Assembly (NCBI GenBank): GCA_015680685.1
Contig: MNCI01001986.1
Coordinates: 1-64,000 of the forward strand
Source of the DNA: Gnetum montanum
Taxonomy: Eukaryota > Plantae > Gnetophyta
Length of the DNA stretch: 64,000 bases
Reading direction: 5' to 3'
Shown here: piece after piece, positions 1 to 64,000 of the stretch
Position numbering within the stretch: position 1 is the first letter of the stretch
Layout of the letters: the number at the start of each line of letters is the position of its first letter
Made by a program: the position numbers and the translations under genes
Notes under the pieces: model-generated
Told to the model about the DNA's origin: nothing
Database searches by the model: none
What the model saw: the letters and a program-made list of their open reading frames with translations, nothing else

Positions 1-397
1 TACCCTTGCTAATATATGACTGTGTTGTGTGTGCAGATGGCGATCGTACAAACAACGGATTGGATCTGGAGCAAACACTTGGAATGGAGCAGCGCTGAAG
101 CAGCTATGCAAGGAGCAAGATCGATGGTGTGCTTACGGATGGACAACAAAAGCACAATCTTGGCGTTGGCAGCAGCAACACTTCTTTCTCTCTCTCTTTC
201 TCAGCTGCCAACTAAGGCCTGATGTCATTGTAATAAGGTGTTCACCCTTGTTGTCATGAACACCATTTTTGTCAAGTCTTGTAATGATGATCCGTTCACA
301 TGTCATCCCATTAGTTCCATTTCCCTCAATAATTCCATACCTTCCCGATATTATTGTAAAGAACTTGAGGACGAGTTTTCATTCAGTCATGGGGGTA
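1..397 (+). mobile_element. 3' non-coding internal end of an Athila-like gypsy LTR retrotransposon, ending in a PPT-like tract
   Basis: 237-400 aligns by eye to 28250-28450, the 3' end of the gypsy internal domain (e.g. GAGGACGAGTTTTCATTCAGTCATGGGGGTATCA vs AAGGATGAGTTTTCATTTAGTCACGACGGTATGA). GGGGGTA directly precedes the LTR. Confidence 0.7.
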
Positions 398-1156
398 TCA
401 TGAGATGCGATATGCACAAGCCGCAATATCGCGTCGTCCCCTGCGATATTGCGTACGCGATATCGCGATCCGCTACCAAATCTATAAATAAGAGGTAGCA
501 CTCCCCTTATTTCCCATCCTAGGCTAGAAGTAGGGAAACTTTGGCAAATTGATCACTCCAGAGATAGAATATTTTCCATGTGCCCGTAGTAGGAGTCCCC
601 AAGTGAACGGATCTTTATTCGAGCAACATTGTACCTGAATGTAAGTTGTGTACGGCAATAAAGACGAGCTTTGTGGATAAACCTTGCAGTGCATGGAATA
701 GGATTTATTACTTGTTATTTCTTACTTGTTATTTATTACCTTGCAGTAGCGCGGCATGAGTACGACTTGATTACGAGCATTGACGAATGTGTACGGCTAA
801 TCAAGGAATCGGCTGCTCACCCCAATTAGTCTCTCTCACCCTCAACTCCTAGAATGCGGAATGAGTACAACTTGATTACGAGCATCTACGGATGTGTACG
901 ACTAGTCAAGGAATCGGCTNAACCCTTCACCTCGATAGCATAGGAGAAAAACATTTAAAAGACTATAAAAATCATATACCTCGGACTTACTTAACCATAC
1001 ACCGTGACAACTACAAGTAAGTTTGGGAAGACAACGAATGATTAACCGCAAGTGTTCCATGGGGCGTGTAGGCATTTAGTCTACGGAGTTCGACCGGATC
1101 GCGCGTGCTACGCTCGTTTCGTATGGTTAAGTGTAGGGGTACCTTGCCACTCATCA
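398..1156 (+). mobile_element. 3' LTR of Athila-like element (single N at 920 replaces about 200 bp present in the other copy)
   Basis: Reverse-complement homolog of the solo LTR at 57187-58184. Starts TCATGAG (TGATGAG in the other copy) and ends CTCATCA. GCGATATCGC palindromes precede a TATA box (TCTATAAATA at 481). Contains two copies of a ~58-bp sub-repeat about 105 bp apart. Confidence 0.85.
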
Positions 1157-1164
1157 CTTAGGAA

Positions 1165-3861
1165 TGAGATCATCACAAATTGACCTAGAAATTTTAATTA
1201 AGAAAGATTTTTAGAATTCCATAAAGTACTTCAAGAAATTCCCTAATAAGAAAGCATATTCATTCCTTTAATGGTCATGTTAGATCTATGAAAATGGGAT
1301 ATGATAAGATTCATGGAGGACAAGAATTTGCAGAGTGCAATGATATAAGAGATTTAGTACTACAATTTGCAAGTTCCTATGACCTTGCAATTGCAAATAC
1401 TTATTTCAAGAAGAGGACTAAACATTTAATTACATACAAGAGTGGTATAGATAAAACCCAAATTAATTATTTCTGCTACACAAAAGAAACTAGGCTATGT
1501 GCAAAGACTGCAAGGTCATATTTGGTGAGTGCCTTGCAGCTCAGCATTGACTAATAGTCATGGATTTAGTTATATAGAACCTTTAAAGAGAGTGTAATAA
1601 AAGGAACTAAATGCATAAAATGGTAGAACTTGAAAGAAGATAACATCACCTAATTTAGAGAACCATTACTTCATGAAGGGACTTGGAATTAGAAGTGCTT
1701 TGCAAATTTAATTTGAGGCTAGATGGAAAGTTACATTTAGAAAATTGAAAAGACCATTTTGGGTAAATCACAAAGCAAAAAATACATCCTAAAAGAGACC
1801 TAGTGGTGAGTGATGAAGTGCAACACACTACTCAAAATAAGAAAAAATACTTTAAGGAATCATAGCAAAGTGATAACCAATAAAGTATTCTAATATACAA
1901 AATGACAAAAAGAAGGTAACCATAGTAGTAGCAAAGCTAAAAATAAGGCATTTGATGGCTTTTATGAAAAATTAGAAACAAATGAAAGAGAAAAATCTAT
2001 TTATAAATTGGAAAAAATCAGAAACAAGAAATGTAAAGATATTGATCATGTCTAAGCATCAAGGAAGCAAATTAAAAAAATTTGGTAAAAGACAATGAAA
2101 TCTTGGATAGGTGGAAAAAATATTTTTAAGAATTATTAAATAAAGAATTCCCAAGAGAAAACATCCAAGAAGAAGAATCAAATTTTAGTTTAGTTAATGA
2201 AGTTTCCTTTTCTATGGTGAAGATAGCCTTATCAAAGATGAAAAAAAGAGAAGTTGTTGGACTAGATATATTCCTTATAGAAGCTTAGAAAGCATTGGGA
2301 GATACATGAGCTTTTTGGTTGGCATAATTATTTAACAAAATTTTAACCAAGGGAGACATGCCTAATAATTAGAGAAAAAGCTTTGTTATTTCCATTTACA
2401 AAAATAAAGGAAATGTATAAAATCATGCAAATGATAGATAAATCAAGCTAATGAGTTATACTATGAAGCTTTGGGAGAGAGTCATAGAGCAATGTCTCAA
2501 ACTTGAATCACTAGTATCAGAAAATCAATTTGGATTTATGTTAGGGAGATCTAACATAAAGGCTATTTTTTTAATATGAAAATTCATGGAGAAATTTAAA
2601 AAATATAGAAAAAATATACATATGATCTTCATTGACTTAGAAAAAGCATATGATAGAGTAGTCATCATCATCCTAGCCTTATCCCAACAAAATGGGGTCA
2701 ACTACATGAGTTCTTTTTTACTATTTGCCTCTATGAAGAGCTACACCTTTGTTCATGATAGAGTGCTTATAAATATTATTTGGTGGACCTTGTGGACGAA
2801 AAACATCATTGATAAATATATTAAAGTGATTTAAGACATGTATGAAGGAGCTACCACTAAAATTAGAATAGCTTGTGGAATAACATCTAATTGTGCTAGT
2901 TATAGTAGGTCTATAGTAAGGGTTTGCATTTAGCTTGTACTTATTTGCCATTCTTATGGATGAATTAACAAAGGAAATACAAGATGAAATCCTTTAATGT
3001 ATGCTATTTGCAAATGATATTGTATTGGTGGATATAGCCTAAGAAAAAATTGCTGCTCAAATGGAGAAGTGGAGACATATTCTAGAATTAAAAGGCTTAA
3101 AAAGTAGTAGAAGCAAGACAATGGAGACATTTCTAGAATTAAAAGGCTTAAAAATTAGGAGAAGTAAGACATAATATATGGAATGCCATTTTAATAATAG
3201 CATGAATAGCGGCAAAATATAAGTGACAATGTAAGGCAAAAAAAGTCTCTCACTGCAAACAATTTCTCTACCTAGGATCAATCCTCCAATCAGATGGTAA
3301 AATTGATAAAGATATTAGAAATAAAATTGATGTAGGATGGTTAAAATTGAGATAGGCTAATGGTGTTCTATGTGATAAAAGAATACTAATAAAATTAAAG
3401 GGGAAATTTTATAGGATAAAAATCAGCCTGCTATTTTATATGGTGTTAAATGTTAGGAAGTACAAAAGAGGCATGAACAACAAATTAGTATGATAGAAAT
3501 GGAAATGCTTTAATAGATGTTGAATGTTACTATAAGAGATAAACTACATAATACAAACATTGGAGGGAAACTTGGAGGGGCTTCTATTTTAGATAAGCTA
3601 CAAGAATAGTGGCTTAGATGGTTTGGACATGTGCAAAGAAGATCAAACAGTGAGTTTATAAACAAAGAGTGTTACATCACTATTTTAGGAAAACCATTGA
3701 AAGAAAGACCAAAGAAGACATGGAAAAGAATGATTAAAGATGATTTGAAGAAACTACAAATAAACAAGGATCTAGCTCTTCATAGAGGTAAATGGTGGAA
3801 AAGAACTCATTTAGCTGACCCCATTTTGTTGGGAGAAAGCTAGGATGATGATGATGATGAT
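1165..3861 (+). mobile_element. RTE-clade LINE, 5'-truncated and degenerate (endonuclease + reverse transcriptase)
   Basis: Peptides FNGHV..GYDKIHGG..DLAIANTYFKKR..HLITYKSG (APE), IHMIFIDLEKAYDRV, CMLFANDIVLV (RT), RWFGHVQRR..RPKKTW..ADP. (GAT)6 microsatellite tail at 3844-3861. Many stops and frameshifts. Confidence 0.95.
2660..2754 (-). mobile_element. 95-bp 3'-terminal RTE fragment inserted antisense into the RTE RT domain
   Basis: Reverse complement of the 3770-3860 RTE end including the (TCA)n tail. Flanked by the 10-bp direct repeat ATGATAGAGT (2650-2659 and 2755-2764). Confidence 0.9.
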
Positions 3862-4741
3862 CATAATCTAGAGCTTGTATATTTTTTCTTTGCAAAATGT
3901 TTCAAATTATATTTTATAAACAAAAAATTCTTAATATTTGCATGCATTCAATTCACTTGGTGGTAGATTGGTAAGCATCTAACAAATGAATGAAGAAAAA
4001 TTTGGCAAACTATTTCTTTAGTAGAAAGGTTAAAATTGCAAAGCAAATTTGGACCAAATTTTCATTGGCTATCATAAAATAGTGGTTAAGAAGGTTGGGC
4101 TGTTGGAATTTGGAGATTGGAAATAATTGTAATATAGGTACACCGTAATTAGAACTTTATAAGTCAGCATTACTCACCAAAATTGAACCCATGAGTTAGA
4201 ACTTTCTAATTGAAAGTCCACCAGTAAGTTAATACTTCATTGTTAAGATGTAAGTTAAAACACAGAGCACGTTAAATGTATAGCTAGTAATTTTATTTAC
4301 CAAGAAAAAGATATTCTATTTCACTTAATTTTCAAAAACTTCATCGTACTCCTTACTTGTTAAGCCAAATTGTCAAAATGAACACGAAACATGAAAATTC
4401 GGATTCACTTGGCGTTTTTAATCGAGGACACCAAAGCTTTCAAAAGTTACAGGAATACAAAGGGTTTCCCTATATTCATAAATTCTATTCGTAAATAATT
4501 TGGTAATTTGAAAATTTCATCCCTGTGGAATGGAAAACTAAAACCCTTTTCCCATCATTCAAACGAAAGCTTATTTATGCGAAGAGTAGTCCAGATCAGA
4601 CTCTGGCGGCTTTTTTAAAAATTTGGATCCCTCTCCCCATGTGGCTGGTTTTCCTACGAGTCTTTTTGATTCCAGGTTTTGCAGGATTGCTGCCACATTT
4701 AGGGTTTTGCAAGATATCGTTGTGCAAGCATTTTGGTATTC

Positions 4742-7700
4742 ATGGACGCGTCTTTAGACAGGAAGCTTCTGGTATTCGACTTGAATGGACTGTTTTGCGA
4801 TTCCTTTCGCAGTGGTGATCGTCGCAGACGTCCTGGAGATCGGGCCCCTAATGGCAAAGCTGGGAGAAAAGTTTGTAAGTTTGTTCATTTCCCACGCTCA
4901 GATTTGAATACATTATATATACGTGGATCTTTTCTCACATGACATTGTTCTGAAAGCTTGCATTAATTTTACATTTTGCGATTAATGCTGGCTTGAAATC
5001 ATGCTGTAAGGTTTTAGTTGCTCATAATGTATTTTCGTTTGCAGTGTATGCAAGACCGTGTTGCCGTGAGTTTTTAAAGTTTTGTTTCGATAATTTCGAT
5101 GTAGGAGTTTGGTCCTCTGCCCAAAAGTACGGTTACCAGAAACTTCTTTGAAGTGTTTTTGTGTTTTTTATTTCATAGAGAAAAAAATTTGTTTTTGAAT
5201 GTTTGAACTGCCTTGTGAATGCAGGCAGAATGTGGACATAATGCTGAATCTTTTGTTTGGGGATTTGAAGCACAAATTGTTGTTTGTTTGGGTAAGCTTT
5301 TACCTTTCAGAAGCAAAGTATTTTTTATGAGGTACATGATTTGTGTTTTTTTAGCATGGCTAGGTTTCCTTATCTGTAGGGCATGAATTTTTTCAAAGTT
5401 AATTGAACTAAATATATAGATGAATTTTTTATTTTATATATGTTGATGTTTTTCTTTGGACTAGGGAATAGTTTACTTTGATCTCTATGATTTGAAAGGT
5501 CAATCTTCAAGTCTTACGTCTTTGCTCACTTCAAGCAAGTTTGTTAGGTTCGTTGGGAATTCATTGGTTGGAGTCTCTTGTTAATACTTAGTATTTATGA
5601 AAGTAGTATTTCTGAGTCTCTTATAGTTTGTATTTTCATCGATTTATGGTGAAATGGCAAGAAATAGATAAGCTTTTGTTTAAAGTGCTCCACACAATTG
5701 GGAGCTATTGTTATAAAATCAGAGAAAACCATGACTGCAATGGAAGCATAAATAATTAAGAGAAAATTAATCAACCATCAAAATCCAGTGTAATGAAAGG
5801 CATCACCAGTGTAATGAAAGGCAGCAGAAAAGAAGGTGACTGCGAAGCCCTTGTCATCATCATCATCTTAGCTTTGTCCTAACAAAATGGCTGATCTTCT
5901 TTGTACATGTCCAAACCATTGAAGCTTCCATTCTTGTAGCTTATTAAAAATAGAAGTAACTCCAACCCTTCTTCTGATATCTGTATTATGCAGTTTTATC
6001 TCTTTTAATAACATTCAACATCTATCTAAGCACTCACATTTTTGCCACATTGATTTATTGTTCATGCCTCTTTGCACTGCCCAACATTTAACACCATATA
6101 ACATAGCAGACCTGATTGCTGTCCTGTAAAACTTCTCCTTCAGTTTCTTAAATCCTTATCAGAATATATAACTGTGGTTGCTTGCCCATCAAGCAAGCCA
6201 CTTTCCAATTTATCTCTCAATTTGCTCATGGTTTCTTAGTCCTTTCTAATATCACTTCAGATCTACTTCAGACCTTCTAAATTTCTTTTTCATTGTTCTA
6301 AATCCATCTTCGAGATAGGGACCATCATCTGGAATCATGGTAAGGTGCTCATTCCTCAAGTTGTAAGGCTTGACTTCAAGCTTGGGCATAGCCATTCAAG
6401 AGTTTAGGCTTTTGCTCATTTACTGAACTTCTTGGGACGCTGTCTGATGGGATGAGCATTGAGCCTTTGGGTGGTTTTTAAGTAATTACCAATACTAAAA
6501 ATCTAGCTTCTTTTGATATTCTAGCCTTTTCTAATTGTCACAATTGGCAATACCAGCGACCCATATTTTAATATTTGAAAAGGCTAGCCATATGTGTGTT
6601 GCTATTTCTAATGATCACCCTGCAAACCTGAGAATACACCTCCTTGATTTTTCTATTTTTCAACATTTGCACTATTGAATTTCATGCCACATATGAGTAA
6701 GAATGCAATATATGTGTTGCAATTCATAAACTATATCTGAATGCTAACAAAAAAAGGATAATCACATATAGTGAAAAAGAACTTACTTTTGCAAAACCAT
6801 CACAACAAAAAATTCATCCTGCACTAGAGACAATTCATTCTTATAATGAAACTGTAAAAATACTCTATCTTGCAAAATTAACAAACGCGCAATAAACCGG
6901 TCTTATGAAAACTGGTGATTGATCCATAGAAGCAGTTTGTTTTGCATACAATGATGAAATCATAGGAGTAACTCATCCTATAAAACCAACAACTAACCCA
7001 TAAGACCAATCAATCTTGTGAAAAACAGTGATGAAGCTGCAGAAGCAACTTGTTTGTCCATTCACCTTATCACACATCTGCATGCTAACATGACCTGAGA
7101 TGTTTAATGTATTGCTGCACATCTGCAGCAAATCGTGCATTGAATGTTGAACTTCTGTTGCTGCATACCCAGCTATAAACTGTCACTACAAACCCATGAT
7201 AATGTGTGCACTTGCAAAAAACGAAATACCCACAACTCAGTGGAACTTTCATAGTAAAACAAGCAAAAGCTATGGAAAACCTTACACTTTTACAACCTTA
7301 TGCAGAAACCATCTTATTTTGATACTACCAACATCAATACCTGATCTTGTTGGACATATATGGCTGCACTTTAACTGCAAACCTTTAACATATATCAAAT
7401 CACATATCACAAGATCAGAAGTGCATGCATGCAGACATAATTCAACGAGGCTTGTACTTTACAGTTTTTTCTTTATGTCTTGTCAAAGCAACCCTCTTGG
7501 GACCTTGCCTGATAGGATGAGCATTGAGGCTTTGGGTGAAGATCCTTTCTTGTCAAAGCAACCAAATGCCATGGCTTAGCAAACACTAGGTCAGCTGTTC
7601 AGTTTGCCCCTGAGTTAATTTACAGCCTTGTACTTTGAGAGGGTGGGTAAAATTGAGAGTTATTGGGTTCTTTGCTTGTTGATAGGTGATAACTGTTAGC

Positions 7701-10700
7701 TGCAAGTATTTTACAGAACATCACCATATTAAAGAGGTGATCTTGGTGTCATGCGATTCCAGAGGTCACATTATTTAGTTATGGCCATGATTCCACTAAT
7801 ATGTACTTCAAATGCATCTCATAGGCCTGTCAATTGCACTATAGTATAAACTCACTAGAGGGCATTTCTTAATATGCAAAATGAACTCTCCACTTGTGAA
7901 CATGTTAAAGTTGTTCAACAAGATCTATTCTAATTATGTATTTGCCTCAGCACTCACCGTAATTTCTTGTAGTGGATTCTTACACTGTAAATCTTCATTC
8001 TTCTGCTGTATTATCAATCATTGTATCTATAACTTACTATGACATGCCATCTTGTCCAATTGCTATCCCATTAGAGATACATCCAAAGTCTTAAGTACAT
8101 GTTAAGCAAATACTTTCAGGTTACAGGCTTAAAAGTTATTTTTATTTTTTTAAATAGTGGTTCATGTTGATCTTTTAGAGAGTTGACAACATATTACCAA
8201 TGTTTGAGATGTGGATGAGCTGGTTTTTCAAACAAAAATTTGGGCATACTATTAGTTTTTTGAAAACATATAAAAAAGAATTCATCATCATCATGCTAGC
8301 CTTGTCCTAACAAAATGGGATCAACTACATGCGTTCTTTTTCGCCATTTGCCTCTATGAAGAGCTAGATCTTTGTTTATTTGTAGTTTCTTCAAATCTTT
8401 TTTAATTGTTTTTTCCCATATCTTCTTTGGTCTTCCTTTTGGTGGCTTTCTAAAACATTGATGTAACAACCTTTTCTAAAGGTTCATTGTCTAATCTTCT
8501 TTGCATATGTTCAAACCATTGAAGCTGACATTTTTGTAGCTTATGTGAAATAGAAGCTACCCCAAGTCTTCCTCTAATAGCTATATTATGTAGTTTATCA
8601 CTTTTGATAATATTCAACATCCATCTAAGCATTCACATTTTTCCCACATTGATTTGTTGTTTATGCCTCTTTTGTACTGCCCAACAATCAGCACCATATA
8701 ACATAGCATGTCTGATTGCTACCATGTAAAATTTTCCCTTAAGTTTTATTGGTGTTTTTTTATTATATAGAACATCAGTAGTCTATCTCCATTTTGACCA
8801 TCCTGTCTCAATTCTGTTTCTTATGTCTTTATCAGTTTCACCGTCTGATTAAAGGATTGATCTTGGGTAGTGGAACTGTTTGCATTGAGGCACTTTTTGG
8901 CCTTGAATTGTCAATGGTATTTCAACATTGTTTTTATGCTGTTATTAAAATTGTATTCTATATATTGTCTTACTTTTGCCAATTTTAAAACCTTTTGATT
9001 CTAGAGCATGTTTCCCCTTCTTCATTTTAGAAGCATACACCAAGGGACTTCATTTTGTATTTTCTTTGTTAATGTGTCCATAATAATGGCAAATAAGTAT
9101 GGGCTAAACGCAGATCCTTGATGTAGATCTACTGTGATTGGAAAATTGTAGAAAGTGTTCAAAGATTGGTTCATTGGCATGCTGAGTTTCTTACTACAGT
9201 TCACAGGTTACAATTAAATTGACACTCTTCAATATGTTGCACTATATGTAATTTGGTTAAGAGAGAAAAATTTGGAGTGTGCCTTTTCATGATCAAATAT
9301 TTAAGTCAAGCAAAATTTTTAAGGACCGATTATTATTATTTCATGACCAACATGGGAGTTGGAAAAGAACATAAACAAATGAAACACATTGCAGGAAATC
9401 ATGTTAAATTTTGTAACTAATAAAATCTTATTTACACCTCTTTAATAGGGATTCTTTAATTTTCCATCACCGAATTTCAACTGCAGATTTTGTATTTCAA
9501 GCCGATGATATTGGAGACTCAGCGTTAGACCTGGTATTTAATTTCATATAATCTAGAAATTTCTAGAGGTATCAGACAAGCTTCCAGCTCATTCCAAGTG
9601 GTAATGGCTCAACATGGACGAGGAACACTTGCTTTGGATATTTTAAGAGTCTAAATTTCACAAACATGGTGATACATTCTAAGAGCTGCCTTAGAGAGTC
9701 AGGCAAAGGGTCAACTCCAAATAGCAAAGGAATAAAATTAAAATCTTTTTTAACCTTTAAGATCATATAGTCTCCGTTGATTGCATAATTTATCAAAATG
9801 TAGTTTTGGCTGATTCTGGAGTATGTTTATGCTGCTGCTGATGCCAATACTTTCTTCTGTTGTTTTCCTTTCTTAAGTATCAAAGTAAATGCACAAACAC
9901 AGGATACAAAGTTCCAGGATGCGTGGGAAAGCCTTTGTTTTTGAAAGAGCTATCCAAATTGTGGAACGCAGAGAAGCCAAATGTTCCCTGGGAAAAGGGA
10001 AGATATGGACCAACAAATACTTTGTTGATAGATGATAGCCCATATAAAGCGTTGAGAAATCCTGTGAGTTCCGTAACTTGTTTTAATTCTTTTCAGCAAA
10101 TCTCTTTACGACTGGATGATTTTAAAGAGGCACCTTACTTTGATTGCAGCCATATACTGCAATATTTCCGGCTCCTTACAATGCATCTTTTGATATTCTA
10201 GACAATGAGTTAGGTTGGTGTTGTTTTATTTCTAAATTGTCATAAAACAAATAGTATTATTGTGGTCGGTGCTAATTGTTAATTGATATATTTTTTTCTT
10301 CGCTACCACTTTCATACATTTTCAGGTGCCGAAGGAACTTTGCGATTATATTTGAAAGGATTATTAGCAGCTTCAGATGTACAGAAATACGTGAAAGATC
10401 ATCCATTTGGCCAGGAAGCTATCAGCAATGACCATGAACACTGGCATATCTTCCGTCGTATTGCTACTAATGTACAGAATACTAATGACATTGCAGTTAT
10501 TCGTTCCAAAGACACAGTTCTGGATGTTGCAGCAGCTGATGAAAACAATCCAGCTTCAAAATATAGGAAAATCAATTCCAATGGAACCAAAGAGGTCACA
10601 GATATACCAGTTAGGAATGAAGGAAATGTTACAAAGCCACATGTTGAAGTTAATGGAAATATCGGGCAGCCGTCTGTTGATATTAATGTGAATACGAGAG

Positions 10701-11137
10701 ATCAACATGTTGAAAATAGTATTTCACATTCCAAAAAAAGAAAAAAACTTGGATTTTTTTCTACTAATGTACAGAATACTAATGACATTGCAGTTATTCG
10801 TTCCAAAGACACAGTTCTGGATGTTGCAGCAGCTGATGAAAACAATCCAGCTTCAAAATATAGGAAAATCAATTCCAATGGAACCAAAGAGGTCACAGAT
10901 ATACCAGTTAGGAATGAAGGAAATGTTACAAAGCCACATGTTGAAGTTAATGGACATATCGGGCAGCCGTCTGTTGATATTAATGTGAATACGAGAGATC
11001 AACATGTTGAAAATAGTATTTCACATTCCAAAAAAAGAAAAAAACTTGGATTTTCCGAAGGGTTTCTTCCAAGTGGATTTTTTCTTCGCAGCCTACGCAG
11101 GGCATACAGGAAACGGCAGAGATCTCGAAGATGCTAG
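4742..11137 (+). CDS. FCP1/NIF-homology (HAD superfamily) CTD-phosphatase-like protein, ~447 aa; join(4742-4874,5045-5126,5225-5291,9878-10063,10150-10213,10326-11137)
   Basis: GT-AG introns with consistent phases give one open frame: KLLVFDLNGLFCD / LYARPCCREFLKFCFDNFDVGVWSSAQK / NVD..KHKLLFVW / YQSKCTNTG..KPLFLKELSKLW..PWEKGRYGPTNTLLIDDSPYKALRNP / PYTAIFP..DNELG / AEGTLRLYLKGL..VQKYVKDHPFGQEAI. These are the characteristic motifs of the plant NIF/HAD family. Confidence 0.92.
5854..6165 (-). mobile_element. RTE LINE 3' fragment with internal deletion, in intron 3
   Basis: (TCA)n tail at 5854-5867 followed by the reverse complement of RTE 3' sequence matching the 3370-3860 region. Confidence 0.85.
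8282..9150 (-). mobile_element. RTE LINE 3' fragment in intron 3
   Basis: (TCA)n tail at 8282. Minus-strand peptides FPITVDLHQGSAFSPYLFAIIMD..EVPWCML and MLRWML..LQWFEHMQRR. Confidence 0.92.
10464..11054 (+). repeat. 297-bp in-frame tandem duplication in the last exon of the NIF gene
   Basis: 10464-10757 matches 10761-11054 with one visible mismatch (AAT/CAT, N to H). The 99-aa unit includes KKRKK. Confidence 0.95.
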
Positions 11138-12562
11138 AGCTCGTTATCAGTTTTGTTGTTTTGGTTGTATTAGACAGACATGGTGGAGAACTAGTTTTTT
11201 CTTTTTAGTTTTTTCTGGAGATTTCTCAATTGATTAGCAATTTTCAACTTTTTGCCATAAAAATATTATCGGTGGCCATGTTCTGATAATGCAAAACAAA
11301 TAGAGGACTTAAATAACCATAAATATATGTTGCTTACAAATACAGTGCTGATATTTTTGATTGAGTTTACTTGCTACCTTTTACAGATAAACTCGAGGAC
11401 AGATATTGTCTAACAAGAAGCCTATAATGGCCTACCGGGGTAAAGGACATCGGAATCCGTGAAACATCATGTAATATTTTAATTTCTTTCTTTCTCAATG
11501 CATACATTTGATGTGACGTTCGAGCGAACGTTTTCTTTGTAAGAAATCATTATATAATAATGAGAGCTTGTGGAAGTCTCCATAGCAATAGTAAAGGAGA
11601 TGCTGCTTTGGGATAAAGACGTTTATTTTATTTAGCTTGGAAAGCACGATCTCATCACGTGCTTGATAGGACACATTGCTACTTAAAAATAAACCAAACC
11701 CTCGTAGATCAATCAATGATAATATCATTGAAATAGAAAAAGCCGTGTCATGACTTTCGGAGTCGGTAATGAACTTAGGCTGGAATAAACAGGTTAGATC
11801 CAGACGCATGATCTACCTTTTGGCAAATTCATGAAAGTCATTGAGGTATCTAATAATTAAAGCCATGAAGTTTGGAGTGTTTAACGAATTTGTAACTGAA
11901 CAAGCAAGTCATAAATCATAATTAAAGAAACCCAAAGACCTATAATCTTAGTAGTACCTTTTAAGATTTTATCCCTGGACAACATTCATTTGCAATAATA
12001 ACTTTAAAGACCCAACAGTCCTAACCATAACCAACCTATCTAGCAATTATGTGGGCATGATCTTTCCATCCCAACCACCCCAAAAAAACACTGTGAGTTG
12101 CGTCACCCATCACAGTCAAAAATCTCAACAAAAAATCTCCCAATTGATTTGTCTGAAATCATGCCATCAAATCTTATGCAAGCTAAGGTAAGGTGGTGGT
12201 GCTTGTCAGGGTCCTAAACCAGACCCATCATGGTCCACAATCCCTACACACAGTGTTGCAACCTCGGACAATTTCCCTAACCCCCAAACTCAATATCATT
12301 CAATTCCAAAGTCACCATCATCATCCAAGAAAAAAAACATAACATACAGCGCAACCCAACCCGAAACCAAACCACACCACACCACACCCAACCAAAGCTG
12401 TCATTTCCATTTGGCAAAACAAGAACAGCACCTATTACAAACACCAAGCCACGGGTTCGATTCCCCACACGAACAGCAACAACATCCATCACCGCCCAAC
12501 ATAAACAAACACTAACTAGCCTTCAACAAAAACAACGCCCCGCCCCCCGCGACACGTCGCAT

Positions 12563-12870
12563 CACGTGGCATTAACGCAGCAAAAGGAATTTGTTGGCAA
12601 ACCAACGAGAGAGAGAGAGGGAGGGCGGTGGAGGCATATTAAGGAATATGATCGCATATTCAGCGTCTCTCGACCCGAGCCTGGCAGTCCCAGTTGCAGG
12701 AGCGGTGGTAGTGGTGTGTGTTTTTTCACCGCGACGCGGCCGTGGGTGAAAAAATGTTTCACGGTACGGTAGAGCCTCGCCGACACGCGTGGGGGTGCAG
12801 GCGTGGTCCCCAGCGCGCGGTCACGTGGCGCCAGGTTCGCCCATGTGACCCTGCGAGGTGCTAATATAAG
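12563..12870 (+). promoter_or_regulatory. GC-rich proximal promoter of the F-box gene with ABRE/G-box, CE3-like and TATA-like elements
   Basis: CACGTGGC at 12563 and 12822, ACGCGTGG at 12785, TAATATAAG at 12862, inside a CpG-rich island followed by microsatellite-rich leader sequence. Confidence 0.55.
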
Positions 12871-12902
12871 CGTCCCGCGCGCCGCGCACTATAGCGCTGC
12901 AG

Positions 12903-13152
12903 TGGCGTGGCAGGGCAGGGCAGGGCAGTGACAGTGACAGTGACAGTGGCTGGCGCTGGCGCTGGCGCTGGCAGTAAGTAAGCCACTGCCAGCAAGCAAG
13001 CAAGCACGCACAAGTGGAAGGGGTAGCAGCAGCGGCAGCGCCAGAAGAAGAAGAAGAAGAATAACAAGGGAGGGAGGAGAAAGGAGGACGAGATAGAAAG
13101 TCGGCCCCCTTTTTATCGCCTCAACTCCGTTTCGTTTCGCTTCGCTTCGTTT
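12903..13152. repeat. Microsatellite cluster (GGCAG)n, (CAGTGA)n, (GGCGCT)n, (AGA)n, (TTTCG)n in probable 5' leader
   Basis: Directly visible short tandem repeats. Confidence 0.85.
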
Positions 13153-14825
13153 CATTTTGTTGTGTTGGAGCTGCTGCTTCCACGATCATGATGATGTGCG
13201 TTACGCGCGGAAAAAGCAGAGAGATATCGTGAAATAAGATTGCGGCCTAACACTCCGGAGCTTTCAGATTCTCGGCTTCTGCTCCTTCCTCACTCTGCGT
13301 ACGTCTGCAACAACGCCATATCCAGAGCCGTTCTGGTCTGGTCTGGTCCGGTCTGCTGGTGTTCTCTGACAGGTATTTTCAAAGAAAAGGGCCTCTCTCT
13401 CCCTCTCTCTCTCTTTCTAAACCCTTTAAACTCTTTCAACTTTTGCTTTTGCGTTGTTTTTTCCTCCATCGTTCCGTCGCTTTAATAATGAAGGCCAGCG
13501 CGTTCGTCTTGGCCTTCTGCGCGCTTTAAAGTCGTCTTGGCGTTTCGGTACAGCGTACTGTGCTTCTCCATCAATGCTTTCTGCTGCCGCTGCCGCCCGC
13601 AGAGCTTCGCGGTTTGCGTGAGGTGAGGGAGAGGAGCGCTACTCTAGGGTTTCGGTCTTGCTTCGCTAATTTCGGCGCGATTTTGTTCGATTTAGACCAC
13701 ATTTCGTGGATTTTAGGGTCGCCTCGCGTCAGAGGGGCTTTATTGGCACTTTTGAACCATGATGCGTCGCTTTCGCTGTGCTTCTGCGCGATTATTACGA
13801 TGAATGGTGAATCGCTTGGTGCCGTGTTTGTTTGGCTTGGCGAGGAGGATCTGTGCAGCGGCCTCTGCGGCTTAGGCTTTTGTAGCCTTGACTGTCCGCG
13901 CGTGCATTTTGCTTCCTTTTTGGTAAATTCTTGAGCGATTCTGTGATTTGGCCATGAATGTGCATGCGATGTTGATCGCGTAGACTGCTTTCGCGGATTT
14001 TGAGTTTAGGTTTCTCGATTGGCTTTGATTTTGATAGGGTTGATCCTGTTGACGTGTTTGGAGGCTGCTTTTGTTTATTGTGCTTAAGTAGGGTTACGGT
14101 GTGAAGGTTATCCATGTATGCCACGGCGTTCTGTGGTGTTTGACGTGTGTGTGTATGCGGTTGAGTCTGGTGTCTGGAAAATGACTGTAAATCTCTTTGG
14201 GATGACGTACGGAAAAATTGTCTTGTTTTGTTGTTTGATCTTGCAACTAGGGTCTCTGCACGAGCTTTCGGAAGTTTCCGCGTAGTTGTTATTAAAAGGA
14301 GGATTTTGATCGCGTGGCTGCCGTGGAGTTTTTGCTTTCAAGGGCGTTAAATAGCATTCGTTTCGAGATTTTCTGCATTCTGAAGAATCGTACTGTTGAG
14401 GAGCAGCTTTTCAGTGGAGCAATCGGATAACAAGAGCAGCCTTCGGGTTCACATTGGAGTGTGTCTAGAAGGGCTTGGCGGCCATTTCTGCCTTTCAAAA
14501 TGTCAATGCCTTTTGCAGTTTGAAGGGCTTTTGCGTTTGTCTTCTTCTATGATCGAATCGAAGGCAAGTTAAGTGGCGAGAAGGAGGTAAGAGATCGAGA
14601 TCTGACAATTCAAGGCTGTTACTTGTGTTTCAATGTGAGAATGCATATGCCAAAAGCCGTTTTCCTGGGAGTGCTGATGCTGATTGAAGAAGGGCAAAGC
14701 TAGGGTCCTTTTACTTCTTGAGAGGTCTGCGTTCTCTTGATCTTGACGGTCAGGAGTGGCTTGGTGTTTTCAGTGCATTTGAAATTTTAAAGCATTGTTT
14801 GGTTCCGGTTTACACTGAAGAGAGT

Positions 14826-16541
14826 ATGCAGGACATTCAGATCGGATTAGAAAATTGTCGCCCATGGGAAGAACTAATTCCGGATGCTCTAACTCTTATA
14901 TTCAGCAAGGTACCGCTGCAGGACGTTCTTACAGTGATTCCCAGGGTTTGTAAGTCTTGGCAGAGGGTCACAGCGCGGCCTGAGTACTGGAAGGATATTG
15001 ATATTGAAGATTGGAGCCGTCGCTGCAATTCAGAGCATACAGAAAAAATGGTTACATGTTTGGTCTCTCGGAGCGGCGGTTCGCTGCGCAAACTCGCAGT
15101 CTGTGGCCTGAGAAGCGACGGGGTCCTTTCGTTTATTGCCACACAGTAAGCCATTTCTCTTCCTTTGTGCTTTTGTTACATGCTTCTTTGGTTAGGCATA
15201 ATTTGGGATAACGTTATCTTAAAAAAGATTCCTTGCATTTTAAGCAAGAATAGTTCGATTCGACACTGTTATCGTTCAACTAGGCATGTGTTGGCATTGC
15301 AGTTGTGATCAAGTTCTATTTACTGAAGTATTTTATAGTCTAGTTATCTTTCAACGAAGAAAGTGGGACCGTTTTTCCAACCAATAATTTTTGGCGTCTT
15401 TCAAAGCAATATTTAACAACGCAGGTTGCAATATGCCCACTGAACGCCCTCGACATCCGACATTCTAGAAATGATGCTCGATTGCAATGGCTAAAACAGA
15501 TTCCAAAGTAAAAATTGCTTTTCTGGTGACGGGAAATTGATGATCCAATATTAGTTCCTCTTTTTTAACGTGAAACTATGACAGTTTTAATTTGACTTAT
15601 CATTCTGGCAATGTTCTGCAGGAGAGAATAGCATTTTTCATTGTTTAGGGTGAGGACAATACCATGGCTTCGGAATGCAATTTTTTAATAATTTCTTTCC
15701 CTGGCATCCAAATTTTAAGGTCTTAAGTTTTGAAAACCAATTGCAATTGATTTAGAAAACCAGTACAGTCTCGACAATGAAGTAGCAGTATCGAATCGTG
15801 GTGTTGACTGATGACATCATGGTAATTATCTTCCGTGGCTCTGTTTGCAGTGGCCCCAACATACAGGTTCTCCGCATGCCCATGAGTGAGGTGACAGATG
15901 CCGGTACTATCCAAGTTGCACCGAAGTTTGCGTGCCTTACCTGCCTTGATATCAGCTGCTGTAAAAATATGACTTCATTGTCGATAGAGGCTTTGGGAAG
16001 GCATTGTAAAGCCCTCACACATTTGAGCAGAAACATGCATCCCTTAGGAACAGTGGGTCAGTGTCCAAGAGATGATGAGGCTCTTGCCATTGCACACAAC
16101 ATGCCTGGATTGAAGCATCTAGAATTTGCATATGGTTTGCTTACCAATAAAGGAATAGAAGCTATTTTAAGTACGTGCAAGAATTTAGAATACTTAGATA
16201 TTAGGGGATGTTGGCATGTGTCTGTCAATGGTCCTTTAGCTGAACAGTGTTGCAGCCGGCTCAGGGTTTTCAGGGGTCCCATAGTGGATGGCCATGATGA
16301 TCTAGAAGGTTATCACTCCTATGATGATTACTCTGATTCGACCTGTAACATGGACTATGATGACTACAACGAATGGGATGAGTATGACGAATTTGAGGAC
16401 TATATGAGTGATGGGGAACTGGAGGGAGTGCATCTGAGAGTTTATGACGGAACAAATTCTGATGACAGCAGCGACTGGCTAGCTTCGTCCGGTGACTGGC
16501 CTACATCATCAGCTGATCAACCATCGTCTTCAGGTTTCTAG
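14826..16541 (+). CDS. FBW2: F-box/LRR protein FBW2-like (336 aa); join(14826-15145,15851-16541)
   Basis: RPWEELIPDALTLIFSKVPLQDVLTVIPRVCKSW..WKDIDIEDWS..RSGGSLRKL..SFIATH / ..RNMHPL..DDEALAIAHNMPGLKHLE..LEYLDIRGCW..GP plus an acidic Trp-containing tail, colinear with Arabidopsis FBW2 as recalled. Phase-2 GT-AG intron at 15146-15850. Confidence 0.9.
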
Positions 16542-18974
16542 TCAGGTGCCGAGGATCTCACTACCGAATTACTGGTACTGCAGCCGTAGTATATGGTCAT
16601 TTGCTATGAACTTTTGTGGAGTAGTTCCTGTCCTCTTAGAGTAAAAACTTAGCTTAGACACTTATATTGTATCAAACTTCTTATATAGAATCTAGAATGT
16701 AATTTTCTAAATTCAAAACTTGAAAAATTTTAAAGTCTGCAGGTTGAGGATACCAGGTTTCTGAGTTAAATGCCAGCGTTAAAGTATCCTAGTGGTTCAG
16801 GACCTTGACAGGGCTTAAGGAATTTTCATAGCTGATTCCCTGATGGTTCTGTGGAGTTTTCTTTATATATTACGTTTCTGATTGTGGCTGCTTCCCTGTT
16901 TTGTTTACTCCGGAACAATTATTTGTAAAAACGCTTTGATGCCATCGAAAATGATCATCTTCTGATCTCATTTCAGCAACAGCATTTCATACATCAGAAG
17001 CTGTGTTTCATGTTTCTTCTTTACCTACACATCCTGCCAGAAACCTTCCTTTCTAGAGGAGGATGGAAGTCTTTATGGTTGTGAACTCTTCTGTTCACCA
17101 GCTAGTTGGAATATATATATAATGTTTGTTAAAAATGAATTTTCGTTGCTATGTTATGGATCCGTGCAGATAATGACCACCTTCGGTAACTTTTCATTAA
17201 AGTCTATATTGCACTTTAAGGTAAGCTAATGCAGTTTGTCATTTTTATGCCTCTTATTTTCTAAGACTGTTTTCTCGTCGTTGTATTTGTATTGCTCATT
17301 CGGGTCAAATACAGATAGCCATGTGGGTTAACCTAAACCACAATAGAATTTCAGCATTTCCAGGATTAGAAAACAAATGTTCTATTGGAGTTTTGTAAAA
17401 ATTAATGTAACGGCTCATGTTTTTTTTTAAAATTTCTTTCTGTTGTTTCACTGTGCTTGACACGGAATTACTTCTAAAATCACTTGATTTCATGAGTCCC
17501 TGATTTCTGTTCTAAACTAAAATCATAGGAACCAATATGATCCAGTCTTTTGAGCTTGCATCCTCCAAGCAATGAAGTGCAAATGAACCATAGTAATAGT
17601 TTTCAAGTGCGCCTACTTTAGCATATAGGCTCCTTCTCCTTAATGGAGGGTAAACCAGGAAGAAGAGAGGCATCTGTGCACCAGGCAGGCAGTTTTTATT
17701 TCATTCTTTCTACGTATCGTTATGGTTTTGTTTTTGGTATAGAGATTAGCCGTTATCCCAGCCCTTGTGGGAAAGAGCCTGTTGAAAACCTTTGGCCCAT
17801 GGTCCATGAGTCGTTGTATGATATCTTATGTGTTCGAGCCTTTGGTCATGATAAATATCGACTGTGTATAAATGATTATTACCATTTAGGAATCTTGTGA
17901 AAGGATCGAGGGTCATGATAACTCAATTGCTTTTCTATCCTGCCCTTTGGGTGCGTTTTGAAATACACGTGGCCAATTATTGGATTAGCTGGCATAATGG
18001 TTGCCTGTTGGGTAAGTATTTCCAATTTTTAACCATCCAATAAAGTTAAAATTTTTTTAATTACCGGACCTTTAAATAATACCTGTCATTTGTCAGAGCG
18101 TGTTCATATTTAATTATATACGAATAAGTATTGCATATGTTCCCGGGTTTTTCAACTTTCGTATGTTAAGTCTGTTAAAACATTTACAGGATTAATATTT
18201 GTTATTGCGCATTGGATTTTGATTACATTCGATTTTGATTGTGCTGGGGTCCTCTTGAGATAGCCTTGGTTGCCCATTGATTATATATTAAGTGGCGCAC
18301 TCATCAATTTCGAACCCTCTTCTAAGCAACTCGCCTGGATCAACTTTGGTTTTGACTTTACATTTTATCTTTACTTTCCAGCAGCCAAGGTTGGTGTACT
18401 TTGGTGTGGGTCATCCTTGGGATTGAGATGCTTTGGATATCTTTAAGGCATTTCAAGGATATTATGAGAACATCTTTGTTCTTTTTCCAGTTGTGTGCTC
18501 AAACTTACTTGGCCATTGTGGACCATCGATTGCTTGCTTAAAGCAGCAAGGTTGGTAGGCATGTGAGTTCGTTGCTTTTCATGGCGAGGTCGAAACAGTT
18601 ACTTGCAAGAGAGGAGGTTTGCAAGCCTTTGGCTTTCTCCAAAGTTATTTTTTCCCCCTTGTCCCATGGCATGGCCTCATATGGGAGAAGAAACTTTCTA
18701 AGCATATGCATGGGGCTTGGATGCCTAGGTAAGGTCGGTAAATAAACTATTTTGTTCTGAACCTTTCATACTTTGAAGGCTGGTGACTAACCCTTACCTT
18801 TTTGGGTTGATGCCTTCTTCGGTTGGGCAATGTAGTTATTGAACTTATATCTTCCTCTGTCGCATGTTTATCACTACCACCAAAGCATTATTGAAGGGAT
18901 ACACCCAATGATAGTTGCATTTTGCTTTTTGGGAAGTGTTATCGTTGCTATGGTTCATATTATTAAGTTTGTGT

Positions 18975-20075
18975 GTGCACGATGAAAAAAGGAAGAACAA
19001 GGTTACAGAATTTTCGTGGTTTAACAAGATTGTTTATGATTCACAGCCGCACAACAAGGTTACAGAATTTTCGTGGTTTAACAAGATTGTTTATGATTCA
19101 CAGCCGCACTAGAGTTTCATTATATATTTTGTAGGTTCCGGTTACAAGAGTTTCAGAATTTTACATAAATATGCAGCAAGAAATTGTTTGTAACCAAAGT
19201 TGGTCATGACCCAATACTCCAGATTAGTTGCATATTCAGATTAGTTGCCATTTTACATAAATATGCAGCAAGAAATTGTTTGTAACCAAAGTTGGTCATG
19301 ACCCAATACTCCAGATTAGTTGCCACGACTTCAACAATCTCCCACTTGAAAATTGATCAAAGAGCAAAAACAAAACAAAATAAAAATATAAAAATAAAAA
19401 AATTGATCAAAGAGCAAAAACAAAACAAAAAGAAAAAATAAAAATAAAAAAAGAAGAAAAATTTGCAACCTGTACACCATCATGCAGAGCCTTAGGAGTG
19501 TTGACACCTTGGTTAAAGTTTGTAGCGTTTTTTGACCTAGGAATTTTTTTAGAAGTAATTTCTCATCTATCAACCCATGGATATGATGATAATGATATCT
19601 TAACTGAATGTGTTTAGATTTGGAATGAAAAACTCGATGTCTAGCTAGATGTATGGTTAAAGTTTGTAGGGTTTTTTGACCTAGGAATTTTTTTAGTAGT
19701 AATGTCTCATGATCTATCAACCCATGGATATGATGATATCTTAATTGAATGTGTTTAGATTTGGAATGAAAAACTGGATCTCTAGCTAGATGTATGGTAT
19801 CACTAAAAAGCTTCATGTTGTTTTGTGTCTTACCCAATTCTCTTAGAAGACCTTTCAACCAATTTTGCTTTTGTGGTTAAGAGAGCAACACGCTTCTAAC
19901 GTTGAGATATCCAACTTATAATAGTACTTCCCACAATGAAAATATAAGTGGTGGTGCTCTTTTTGTTGTCAAAATTACCTTTCAAATTTGCATCAGAAAA
20001 ACCCTATAGAGTAATGTTACTTTTTTAAAAATAAAGTTTCTTTTAGATATCTCAGGAGCCACTTTACAACTTTTC
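18975..20075 (-). mobile_element. Ty1/copia 3' remnant (RT end/RNase H, PPT, 3' LTR)
   Basis: Minus-strand GFSDANLKG..KKSTT, GLLRELG..IHLARDPVFHSKSKHIQLRYH. PPT AAGTGGGAGAT at ~19337-19348 abuts LTR start TGTTGAAG at 19336. The left LTR end is approximate. Confidence 0.88.
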
Positions 20076-20087
20076 AATGCTCTTAAT

Positions 20088-23000
20088 CAGCGTAGGGCTA
20101 TTTGCCACTCATCATTGGTGTCATTGTTGGGGATCTTTAATTTGTTACATGCGTTACCTAGGATTGCGTGAAAAATTATTTGACATTGTTGGAACGAACC
20201 CTAAGGTCATATCATACATCAAAATAATTACAACAATTATAAGAAAGCACACTACATTTCTTATCTTCTAATACAAGGTGTCTTCTTTTCATAGGAGTGA
20301 TTCTTTGTCCAAGTTTGATGGAGTAAATCAGCACGTATCCCAACAATACAGAGTGATATATGTTTATTCTGATGAGTATGTACCCAATTTCACATTCGTC
20401 TTACACTAGGATGAACTACTGTGATGGCGAGACATGGAGGGCAATATTGTGTTGCTGCCCAATTGATCTATTCCTGTGATGCTCTAACAAACTCTTATGC
20501 GATTGGGCATCAAAGGGTTTCATGCTGAATATGTTGTGCAGGATAGTGATGCTAGGGATTATCATCACATCGATGCACAATGTCTAAGGGATTGATAGAT
20601 AGAATAGTGCTACGAGTCTATGAAGGGGAAGTGATTCAATGATTTTCCATTTTTGATATACCAAAAAGATGGTGGAGAATCCTTCTTTGGGGGTTTTCCA
20701 TACAGAGAGACTCCTCTCTTTGACTTTAGTGAAGGAGGTCAAAACCAGAACCTGTAGTCTACGATACATAAATCTTGGTTCTGGCAAGAACGGATCCCAT
20801 GACAAAAGGGGATCCAAGGAGAAGAGTCATGGTAGGGATGTAGGCAAGCAACATGATCATGATCATGGTCGCAACCACCGAAGAGGAGATGGCACACCGT
20901 GTTGATGTTAATCCTTCTTCCTCTTCACTTTCATCATCATTTTCTTCCTCTTCTGGCTTTGAACGTAACTACAGGGGACATGATTGTGATGGAGGTGATT
21001 GATGGGACCGAGATGATTATAGTGACTATCGAGCAAGTTAAGATCTGCGGTGTAGGTATTCAAGAGAGGCTTATCGCCATGAACAAAGGGATAGTAGAGG
21101 GCATCATAGGCACCAGGATCATGACTACGATGAACTTTTGCTTGTCACCCGAAGCATGTTAAACATCGTAGAGGCGATGAGAATTCCTACAAGGCACATA
21201 GAGGATAGCCAGATTAAGAGGCTAGACATGAACAATATTCCCAAATTTGAAGGGGGATATAACTCAGATTCATAGAAACATATTTAGGTCTTTCATGATG
21301 CATGTGCCTTGCAAAATGTGGACAATGATTGGCAAAGCCTTAAGCTGTTCCCAAGGACACTCATTAAAGAAGTACAGAGTTGGTATCGGTTCTTAGAATT
21401 GGAATCTATTAGATGGTGGAGTACAATGCTTGAACTGTCCAATGACAAATATTAGATGTACTCTCGAGTATCTAACTTGAGGAGGTAGATCCAAGGATGA
21501 AAACAAGGAACACATGAACCCTTGGACACAACCATGGGCTGATATTATTCTCTATGGCACAGATGCCCTGGCTATGGTTATTCTCAACAAGAGCAACTTC
21601 GGCATATCATAGATCGACTTCGATCAGAAATGAGAACTCTTGGAGTCTATACCCAAGGGCAATTGTCAAAGTTAAGAGTCCATAAGATCCAATGGTTGAT
21701 TGAGCAAGTAGCAAAGGAAAAAGACGAGTTGATGAAATGTGAAAGTGTAAAAGAATATAATTGAGATCCTTCCATTTGCAAGAGGAGGTTTGATTTTGTG
21801 ACAACGAGGAGGAATCATCACTTGATAATGTGGTGAATCGGAAAACCTTGATGATTAAAAAATTTATCTTTGAAATTTTGGCTAAGGTAGATCAGTTATT
21901 GGACTTTATGGATAGTAGATTTCAAGTTGTTTTGAAAATTGCTGAAGAGTCCAAAGAATAAGGTAGTGATCGTGACCACAATAGGTGAAAGGAAGATGAA
22001 TGTGCCAATGAAAGGGGTAAGGGCAAGATTGTTGCAGTAGAGAAAGTTGCAAAAATTGAATTAGATGATGATGGTGGGTGTGACATCTACCAATATGAAC
22101 ATCCTAAGAGATGTTGCCCCACCGTGTCACACTTACAGGAGTTTGGGGTGTATGCTCTAAATCCACAACTAGCAAAGGGATAAACACCTAAACAATTGCC
22201 TTATCCTCAAGGCAATCCTAGGCAATTCCATCAACAACAATAATATTATCCAAGTGAAACTCCACTGCAACTGTACGAGCAGTATCAACAATGGTAACAT
22301 CCGCAGTCATGGGTGCTACCACTGCCAAGGCAACAGTACCCTTATAGACAACCAGATCCATATGGGTATTATGTTTAACAACCTTTGTCACCATGTGACT
22401 TTTCCACTCACTCTTCTTCTTTCCAACATCACTACTGCCCTCTTGAATACTATAGAACTCATTCTTCACATTCCAGGAGGGATACCACATTCCATCCTTA
22501 TTCTTTTCTTGTTCCTGCATCGGTTTCTCCACCGTCAACACAACTATTGTCTGCTCCATCCATGCAGGGTGAACTTCCAACCCAACCACAGTAATGCAAT
22601 GCTACTAAGGCTGTCAATCTAAAACCAGTTGATCAATCGAGTGGTTTGGAACCTCATGCTTATAAAAGACATTTCTTCCAATCCAACAACCCAACTAAAC
22701 CCTCACATACACTTGCAGTTGGCAATCCTACTTCTTCATCTTCCTCTACATCTAATCCATTTGGGTCCCCTTCAAACCAAATACCACTTTGAATCCATAT
22801 TGTTATGCTCACTTATGACGTATGTGGTTGGATCTAGGTTGGCAACCTTCCTAAGAAATTAGCTGATCCTAGGAGTTCTCTTATCTCTTTACAGATTGCT
22901 AGGAATGAACTATGTAAAGCTCTTCTTAATTCATGCTCTGATGTTAACTTGATTTCTCATGAGATGTATATTGCCTAGAACTTATCGCCTTTCAAGAAGA

Positions 23001-26000
23001 GCAGTATTTGATTGGAATTGGTAGACCAGTCCATTACTATTCCACTAGGATTGGTAGAAGACATTATGATCACTATTTGTGGGTGGTCTTATCTTGCTGA
23101 ATTCTTAGTAATCAAGGTTGAGAACTATAAGGACGACTTCCCAATCGTTATGGGAAGGGCATGGCTAACCACTGTTGATGCAAGAATGGGCAGAAGAGGT
23201 CTTTCCTTGGAAAAATCTAAGGAAAATGCATTTGGGAAGATCAAGAAGAAGTGAGTTCCATGCATCATGTACAATGATATAAGGTGCAATTGCATGTAAA
23301 AACTCTGGTTCGTGAAATGAACATCTATTTATGCATGTGGGTAGTGTGCACATGAAGCATATATCCAAAGGTGTCTATACATAGCAGCCAAAAAACAAGA
23401 GTGCACCCAGTGGCTAACCACTAATTTTAAAAGCAGCACAATGTGCATGGAACCTATTGAGAGCCTGACATGTGCTTATGTCACAAGCATGGATGAACTA
23501 GATCAAGTTCATCTTCAACTCTTTAATAATGAAAACTTGGGAAGAGTTGGAGATCCTTGAGAATTTCAAATAAGAGCCCATAGAGTTGAAAACTCTATTT
23601 GCTGGCTTGGAATATGCATTCTTAAAAAATGGTAAGCTGATCATACTTAATGCAAAACTTGCTCTTGAGCAAAAAGCAAAACTATTGAAAGTGATCAATA
23701 GATGGTCAAAATTCTTTGCTTGGTCATATCCTGAACTCACTGAATTGATCCACAAATATCCTAGCACCGCATTTATACTGATTCATCCATGAAGCCAAGG
23801 AGGCAATCGCAACGATGGTTGAACACAAAATTAAAACAAATCGTTAAAGAGGAGATTGAACAACTCTTTAAGGTAGGGTTCATATGCCCCATTGCGGATA
23901 GCGAGTGGGTTAGCCCACTTGTGATAGTACCAAAAATAGGTGGCAAAAGATGGATTTGTATTGACTTCAGGTTGTTAAACATGGCAACATTCAAAGATCA
24001 TTTTTTGTTGCCATTCATTGATCAGGTGTTTAACACCATATGTAGGCATTGCTATTATAGTCTCTTGGATGGTTATAATGGCTATAACCAAATCAAGATT
24101 GCACCAGAAGACCAGGTCAAAACAACATTCATGAGTCCCTAGGGGATATTCGCATATTGCAAGATGCCTTTTGGTTTGTGCAATGCTCTTGACACTTTCC
24201 AATGCTTGGTCTTAATCATCTTTTAGCAGCAAATTGGTGGTAGAGTGGAAGTCTTTATGGATGACTTATCTACTTATGGTGCTATATTCGAGTAAGCCTT
24301 GGATTGCCTTAAGTAAGTACTCAAAATATGTGTGGAAACAAACTTATAGCTGAATTGGCAAAAGAGCCATCTCATGGTCCAAGAAGGCATTGTATTGGGG
24401 CACAGAACTTTGTAGCAAGGGATTGAGGTAGATCTCGAAAAAATAAGGATCATCCAAGGAATAACCCATCAACTAGAAATTGTAAAAGATGTTATATCAT
24501 TCCTTGGACACACTAGCTACTATTGGTAATTTATAAAGAATTTCTTTAAAATCGTAAAATTGTTGGTTGAGCTAACAAAGAAATATGCTTCCTTCATCAA
24601 GACGAAGGAATGCGAAAAGACATCCTAGAGCCTCAAGTAGAAGCTTATGGAGACTTCAATTCTATGAGCACCTAATTGCTCAAGACCATTTCATATCATG
24701 ATTGATGCATCTAATTATGCCTTGGGAGCTATGCTTACATAGTTGGACGACAAGAAATGTTTATATTACATCCACTACACAAGTCAAAGCATTGTGGGTG
24801 CATAATTGAACTACACCACCACAGAAAAAGAATTGATGGCAATGGTGTTTGCTTTAGAGAAGTTCAAGCACTATCTGCTTGGATACAAAGTGTTTGTGCA
24901 CACAGACCACAGTGCAATTCACTTCTTAATGAATAAGATAATGGTGAGCTCTCGTGTCATACAATGGTTGGTGATCTTGTAGAAATTTGATCTGATGATG
25001 GTAGATCGAAAAGGGACTGAGAATGTGGTCGCTGATCACTTGTCTCGATTACGATGGGATAATAAAGAGGAGGAAAGCCCACTATCTGATTAGTTTCTTG
25101 ATGAAATCCTCTTTGCCGAGGCTATAATTAATTAATTACCCATTAATACTAAATTGTATGATGGCATTCTCACCTATCTTCTCATTTAGGAGATACCACA
25201 GGAGTTGGACCACTAGAAGAAACAATAATTTCTTCACTAGTTGAAACTCTTCATGGAGATCGATGGCCACCTTTACAAGGTGTGCACCGATGACTTGGTT
25301 CGTTGGTGTGTCCTTAATGCTGATCAACTACGTGTTTTCTAGGACACTCATGAAGGTCCTTGTGGGGGCCACTATGTTGGAAGATGCATGACCATTAAAA
25401 TCCTGATGGTAGGGTATTATAGGCCAATACTTTTTAAGGATGCTCATTAATTTGTCCATTCTTGTGAATGCTGCCAACTAGATGGTGCAATGACTGTTCG
25501 AATGGAGGGACCTCAGCAATGAATTCAACCATTGGAATCCTTTAACATCTAAGGCATTGACTTCATGGGTCTCATCATGCCCATGTTAAATGAAAAGGTG
25601 TACATCATAGTTGTTGTTGACTATTGTATGAAATGGGTAGAAGTAGCAGCCATCATTGACTATACATCTTCTACTGCTACTTAGTTTGTACAATAGAATG
25701 TTGTAAACACATTTGGTGTATCACGTGCATTAATTTCTAATAATGGAGCCTACTTTACAGGCACTACCTTTTGGAAGCTCATGCAATGCTTAGGGGTTGA
25801 GCATATATTAACAACACTTGATCATCCCTAAGCAAATTGTTAAGCTGAGGTTACAAATAGGGAAATCACTAATATATTAATGAGAATAACTAGCAAATAT
25901 AGGAGAGACTAGAGCACTAAACTCAATGATGCCCTCTAGGCCTATTGCTAAACATGGAAACTCCCTATAGGCTACTCTCTCTATGAGTTGGTATACAAAA

Positions 26001-28449
26001 AATCATTAACTCTTCCTATTCAATCTAAGCTTTGTACACTGTCAACAGCCTGTGACCTTGACCTTGACTTAAGTCTAGCATAGAAAGAAAGATCAATGAA
26101 TCTCAACTTACTAGACAAAAACCAATTGGTGGCGTTGTCATCTAACGAGTTGCACAAGGCATTCAATAAAAAGTGCCATGACCTTAGAATTAGGAAAGTC
26201 AAATTTCAACCGAGAGACAAGGTCCTCTATTGGAACCCCACACACGTACCTCAACAAACTAAGTTCTAGACATTGTGGAAAGGACCTTATATCATTTACA
26301 AAAATTTTTCTTTTGGGGCCATGTTGATTTACAAACTTGAGATCCTGAATAAGAAGTAGCTGGTCAACACACAACAAGTTAAACCTTTTCATGAACTTAA
26401 GCAAGCTAGTGCAACAAACACCTCATTGGATGGCCAACCACACTCAATCTTTTGAATCTCCTCCTTTCAACTTAGTCATGGGGGTGATGTCCATCCACGC
26501 TAACTATATAAGTGGCTCCTTAGTTTTTCATCTTTTTGTTTTACATGTTTTTGGTTTACACCTTGTTATTTTTAAAACTATTTGTTTTACGCCTTCTTTA
26601 TCTTACACCTTTTTTTTATGTTATTAATTTTTTTTCAAATTTTTTTATAACATCATTAGTATGTTTTAATTTTCTTAAATATTTTAGAATTTACTATATA
26701 TTTTTCTTTATTTGGTGTGATTTTCTTATTGTGTTTTAATAATAACATGCCTTATTGCCAACTGGGTACAATGTGGTTTGTTTGATGTGGGCATGTGCTA
26801 TCTAGTTATTTGATTGTTGGTGTCTAGATTCTAGCTTTGAATTTTGTTGTTGATAATTAGGACATGGTTTCTTTTTCATGAAATAGGCAGTGAATCCATG
26901 ACATCCACAAACTCTATGGTTTTCTTTGTTATAGAAGTATGAGGTTCCTTTTTCATTAATAAAACTTTAACGAACTTATGACCTTAGTAGTTTTTGGACT
27001 TGGAAAGGATTCAAAGGTGTGAATAGGGTGTGACTTCAAGGGGACTCAGTACTCTTTGTGCTTTTTTGCTTACTTGGGTGCATGGGTGTTTTTATGGATT
27101 TCTTATTGTTTCGTGTTGACCAATAACACGAAGTTGAATAAGTCTTTGCATGGTGTGGTTTCCATTTCAAATAAAAAACATGATGAGAACTTAAAGCACA
27201 CCTCGTAGGCAAAATAGACGAGCTACAAGTTGTGGTTATGAGACTAGAAAGACATTGTACCCATGCCTAAAGGTCCCCTCTAACTAAGGCCCTTACTCAC
27301 TTCATGCTTCTCTTTTCTTCTTAAAATAAGGAATGGTGGTTGTTCTATGGGAGCACTATTGTGTCTTGAGGGGGTGGACCTGTCTTAGAGTGGCGATGTG
27401 AAGTCACTAAACATGGTTGGTTGGTTTGGGCTAAGGATGTATTTTATTAGGTTACTTAACCACAAAATTCACAAGGGACTTTATGTGACCTTAATCAGAA
27501 ACTCCATTCCACTTTCTCTCTCATCCATCTATGCTTTCCATGGCTTACCTTACTATTGGTGTTCATGTTCTTGTTTGATGTCTTGGTTTGATGTGTCAAA
27601 ATTCTTAGGTAGTTTCTTCTGGATTTTCATAGTTAACATTCTATAACCATTAATCACCCATGGGGCCCATGGACTCCTTGGTTTGAGGTTATTCAAGGAA
27701 AATAAGGGGCATGTGCCTGCTTTGGGGAGGACTGACTTGCATAACTTTTGGTTGGATTAGTTAATTTCTTTATACTTAGATATTCTCACAATCAAATCCT
27801 TTTGTGTGCTCCATTAATAACATCCAATTGTGTGCATCTTCACAATGGCTTTTTAGTGAAATCCTATTTTTTGTTATTATGAATTCTTTAACCCTCTTCA
27901 TGTATTTCATTGCATTTGTGCTTTTTCAAAATTTACTAATGGATTGCTTATCCATTTCGCCTCATGTTTGAGTCTTCTTGCTAACACTATTAAATGAATC
28001 AATCCATCATAATCACAACCTAGCCAAGTGTAACTACCAATGAGACAAGGTACTTAAAAGCTATATGTTACACATTGCACACTAATCTATGATTTTGTTG
28101 TGATTGTAGTGGGAAGCATGGATTAGAAGTGGGACTGTCTTCATTAAAGAATAAGTAGCAGCATCATGCAACGAGGATCCTTCATGATCATTGAATCTTC
28201 TCCCTCAATCTTTGGCTACTGGAGGAGTTGGATGTTAGTTTTGGCCAGGGTGTTCAATTTTGTTGTCATGAACATCCAATTTTATAAAATATTGTAAATT
28301 TGTATAATTGGGCACTTAGAATCTATTTTTTCTATCTAAGTTAATTTGCATGTCAGTCAATAATTCCATACATTTTCAATATTTTGTAAGAGACTTGTTC
28401 CTCCTTTTGTTCACTCAAGGATGAGTTTTCATTTAGTCACGACGGTATG
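20088..28449 (+). mobile_element. Athila-like Ty3/gypsy internal domain (gag-PR-RT-RH-INT, decayed) with only ~25 bp of 5' LTR
   Basis: LTR end TTGCCACTCATCA (to 20114). PBS TGGTGTCATTGTTGGGGA (20116-20133) is a deaminated form of the tRNA-Asp-type TGGCGCCGTTGCCGGGGA. gag ~21200-21700, PR ~22850-23200, RT (SEWVSPLVIVPK, CIDFRLLN, MPFGLCNA, VFMDD) ~23790-24430, RH (DASNYALGA, YTTTEKEL) ~24650-25050, INT (HEGPCGGH..CECCQ, IDFMG, WKGPY) ~25340-26300. Long 3' region. Confidence 0.92.
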
Positions 28450-29134
28450 AACCTTAATGTTATCTTAGAGGATCTTGGTGATGTCTTAAGCTTGTTGAGG
28501 TTCTAGTGAGAAACTTAATTTTAGTGTTTTCTCCTTACCATTGTGTGTCATGATAGGAACCTCAAATAGAGAGTCCTCAGTAATGTTGCTAGCCTCAAGG
28601 TCAAGGATTTTGACTAGGTTTTCAGGCCACTCTAGAGGTTTCTCTATTAAGGCTATGTGATCTACAAGATTCTCAAGCTCAAGATCTAGGTAATTAAGGT
28701 GAATAATCATAAAACATCACCATGAGGTCCACTTAGGTTCAATGGTAAACTTATTTGCACATTAAGTGGCACATAGGTAAAATTAGTAAATAATGCCAAA
28801 ATGATATAAAATACTCTAGCAACTATGCATAGATTAGTCAAAACATGCTATTTGATGGTCAAATAATTTGGAAATAAGGTTAACAAAGGTTATAAGAGGT
28901 GGACGAAGATAAATAAGATGAACCAAAGGCTACATAAGGCCAAATGATGGGAAGGCTTGGTGGAATGGGGCTAGGTGATGCTCCAATGACAAAAAATGAA
29001 ACTAAGGCCAAATAGTGAAGGTTAACAATCCACAACAAGATCAAATTAAGCCAAAACATAGTGAAACAAGGTCAAATTGATCAAGGTATGAAAAACATGC
29101 TAAAACATGATTAATATTGGTCAACTAGGGTTAG

Positions 29135-29228
29135 ATTTTGCTAGTTTTATGTCTTAGTGGACCATGATGTTGCTAGTTTTAGGCCTTTCTTGTGCCATGA
29201 TGTTGCTAGATTTAGGCCTTAGTAGGAC
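29135..29228. repeat. Short array of the ~33-bp TTGCTAGTTTTAGGCC repeat
   Basis: Three degenerate units homologous to those at 38305-38563 and 44070-44275. Confidence 0.7.
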
Positions 29229-29319
29229 ATGGTGTAGGTCTACAGGGTTGACAAATGAGTTTGGGCACTTGGTGAAGTCATTTGGAGGCTATTTGAAGAA
29301 TAAATTGAACATTTTCTTC

Positions 29320-32300
29320 TCACTACACTTGTCTCAACTAAGGACTATGTTGGCCAGTGTAGTCAAAATAGGCCCTAGCATAGTCAACATTAATAGGTGG
29401 TTTCCTAGGGTCTATTGTGGCCAATTTCGAGTTTTTGATGGTATGTGTGGATGGTGTAGTGGATTAGGATTGAGGATTAGTGCATTTTGACATCATTTTC
29501 ACCCTCCAAAAGCTAGAAATGATGCCAAAATTTGTGACTACGCTAGGACTATGCTAGTTAGCATAGTCTCGGCCTACTCCAACATAGATGCATGCAAGAG
29601 ATGGATTTATGGGATTTCAAAGTTGCTATTGGTGCTCCATCAGCTTCCTAAGGTAGCATAGGGTAGGGGAAAGATTGAATAGGCCATTTGGAAGTAAGAA
29701 AAAAAAAGCTATTGAAAGTGTAGTTGAGAGTTGCTACAGTGTAGGTAGACCAAAAGCTAGGTTTTCCATGGTCGAGCAAGATCAATTGTAGTTAGCTCCA
29801 GGATTTTAGGGTTCTAGTCTTCCAAAATCAAGTTTTTGATCATTCTAAGTGCTATTGTGGTATTAAACCACCTTGGGGTAGGGACTATTCTAAGTCCCTA
29901 GCCTATCCTAGTGTAGATGAAAGGACTTTAGTGTTTTCATGGTCAAAATTAGGTGGAATTATAGCTGGGTAGGTTCAAGTGAGGTTCTTGGCTTTCAAGC
30001 TAGTTTGTTAGTTAAACTTGTCCAAAACCATGACTACACTAGGACTACACTAGAAAGCATAGTCTTGGCCTCTCTTAGCATAGTTTGGATAAGTTTTGAG
30101 CTTTTCATGATCAAACAAGGATAAACTATGGTCATCTTCAAGGTTTCAAGTTTTTTGAACTTTCCAAATCAAATTTTATGCCATTTTGAGTTGTGTAGTA
30201 TCAATCAAACCATCCTAGGATCATGACTATGTTGGGACTACATTGGCTAATATAGTCTAGGATTACCTTAGTGTAGTACCATGTGAGTCCTAAATTTTGG
30301 TGGAGTTTTATGGTTGATCAACTAAGTTTTTATGTTCTTGAGCCATTGGTATTTACAACTAGGGTTTTGACTCAAGATGATCATTTTTGGGTGGTTATAG
30401 TGTTAGCACAACTATTCTAGAGTAAGGATTATGCTGGCCAATGTAGTCCTAGCTTACTCCAGCATATTCACACATAAATCTTGACTTTAGCTAGATTTAC
30501 ATGACTAATCAACCAAGCTTGTGGGTTCTTAGGGGTTATTGGTGTTCTTGGCTAGGGTTTTGGCTTAGGATGGTTGATTCTCGGGCTTGTTTAAGTATTG
30601 AAATGATGATTTTCCATTTGGACTATGCTAGTCAACATGGTTGAGCCTGACCTCAGCATAGATGAGGTAAATTTGACATTTACAAGATCAAAATGAGGTG
30701 GAATCATAGCTAGGTAAGGCCAAATAAGGTTCCTGGTTTTCAAGTTAGGTTCTAGACTATTTGGAGTGTCAACTCACTAGTCAATGCTTCATAGACCAAT
30801 GACTACATTAGGACTACACATGCTAGCATAGCTCTAGCTTCTTCTAGTGTAGTCACAACATGAATCTTTGATTTTGATGAAACTCCATGGTCAATTGACT
30901 TGGTTTTTAAGTTTTTGGATCACTAATTTGAAACCAGGGTTTTAGGCTTGAGATCCAATTTTGATGGTTGTTTGGATGTAAAAATGGTCATATACCATTG
31001 GACTATGCTAGAAAACATAGTTCTAGTGTAGATGTAGGGGGCATGTTGAGTTTTAGCCATTCTTCAACTTAGGTTTTAGGGTTTAGTGGTCTCTAAAGTC
31101 TTTGGCAAGGTTCAGAGTTGAGATGATGCTTCTAGAAGTCGATTTGACATGTTGGTGACCTATGTTGGTGTTTTGGAAGTGGGACTACACTAGGACTATG
31201 CTAAATAGCATAGTTCTAAGCCTCCTCAGTGTAGTCCCAAGGTGAAAATGGGGTTTGGCCTTCCTTTATCTCATAATTTGTCAATGTAAGGTCATGTTTT
31301 AAAGGAGTGTTAGGGATAAAAATGATAGTTTGAAAATTATATTTGATTTTTGATGGTTCATCCTCTTTCTACTATGTTTGGAGTATGCTAGCCAACATAA
31401 TCTTGGCCATAACAGTGTAGTTTGAAGGTTGAAGTAGGAAATTTTCCATTTTTTATTGGTTTTCTTGGGTTTCAAGCTTACCAGAGACTTTGGAATTCAA
31501 GGTGTGTCATTTTGAGGTTATTTTTGATTTTTGATCTTTATTCTTTGCTCAACTACTTTGGGAATACATTTTTTAGCATGGTTGAGGTCTCCCCCAACAT
31601 AATCCATGCAAGGAAAATGAATTTTGATGTCTTTTGATCAATTTTATGGAATTTCAAAGCTACTAGAGGCCCTGGTTAGGGTTTGATGTACGGGTTGGTA
31701 ATTTTGGAGTTAGTTAGGAGTTTGGTTGATGGTAGAGTACACTATTCCACTTGTGACTCTGGTTGCCAACATAGTTAGGCTATTGGTTAGTGTAGTTACT
31801 CCAAAATAGTAGGTTTTGGCCTTCCTTGGTGTCTGGCTTTCATCAATGTCAACACCTTGTTTCTCATTTTGGACATAAGGTTTCATGACATGTATGGATT
31901 GTTGGGAGGGTAGTTTTGGTAGTATTTGGGATTTGGAATGCACTTCAAGACTTTTGGATGCTTAAAACCTAGCGTAGTCACTATGAGAAGCTGAAAACCC
32001 AAGTGCTTTAGGATTTCCATTGGATTATTACATAGGCACATAATGGGATCCACCTTAAATTTGAGTTTTTACACAAATTGATTTTTCACTTACCTAGCAT
32101 AGTTTCACTTTCCAGTTACTATCATGGAGTTTATTTTGACTTGGATGAATGTTTTAGGGAAACCAGGGTTTTGAAGGTAGGCACTAAAGTTTGGGAGTGA
32201 TTTTCTTGTTTTAATTTTGAGATAATTCTTGCCACACTACTCCCATCTTATAGCACATAGCACTAGAGCTCTAATCCTATTTTAGTCTCTACTACACCTA
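29320..32300. repeat. Dispersed array of nested palindromic units GACTACGCT..GACTACGCT..AGCGTAGTC..AGCGTAGTC (CpG-decayed)
   Basis: Units near 29343, 29536, 29880, 30031, 30224, 30426, 30620, 30800, 31000, 31182, 31370, 31735 and 31969, spaced about 150-350 bp apart. Confidence 0.85.
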
Positions 32301-32831
32301 CTTTCAATGTTACGTATCCATCCTACATCCAAAAGAAGGCATAGTTGCTAGATGGCCTCCCAAAAGCTCAAGGATTTTAGTGGTTTTTGCATTGTTTGTT
32401 AGCATGTTGAAGAGGAAGGCTTGAACCAGAAGGAATCCAACCTTGGAGAAGGTTGATGTTGTTGCACAAGGTCTCTCCCACCTCCTATGGCCAATGATTG
32501 TTGAAGGCTCCACTGCTATGACTCCCAGGTACACAAATGCTAACCATTTTATGTAGAACTGCATTGGAATCCTAGACGTTTTTGGTTGTATGGGTTTGTG
32601 TGTTGGGTACATTTGAATTTTAAAAAATTATTACAATAGATTTAGGCTATGTTTATGAGTTTTTGTTCTTGCTTTGGTTATGGAATTGGTGTATATTAAA
32701 TTAAAAATTTATTTCAGTCTTTCCTATGCATTTTTTCTATAGTTTTGGGCAAAAAAGCAACACCACTTTTATAATTTTTTGTATAAAAAAGGTCTATAAA
32801 TTTTAGATTTTATGGACATAGGGTTTTAGTA

Positions 32832-32989
32832 CTATGTTTAATGGTCAAATTGGTTTTTTAAATGGTGAATCCTCTACGAAAAACCCTATGTTTAATGGTC
32901 AAATTGGTTTTTTAAATGGTGAATCCTCTACGAAAAACCCTATGTTTAATGGTCAAATTGGTTTTTTAAATGGTGAATCCTCTACGAAT
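32832..32989. repeat. 54-bp perfect tandem repeat, three copies
   Basis: CTATGTTTAATGGTCAAATTGG..TCCTCTACGAA starts at 32832, 32886 and 32940. Confidence 0.95.
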
Positions 32990-34290
32990 TTTTCCGTAAG
33001 GTAGTTCACAGTGGGTTTTTAGTTTTGTTTTTTCATGATACTTTGGTATTTTTTTTGAAAAAGTAGGTAATAATTTTTTAGTTTCCAAGTTTTGAGTTTT
33101 TAGTTTTTATTTAATGATTTCAATAGCTATGGAATCCCTAAATTCCAATGTGTGGTTAATTCTTGACGAATTTTTTCATGAGCTTGCTCAAAGTGGGATT
33201 TTGGTTTCATGGTTTTGTTCATGTAACTTCTGCATTTTTTTTTCTACAAAATGGCTAGTAATTTTTGTGTTTTAATGTTTTGGATTTTTATTTTATTTTT
33301 TAGCAACTCCAATGACTATGGAATCATTGAATTTGATTACATGGTCAATTTTTGATGAATTCTTAGTAGATTAGTGTAAAGTGAGGTTTTTGGTTTTCAT
33401 GGTCTTATCCTTATGAAGATGGATAATGTTGGCACTTTGAAAGATTTTTCTAGCCAATGTCCTAGGTTCCTGGGGATGCTATGAGGTGTTAGAGAGGGTT
33501 TGAACATGGTTTTGGCAAAGTGAAATTTTTTTTGATATTTTTTAATCAATGGATTACCATAGCTATTTTCTCAGTTTTGTGTTGTTGTGCAATTTTTGTT
33601 GATTTTTGTTATGGTTTTATGTTGCGTTTTACATTTTTTCCAAGCTTTGAACTTTAGTGTAGATTTTAAATTCCATTTAACTTCATGCCCACATAGCCCC
33701 AAACTTAGAAAAAAAATTTTAGTCCTTATTTGTCATTTTCATCCTAATGTAGACAACCTTGTATAGTTGTAGTGTTGGTTGTGAAAACTACAAGCCTTCT
33801 TGTTTGCATAGGTAGTGTTGGTGTATTTTTATGATTATGTTCAAAGGTTCTTAAGGAAATTCACTTGTTACATCTTTAGTTTTTAACAATCATTTAATTT
33901 TTTAGAAAATTTTAACTAGCCTTCCTAGAGTTTTTACTATGGCTAATCTCACCATTAACTAGGATGCCTAGTCAAATTTTGCAAAATTCTAATTGGTATT
34001 TGTGACTTATGTAGTAGGTACAGGCTAGTTTTAATGTTTTTGATGTTTCTACATAAACATTTTCACAAATTTTTATGTATATTTTATCATGAAAATTTCC
34101 ATCAATTGATAATAGGCTACTTGGTTGTTTCTCATTTTGGTTTTGATTTTAAGTGTTGAAACTATGGATTTGGTTGTTATGGGTTTATATGAAAATGTTG
34201 ATTTTGAAATTGTAGTTATTTTGGTTATTTAGCATTTACTCGTATTTGGCTATGGTTATTTATGGTTTTAACTATTTTTGTTTTGTGCAG

Positions 34291-37200
34291 GGCCTTTCTC
34301 AAGCCCATCCTAGTGATCATTGACTTGGTGGAGCTACTTTGCTACATCCACGCATTGAGGCTCCACATCCCACCTACACACATGATGTTCAAGCATAGTT
34401 CATTATGGTTTAGACTAGGAGAAAAGGAGTTCCTAGCCTTCCTACTACAAAATTTTAGTGTGATGGTATGGTCACACTTATCATCTCGCACAATGACCCT
34501 CATCATTGAAACCTTGTTGCCTAGATCCTCTAACTTGATTGTCAAGTTTCTTGAAGATAATCCTAAAACATGTAGGCTATCCAAGATTTGGGACATGCCT
34601 AAGTTCAACTTGTATAATACCAACAACACATTGCTAGTTGGTCACTAAGCCCACATTCTATTTCAGAACCCTCCCAGTACTATCTACCATGCTTTAAGCT
34701 TTTATTTTTTTTGCTTATTTTTATTAGATTACTTTTATTTAATGGTTTTTCTTACTTGAATTGGTATGTTTGTAAGTATAGGATGGATGAAAAAGGCTTC
34801 ATCAAAAGTTACCAAATCCTACCCTTAGCTTAAACAACATTAGAGGTCTTTGCCAAAAGCCCCATAGTGAGGCTCATAGTGGTAGAGAAACTCAGAGGTG
34901 ACTTGGGTAGGTACACCATGCATTATTCCAATGCCTGCCAAATGAGTGTAGCCAATGGAATAACACATGGTTTTTGGGATAAATCAGATCTTATCTGCAT
35001 ATCCATTGAGTCCTCCATGCTACTTTCTTCTAGCAAGAAAGGTAAGAATTATTTTTTTTATTTTTGTTTTTGTTTTCATGTCAATGTTTTCATGGTTGCA
35101 TGGTTATGAGTCTTTTAGGCTTTAAGTGTCTAAATGGTTTTATTAGCTTTGATTGGTTGCACTTATATTTTTATTTTACACAATGTGCTTATGTCTAAGC
35201 TAATTGGCTTTTTGTTATGCTGTAGGTGGTAGCACATCCTCCACCATCACATTGGTCATTTTAGGATGCTTTGAGGAGACTCTCACCCTCAGGTATGGTG
35301 AGGTGGATTTGGTGTAGTAGTGTTTGGCTAGTAGGGTGTCTTGAAACATTCAAGTAAACATCACTAAATTAGGTTTGCTTGATCTCTTAATGGTTCCTAG
35401 CCCAACCATCCCTACCCTCCAGATGATGAACATCATTAATTCTTTTGACAAAGAGGTGAAGAAGTTGATCACCTAGGTTCATAGTGTGCCTATCACCGTA
35501 ACATCAATGAGTCCACATTTAGTGACCTCTTTGATGTTTCTTGTGAGGGCCTAAAGATTGTCACTAAAGTAGGTAAAGAGGTGGACCATTAGGAGGAGGT
35601 GCAGGAATTGTTAGACATGCATTGTGATCACAAGGGATTGTTTCTTCACCAATTCAAGGTTGAAGAGGCTAGAGATGCATATCCCTTGTTATGCTCCCAA
35701 GAATTATCTAAGTTGCTATTGTAGGGAAAGATCATGGGTGTTGAGCAAGCATGGACCATGAAGAAGGTTCTTTCAAAGGATTTTCACTTTAATTGGATTA
35801 CTTATTTGGCTTCTAGGCTATGTGGGGATATCCTTAAACTCCATGACAAACTTACGATGAAATGCCACATACATTATGCATTCTTTGCAACGTATCTGAG
35901 GAGATTCCTGGAGTTCTTGGTGGTGAGGAAGGATGGAAAATGAGTAAGCCAAGATCCATCCCAACTCTTCAAGCCATGGGTGAAATAAATTTATCCCACC
36001 ATGTAGCCTGAAAACCAACTAGAGGATGTTAGAGAGTCATTGTATATTACCACTAAGGAACTTAGTGGTAGGTGTTGTGCTTTTCCTAATAGCATGAGGA
36101 TTGAGCTCCAAGTTGAACATGGAAACATTGAAAGGGATAAGACATTACAGGCTGAAGATGAAGGTGAAGCTAGAGCGAAATTGAAGAGGCCCATTGTTGA
36201 GGAAGTAGCACTAGTAATTGAGCAACCCTCCAAGAGGAGATTCATTGTTAGACTCAGCCAAACATGTGATGTGGTTATAGGTATGTTTTAGTTTTTTTTA
36301 TTTTTTAGTTGTTTTTCATTGTTATGTTTTATGTTATAAGGCTATACTTTTAATTTTTTAAAGTAAGATATGTTAAGTTATATTATGTTTTACTCTTGCT
36401 ATTCTTGTACACAAGCAACAAGAGTTAGAAGCCCAAGTAGTAGCAATGAAGGTAGAGCAAAAATGCCTAGTGAAGAAGCTCCTACAATACCATGAAGATG
36501 AGGGGTTATCTAATATTCCATTGGATGGCTTTGACACTATATTTAACCCCTCATAGCTATGCGAACCCCTTTTCATCATCCAAAATGATGCTCCAAGTAT
36601 GTATTACTCTTATGTCATATTTTTGAGTTCTTTTGTTTTAGTTTAAGCATGGGATTAATCATTTGTTGATTATTATTATTGTCATAGTTGTTGAACCTTA
36701 GCCCACTACCTCAACATCCACGTTTCACATGAAATCGTGAGGAGACACTCCTGATAAGAGGGAATTCATGTGGGGGATGGCTAAGGACATGATTGATTGG
36801 TTGCCACAGGTTTCTTCTAATGTTGGCAAGAAATTATCTTGTCCTGAACTTTTAGTTTTTTTGTTTTATAGTTTTATTATTTTAGTTATTATTTTTTGTT
36901 TTTTCTTAGTTATTTGATCATTTATTATTTTTGCATATATCTTTTTATGTTGTTTTCAGCAACTAAGCTTAGATGGGGTCCTAACCGCCCCATTGAGATT
37001 AATGCCCTACCCAACTTACCATAAAATGTGGAGAATGTTTCATGAAAGTTGTATGAAAGTGCCACTAAATGTGAATTTTCATGCACCAAAACTTCATGAA
37101 AAATCCAATTTTTTAATGAGTTTATATGGGAATGAGTTGTATTGTTGGAAAGAGAAAACAAAAAGCTGCTTGAGGCAAATAGGGATCTCAAAGATCGCAA

Positions 37201-37783
37201 GGAATTTGTGGAGGCCCAAGTGGCCAACTGGAGTTCCTTGCAAACTAAAGAGATCAAATGGATGTTGTATTAGAATGCCATCCATGGCAAGGCTACCCTT
37301 GGTAGGAAGGTTACTAAGCAAAAGTTTTAGATGGACTTGCTAGCACGTAAGGCTAGGGAGTGGAGAGACTACTGTGCTTGGGTTCTTAAGTGGGTTTGGG
37401 CATAGAAAGACCACAAAAGAAAATATAAGGTTGAACGTGAAGCCTATATTAAGTGGTTAAAGGAGAAGTCCATTGAATGGTGCAAGTTAGAGCTTTTCAT
37501 GAAGGGGATTCAAGCCAAGGACATGTTCAAACTATTTGAAGGCTTTGTGACTGTTGTTGATTCCCCATCCCCTCAGGTCTCTACCACTTCTGGGGAGATG
37601 ACTACTGGGATGTTTTCAAGGGAACTACCTACATGGATTGACATTGAAAAAAGTAACGTCTTGATAGGTATTAATCTTGGGGAGGTGGACTAGGTCCACA
37701 TGATCAAGGAACAAATCCTTCATCATTTGGAGGTTAGTCTTTGGAATCTCTTACTAGAAGATGTTGCACCCAAGCCCTCCTAG
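34291..37783 (+). pseudogene. Decayed spliced retrotransposon-borne gene: FCP1/NIF-like domain + env-like/plant-mobile-type domain + coiled coil
   Basis: Exon-like blocks between T-rich introns (~34291-34695, 34782-35041, 35226-36280, ~36410-36596, 36688-~36830, 36960-37783). First block: LVIIDLVELLC..WFRLGEKEFLAFLLQNFSVMVWS..LSKIWD..YNTNNTLLVGH*AHILFQNPPST. Third block: KLGLLDLLMVP..NIINSFD..INESTFSDLF..FNWITYLASRL. In-frame stops are present. Confidence 0.7.
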
Positions 37784-38304
37784 GTTTGCTTATTTTATTT
37801 GTTCTAGCATATTTTAGTTTAATTTATGGTTTGGAATTCATTTTCATACTTTGTTGATTATTGGTTAAACTTGTGTTTTGTTGTGATACAAGTATTGAGT
37901 GATGCTAATAGCCCTAGTGGTGAAGACAGAAGTACTCCTCAATCCTCTCTAGCAACCCCTTAGTATCATCTATTGGTCATTGCCTTTCATTATCTCATTT
38001 GTTATGTTGATGTTTGATGTCATGATATATTGGCTAGTGTTAGCCATTTGATTAGTTGATGGATACTTTATTGTTTCATACATTGTTTAGAAGTTTGTCA
38101 AACTATGTGAGAAACATTTAGACTATTATCATTTTTTAATTTTAATTTCATTTATATGTTTTAATGTTTAATAGTTTTGTTCATATCATAGACTATGTTG
38201 GTTAACTTATGTGATTGTGATTGGTTATAAAAAGGTGAAATTGACTATATGTTGGCTACTAGGAATGTGAACTTGGTCATAAATTGTAATAAATGTTTTT
38301 TTTC

Positions 38305-38563
38305 CAATTTTAGGCCATGGTGGGGCATACGATTTGCTAGTTTTAGACCATGGTAGGCTGTTCGATGTTTTGCTAGTTTTAGGCCATGGCGAGCCATGTG
38401 ATGCTTTGCCAGTTTTAGGCCATCGTAGGTCGTGTGATGTTTGCTAGTTTTAGGCCATGTTGGGCCATGCGATTTGCCAATTTTAGATCATGATGGGCCT
38501 TAATGTATCCAATTTTAGGCCTTAGTGGGCCAAATAATTTGCTAATCTTAGGCCATGATGGAT
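38305..38563. repeat. ~33-bp tandem repeat array (left half, split by the L1)
   Basis: Units such as TTTTAGGCCATGGTGGGCCATGTGATTTGCTAG. Confidence 0.9.
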
Positions 38564-38705
38564 NNNNNNNNNNNNNNNNNNNNNNNNNNNNNNNNNNNNN
38601 NNNNNNNNNNNNNNNNNNNNNNNNNNNNNNNNNNNNNNNNNNNNNNNNNNNNNNNNNNNNNNNNNNNNNNNNNNNNNNNNNNNNNNNNNNNNNNNNNNNN
38701 NNNNN
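38564..38705. other. Assembly gap (N run), probably covering the L1 3' end/poly-A
   Basis: N characters. Confidence 0.95.
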
Positions 38706-41700
38706 AGGAAAGGAGGAAGAGAAACCGTGTTGACTAAGACTATTATATAGAAAGCATGTTAAAATTAGCATTCCACAGGGTGTGGAAATGCATTCCAGAG
38801 GTCAGCCATTCACTGAAATGTGTGTATCTTTTCCAGGATGTGGATTGTCGAATGAGAACAAAGGTGGAAGAAAGAAGAAAAAGGCCAAATGGTGTAGAAA
38901 ACTGTGGCTTAATTAGGAGACTTTCTTCTGAAGTGAGGCTTGATGATGGTGATTATTTGGATCTTCGATATGAATCCATGGCTGCAATAAGAAAAACATC
39001 TGGTTAGTATTCATCTTGAATTTTGGGGCTTGAGATATAATTTGGAAGTGAACATGCCGAAGAATTTGCATTTTTTCCGAAGTAGTTAGTTGTAAGGAGT
39101 TTGAAATAATTGTCTTTTGAAAAAGTGTGGTACATCTACATTTCCAAATATTATATAAGATGATGGGCCTAAGGATCTTCCATAGGAAATGAGAGTTTTT
39201 GGACTTGATAGGTAGGAAACCAAACATTACGGCCTCTTGTGTAAAAGTGCATGAGGGAAAAACCTTAGAAGCCCATTTCCAAGCATGCTGAGCAAATGGG
39301 CAAAGACAAAAAACATGGACAAAGGTTTCAGGGTCATTACATAAAGGGCACTTAGGGGAGTGAATCCCAAGGTATGCTAAACGTTTCCCGATTGGGAGAC
39401 CTTGATGAAGAAAACACCAAAGGAATTGTTGAATTTTGGGAAGAGTTGGGAGATGCCAAATTTGGTTGAAAAGAGAGATCCAAAAATCCTCAGATTCTTG
39501 TTTATTCCAAGATCGATTACAGTGTAGAATGAGTTCAGAAGAATCGTGTAATAATTGGAAGGGAACATGTGGCTGATAAGGAAAATTTTTTGACCCATTA
39601 GACCAANNNNNNNNNNNNNNNNNNNNNNNNNNNNNNNNNNNNNNNNNNNNNNNNNNNNNNNNNNNNNNNNNNNNNNNNNNNNNNNNNNNNNNNNNNNNNN
39701 NNNNNNNNNNNNNNNNNNNNNNNNNNNNNNNNNNNNNNNNNNNNNNNNNNNNNNNNNNNNNNNNNNNNNNNNNNNNNNNNNNNNNNNNNNNNNNNNNNNN
39801 NNNNNNNNNNNNNNNNNNNNNNNNNNNNNNNNNNNNNNNNNNNNNNNNNNNNNNNNNNNNNNNNNNNNNNNNNNNNNNNNNNNNNNNNNNNNNNNNNNNN
39901 NNNNNNNNNNNNNNNNNNNNNNNNNNNNNNNNNNNNNNNNNNNNNNNNNNNNNNNNNNNNNNNNNNNNNNNNNNNNNNNNNNNNNNNNNNNNNNNNNNNN
40001 NNNNNNNNNNNNNNNNNNNNNNNNNNNNNNNNNNNNNNNNNNNNNNNNNNNNNNNNNNNNNNNNNNNNNNNNNNNNNNNNNNNNNNNNNNNNNNNNNNNN
40101 NNNNNNNNNNNNNNNNNNNNNNNNNNNNNNNNNNNNNNNNNNNNNNNNNNNNNNNNNNNNNNNNNNNNNNNNNNNNNNNNNNNNNNNNNNNNNNNNNNNN
40201 NNNNNNNNNNNNNNNNNNNNNNNNNNNNNNNNNNNNNNNNNNNNNNNNNNNNNNNTTGCACTTTTTAGTTTTCTTACGAATACGAGAGATAACTAGCTCC
40301 CACAGTGTAGAAGTAGGACCACGAAATTGAAAAGGGATTCCCAAGAGCTTCATGATCTCATGGTCTTGGATTAATTTCCATGGATAGGTGGGGAGTTTAC
40401 TATAATTGTTATGAAAACTATATACAGAAGATTTAGACCAGTTAATGGTAGAACCAGAGAGAGAACAATATTGCTCTACTTGGGCTAAAAGTCGTTTAAC
40501 ATTATCAGTTGTATTTTGGATTAGAAAAAAAGAGTCATCAGCAAAATGCATATTAAGCAGTTGATGTTGAGGAGAGGAAAAGCACACTCCATATAGCATC
40601 CCTGATTGAATATCATGGTTAATTTGATGGCAAAGGAAATCTGTAGTAATGATAAAGAGATAAGGGGCAAGAGGACAACCTTGTCTTATTGATCTATGTA
40701 TTGCAAAGGGGGCGGTGATGCCAAAGGTGGTGGCTATTCTCGCATTAGCATCAGAGAAGAGACATTTCACCATATGAAGATACTTGGAGCCAAAACCTAG
40801 TTTTGACATAGTTTGAAGGATAAAGTCCCACTTAATGTTGTCGTAGGCCTTAGCATAGTCCAATTTCATCAAAAGGATGTCTTGGCCATCATCCTCAGCC
40901 CACTGCAACCCTTCCCAAGCAGTCACTACATTATCTAAGATATAACGCCCTAGGACAAATTCGGTTTGTTGAGGGGATATAATTCTATGAAGGAATTTTT
41001 TCAAATGTAAGGCTAAGCAGTTGGCCCAAATTTTGTATACCACATTAAGAAGAGTAATGGGTTGCCAATTAGCTATACTAGTAGGGTCTCCTGATTTGGG
41101 AAGGAGGCGAATAATCCCAAGATTTAAATTTGGTCCAAGAGACCCCCCCTGGATAGCCTCTTTAATTACTTGGAAAAGGTCATGGCCAACAAGATTCCAA
41201 TGCCTCTGAAAAAACTCAACAGGGAAACCATCATATCCAGGAGCTTTCCCAGAGCTGAGTTTGAAACAAGCATGTTGAAGCTCTTCTTGAGTGATATTAG
41301 CATCGAGGATGTGAGACATGGATGAGTCAACTAACCTAGGATAGTTACGCGTAGTGGTCTTAAATGATGAGAGATTCATTGGGGAAGCTATAAACAAGGC
41401 TTCAAAGTGCTCCTTAAGGTAAGAGAGTATACTATCATGATCAGTGATAATAACACCATCCCTAGAGAGAGTATCTGGGGATGGAATGAAAGGAGAGCTG
41501 TTAAGATATTTAAAAAATTCCTTACATTGCTCATCTTGAATCTTCAACCAAGTAAGTCTACTTTTGATTAAGGCACTGTGGGCCTTCTGGACTTCCCAAT
41601 ATTGGAAAGTGGAGTGAACTTTAGCAAGTTCTTCATGAATGTGGGTATTAAAGGGTTCTATGGATAACCTTTCCATAAGATTATTAATAGTTGAAGAAAT

Positions 41701-44065
41701 GTTGTTGTATTCTTGTCTAGAACGAGAGGCCACTTCCTTGCCGAACTTCTGAGCAAAGTTCCTCACCCTACTAGTGGTTCGCAGCCACCATTGGATCCAA
41801 CCCACCTGACCTATGGGCCTAGGTTCGGCATTCCAAAGATTAGAAAGAAGTTGTTGAGACGAAGGAGAAGAGAATAAATTAGAGTGTAGGCGAAAGAGGT
41901 GGAGTTTGGTCCTATGTGAAGTACCAGAGATTTGCATGGAAATGACGATGGGATAATGGTCAGATAACGTAGCCTGTTGGTGGACCGTAGTGGTGGAGAT
42001 TGCCTGCTAAAAGGATAGTGTGGAGAAGTAAAATCGATCTAGCCGACTATATATTCGAGCCTGACCCCATCATGGAGATAAAATTGTTTTTTAAAATCAG
42101 ACTAAGGTTGAAATTCATGAGGAGGAAGTCGAAAAGGGACTCCCCCAAGTTTATCTTGAGGGAATTCAATCATATTAAAATCTCTGCCAAAAATCCAAGG
42201 AACGGAAGGAAGAGAATAGGTTAGTTCTTGCCGCCATAAGTTAGCCCGTTTCATGGAGTCATTTGGAGCATAAATAGAGCAAACCCCAAAGGGTCCATGG
42301 GAGGAGGAAAAGATAGCCCAAGAAACTCTTTGGCTTGAATCGGAACCAGAATGGATGAGTTTGTCTTTCCAATAGGCTGAAATGAGAATAGTTGCTCCAC
42401 CTTTTCCATCCATGTGGGAGGTAGCTATGACTGAGGAGTGGGGAAGAAACCTATGAGCTGAAAACTCTAAGTTAGAAGCTAAAATTTTAATTACCTGAAG
42501 AAGGAGGAAATTAAAGGTGGTATTCATACTAGAGAGAAAATTGCTAGCCCTTTTACCTCAAAGCCTATCTGTGAGGCCATGAACATTCCAAGATACTAAA
42601 TTCATGAGGAGGTAGAAGATGTGGGTAGGGAAATAACTTCAGAGGATTTGAGGGTTGATGTGTCCACTTCCATTATGTTGGAGAGGACAATAGAGGGGTT
42701 GTTTATAATAACTGGAACTATAGAAGAGGCTATATGGGAGGGAGATAATGGTGGGTCAGAAAAGGAGGATGGTTTAGCTCTTTTCCTGCCCCCATCATTC
42801 ACTCCCTCAGTGGTTGAAATAGAGTCCTTGAAAGATTTAGACTGGGTGACTTTAGCTTGCGAAGTGATCTTTATAGGGGAGCTAGAATGAGGGACTTGTG
42901 TGGTAGAGGATTTAGGTTTGGAGAGAAAACTAGAGGTCTTGTAGGGAGTGGCTGCAAATTTAAATGTTTTCAGTAGGACTTGACTTTCATCTATAGGGGA
43001 AGAAAGATTTTGTGAAGGGTTGTTTGCATTTTTCTTCCTAGCTAAGGAAGGGCAGGCCAAGATGTGGTGATCAGCTTGATGACAATAGCTACAGGAGTTT
43101 GGAAGGTAAAAATAATCAACTTTTTGTGTGAACAATTTTCCGCTAGCCGCTAATGTGAGAGAGGTTTTCTTGTGAGAGATGTCTAGTTCTATACAGTAGC
43201 GACGAAACTGAATTCCATTAACCTCTACTTCGTGATCAGAGATAATGTGACCTAGGGTACTGACAATGTCTCTCTCAAAGGTGGAAAAAATAAGTGGAAG
43301 ATTAGGTAACTCCACATAACAGGGGATAGTTTTATAGGCTGGGTCAATGACATTGAAGTCAAATTTCCATGGACGGACGACCAGGGTGGCATTTCATGCT
43401 GGGAAAAAATAGGCTGAAAGGGATTTCTTGACATGAGAAGCATCAGAGAGTTCTACGAGCACAAAGTTTCGGGCATAATATCGGGCATAGGAAACGGTTA
43501 TGCCGTGAGATTGTAGAATAGATTTGATGTACAAATTGAGATTTACTAATCAGGGAATAAAACCCATAATTTGAATAAAAATGAACCGAGATGAAAATTC
43601 TTCAGCTACATTATCAAAAAGATCGTCCAAAATAAAAAAAATCAATATTAGTGGAGTTGGGGGGACTTCCTTGCTGAGAAGAACCAGACGGGCCTTGAGA
43701 TTCATCCATGACTGCACTATAGCAAAGATCTTCTCTGCTAACAGCGCAGCCCTACGTAGATCCTGGATCAGAAGCACCGGTGAACCCGTTGACACCAAAC
43801 CACCACTAAACCTGTTGATGCCAAAATGCCACTGGTCCGCCCAATGATGTGAAAAAAAATCTCAGAAATCTGAACTTAATGGTGGCGATCCCGGATCTAC
43901 GACACCCTCGACTCAGATCTGTCAGGCTAGTTCAGCAAAATAAGACCAATTGGCTGCTAGGGAACCACAGTAACGTAGATTTGGGATTGTAGCAACAAGC
44001 AACAGCTTGCATCAACACAGATCTGCAAGCGTAGCCATGCAGATGCAGAAGGAAAAAATTTTCAA
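38706..44065 (-). mobile_element. L1-clade LINE, near full length (ORF1 ~43800-42602 with CCHC knuckle; ORF2 from 42605 with APE, RT and zf-RVT), few disabling mutations
   Basis: ORF1 CSYCHQADHHILAC. ORF2 MNLVSWNVHGL, SIYAPND, DFNMIE, SRLDRFY, SDHYPI, KAPGYDGFP, WQPITLLN, KLDYAKAYD, RQGCPLAPYLF, HFADD. C-terminal CPLCNDPETFVHVFCLCPFA at ~39290-39360. About 560 aa of RT region is open. Confidence 0.95.
39607..40255. other. Assembly gap (N run) inside L1 ORF2
   Basis: N characters. Confidence 0.95.
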
Positions 44066-44069
44066 ATAG

Positions 44070-44275
44070 TCAATTTACCAGTTTTAGGCCATGGCAAGCC
44101 ATGTGATTTGCTAATTTTAGGCTATGGTGGGCCCTATGTTTTGCTAGTTTTAGGCCATGGTAGGCTCCATGATTTGCTAGTTTTAAGCCATGGTGGGCCA
44201 TGTAATTTACTAGTTTTAGGTCATTGCGGGTCCTACATTTTGCCAATTTTAGATCATGGTAGGTCCTACATTTTA
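44070..44275. repeat. ~33-bp tandem repeat array (right half)
   Basis: Same unit as 38305-38563. Confidence 0.9.
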
Positions 44276-45329
44276 AAAAGAAACTTTTTATCATATTTTT
44301 CATATTTTATGTTCTAAAATAAAAAGACATAAAAGGAAAATTTTAAATGAAAAAAAATCTTAGGCTATGCTTGATGAAATGGTTAAGAAAAGTAAAATAA
44401 AAGTAAATAAAACAGTGCATACAAGTAACGTGTAAACTAGACTAAAAGGCTATAGCAAAAGAAGGCCACATAGTTATAGGTACAAGGGTGAGCAAATTAA
44501 GGGCATACATTAATTATGCAAGTGCTTCCTAATCTTTCATAGATTAGGAAACATGTACAGTCTGCTTTGCACAATTTTGTATTCCCCATTTCCTTTGCTC
44601 ACAACATTGAAGTGGAGCTCTTCCCATGATGCATTCATGGATCCATCATTGTTGGTTTAGGCCTCTTGTGCTCTATTGAAATTCTTAGCTTTGTGGTTAA
44701 TAGTAGGGATTTCTTCCTAAAACTCCACTTCAAACCCTTGTTCCATGTCAACATTGTTGACTACCATCATGGATGATTAATTAAAGGTTTTAGCATACAT
44801 ACAATTGATTATTAATTAAAAAGATTAAGTTTTTCAACATTCTTACCCTTATAATACCTTCTGGGTGATAGTAATTTTAAAAATTGGCACAAGTTTTCCA
44901 CATAAGCACCCATTCCAGCTAAATTGAACACTCCAGGATCAAATAGGTTCAAAAACCATGGAAATCAGAGTGGTAGGGAGTTAGATAACATGTATGGAAG
45001 TTGGATGCACATAGCTCTTAGCTGATAGAAAAAAATGCAAAAGATCCCTTAGCTACAATTGATGAAAATGATTTCTAAAGAACCATGAAAGTTATGTTTA
45101 TGGTTTTTGTTGGACCTAATATCAAACATCCAATATTGACTGTGAGTATGTGTGTGTGTTGTTGCGGCGTGCGGTTGTGAGAAATGTAACGATTGCGTTG
45201 TATGTAAACTACAAATGACTTACTTTAAAGAGATTCAGCCAACTTTGCAAGTACTGTGAGTTATTGAAAATTTCCTATTTTGTTCAACTACCTAGTCTAT
45301 GCGGTCCTTATAATACCTACTTGTAACAA

Positions 45330-48300
45330 ATAAAATTTTTCAAAAACATTTGAGCACAACTCCGCAATCTACTCCTAATTTTCCCCAGAGAAAGAGATAG
45401 TTCCTCCCTCATAAGGCAGGTGAATTTCTTGGTGGATTAGTGAGGAAAAAACTTGTAATTGAGCTTGCCAAGGCCTTCCCAAGATAAGGTTATCCTTATG
45501 TGTCTTATACCATCAAGAAATTGGCTTATGGGGAATTGTTCCCTTGCCACAAAGTCTAAACAAATGGATCCTTTTACAACAACCCAAGATTTGTTGAAGG
45601 ATTTAAGAGTGGTTTTTGAAGTATGTTACATATGCTCAATTAGGCTTAAACATTCTATGATGGTATAAGATATTATGTTAGTTGTGGTTCCATTATCAAC
45701 ATGTACCCTATGCACTCTGTACTATCCCGCCCTTATGGTTATGAAGAGGAAAGCCTTAAGTATCTTGCCATCTTGGGGGTTGGTCTTGGCTTTGCTATCG
45801 TAAAACACTAGTGTTGTTGGTCTTGTTTCTTCCTTTGATTAAGATAGTACATGTTGACATTTTGGTATGTCAAAATGTTAAGGAAAATGGACTACAAGGA
45901 TGTTTCTATGGTTTTTGTACTTACAGGAGCATGAAAAAAGGAATTAAGGACTCAAGGGAGCATGGACGAATACAAAGAATTTAGGTAAAATATGTCTATT
46001 TTTGTTGAGAATGACTCCTAGATGTCTTAGCATGTTTTAAAGTGTTTTTGTCTGATTTTGATGAGTTTAGAAGGTTATAAGATTTGTGGGGACTTATTTG
46101 AAGGCATCCAAAGGCTCCCAACATCAAAACAAGTAGTTTCATTTTTGGCCCCTGCAGAAGAGACATCTTTTCCATACCAAAGATGCCTTTCTAGTAGGTA
46201 GCACAAGCATAGATGTCTCTGCAAAATAGAAGATGTCTTTCATAAGATAAAGATTTCCTTCTCTAGACAAAGATGTCTCATAGAATGCAAGCTATATTTA
46301 AAAAGATGTCTCCCATTATACAAGGACATCTTTTTGAAATAAATATGTCTTCCTAGAATAGAAGGAAAATTCAGAAAGATGTCTTAGGCACAAAGAAGAT
46401 GTCTTCCATAATTGTTAGTGACTATTGGCTAGTTTTTGCATGAGTTCCAAGATGGATTTAGAAACATAGTAGCTATAAGAAGACTAGATGTGCATTGGAA
46501 AGAGTGCAAGCCTTATTATATTAAATGTATAATCATTTGTAATTATTGAATTCACTATTTCTCCTCATTATCTTATGTACAAATCTGATGTACCTAACTG
46601 TACAAGGATAAGAAAATTGAGTTGCAATTATCCCTTATAATTCTTGTTCTTATTGCCCTATAGGATTGATATGCTTGAGCTTGTCAAGATCTTATGGGAT
46701 TGAGTTGTTGGTGCTATGGTACAATAATTTGGTGTGGAGCTTAAGATTGTAAAGGTTGTGAAAGCCTTGAAACCACATTTTGAAGCCTAATGAGACCTTG
46801 CAAGGTTGAGTGATTGGTGATATGGTACAATACTCCAGAGTGGGGCTTGAAGGCTATACAGGGTGTGAACCCTTCAATCACATTTTGAGAGCAACAAAGT
46901 CTAGAGGTATATTAGTGATTTACCATTCAAGTGTGGACTACCAAAGTTGGGAAACCATGTTAAATTTTGTATGTGTGCTTTTGTGTTATAAATTTTTAAT
47001 TTGGAAAAATTTTTCATCCCCCCCTCCTTCTAAGTTCAATTATCCACATTTTCATCACTACATGGATGTACTCTTCACTAGTAGGAATGTCCTCACTAAT
47101 AGGAATAGAGGTCAACATCTTGATTAATGCTTCACAGTGCATAATGGATGTCATCACAAGGTCATATAGGCTAAGGTAGGTTTTTTTATTTTAGTGACTA
47201 CTTGACCTATTCCATCGTAGTGAGGAAGTCCTTGTCATTGGTTTTAGGATTCTCTTTCTTAGTATTCTTGACTTCCTCCATGCATCCTAGGATGTGAACT
47301 TCATGTTTTAATGATTGGGTTTTGGCTTCTTTTCCCTTCCCTTGTGGCTTAGGATCCCCTTGTGGTTGACTAGTTGAGGTAGCCTAAGCATGAGAGCTCA
47401 TTAGAATAAATGAGGTGGGAGTGGGCTTCTGCGGACTTTTGCAGGTCCACTTTCTTTCATGCCTTGGCTTGTTTTTTGTCATTGTTCTCAAGCTTTGGTG
47501 TGGACTTCTTGCATTTTTTTCTTGGGGATTTCTTCTTGTTGTTGGTTGATTATGAAGAAGCTATTACATTGGCCACTATGAGAGGACATTTTTTAGTGGT
47601 AGAGGTCATTTTGGCTTTAGTGAAAGGGGGCACCTTGATCACAAAAGGATCCTTGGAAGGCATAGGTGATGGAACCCTTACAAAAAAGGGGATCTTAAGC
47701 CAGTTGAAGTTGAAGGGCCCCTATTGTTACGAGGAGGTACACGAATCTTGAATGGCTCCTATGTAGGTTTAGAGTTGTTGGTCACATTGAATGCCACGAT
47801 AGTGTATGAGCTATTGTTAGTGTTGAATGGGTTGTTGTAGACCTACATGGATTTATTTTATGGTTTGACTAGGTTGGAGGCATCAAGGACTAGTTTACCC
47901 TTATCTATCATCTTTTGCAGCCCATCCTTTAGTGCTAGGAAAAACTTAGTGTCATAACTTGGGAGTTGATGGTAGTGGTAGGAATGGTCAAGATTGAAGC
48001 ATTTAGGCACCAGTGGATCATCCTTGGTTACAAGAGTGGGGGTTTTGGATATATCACATAGCATATTGTGCTTCTGATAGGCATTTTTAGTCATTTGTTT
48101 TTATTATATTCTTCCACTCCTCAGCAACTAATCAAGGAGTTCTGATGGTTTTAGTAACCTAGTATACTTTGACCAATCTTTTCATTTAAAGTTAGGCCTT
48201 GTAGTAGGTGATATAGAGGAAGGCTGATTGTTGTTAGCAGGAATCTTAGTTTGGTTTGCTTTGGGTCCCCTACGTGATTGTCTTGTTGCTCACTATGGTC

Positions 48301-49900
48301 ACAATTACATTATTTTGCCTCCCCTTATTCATATCCTATAGTATGTGCTAGTTCTTATATGCCATGTAGGTAGGGTCATGGATAGCCTCAACTGTGTCCT
48401 CTATGTTCTTTATTTAGGAAAAGTCTTGGCTGAGTGATTGAGGATCTAGGTAGTGCAGTTTTGACTTAATGAAGTCATTAATCATCCCCTTGAATATAAT
48501 GAGAAGGTGACTCTTAGCTATCGGTTCTAGAATCTCATTAAGAAGATGATTCCATTGTTTTATAAACTTCTATATTGGCTCAAGGTGTCCCTGCTTGACC
48601 TTCATTAATTGGTTAAGAGTCATGTTGGATTTCAAGTTGTACTTGAAACTATTAATAAATTATGAAATTAAGTCTTCAAGTGAGGATATGGATCCTCTTA
48701 GTAGCACGCAATACTAGTCCAAGGATTTTCTAGTAAGGAACATAGGGAAAATTTGCATTATGATATGTGGCTAGGCTTGGAATAGTAGATACTCAAAATA
48801 GAAGGTAATCAAGTGGGAATTAGGGTTACCTTCACCATTGTACTTGGTGAATTAAGGAATGGGGGTGCCCAGTGGAAGAGTTGTTGGTGGGATTGCAAGA
48901 ATGATTGGGTCATCCTGATAGAAATTCATTATCTTCACAATCTATGTTGTAGAGGCTTTGAGCTTTTGTAACCCTTCCATAAAGTCTTGAAGAATTTTGA
49001 ATGCTTGATTCAATCCCTAGGGCATTCCCATGAGTTGTAGTATTTGTATGAATGGTTGGGATATTAATTGAGAAGCTTATTACCTTACAATGGCTTGTGG
49101 TATAGAAGGGAAAGGTTGGGTGTAGTGTTCATAGGTGGGCTAAATAGTGAAAATGATGTTTGTGCTAGCACTTGAGAGTCATGAAGGGGACAAATAGTAT
49201 ATGTGTCCCCTGGGTCACTTATGGTCCCACTATGGGACCTACCAATACAGAGAAGGGATGAGTGATGGTGAGAATCATTGGTGAGCATTGTGCAAACTGA
49301 GGTTATTTGGCAAAAGGTATGGAAGAAAATAGGGAACTTGTTTGAGGCATAAGTTGTGCTAGGTGCATTGCTATAATTAGTGTAGTCCCAAACATCATGG
49401 GATATATAGGAGATGATAGTTGATATGTCTATCCCATGGAAGAGACAGGCTAGGACAAAGTGGCTACAATAATTTGAGGGGATAATTTTTGGAATAGGCT
49501 CCCTTTGAAGTTGTTTGGTTTAGGCTCTACCTTGAACTCATCATGCTCTTCATGTTGGCCCTTCAGACTGAGCTTTTCACTCCATTTGTCTATCTTAATT
49601 AATTAAGAAATTATATGTGCTTGAGTATTAGTAAGTAGTATCTTGTCATAGGAAGAGGGTATGTACTCTTTTCCATTATGATGAATTAACTTGTACTCAT
49701 GCTTATTCTTAGCTTGTATGCGTGGAAGGAGTAATCCAACTTGGATCTTGGTGTAGATATAGTTGTAGTGTTCTTCATTGAGTACAATAAAATATGGGCT
49801 TTTCTCTCTTTGTTTAAGTGATTATCTAGACTTAGCCATAGTGGGGTCTCTTGGATCATAGTTTCTCACTCCATCTTGATCGGATGTCATGTTGATGCTA
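45330..49900 (-). pseudogene. Decayed Tat/Ogre-type gag + aspartic protease, interrupted by a solo LTR
   Basis: Minus-strand LPLGTPIP*FTKYNGEGNPNSHL (48811-48880), SISSLEDLIS*FINSF..LMKVKQG, HYHQLPSYDT..ALKDGLQKMIDKGKL, YLSLYDLVMTSIMHCEALIK, and protease-like RVHVDNGTTTNII (~45680-45720). Confidence 0.8.
45852..47057 (+). mobile_element. Sirevirus-like (copia) solo LTR
   Basis: TGTTG...CATCA termini with a near-TSD GTACA/CTACA. Excision restores the gag-PR frame (..EEYIHVLS*SKEETRPTTLVFYDS). The 5' end matches the LTR at 59665 (TGTTGAC..TATGTCAAAA..TTAAG). Contains AGATGTCT/AGACATCT repeated motifs and a TTCATCCCCCCCT motif near the 3' end. Confidence 0.88.
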
Positions 49901-51199
49901 AAACTATTGACTTATTGAAAGACATTATTAGGATGTTGTTTGACTTTTTACTATTTTTAGTAAAAAATTTAGTAAGTGGAATTTCCCAACAGTGTAGTTG
50001 ATTATAAATGGAAAAAAAAAACTGCTACTATAGTGTAAATGGTATGTACTTCACTTAGGAAAATGGTGTTATGGCTTTCAAGTTAGTAATACCAACTACG
50101 CTTGTTTTGTAAGTAGTGTCTACATTGAAGGGTGGGTAGTAGATCACTGTGTTTCTTAACCATGCTGAGATAGGTGCTGGAAATGGATTTTTACTTAGTA
50201 AAACCAAGTTGGAAATTTTTCCTCCAAAGGGTATGTACATTGGTTTTAAGAAATCGATTGTGAAAATTTTGGATTTTCCAAGGGCTATGCTAGAGTCCTA
50301 GCAATGTCTACACTAGCTCTTCTTGTAGAATTTTATAGTAGATATATTTGGATTTTAGGATGGATCTACGCTGGTCTTTAGGTATCAAGTGTGAATTCCA
50401 ATAGGCAAAAATTTAGGTTTTATGTAGACCTTGCTGGTTTCCAAAGAATCTAGCAACTACTATGAAAATGCTGCAGAAATCCAAATCACCCATAATAACT
50501 ATGCTAGATAATAGTTGCAGAGAAGTGGACACCAACATTGGTTTTGGTAGTAAATACTTGTAGGTTTCAAAGTTTAGAATTTGTAATAACTGGTTTTGAA
50601 ATGTTTGTAAAATGTTTAGATTGAGAATTTGGGTTGAGGCCCTTCTTCTAGTGCTAGAAATTGTAGCACTTGAAAATTTTGGTCACTGGAAAAAATGAAA
50701 ACCCCAAGTGCAATGGCCTAACCTTGGATCCCAAGGGCCTCCAAGAAACAGGATCCAAGGTGCCTTGGGTAGTTTGATTGATCACCTAGGGACTTAAGAA
50801 ATGTAAATGGAAATAGGAAATGAAAATGAAGTTGCAGATTTGAACAAAAATAAACATAAAAATTAAATTCAAAATAAATTTTGTACAAAAAATGAACTAT
50901 AAAATTTATTAAATAGTAAGAACAATGCTTAAAGCATGGAGTTCAATTAAGTATAGATTGTGTTTTAAAATGCACAAGAAGTTTATTGGAATAGAGTTTG
51001 AAGCTTATTAGAGTTGGTAGGATGTGTTCTATAGTTGAACTCCATGATCTAGGTTCTTGACAACTCCAGTTGCTAAGAAGTCCTTGCTAGTTTTTGCTTG
51101 AGTCTACAACATTGGCTACTTGTGGTGTAAACAGTGGTGTAAAATCTTGTTCCAATGGTTCTACGTTAAAGGTCTCTGGTGCTCAGCATAGATGCCAAA

Positions 51200-52327
51200 T
51201 GTAATTCAAGCACTTAAGGTTGCAAAAGGCTATTGATTCCAAAGGTTCGAAATGCAAAATATTTTTGAAACTTAACAAGAAAATCATTGGAACATAAGTA
51301 ATGTATTTGAGTTTAGCTTTTATAGATTTTAGGTTGCTGATTTTGGGCTACAAATCTCTACCATGATTGCTAACAGATTGATGTTGATTGTAGGTGTAGT
51401 AGGCTATTATCCTAGCATGGTAAATCATTTATGGAAAGTTTTGAAACACAAAGCCATCAAAATCCATTTTCATACTCAAAATAGTAAATGGACTATGCTT
51501 CACCCCAACTATGTTGGCCTTGAAGGACTACACTAGCATTATTGGAATCTATTGGAAATATGGTGACTACACTGGCCATGTGAAGGTTACTGGAAATCCA
51601 TGATGATTAGATTGGCCATTATACCACTACTAGAAACTATCATGACTACGCTGGTTATTGCTAGGAAAACCCAACAACTCAAATGTTGGATGTGTGCAGC
51701 TACACTGGGTTTTATGGTGACTACACTAGGTTTTGCTAGAAAATTCAAAACACAACACCATATACACTAGAAGTAGGTGGTTCTAGCGTACTTGAGGCTA
51801 TACTCCCACAAAAATCCATGAAAATAAAAAATTGGGTAATACCCAAGGCATTTTTAGCCTTCCCAAGCCCATACATAGATATAATACAACTTTTTCCACT
51901 TGGGAAGTGAGGTAGTAGAAATTTATGAGGCATTTCTCAATCCCAAAAATTTAAATTATGTAAGATTGCAAATCAAGGGATACAAACCTTATATTTACAA
52001 TAAGATATTACCTTAAGTTAAGTGATGAAGGTTACAACTTATAACATGCATTTTCTTGGTGGTGTTTCATAAACTACATTTTGAGCTTGTTAGAACCTTG
52101 CAAGGTTGAGTGGTTTCGTAGTGTCAAAACACTTTGGAGTGGAGCTCATAGCTTGTAAAGGGAGTGGTGAAGAAAAAAAGTCCAGAGTTGTGCACGGATT
52201 TTACCCTCAAAGTGTGGACATACCCAAGTTGGGGAACCATGTAAAATTTGGTGTGTTTTTGTGGTTGGTCTATTTTTAATTAGGGATCTTATTCAAACTT
52301 CCTTCTAAGTTCTGGATCCTCATATCA
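51200..52327. mobile_element. LTR-like sequence (TGTAA...TATCA) adjoining the minus-strand PBS-like site; right ~270 bp homologous to the Sirevirus-like LTR 3' end
   Basis: GACTACACT/GACTACGCT motifs at 51490-51830. 52060-52322 aligns to 46770-47045 and to the reverse complement of 58540-58780. Confidence 0.6.
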
Positions 52328-52892
52328 TAGTCCTTTCATTAATGTGTCTTCTCCTAGATAGCCTACTAATTACTAATAGAATCTTTAAACTTATAGATTT
52401 CTAATCAACTTTGCTACTCAGGAGTATACTGCATCAACTTGAAGGCATTTGTAACCTCTAATAATTTAGTAGTAGTAATAGGATCCTTCTTATCTTAAAA
52501 GATAAATGGTTATAAGCTACATAATGTTTTCATAAGCTCATGTTCCATTGATATCCTACTATCACTCTTACTTGTTAAACTAATGTACATAGAAGTTGAG
52601 TTCAAGCTTTTCATTATATGCTAATGGAGAAACTAGAAAAGATAACCATTGATGTCTAATCAACTAATCTCTTTATTTCTAGCAAGATTAGAAGTGATCA
52701 AAGTAATCATATCTACTTAAAATTTAGTTACATTCTTCCCCATTTGATTAAGATGAGATTAGATATTAGAGTTGGGTTGCTAGACCTAGCATCTATCCTT
52801 CCACCATGGCCACATTCACCTTTAGTACTTGTCATTACTAGCATAAAAACATGACATGAGAAGATCATCAAATCTACTCTTTTATACTAGCT

Positions 52893-55834
52893 TGTAACAC
52901 TATCCTTTTTAGTCTTAGGTTAACATGCATTAAATTGGGTATAGAACCCATAATAAATGAATTGGTTATGGGAAGAAAAACATGAAATTGGATCATACTA
53001 ATACTATAATAAAGTAATGCAAAAGGAGAAATAGTAATAACCAAACTAAAAGATAAAAAGACATTGAGAGTAAAAAGAAAAGTGTAATATGATGATAAAA
53101 CATGATATCATAAATAATAATATCAAAATTGAAACTATAGCTAAGCTAAAATTACAAAAGAACATATGGATCTAAAATAATATGCAAAGCTATAAAGTAT
53201 CCAGTAGTACATAACATATCTTGAATCCAAATATATAAAGCATGAGAGGAAGAGTCTAACACATGTTTATGAATATTATAAGATGTAATTAAATAAATAG
53301 TCTAATGGCTAGAAAGGAAATATACAAATCATCTAAAATGAGCAGCAAATGGTAAATAGTCTTCATTCTTCACCTAACCATGATGATCTAAAGATAAAAA
53401 AGGGAGTTGGTATAAACTAAGTAAGAAACCTTAGCATCTACTCTAGATGATCTAAGAGCAAGTCTCATGATGGGCTAGGTAAAGAAATGTTCACTTACAA
53501 ACACATGTCAGTAGAACACAAACACACTAAACACCATGGATTAATGATTAAACATAATATGGAATGTCAAATAAACAAACTAACAAACTAATTTATCCAT
53601 TTCAATCCATCAACCTATAAACAATGATGCTATCATGTAGTACACTCAATTGCAAATGTGTAAAGTGTTGTCAAGAGTACATAGCCAACAAAAATATTCA
53701 AACTATTCACAAGCATAGATTTTTTAAATTAGTCTCAAATAAAATTACTAGTACCCATGGTGCTACCTAGAACTAACCTCTAATGTTTTGGAGACAAAAA
53801 ACAAGATGAATGAACCTAGGAGCACTCTTTCTTATAGGATGAAACCTACATTGACAGCCACATTAATGCATACTTCAAAAAATCACATTACTTGGTTCTA
53901 GTTCCTAACAATCAACAAATATAAGAACTTGAAAACATGTGCAATCCAAATGTTGATGGAGGAGAAACATAGTGAACAAACTGACAAGTACAAATGATCT
54001 AAAAGCTCCAACATAACTAAATAATTGACTTTATGATGAACTCCAATAATCTAGCATACTCAAGGCTATCCAAACATTATCAAATAATGCCAAAGGATAT
54101 TAAAATATGTCAAATTGAGCCTTCATGGTAAGATTGGACCACAAGAACAAAATGTTGCAATTGACAACTTGATCACAACCTATGATGACTAACTAGGACC
54201 TAACCACAAGCTAGTTACAACTTGTGATTTACTTAGAAAATTAAATAATAAATAAATGAAACTTTTACCCATAATCACTATCAATTAATGACCTACCTAT
54301 AACTTTTGGTAATAGACTATTATCTAATCATGGCTTATGATTAACCCTAAACTATTCAAAATGATTTAAAATTATAAAAACAACATGAACAACTTGACCA
54401 AAATTGGACCACAACACATGGTATTATAGGTTTGGTAAAAAAGAAAATCAAAATGTATAGACCAAAACATCACCACAACCTATGATGACCAATCATGACC
54501 TATGATCAATGCTAATGATTTTGGCACAACCCATGGTTAACTTGTGATTTCAACACGAATCCTAGAATAGGTACAAATTGACTTGAAATGATATTCAAAC
54601 ATTTTTAAGTTAATAAGAGATAAATAAAATAGGTTATCAATGATACAAAAGACCAATATGTATATCCTAGTTAATGGAAAATGTACAGAAATACTCAAAG
54701 ACATGGTAAAGAATCCTAATCATGAAAAAATTTAGTAAATGTCGAAAAGTTGAAAATTGGTATAAAAGTTGTTTAGATCAACGCCATGATGATTATTTTG
54801 GAATAAAAAGAAGATTCTTATTCCAAATACCCAATCTTGAAATTATTGAAATATTAAATTCTCATAAAAACCCAATTCAAGAAAATTATGAAAACATAGT
54901 ATATTCAACAAAATGGATCTCACTATTAATGCATAAAAATTCCATTGTTTCCAAATGTGCAAAGCATGACCCAAATCAATAATAATTGTACATAAATTAG
55001 GAAATTCTAGCAAAACACAACCATACTAAGATTGCAAAAAAATCTAATAATCAAAATAAATCATGAGGAAAAGACATGATATCTCACCTAAAAAATAAGA
55101 AGCACAAAACTAAGAAGAAAGAACATGAACCTAACTACACACACATGAATCCTATGCATCACAGATTAATGATGCTTCACAATACGACCACAAGACTATA
55201 ATTTAGTAGCACTTCCACATCCAAGTACAATGGATGCAAAAGTTCCTAAAAGAATGGACTATGGGGTTTTTAATAGAAAACACATAAGAATGAAAATATT
55301 GTAGTCATAATCTTGTTTCTTAAATTAGAAATACATATTAAGAAAGCTACTATCATGTCTCACTCATAAAACTTCCAAAAGGCCAATAAGATATACTATA
55401 AAACTTTTTAATAAAATCAACACATACCAATCCATAAATTTAATTTAGAAAATATCATACATATAAAACTTGATTATTTCATTTACATGCAATGTACACC
55501 TTCATCATAGCTATCATGAAAACTTTCTAACTTGATCCAGTAGATTAGAGTAAATCAATTAAGTATATAATAATGCATAGAATTAAACATACATAACCAT
55601 AAAATATAATGCTAAAAGTCTAAACTAATCAATATGTATAAATGAAAAGCATACCACAAGCACATTCAAGAGCATCAAAGAAATACAAATATGAGCTAAG
55701 AATAATAACTTAGGAATTCAAAAATATAGATTGTTTTAATTAACTTAGTAGTTAATTAATTAATTAAAATATTATCTTAAGTCACTACTTAATGGTGCAC
55801 CTTTAGACTTGGGTCACATGCTTTTTTGGTTACA
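52893..55834. mobile_element. Very AT-rich decayed repeat, possibly a long chromovirus (Tekay-type) LTR
   Basis: TGTAACAC at 52893 and GTTACA/GGTCACA near 55810-55834, no ORFs. No TSD could be confirmed. Confidence 0.3.
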
Positions 55835-57186
55835 TGTTAAGGCTAGTCCTAAGATATCTTCTTAATAGAAGCTATCTTCAAACATGGGTCTCATGCCCTT
55901 GTAGTGATGTATCAAGATTATTTAAATTTGTTAATTAAATCTTCCACTTGATAAATATCTACTTTAAACATGGGTTAATGCTTTTCTAGTGACTTACCGA
56001 CTAGGATCATTTTTAAGATTTATTTCCCATTTTATTTCTTATTATCTTGTAGTCCAAGGAGTTATGTGCTAAAATGGGTCCCAAGATGGTATCTTGAAGA
56101 GTGAATAAATCCCCTTGATATCATATCATTTTTCATCCTTTAGTTCATTCTCCTTCTTTCTATGCTTGGTAATCATGAAGTTCATTAAATTTTTTACAGT
56201 ATAAGAACTAAATTGTATCCATGAAAATAACCTATTGTTAATGAAATATGGAATGATGAATGAATTTCTCTCATTAACCATTATAGATATAATACTTTTA
56301 ATAGGAAATATGAAATCAATTGACATAGCTTCATGACATACATGTGCAAAACCATGCATTTGATGTTAAAAAGAAAAAGAAAAATGACATCAAAGTACTA
56401 ATATTAAGACCATAAAAGAAAATGAAAAATACTCCAAAAACATAAAAAGAGTCAAGAGAATGAATATTTTTAAAATGAAATTTTTTTTAATAAAGTTACA
56501 AAATTTTTAAAAATGAATAGATATAAATAAATATAAAAATGACAAGAAATGAAAAAGATTTTTATAAAAACTAAAAAGCCACATTTCATACTTTATTTAG
56601 TTAAGTTCATCTCCCCCATGACCAAGGCTATGGACAGAGGATTAGAAAATGGATCATACATTATCTAGATCATACATTTATAGTATTGATGATAATTATT
56701 TTTCTATTATTTAGATACAAATATTATATGGAATTATAAAATTTTTTAATTTTAAATTATTTAGAAATAGTCTCTTTTTGGATTTCATTTTTTGACCAAT
56801 CAATATTTTCTTGTTGTAAGTACTTAGATTAAAGAATTTTCTATCTTATCCCTTCAACTTAGTCCACTCTATTTATGTGAGCACTAATGAGCTATTGTAT
56901 GAGTTTCATGCATATTTAGATACTTTGCTTAATTTTCAACTAACCATTGGGTGTATTCTTATTTAGTGGCTACTATATATACATATTTTTGTACAAACTA
57001 TTATGTTGCATTTTGGAAAAATAGTAATTTTCATGTTTTAAATTTTCTACATATAGTTGCACTCTATTTTATTATATATAATACATGGAACTTTCTTCCT
57101 CTTTACAATATCACATTCATTCTCCTTACCAATATCCATGGAGAAATATCTAATGCCCAATTTAACATCAATCATACATAGCCATG

Positions 57187-58184
57187 TGATGAGTGGCGAC
57201 GTACCCCTACACTCAACCATACAAAACAAGCGTAGCATGCGCGATCCGGTCGAACTCCGCAGACTAAATGCCTACACTTCCCATGGAACACTTGGGGTTA
57301 ATCATTCGTTGTCTTCCTAGACTTACTTGTAGTTGTCACGGTGTATGGTTAAGTAAGTCTGAGGTATATGATTTTTATAGTCTTTTATCTGTTTTTCTCC
57401 TATGCTATTGAGATGAAGGGTTGAGAAACTAGCTAACTCTAACTAAGGACTAAGTCTAAATTAACTAGCGTTAGCATCCGTTCCCACTTACCGTACACAC
57501 CCTAAACTATGCAACTGTGGCTACCAAATGCTAATCGTTATTGGGATCACCACACGTAACACACGTGCTCGAAGTGGTCGTACTGAGGCACTTAGCTAGC
57601 CTAAACGTGATGAGAAGCTGATTCCTTGACTAGCCGTACACATCTGTAGATGCTCGTAATCAAGTCGTACTCATCCCACATTCCATGAGTTGAGGGTGAG
57701 AGAGACTAATCGCGATGAGAAGCCAATTCCTTAATTAGCCGTACACATTCATCAATGCTCGTAATCAAGTTGTACTCATGCCGCGCTAATGCAGGTAATA
57801 AATAACATGTAATAAATAACAAGTAATAAAACCTATTCCATGCACTGCAAGGTTTATCTACAAAGCTTGTCTTTATTGCTGTACACAACTTGTGTTCATG
57901 TACAAAGTTGCTCGAATAAAGATTTGTTCACTTGGGGACTCCTATTGTGGGCACATGGAAAATATTCTATCTCTGGAGTAATCAAACTGCCAAAGTTTCC
58001 CTACTTTAAGCCTAGGATGGGAAATAAGGGGAGTGCCGCCTCTTATTTATAGATTTGGCGACGGACCGCGATATCGCATATGCGACATTGTAGGGGACGA
58101 TGCGATATCGCATGATATGCAATATCGTGGGGGCCGCGATATCGCGTACGCGACATCACGGCTCATGCGAATCACGTCTCATCA
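57187..58184 (-). mobile_element. Athila-like solo LTR (998 bp) with perfect 5-bp TSD
   Basis: Terminal inverted repeats TGATGAG...CTCATCA, flanked by CCATG at 57182-57186 and 58185-58189. Inverted homolog of 398-1156. Confidence 0.95.
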
Positions 58185-58534
58185 CCATGTATTTAACATA
58201 ATCATAGGAAAGTCATTCTTATTATCCTAAGTATAAATTATCAAAAAAATAAGTAGGATAAGTATTAGAATTAGTGTAAATTTATTGTGTTTTAAATCCT
58301 ACATGATTATATTTTTTTCATGTTGAGTAGAGTAGAATTAGATGGTAGTCCTTTGGAATCTTTATGTCAAATTTTAGGAGTTATAACTTATGTTTAATTT
58401 GAAGAAAATCCAAAGATAAGTTTAGGTCAAGAAGAAATATTTTGAAATGGTAAAAAGGGGTTAAAATACTTCATGTTATAATTTATCTTAAATGATGCAA
58501 GTTTCTCTAAAAAACTTTTAAATACAAATGTACC

Positions 58535-61500
58535 CCTATGAGGATTGAAAACTTAGAAGAGGGGGATGAATAAGTTCCCAAAAAAATAAATAGCTTCAAA
58601 AACCACACTCAATTTTTACATGGTTTTTCAACTTGGGTACATCCACACTTAGAGGGTAGAATCCTTGCACACCTCTATGCTTTGTTTCTCAAAAATGTGG
58701 TTTCAAGGAAACCACATGCTATACAAGCTTTGAGCTTCACCTGCAAGGTCTTGATAGGCTCAAGATGTGGTTTTAAGGATCCTACAACTTTTACAAATTA
58801 AGCTTCACTTCAGAGCATTTTGATGCTACACAAATACTCAATCCTACAATATCTTGACAAAATCAATTGAGACGTCGATGCTGCACAAACACTCAATCTT
58901 GCAAGATCTCGAAAAAATCAATTGAGACACCTTCTTGCAAGAAACACATCAACCTTACAAAGCTACAAGAGAGAAATAAAATCATAAGGAAAGAATGTAA
59001 CTTAAATTACAAGTTCTTGTACTTTGAAGCACAATTATACAATCAATGAAGCAAATGATTTTACAAATGAAGTACACAAGTACAATATACAATGATTGCT
59101 TTGATAGTGACAATTTATGCACAAAACTTGCATAATACCCAAGAAAATGAAGTCTTCTTATAGCCTTAGAGTTTCCAAAATACCCTAGAATTTGTGTAAT
59201 GGCTATCTAATAGCTAGTAAAGTTGTCTTGTTTGATATTGGAATGTCTCTCTAAAACTAACTTCAATTTTGGGAAGACATCTCTTTTGAAAGTGGGATGT
59301 CTATGTGGAGACGTTTTCTTCTAAAAGGAGACCTCTCCTATATTTGGAAGACATCTTCTCTACATGATCTTCATTTTAGCCAAGATGCATTTTGCTTTAC
59401 AAAGATGTATTCTCAGATTTTGAATTTTGATTTGTTAGGTTTCATTTTATTGATTTAGCTTCCTCTCTATCACTGAAGCATCTTCATTTCACTTGTAGTC
59501 TTCATACTCGTTCATGTTCCCTTAAGTCCTTGTAGTTACCACTTTGACATCTCTTTGTAGATGTCATTTCTTATGCTCTCCTTCATGCCTTGCAGAAATA
59601 TCACTTTCCATAACATTCTATGTTCTCCATTCTTCTTAAGGTTTTGACATAGCAAAAGGTCAACAATCTTTCCCTTTTTGGTTATGTCCAAAACTTAAGA
59701 AAATGGATGAGTTGATAATCTCATAAATAAGAACAATAGTTAGTAAAAATATTAAGATGTATAAATTCCAATGGTAACTAAGGTTATAACTAGGATAATG
59801 GCTCTAAGGCTCAAGATGTAGGCTAGAGATCATATAAAATTCAACAATGAAACTATGCTATGCAAAGGCAAAACCTATCTCCACAAAATTTCACAAATAT
59901 TTAATAAATATCATCTATCCATACCACAAACTAAAATTTTCATACAATATATCCACAAACTATCCATTCACAAAATGTCCATAAAATATGGCTATTGATA
60001 CATCCTCAACATGTACAGAAATCACATATGTACAAATTCACACAAAATCACATATGTGTACATCAAGATGTATCCCCCTTTTTGGACATCATTAAAAAGG
60101 AGAGAGAGCAACCGAGGACTCTAACCACTAACCTTGGTTGCATCATCTGACTCATCATCTAAGGTAAGAATAACTCTAGAGGGTTTGTACATCTCCTTCT
60201 GATCGTCATCATTGCTGGTGTTGGTGTTAGTCACATGCTTCTCATCATCATCATCTAAAGAGGACAACTAAATTGGAGGTTTGTGTGGATGAAGCTTTAC
60301 TTGGAAATGAGATGAATTTGGTGGATTTGGCTAGGCTAGAGCCTACTAAGAAGATGAGGAAGCTCCCTTTCTCTAATATGTGATAGCATCAATAGGCCTC
60401 CATTGAGAAGAAGTTCCAAAAATTCTCTCCATAGCATGTTGCTCGAAAGGTCTAGGAGCATCATCTTGATAATGAAAACTAGTTCCATGCTACATGGAAT
60501 TAGGATGCTCTCCTTGGACATGTGCTAGTGGTGCATCAGGCTCCTTGACATTAGACTCATTTCTCAAGGCATAAGCCTGAGAAGGTCCAATTATTGTAGA
60601 GCATCTTGGTGGAGCTGGAATGTCATCCTCATTGTCTAAAATAGGAGTGGTGATCTCCTCGAATTGCTATTCATTAAGAGGAAGAGGTATTCTAGTAGCA
60701 TCCATTCTCTTATATAAGTAAGAGAGATTCCTGCTGATTATCTCCAAAGTACAAGCAAATGGTAGAAGTAGCTTCTTTAGGGAATATCTCACATGTCCAC
60801 AAATAGATTTGAACCTTCTCATTTGAGGAGAGGTCCTAGATGATGATGCCGATCTCTTCTTCTGTGATGGAGGTGGCTTGGTGCTAGGTCTTTCTTAATC
60901 TACATCGGAGGAGCTCCTCTTTTCTGCATACTCCCCAAGGCTCCTCTTCCCTTTGAGCAAAGGTATCTCTAAAATGGGCACTCCTCTCTAATGAATCATT
61001 AGACTTATAAGGTGAGGATGTCCAAAGATCCTCTCTTTGATGAACATGGTCATAATGTCACAATAGAGAGTATGGTCCAAGTCTAGTGGTTGTCCTGTAA
61101 GTGGGTAGTAGAGAACAAAACCTTGAGGTGCAAACAGATAGATATAGCTTCCTCCTTTTATAATAATGTTATACAAAATAATAAGGGGCAAGGTGGAAGC
61201 ATATGGAGGTATCCTATTTCTTTAAATTCTACCTCTACCAAAAGACATTGACTCTCTAAACAAGGCATCATAAAACTCATCATGTGTGACGAGAATTACA
61301 CCATTAGTGAAAATATCATTCATGGAATGAATGTCAACTTGAAAGACATTCGCACTAGAAATCCCAAGAAGTGCATTCACCATTTGGAAAGACACTTCAA
61401 TAACTAAACCCTTAACTATAGATGTAAGTTCCCTAAAAATAACATTAGTAATAACAATGTTACAATAGACTTCTCTTATAAATACTTCAAGATCCAAGAA

Positions 61501-64000
61501 ATCCACAGCAATGAAAGTAGCCTAGTTCAAAAATTGAAAGGAAATCATCAAAGCTTGTTGCCTATGCAAAAGAATACTTAGAAATAATGTTGATAATTCA
61601 AGTTAGCTCAAACTAGTGCTAGGCATTGGTAAACTTGAACTAGGGAGTGTAGGTGCTTGGATTGTTGGTGGAGCCTTCCTTGGACCTCTTCTTTAGTAGT
61701 GCCCTTGATGTTCCAACCTTCTTGTAAGCTATAGCTACTTAAATTTTTGTCACTGGTGGTACCCTGGTTATCTTCTCGTGGTCATCTTTGATAAAGATGA
61801 ATAAAAAAGAAGGACTTGGATTTATATAATCACACCAAATGAGGGGTTTTTAACAAGAAAGAAGACATCTCCTTTGGAAGATAGACATCTCCTCTATGTC
61901 TATTACTAAGGGTAGACATCTCCTTTTGAAAGTAGATTTCTCTATTGCATTGACGGAAATGATAGGAAGACATCTCATTTTAGAAGTAGACATCTCTATG
62001 TAGATGTCTCCTTTTGGACATAGCCATCTCCTTGAAGATGTCTCCTCTAGATGAGGCTCGATAGGATGGGGTTTAGGAATGGCTACTAAGGATTATAGTC
62101 TTAAAAAATACACAAAATGAATCAATAACTCACCTTTACTTACCTTTCTTGCTGAAGAGAATGAGAATGCATAGTATGCTTAAGCATGAGATTCTTCTTT
62201 CGAGGTTTCTCTTCTCACACAAACTTCTTCAATCTCTAAGGCTTGGCTCCCTTTCACAAAATTATTGGAGAGTCCTCTCATTCCCCTATTCCTTCCTTTT
62301 AATTCTCAAAATTTTTTGAACTCCCTTGTTCTTTTGAGTAGACCTCCATTCCCTTTTTCCTTGTAAGATTCCTTTTCTCAGTGCATTTGGTTTAGAAAAA
62401 GGAGTCTTATGATACGACCAATTATTCATGTGATACTACTTTATTACTTATGCCTAACTTTATTATAATAATAACATCCCACCTTCATATAGTAGTTAAA
62501 GTGATCATACCATGGAGTTGCTCTTGGTTGAGATGTAATGCCCATTGATTCTTCATTCTTGTGAGTATCCTTTGGTTTAGATGGGATTGGTATATATGAT
62601 TCACCTTGTGTACAATATCCTAGTCCACTCTTATCATGTGGACTTCATCCTTGTGCTTAAAACATCTGAAGGAACTCTTTCCCTTTAACCAACTTTTCAT
62701 TCACAAGTTTTACATCTACAAGTTCTTCCTTCATATGTTTACAAGACTTGGTTAGCTCTTTATTCTTAGCCCTAAGGTATGAGATTTCCTTTGAGAGATC
62801 TAAAATATTTGTATTTAAGGAAGAAATATCTTGATCCTTAATTTTTACTTGTTTCCTTATCTTTGTGCAAATATTTTGAAAAGATAAAAGTTCATTACAT
62901 AAAACTTCATACCTTTGTTCATCATTTTCAAACCATCATCTAAGGTGCCAACATCATCATCCATAAGCACCATACAGATGAGATGTGAATCTTCTATGGC
63001 CTCATCCACTTCTTCTTCACTTTGCTCACATCATTCCAACTAGTGTAGAAGTTAGATCTTTTCAGGTTCAGTATCACTTTTGTCCCTTGTTTGAAACCTG
63101 CCATTACCTAGATATTTGGAGGCCACATGGTCTCTTCCACCACAAACGCAACATTCTATTGAAGAAGAATCAAAGTGTGAAATTTAAAAATTTTTACCTC
63201 TTTCCTTACCTTTGAATTTATTGGATCTTTACTAATTGGAGCTCTTGCTCCTTTTTGTCACAAGCCTTTGCATTCTTTTTGATAAAAGAGCTATTTCTTC
63301 TTCACTGCCCTCAACTTGCTTAGCATGTTCTTTCCTCTTGGAAGCAGATTTTAGAGTAATGAATTTTTCCTTAATTTCCCCTTTACTTATGAGGTTCATT
63401 TCATAAGAAATAAGAGCACTTTGAGGCTCTTTAAATTTTAGAATTGAAAAATGTCTAATTTTCTCCATGGGTGTGACCTTTCTAAATTCCAGTTGGAGAG
63501 TTATAATCATTTTTATAATAACATTGCTTTTAGGAAAATCCTTACGTGTACCTCTAATAAACACAACTAGATCATTTTCCCTAGAGAAATATTCTTTTAT
63601 TTTCTCACCTTCTCTCATTTTAAGCTTACTGTACTCACTTTGCAAAACTAAAAGTTTAGATTGCTTAACTATTGATGTTTCCTTATAGGTAGCCTATAAA
63701 GTTTCCCAAATTTCTTTGGCCATTCTACATCTAGCTACTCTATTAAATTTAGAATTATTCAATGCATAATACAAATAATTATTTTCTTTTGAATCGAACA
63801 TAAACTTATCTTTCTCTTCTTGTGTCCACTCACTCTGGGGCTTGATGGCTTTTGTTGTGCTATCAAGGGGTAGTGTGTAGCCTTTGAGGTTGGACTCCTA
63901 GACTTTAAATTCCATAGACTCAAATAAGCATTACATCCTTTCCTTCCAATAGGCAAAGTGAAATCCATCAAACATTTGTGGCTTTGTGTAAGATGTCCCA
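58535..64000 (-). mobile_element. Sirevirus-like copia element lacking pol: gag (64000-~62400), repeated-motif/TATA region, env-like ORF (~61790-60120), multiple PPTs, 3' LTR (59665-~58535)
   Basis: gag PQMFDGFHFAYWKERM..AKEIWETL..QSEYSKLKMREGEKIKEYFSR, decayed zinc knuckle and PHDKSGLGY. env-like ORF EVFIREVYCN..TSIVKGLVIEVSFQMVNALLGI..GQPLDL..GHPHLISL. PPTs at 59666-59679 and ~60073-60083. LTR begins TGTTGAC. Confidence 0.85.

Follow-up and report, generated by a model that had tools for sequence, protein, structure and literature searches.

The window analysed here, a 64,000-nucleotide stretch of Gnetum montanum DNA, carries on its plus strand a decayed gene of at least seven exons, one of which, E1 (34291..34696), appears to encode a NIF/FCP1-like HAD domain. 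The gene begins at about 32341, 5' of the block delimited in the preliminary description, the coordinates of which were too narrow. An upstream exon overlooked at that stage (E0, 32341..32528, 5' end approximate) ends in a GT donor whose phase suits the NIF exon and had no match in Pfam. E1 is followed by E2 (34782..35041), the large middle exon E3 (35226..36280; nine stops and one frameshift near 35545-35563), E4 (36423..36596; a second candidate acceptor, 36416, does not keep the phase), E5 (36688..36809; nor does its alternative, 36702), E6 (36960..37783; a frameshift near 37121-37139 precedes a predicted coiled-coil stretch) and a possible last exon, E7 (37893..37965), whose phase does not fit the S/P-rich frame tested; all lie on the plus strand. 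Blocks that look exonic (T 25-31%, GC 40-47%) are interspersed with T-rich blocks resembling introns (T 45-61%). Five of the seven junctions are in frame with GT-AG borders, two of the five only with the second of two acceptors, and the E6-E7 junction is out of phase. Stops account for 2.1% of the codons in the gene frames against 9.0% in the other plus-strand frames, a low rate that was favoured by the choice of the frames by eye. The 1006 codons contain 21 stops, and two frameshifts interrupt them; this copy is dead, as had been stated before.

The middle domain had been taken for an env-like or plant mobile domain (PMD). Profile searches of the middle exons (E<=1 or E<=10) gave no match to PF10536, PF20167 or PF03078, whereas a similarly decayed ORF at 60700-61500, serving as positive control, matched PF20167 with E=8e-4; that identity is thus left without support. 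The middle ORF and the control ORF had no pairwise similarity (845 of 1000 shuffles scored as high). The middle and C-terminal exons gave no match to Transposase_28 (PF04195) at E<=1 or E<=10 either; for all four families, decay may hide a distant relation. An env-like ORF lies in sense orientation after pol and has a transmembrane segment; the gene is antisense to its likely parent gag, and the highest 19-residue hydropathy outside the NIF core was 1.27, with no convincing transmembrane segment. Since the PMD/env identity of the second domain is unsupported, so is the analogy to MAIN/MAIL and PP7L that had been drawn. The phosphatase domain of MAIL3 has a fold other than NIF. According to excerpts of PMC5418596, MAIL3 (PMD plus serine/threonine phosphatase domain) and MAIN/MAIL1 are examples of a transposon-related domain joined to a phosphatase-type domain, but MAIL3 is a host gene, and no PMD was detected in the gene studied here.

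The coiled coil described earlier stands as a stretch in E6 predicted by a crude heptad score only. With a stop-free part of E6, the ESM Atlas yielded nothing beyond leads below 0.9 at low recognition, and the single-sequence model built for part of E3 (pLDDT 35) could not be used. The sole full HMMER match of the second half of E3 (P0001, E=4.5e-4) is a repetitive TPR-type protein and was rejected as chance. Also rejected was the outcome of a metagenome scan, in which 347 pattern matches came down to three loci with one insertion-sequence transposase, presumably IS630-like, matched on an 8-residue word.

Contigs 80-85% alike to the gene were found in four organisms, and contigs with 53-99 differences per 310-550 bases cross its exon-intron borders. 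Summed contig depth, which is no copy number, was 1635-2608 in the NIF bin (four runs, four organisms), whereas contigs matching this copy summed to 7-13. Exon-rich bins were deeper than intron-rich bins. The block is not single-copy, and the gene is multicopy as cargo of a mobile family should be; the earlier view of a spliced gene of mobile-element type is upheld. In two poly(A) runs, RNA depth over 32.2-38.2 kb stayed at 0-0.44 per bin and strand, and the joints listed (15 of 1565) include no junction of the gene. In run X11, the many reads at 36.2-37.5 kb stem from poly-T loose ends and do not reflect expression.

The NIF/FCP1-like exon and the host NIF gene

The similarity of E1 to NIF proteins claimed in the preliminary description was recovered in each of several comparisons. 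Pfam PF03031 matched the block with E=2.7e-4 and 21.1 bits (curated cut-off 21.8), a profile built from 32 plant and algal NIF domains found E1 in the six frames of the window at E=5.6e-7, and 29 of 30 matches in the ESM Atlas were NIF (top 0.91). Against the spliced host NIF protein, the block was 26% identical over 157 columns with a local score of 89, while shuffles scored 27+-4 and none of 2000 as high; the motif pairs cited between the two are present in the sequence. On these sequence comparisons, we regard the distant NIF/FCP1-like similarity as genuine. A PDB sequence search with the block gave nothing under E=0.4, and a word-index search gave no match among 121 longer and 7 near-length candidates. 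The predicted fold of E1 (pLDDT 77, pTM 0.68) is of the HAD-type alpha/beta class and its top structural matches all belong to the FCP/SCP family, the model being closest to the group of CTDNEP1, SCP1, FCP1, UBLCP1 and TIM50 (E 4e-4 to 1e-2); this assignment is partly circular because the model was built on an alignment of NIF proteins. The C-terminal third of the NIF domain was not detected in E1 or E2, and E2 was rejected as its continuation (score -1.7; 203 of the 291 reported shuffles, out of 500, were as high).

E1 resembles uncharacterised plant FCP1-homology/NIF proteins (among them P0005 of Cryptomeria, P0009 of Taxus, P0015 of Riccia and the host gene of the window) in a pattern comprising the motif I D, R, F, V-W-S, L-x-K-x-W, N-T-L-L and N-P. 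It differs from them in its identity of 17-29%, in having no introns in common and in lacking the F-x-W..Q..C and F-L-K-E segments and the D-D-S-P-Y-K motif. Active FCP/SCP phosphatases carry D-x-D-x-T/V as motif I. This is absent from E1, in which motif I reads D-L-V-E, the host family itself having D-V/L-N-G. Motif IV of E1 is V-G-H followed by a stop, against I-D-D in the plant family, and 15 of 37 nearly invariant NIF positions are kept, both counts coming from one decayed copy. Since this copy is devoid of the motif IV aspartates, a pseudophosphatase is the likeliest reading of the E1 product, judged from losses known in one decayed copy. The link to the Pol II CTD proposed earlier is unsupported because CTDNEP1, SCP1 and TIM50 score alike, with Pol II CTD enzymes not favoured over CTDNEP1 and TIM50, and because catalytic residues are missing in this copy.

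The host NIF gene (4742..11137, plus strand, six exons, 447 aa) is intact, lies outside the element and was used for comparison only. The preliminary description had E1 captured from the mRNA of this gene. E1 is 29.3% identical to the host protein and 17-28.5% to 31 other NIF proteins, and in the NIF tree (32 rows; P0021 was excluded as too short) the NIF exon has a branch length of 6.76 and a placement not fixed by the tree; capture from this particular mRNA is thus unsupported. The block was also said to run uninterrupted across host introns 1-4, which holds for introns 1-3 (after aa 44, 72 and 94), while intron 4 (after aa 156) is passed by only about three residues. The missing introns, the marginally nearest position of the host protein among the 32 (29.3% vs 28.5%) and a sister position that was not rejected (p-AU 0.087) would fit a local processed pseudogene or a decayed duplicate of the gene at 4.7-11.1 kb. 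Nevertheless, no DNA similarity to the host gene was found (longest local match 20 bases), the block sits within an unrelated multi-exon gene, and a multicopy family with contigs 80-85% alike in four organisms is no local processed pseudogene; we consider this origin the most improbable of those weighed here.

Another question is whether the NIF exon was ever translated together with the exons downstream. At the 3' end of E1, 34677 is the sole GT donor and fits the phase of neither acceptor tested; only a GC at 34691 would be in phase, so that neither the GT-AG link to the next exon nor the in-frame fusion asserted earlier is supported at this end. One contig skips 33966-34864, namely the entire NIF exon, many conserved residues are lost, and in gymnosperms transposons very commonly capture fragments of genes (excerpts of PMC13477047). 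The block could then be a passenger of the element, as a captured fragment or a skipped exon never co-translated with the rest. On the other hand, the E1 acceptor is strong and in phase with E0, E1 contains a single stop in its 135 codons, compared with 10 and 13 for the other frames, and the NIF exon is covered as deeply as the other exons. The NIF protein pattern survives without DNA similarity to the host gene, in keeping with long selection on the protein. We hold a passenger improbable.

The gag-protease region, arrays and motif clusters around the gene

The gene is flanked by tandem arrays of the same 33-bp unit on the plus strand. The left copy (29130..29235) has 3.2 units; the central array (38300-44270) is split into a left part (38300..38561, then an N gap at 38564-38705) and a right part (44073..44268) by a younger LINE on the minus strand (38706..44060, ends approximate), which is outside the family and has relatives transcribed in poly(A) RNA. 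Beyond the array, a decayed aspartic-protease-like region (45300..45780, minus strand) has V-D-N-G and L-G-R-P-W motifs but no Pfam match, and is presumably of the Tat/Ogre type. An inserted LTR-like repeat of another, higher-copy family, presumably copia-like (45850..47053, plus strand, ends approximate), separates it from a decayed gag with its gag-protease linker (47054..49500, minus strand). The latter matched Retrotrans_gag with E=0.15 only, gave nothing under E=0.4 in a PDB sequence search and is assumed from its motifs to be of the Tat/Ogre type. Its gag-like frame (about 48450-48930) is on the strand opposite to the gene, in agreement with the antisense orientation described earlier. 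Upstream of the gene, degenerate 200-600 bp repeats (29340..31980), a candidate regulatory region, contain 11 copies of GACTAYRCTRG, often as direct-plus-inverted pairs, and four exact copies form a second cluster upstream of gag (51490..51730); the motif occurs only in these two upstream regions, with 15 copies in total against 0.08 expected.

Copy class, methylation-type decay and the common 11-bp motif tie the gene to the opposite-strand gag-protease at 49.5-45.3 kb and not to the Athila-like element at 20-29 kb, a link we infer since no LTR pair or pol was found. In the same run, depth was 640-7300 at 47.5-51.5 kb and 255-2400 over the gene. CpG/CHG observed/expected ratios are 0.12/0.30 in the gene, 0.07/0.25 upstream of it and 0.08/0.32 in gag, against 0.28/0.55 in the Athila-like element and 0.29/0.72 in the LINE. 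Searches with blastn and nhmmer found no LTR pair, primer binding site or target-site duplication around the unit, this copy being old and broken by insertions. No pol with RT, additional RNase H and integrase was seen on the minus strand from the protease to 20 kb, the only pol in that interval being on the plus strand and of another copy class, and no contig spans the gene plus gag. Of the earlier claim that the gene is borne by a retrotransposon, the orientation opposite to gag and the multicopy state thus stand, while an LTR pair, a target-site duplication and a pol were not found. We consider it likely that the gene and gag belong to one element.

Two other assignments of the gene were weighed. 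Being on the same strand as the Athila-like pol (23-26.4 kb) and downstream of it, the gene could be a sense 3' extra ORF of that element in the env-like position, and sense extra ORFs are known from Athila, one with a host-enzyme-like domain (excerpts of PMC6317226 Additional file 4). Depth, however, drops about 100-fold at about 28.8-29.4 kb in four of four runs, the decay of the gene differs from that of the Athila-like element, and no convincing transmembrane segment was found outside the NIF core. A sense gene in a retroelement, moreover, tends to lose its introns. This assignment is very unlikely. Less so, albeit still unlikely, is a separate mobile unit of similar age that has the 33-bp arrays as its borders (about 29.1-44.3 kb), includes the gene and merely adjoins the gag-protease; it might be a DNA transposon, a Helitron-like element or a helper module. 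The identical unit on either side of the gene and the lack of LTRs and pol would suit it, and DNA transposons do have multi-exon accessory genes with motif arrays, such as VANC of VANDAL (excerpts of PMC5735166). Yet the arrays are direct and not inverted, copies of the 11-bp motif also lie upstream of gag, beyond the interval between the arrays, decay and depth match those of gag, and a look at the frames of 28.9-38.5 kb, with 29-32 kb covered only by frames free of stops, revealed neither a transposase nor a helicase.

Possible origin and role of the gene

We therefore lean towards a dead, spliced, multicopy gene that is likely a backward-facing accessory gene of the adjoining gag-protease element and whose product would likely have employed the NIF fold as a non-catalytic binding module in regulating that element. 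The adjoining element is likely a Tat/Ogre-type LTR retrotransposon, and the gene likely a dead variant of the accessory genes of that type. A single element would later have been broken by the LINE, LTR and Athila-like insertions, with pol missing here. A promoter belonging to the gene would have lain within the motif-rich region (29.3-32.3 kb), and its introns would have been kept because reverse transcription acts on an RNA in which an antisense gene goes unspliced. The NIF exon would derive from a cellular NIF gene long ago, probably via mRNA. These three steps jointly appear reasonably probable. That the product was a single fusion protein of about 1000 aa has slightly more in its favour than against it. 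Rather doubtful is the role of a pseudophosphatase adaptor acting in trans on transcription or silencing of the element, possibly via the clustered 11-bp sites. We would mention only as a speculation an ancient, pol-less or split Tat-type family whose 7-8-exon antisense gene encoded a protein of about 1000 aa (NIF/FCP1 pseudophosphatase, unclassified domain and coiled coil) that bound the paired 11-bp sites upstream of its own gene and of gag and docked phosphorylated host transcription or silencing factors; it would be a retrotransposon counterpart of VANC-type anti-silencing made from a host phosphatase fold.

Retand and Ogre typically carry extra ORFs in antisense along with tandem arrays (excerpts of PMC11963269 and PMC6317226), and both features are present here downstream of gag, if the gene and gag are one element. 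According to the same excerpts, the extra ORFs of Retand/Ogre (eORF-3'R; Transposase_28 PF04195, PMD PF10536) likewise form a backward gene downstream of gag with tandem arrays in the same interval, some have coiled-coil (Smc-like) parts, and non-autonomous members exist. The gene described here differs in having no PF04195 or PF10536 match, in following the gag-protease directly with no pol between, and in its at least six introns, the excerpted Retand/Ogre surveys having sought plain long ORFs. It also has a NIF exon, and NIF is absent from the excerpt of PMC6317226 Additional file 4 (domains in at least 5 elements, E<=1e-10). The same excerpt lists a lysine-decarboxylase-like domain (pfam03641, 95 elements) in a 3' sense ORF of Athila. 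It is another host-enzyme-like domain fixed as cargo in the Ogre/Tat/Athila group, but differs from the present gene in orientation, fold and lineage. VANC anti-silencing proteins of VANDAL combine an element-encoded accessory protein with family-specific short tandem motifs in non-coding regions (excerpts of PMC5735166). They provide an analogy only, as they belong to a DNA transposon and no sequence relation to the gene was seen. No NIF-carrying LTR family was found in the literature searched, and the element table/FASTA of PMC6317226, Repbase and subscription papers may bear on novelty; the terms 'NIF' and 'phosphatase' are absent from PMC11963269, PMC13477047, PMC13317346, PMC13547354 and five supplements of PMC6317226.

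The value of the finding is limited in that the family looks old and silent and the fusion is putative. If the cargo is real, the large number of introns would account for such genes being overlooked in surveys based on ORFs. The motif clusters common to the gene and gag are a testable target for the role of the protein. Most antisense extra genes of plant Ty3/gypsy elements have no cellular counterpart (excerpts of a review, PMC7264820). A family-wide NIF/FCP1 exon would give one of them a traceable host origin.

A spliced gene with a NIF-like exon

The decayed gene at 32341–37965 (+ strand) consists of alternating blocks with distinct compositions (25–31% T and 40–47% GC versus 45–61% T). 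Its exons are E0 (32341–32528), E1 or the NIF exon (34291–34696), E2 (34782–35041), E3 (35226–36280), E4 (36423–36596), E5 (36688–36809), E6 (36960–37783), and possibly a last one, E7 (37893–37965). Stops occupied 21 of the 1006 codons (2.1%) in the chosen frames and 9.0% of those in the remaining plus-strand frames, albeit the choice of frames by eye favors this contrast. Five of the seven junctions were GT-AG and in frame: E0–E1, E2–E3, and E5–E6 with obvious splice sites, E3–E4 and E4–E5 only if the second of two candidate acceptors was used. The E6–E7 junction was out of frame, and E3 and E6 contained one frameshift each. Between the NIF exon and E2, the sole GT donor was out of phase and no site other than a GC would keep the frame, so the GT-AG link drawn there by the preliminary description was not recovered. 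Altogether, a spliced gene, as had been described for 34291–37783, is well supported, albeit with ~1000 codons and a start upstream of that interval; that NIF was fused to the remaining exons is plausible. The first intron carries an exact 54-bp tandem triplication (32832–32988) in an otherwise decayed gene, either recent or an assembly artefact. One contig of sequencing run X1 skipped 33966–34864, including the entire NIF exon, and possibly represents a NIF-less family variant.

The 6 exons of the host NIF gene in the window (4742–11137, +) splice cleanly, and the encoded protein has 447 aa; the introns follow aa 44, 72, 94, 156, and 177. The proposed NIF similarity of 34292–34696 was borne out. 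The block aligned with aa 3–159 of the host protein at 26% identity with a local score of 89 (shuffles, 27 ± 4; 0/2000 as high), and a profile of the host protein and 31 relatives matched it at E = 5.6e-7. NIF was the sole Pfam family matched (E = 2.7e-4; 21.1 bits with a cut-off of 21.8), and 29 of 30 Atlas neighbors were NIF clusters. At the DNA level, just a 20-base match was left. We regard the domain assignment as sound, albeit distant. The block was said to run uninterrupted over host introns 1–4; this stands for introns 1–3, and intron 4 was passed by just ~3 residues. In a tree, the NIF exon had a branch length of 6.76, and a sister position to the host was neither supported nor rejected (p-AU 0.087); its identity was 29% to the host protein and 17–28.5% to other NIF proteins.

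The last host exon bears a near-perfect, in-frame 297-bp tandem duplication (99 aa; 10461–11054), genuine or an assembly artefact. Decayed LINE copies, presumably of RTE type, lie at 1225–3857, 5854–6146, and 8282–9133, two of them within the 4.6-kb third intron. Elsewhere, an intact-looking host gene at 14688–16541 (+) reads as F-box/LRR in translation, and tandem duplications of 57, 92, 50, and 141 bp, exact or near-exact, surround a copia RNase H-like fragment (18996–19800, −), possibly as assembly artefacts. GC- and CpG-rich LTR-like sequences with internal 105-bp repeats form inverted copies, ~90% alike, at 423–1166 and 57177–58111.

Copies and expression

The stretch was present whole or in part in 10 runs from 6 coded organisms and 4 studies. 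Summed contig depth, which does not equal copy number, was 1635–2608 over the NIF bin in four runs, and contigs matching this copy had depths of 7–13. The diverged contigs listed, five of them from the run of the organism that also gave the best-matching runs, differed at 53–99 positions per 310–550 bases, covered exons, and crossed exon-intron borders. The gene is thus multicopy rather than single-copy, and the plain reading is tens to hundreds of diverged copies in a family predating the split of these organisms. Depth in exon-rich bins was about double that in intron-rich bins (1944, 2418, and 1895 versus 890, 1191, 1181, and 932 in X1), which fits slower divergence of the coding parts; the same pattern would arise from poorer alignment of AT-rich introns.

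In two poly(A) runs, of which ~1/4 each was covered, depth over 32.2–38.2 kb was 0–0.44 per bin and strand at the required 80% likeness to this decayed copy, by which diverged active copies could be missed. No RNA junction lay over the gene among the 15 joints listed of 1565. High counts in a third run were poly-T artefacts. Most of the LINE at 38706–44060 (−), with an 802-codon open stretch (N gap included), had a depth of about 30–110 in the two poly(A) runs, and its close relatives were well represented in poly(A) RNA in both mate directions.

The probable carrier element and the remaining domains

Two candidate elements flank the gene. The first is a plus-strand gag-pol at 21–26.4 kb (RNase H, E = 5e-27; integrase, E = 2e-5), which we take to be Athila-like. 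Its depth of ~100,000 fell ~100-fold near 28.8–29.4 kb in all four runs, and its CpG/CHG observed/expected ratios (0.28/0.55) were less depleted than those of the gene (0.12/0.30), marking it as a separate, younger insertion. The second, on the minus strand from ~49.5 to 45.3 kb, comprises gag, which reached only E = 0.15 with Pfam, and a region resembling a protease; an LTR-like repeat from another family separates the two. We assume the motifs of this second element to be of Tat/Ogre type. The depth (640–7300) and CpG/CHG (0.08/0.32) of this gag resemble those of the gene. The window contains 15 instances of the motif GACTAYRCTRG (0.08 expected); 11 of them lie upstream of the NIF gene and the other 4 upstream of gag, frequently arranged as a direct pair and then an inverted copy. 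A 33-bp array between the NIF gene and gag is split by a younger LINE, and a short copy lies left of the gene; contigs joined both halves without the LINE, weak evidence inside a repeat. Neither an LTR pair nor a target-site duplication nor a matching pol was found around the unit. As pol and LTRs are missing, Tat/Ogre membership is not established; the gene would have worked like an accessory gene of such an element. Splicing leaves the introns of an antisense gene in place in the RNA that undergoes reverse transcription, and the retention of at least six introns fits this position.

The motif clusters at 29340–31980 and 51490–51730 look like candidate sites at which a dimeric DNA-binding protein would bind. 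Immediately beyond the protease-like region, summed depth at 44854–45519 (centre ~45250–45400) reached 295,000, versus 4,100 and 12,200 on its sides, with some RNA in run X11; this is a short sequence common to a very abundant family and may be a signal conserved behind gag-protease or else a small insertion.

The env-like/plant-mobile (PMD) label of the middle domain found no support, since neither E3 nor E6 matched the PMD, Transposase_32, Athila ORF1, or Transposase_28 profiles and no good transmembrane segment was found. A comparably decayed ORF at 60700–61500 (−) did match PF20167 (Transposase_32; E = 8e-4), and E3 showed no pairwise likeness to it. The sole match of the second half of E3 among 1.84 billion representatives (HMMER) was dismissed as chance, and a single-sequence structure model of part of E3 was unusable. 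The described coiled coil was predicted in E6 from a crude heptad score only. The 60700–61500 ORF lies directly downstream of a copia-type gag (63232–63693) with no pol between, likely a non-autonomous gag plus env-like element.

Catalytic residues and possible function

Of the 37 positions that are nearly invariant in the family, the NIF exon retains 15. It has the first aspartate (motif I) and the W-S of motif II. Its motif I reads D-L-V-E (D-V/L-N-G in the plant family), V-G-H stands where the family has I-D-D, and the F-L-K-E segment is absent. Changing two D codons to G and H requires more than the surrounding C-to-T/G-to-A decay; judged from the sequence, the catalytic aspartates were thus probably lost before this copy died. 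The structure model, itself alignment-driven, matched CTDNEP1, SCP1, and TIM50 about equally, which together with the family D-V/L-N-G gives no specific pointer to Pol II CTD dephosphorylation.

In sum, the window contains a genuine mobile-element gene that is spliced, multicopy, and dead and that includes a NIF-like exon. Retand and Ogre are known to carry antisense extra ORFs together with tandem arrays (PMC11963269 and PMC6317226), which, if the gene and the gag form one element, share orientation and arrays with it; the domains listed for such ORFs include PMD, Transposase_28, and Smc-like, and in Athila a lysine-decarboxylase-like domain, NIF being absent (PMC6317226 Additional file 4). 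We found no NIF-bearing LTR family in the largely open-access literature covered. Both the presence of PMD in gypsy elements and the fusion in MAIL3 have been published (PMC5418596); no PMD was detected in this gene, which leaves the analogy without that half. Further analogies are the DNA-binding or regulatory roles proposed for Retand antisense proteins (PMC11963269) and VANC of VANDAL transposons with its tandem target motifs (PMC5735166). By such analogy, our preferred, albeit low-confidence, reading is that the NIF fold would have served as a non-catalytic binding module of an accessory protein acting in trans on its own element.
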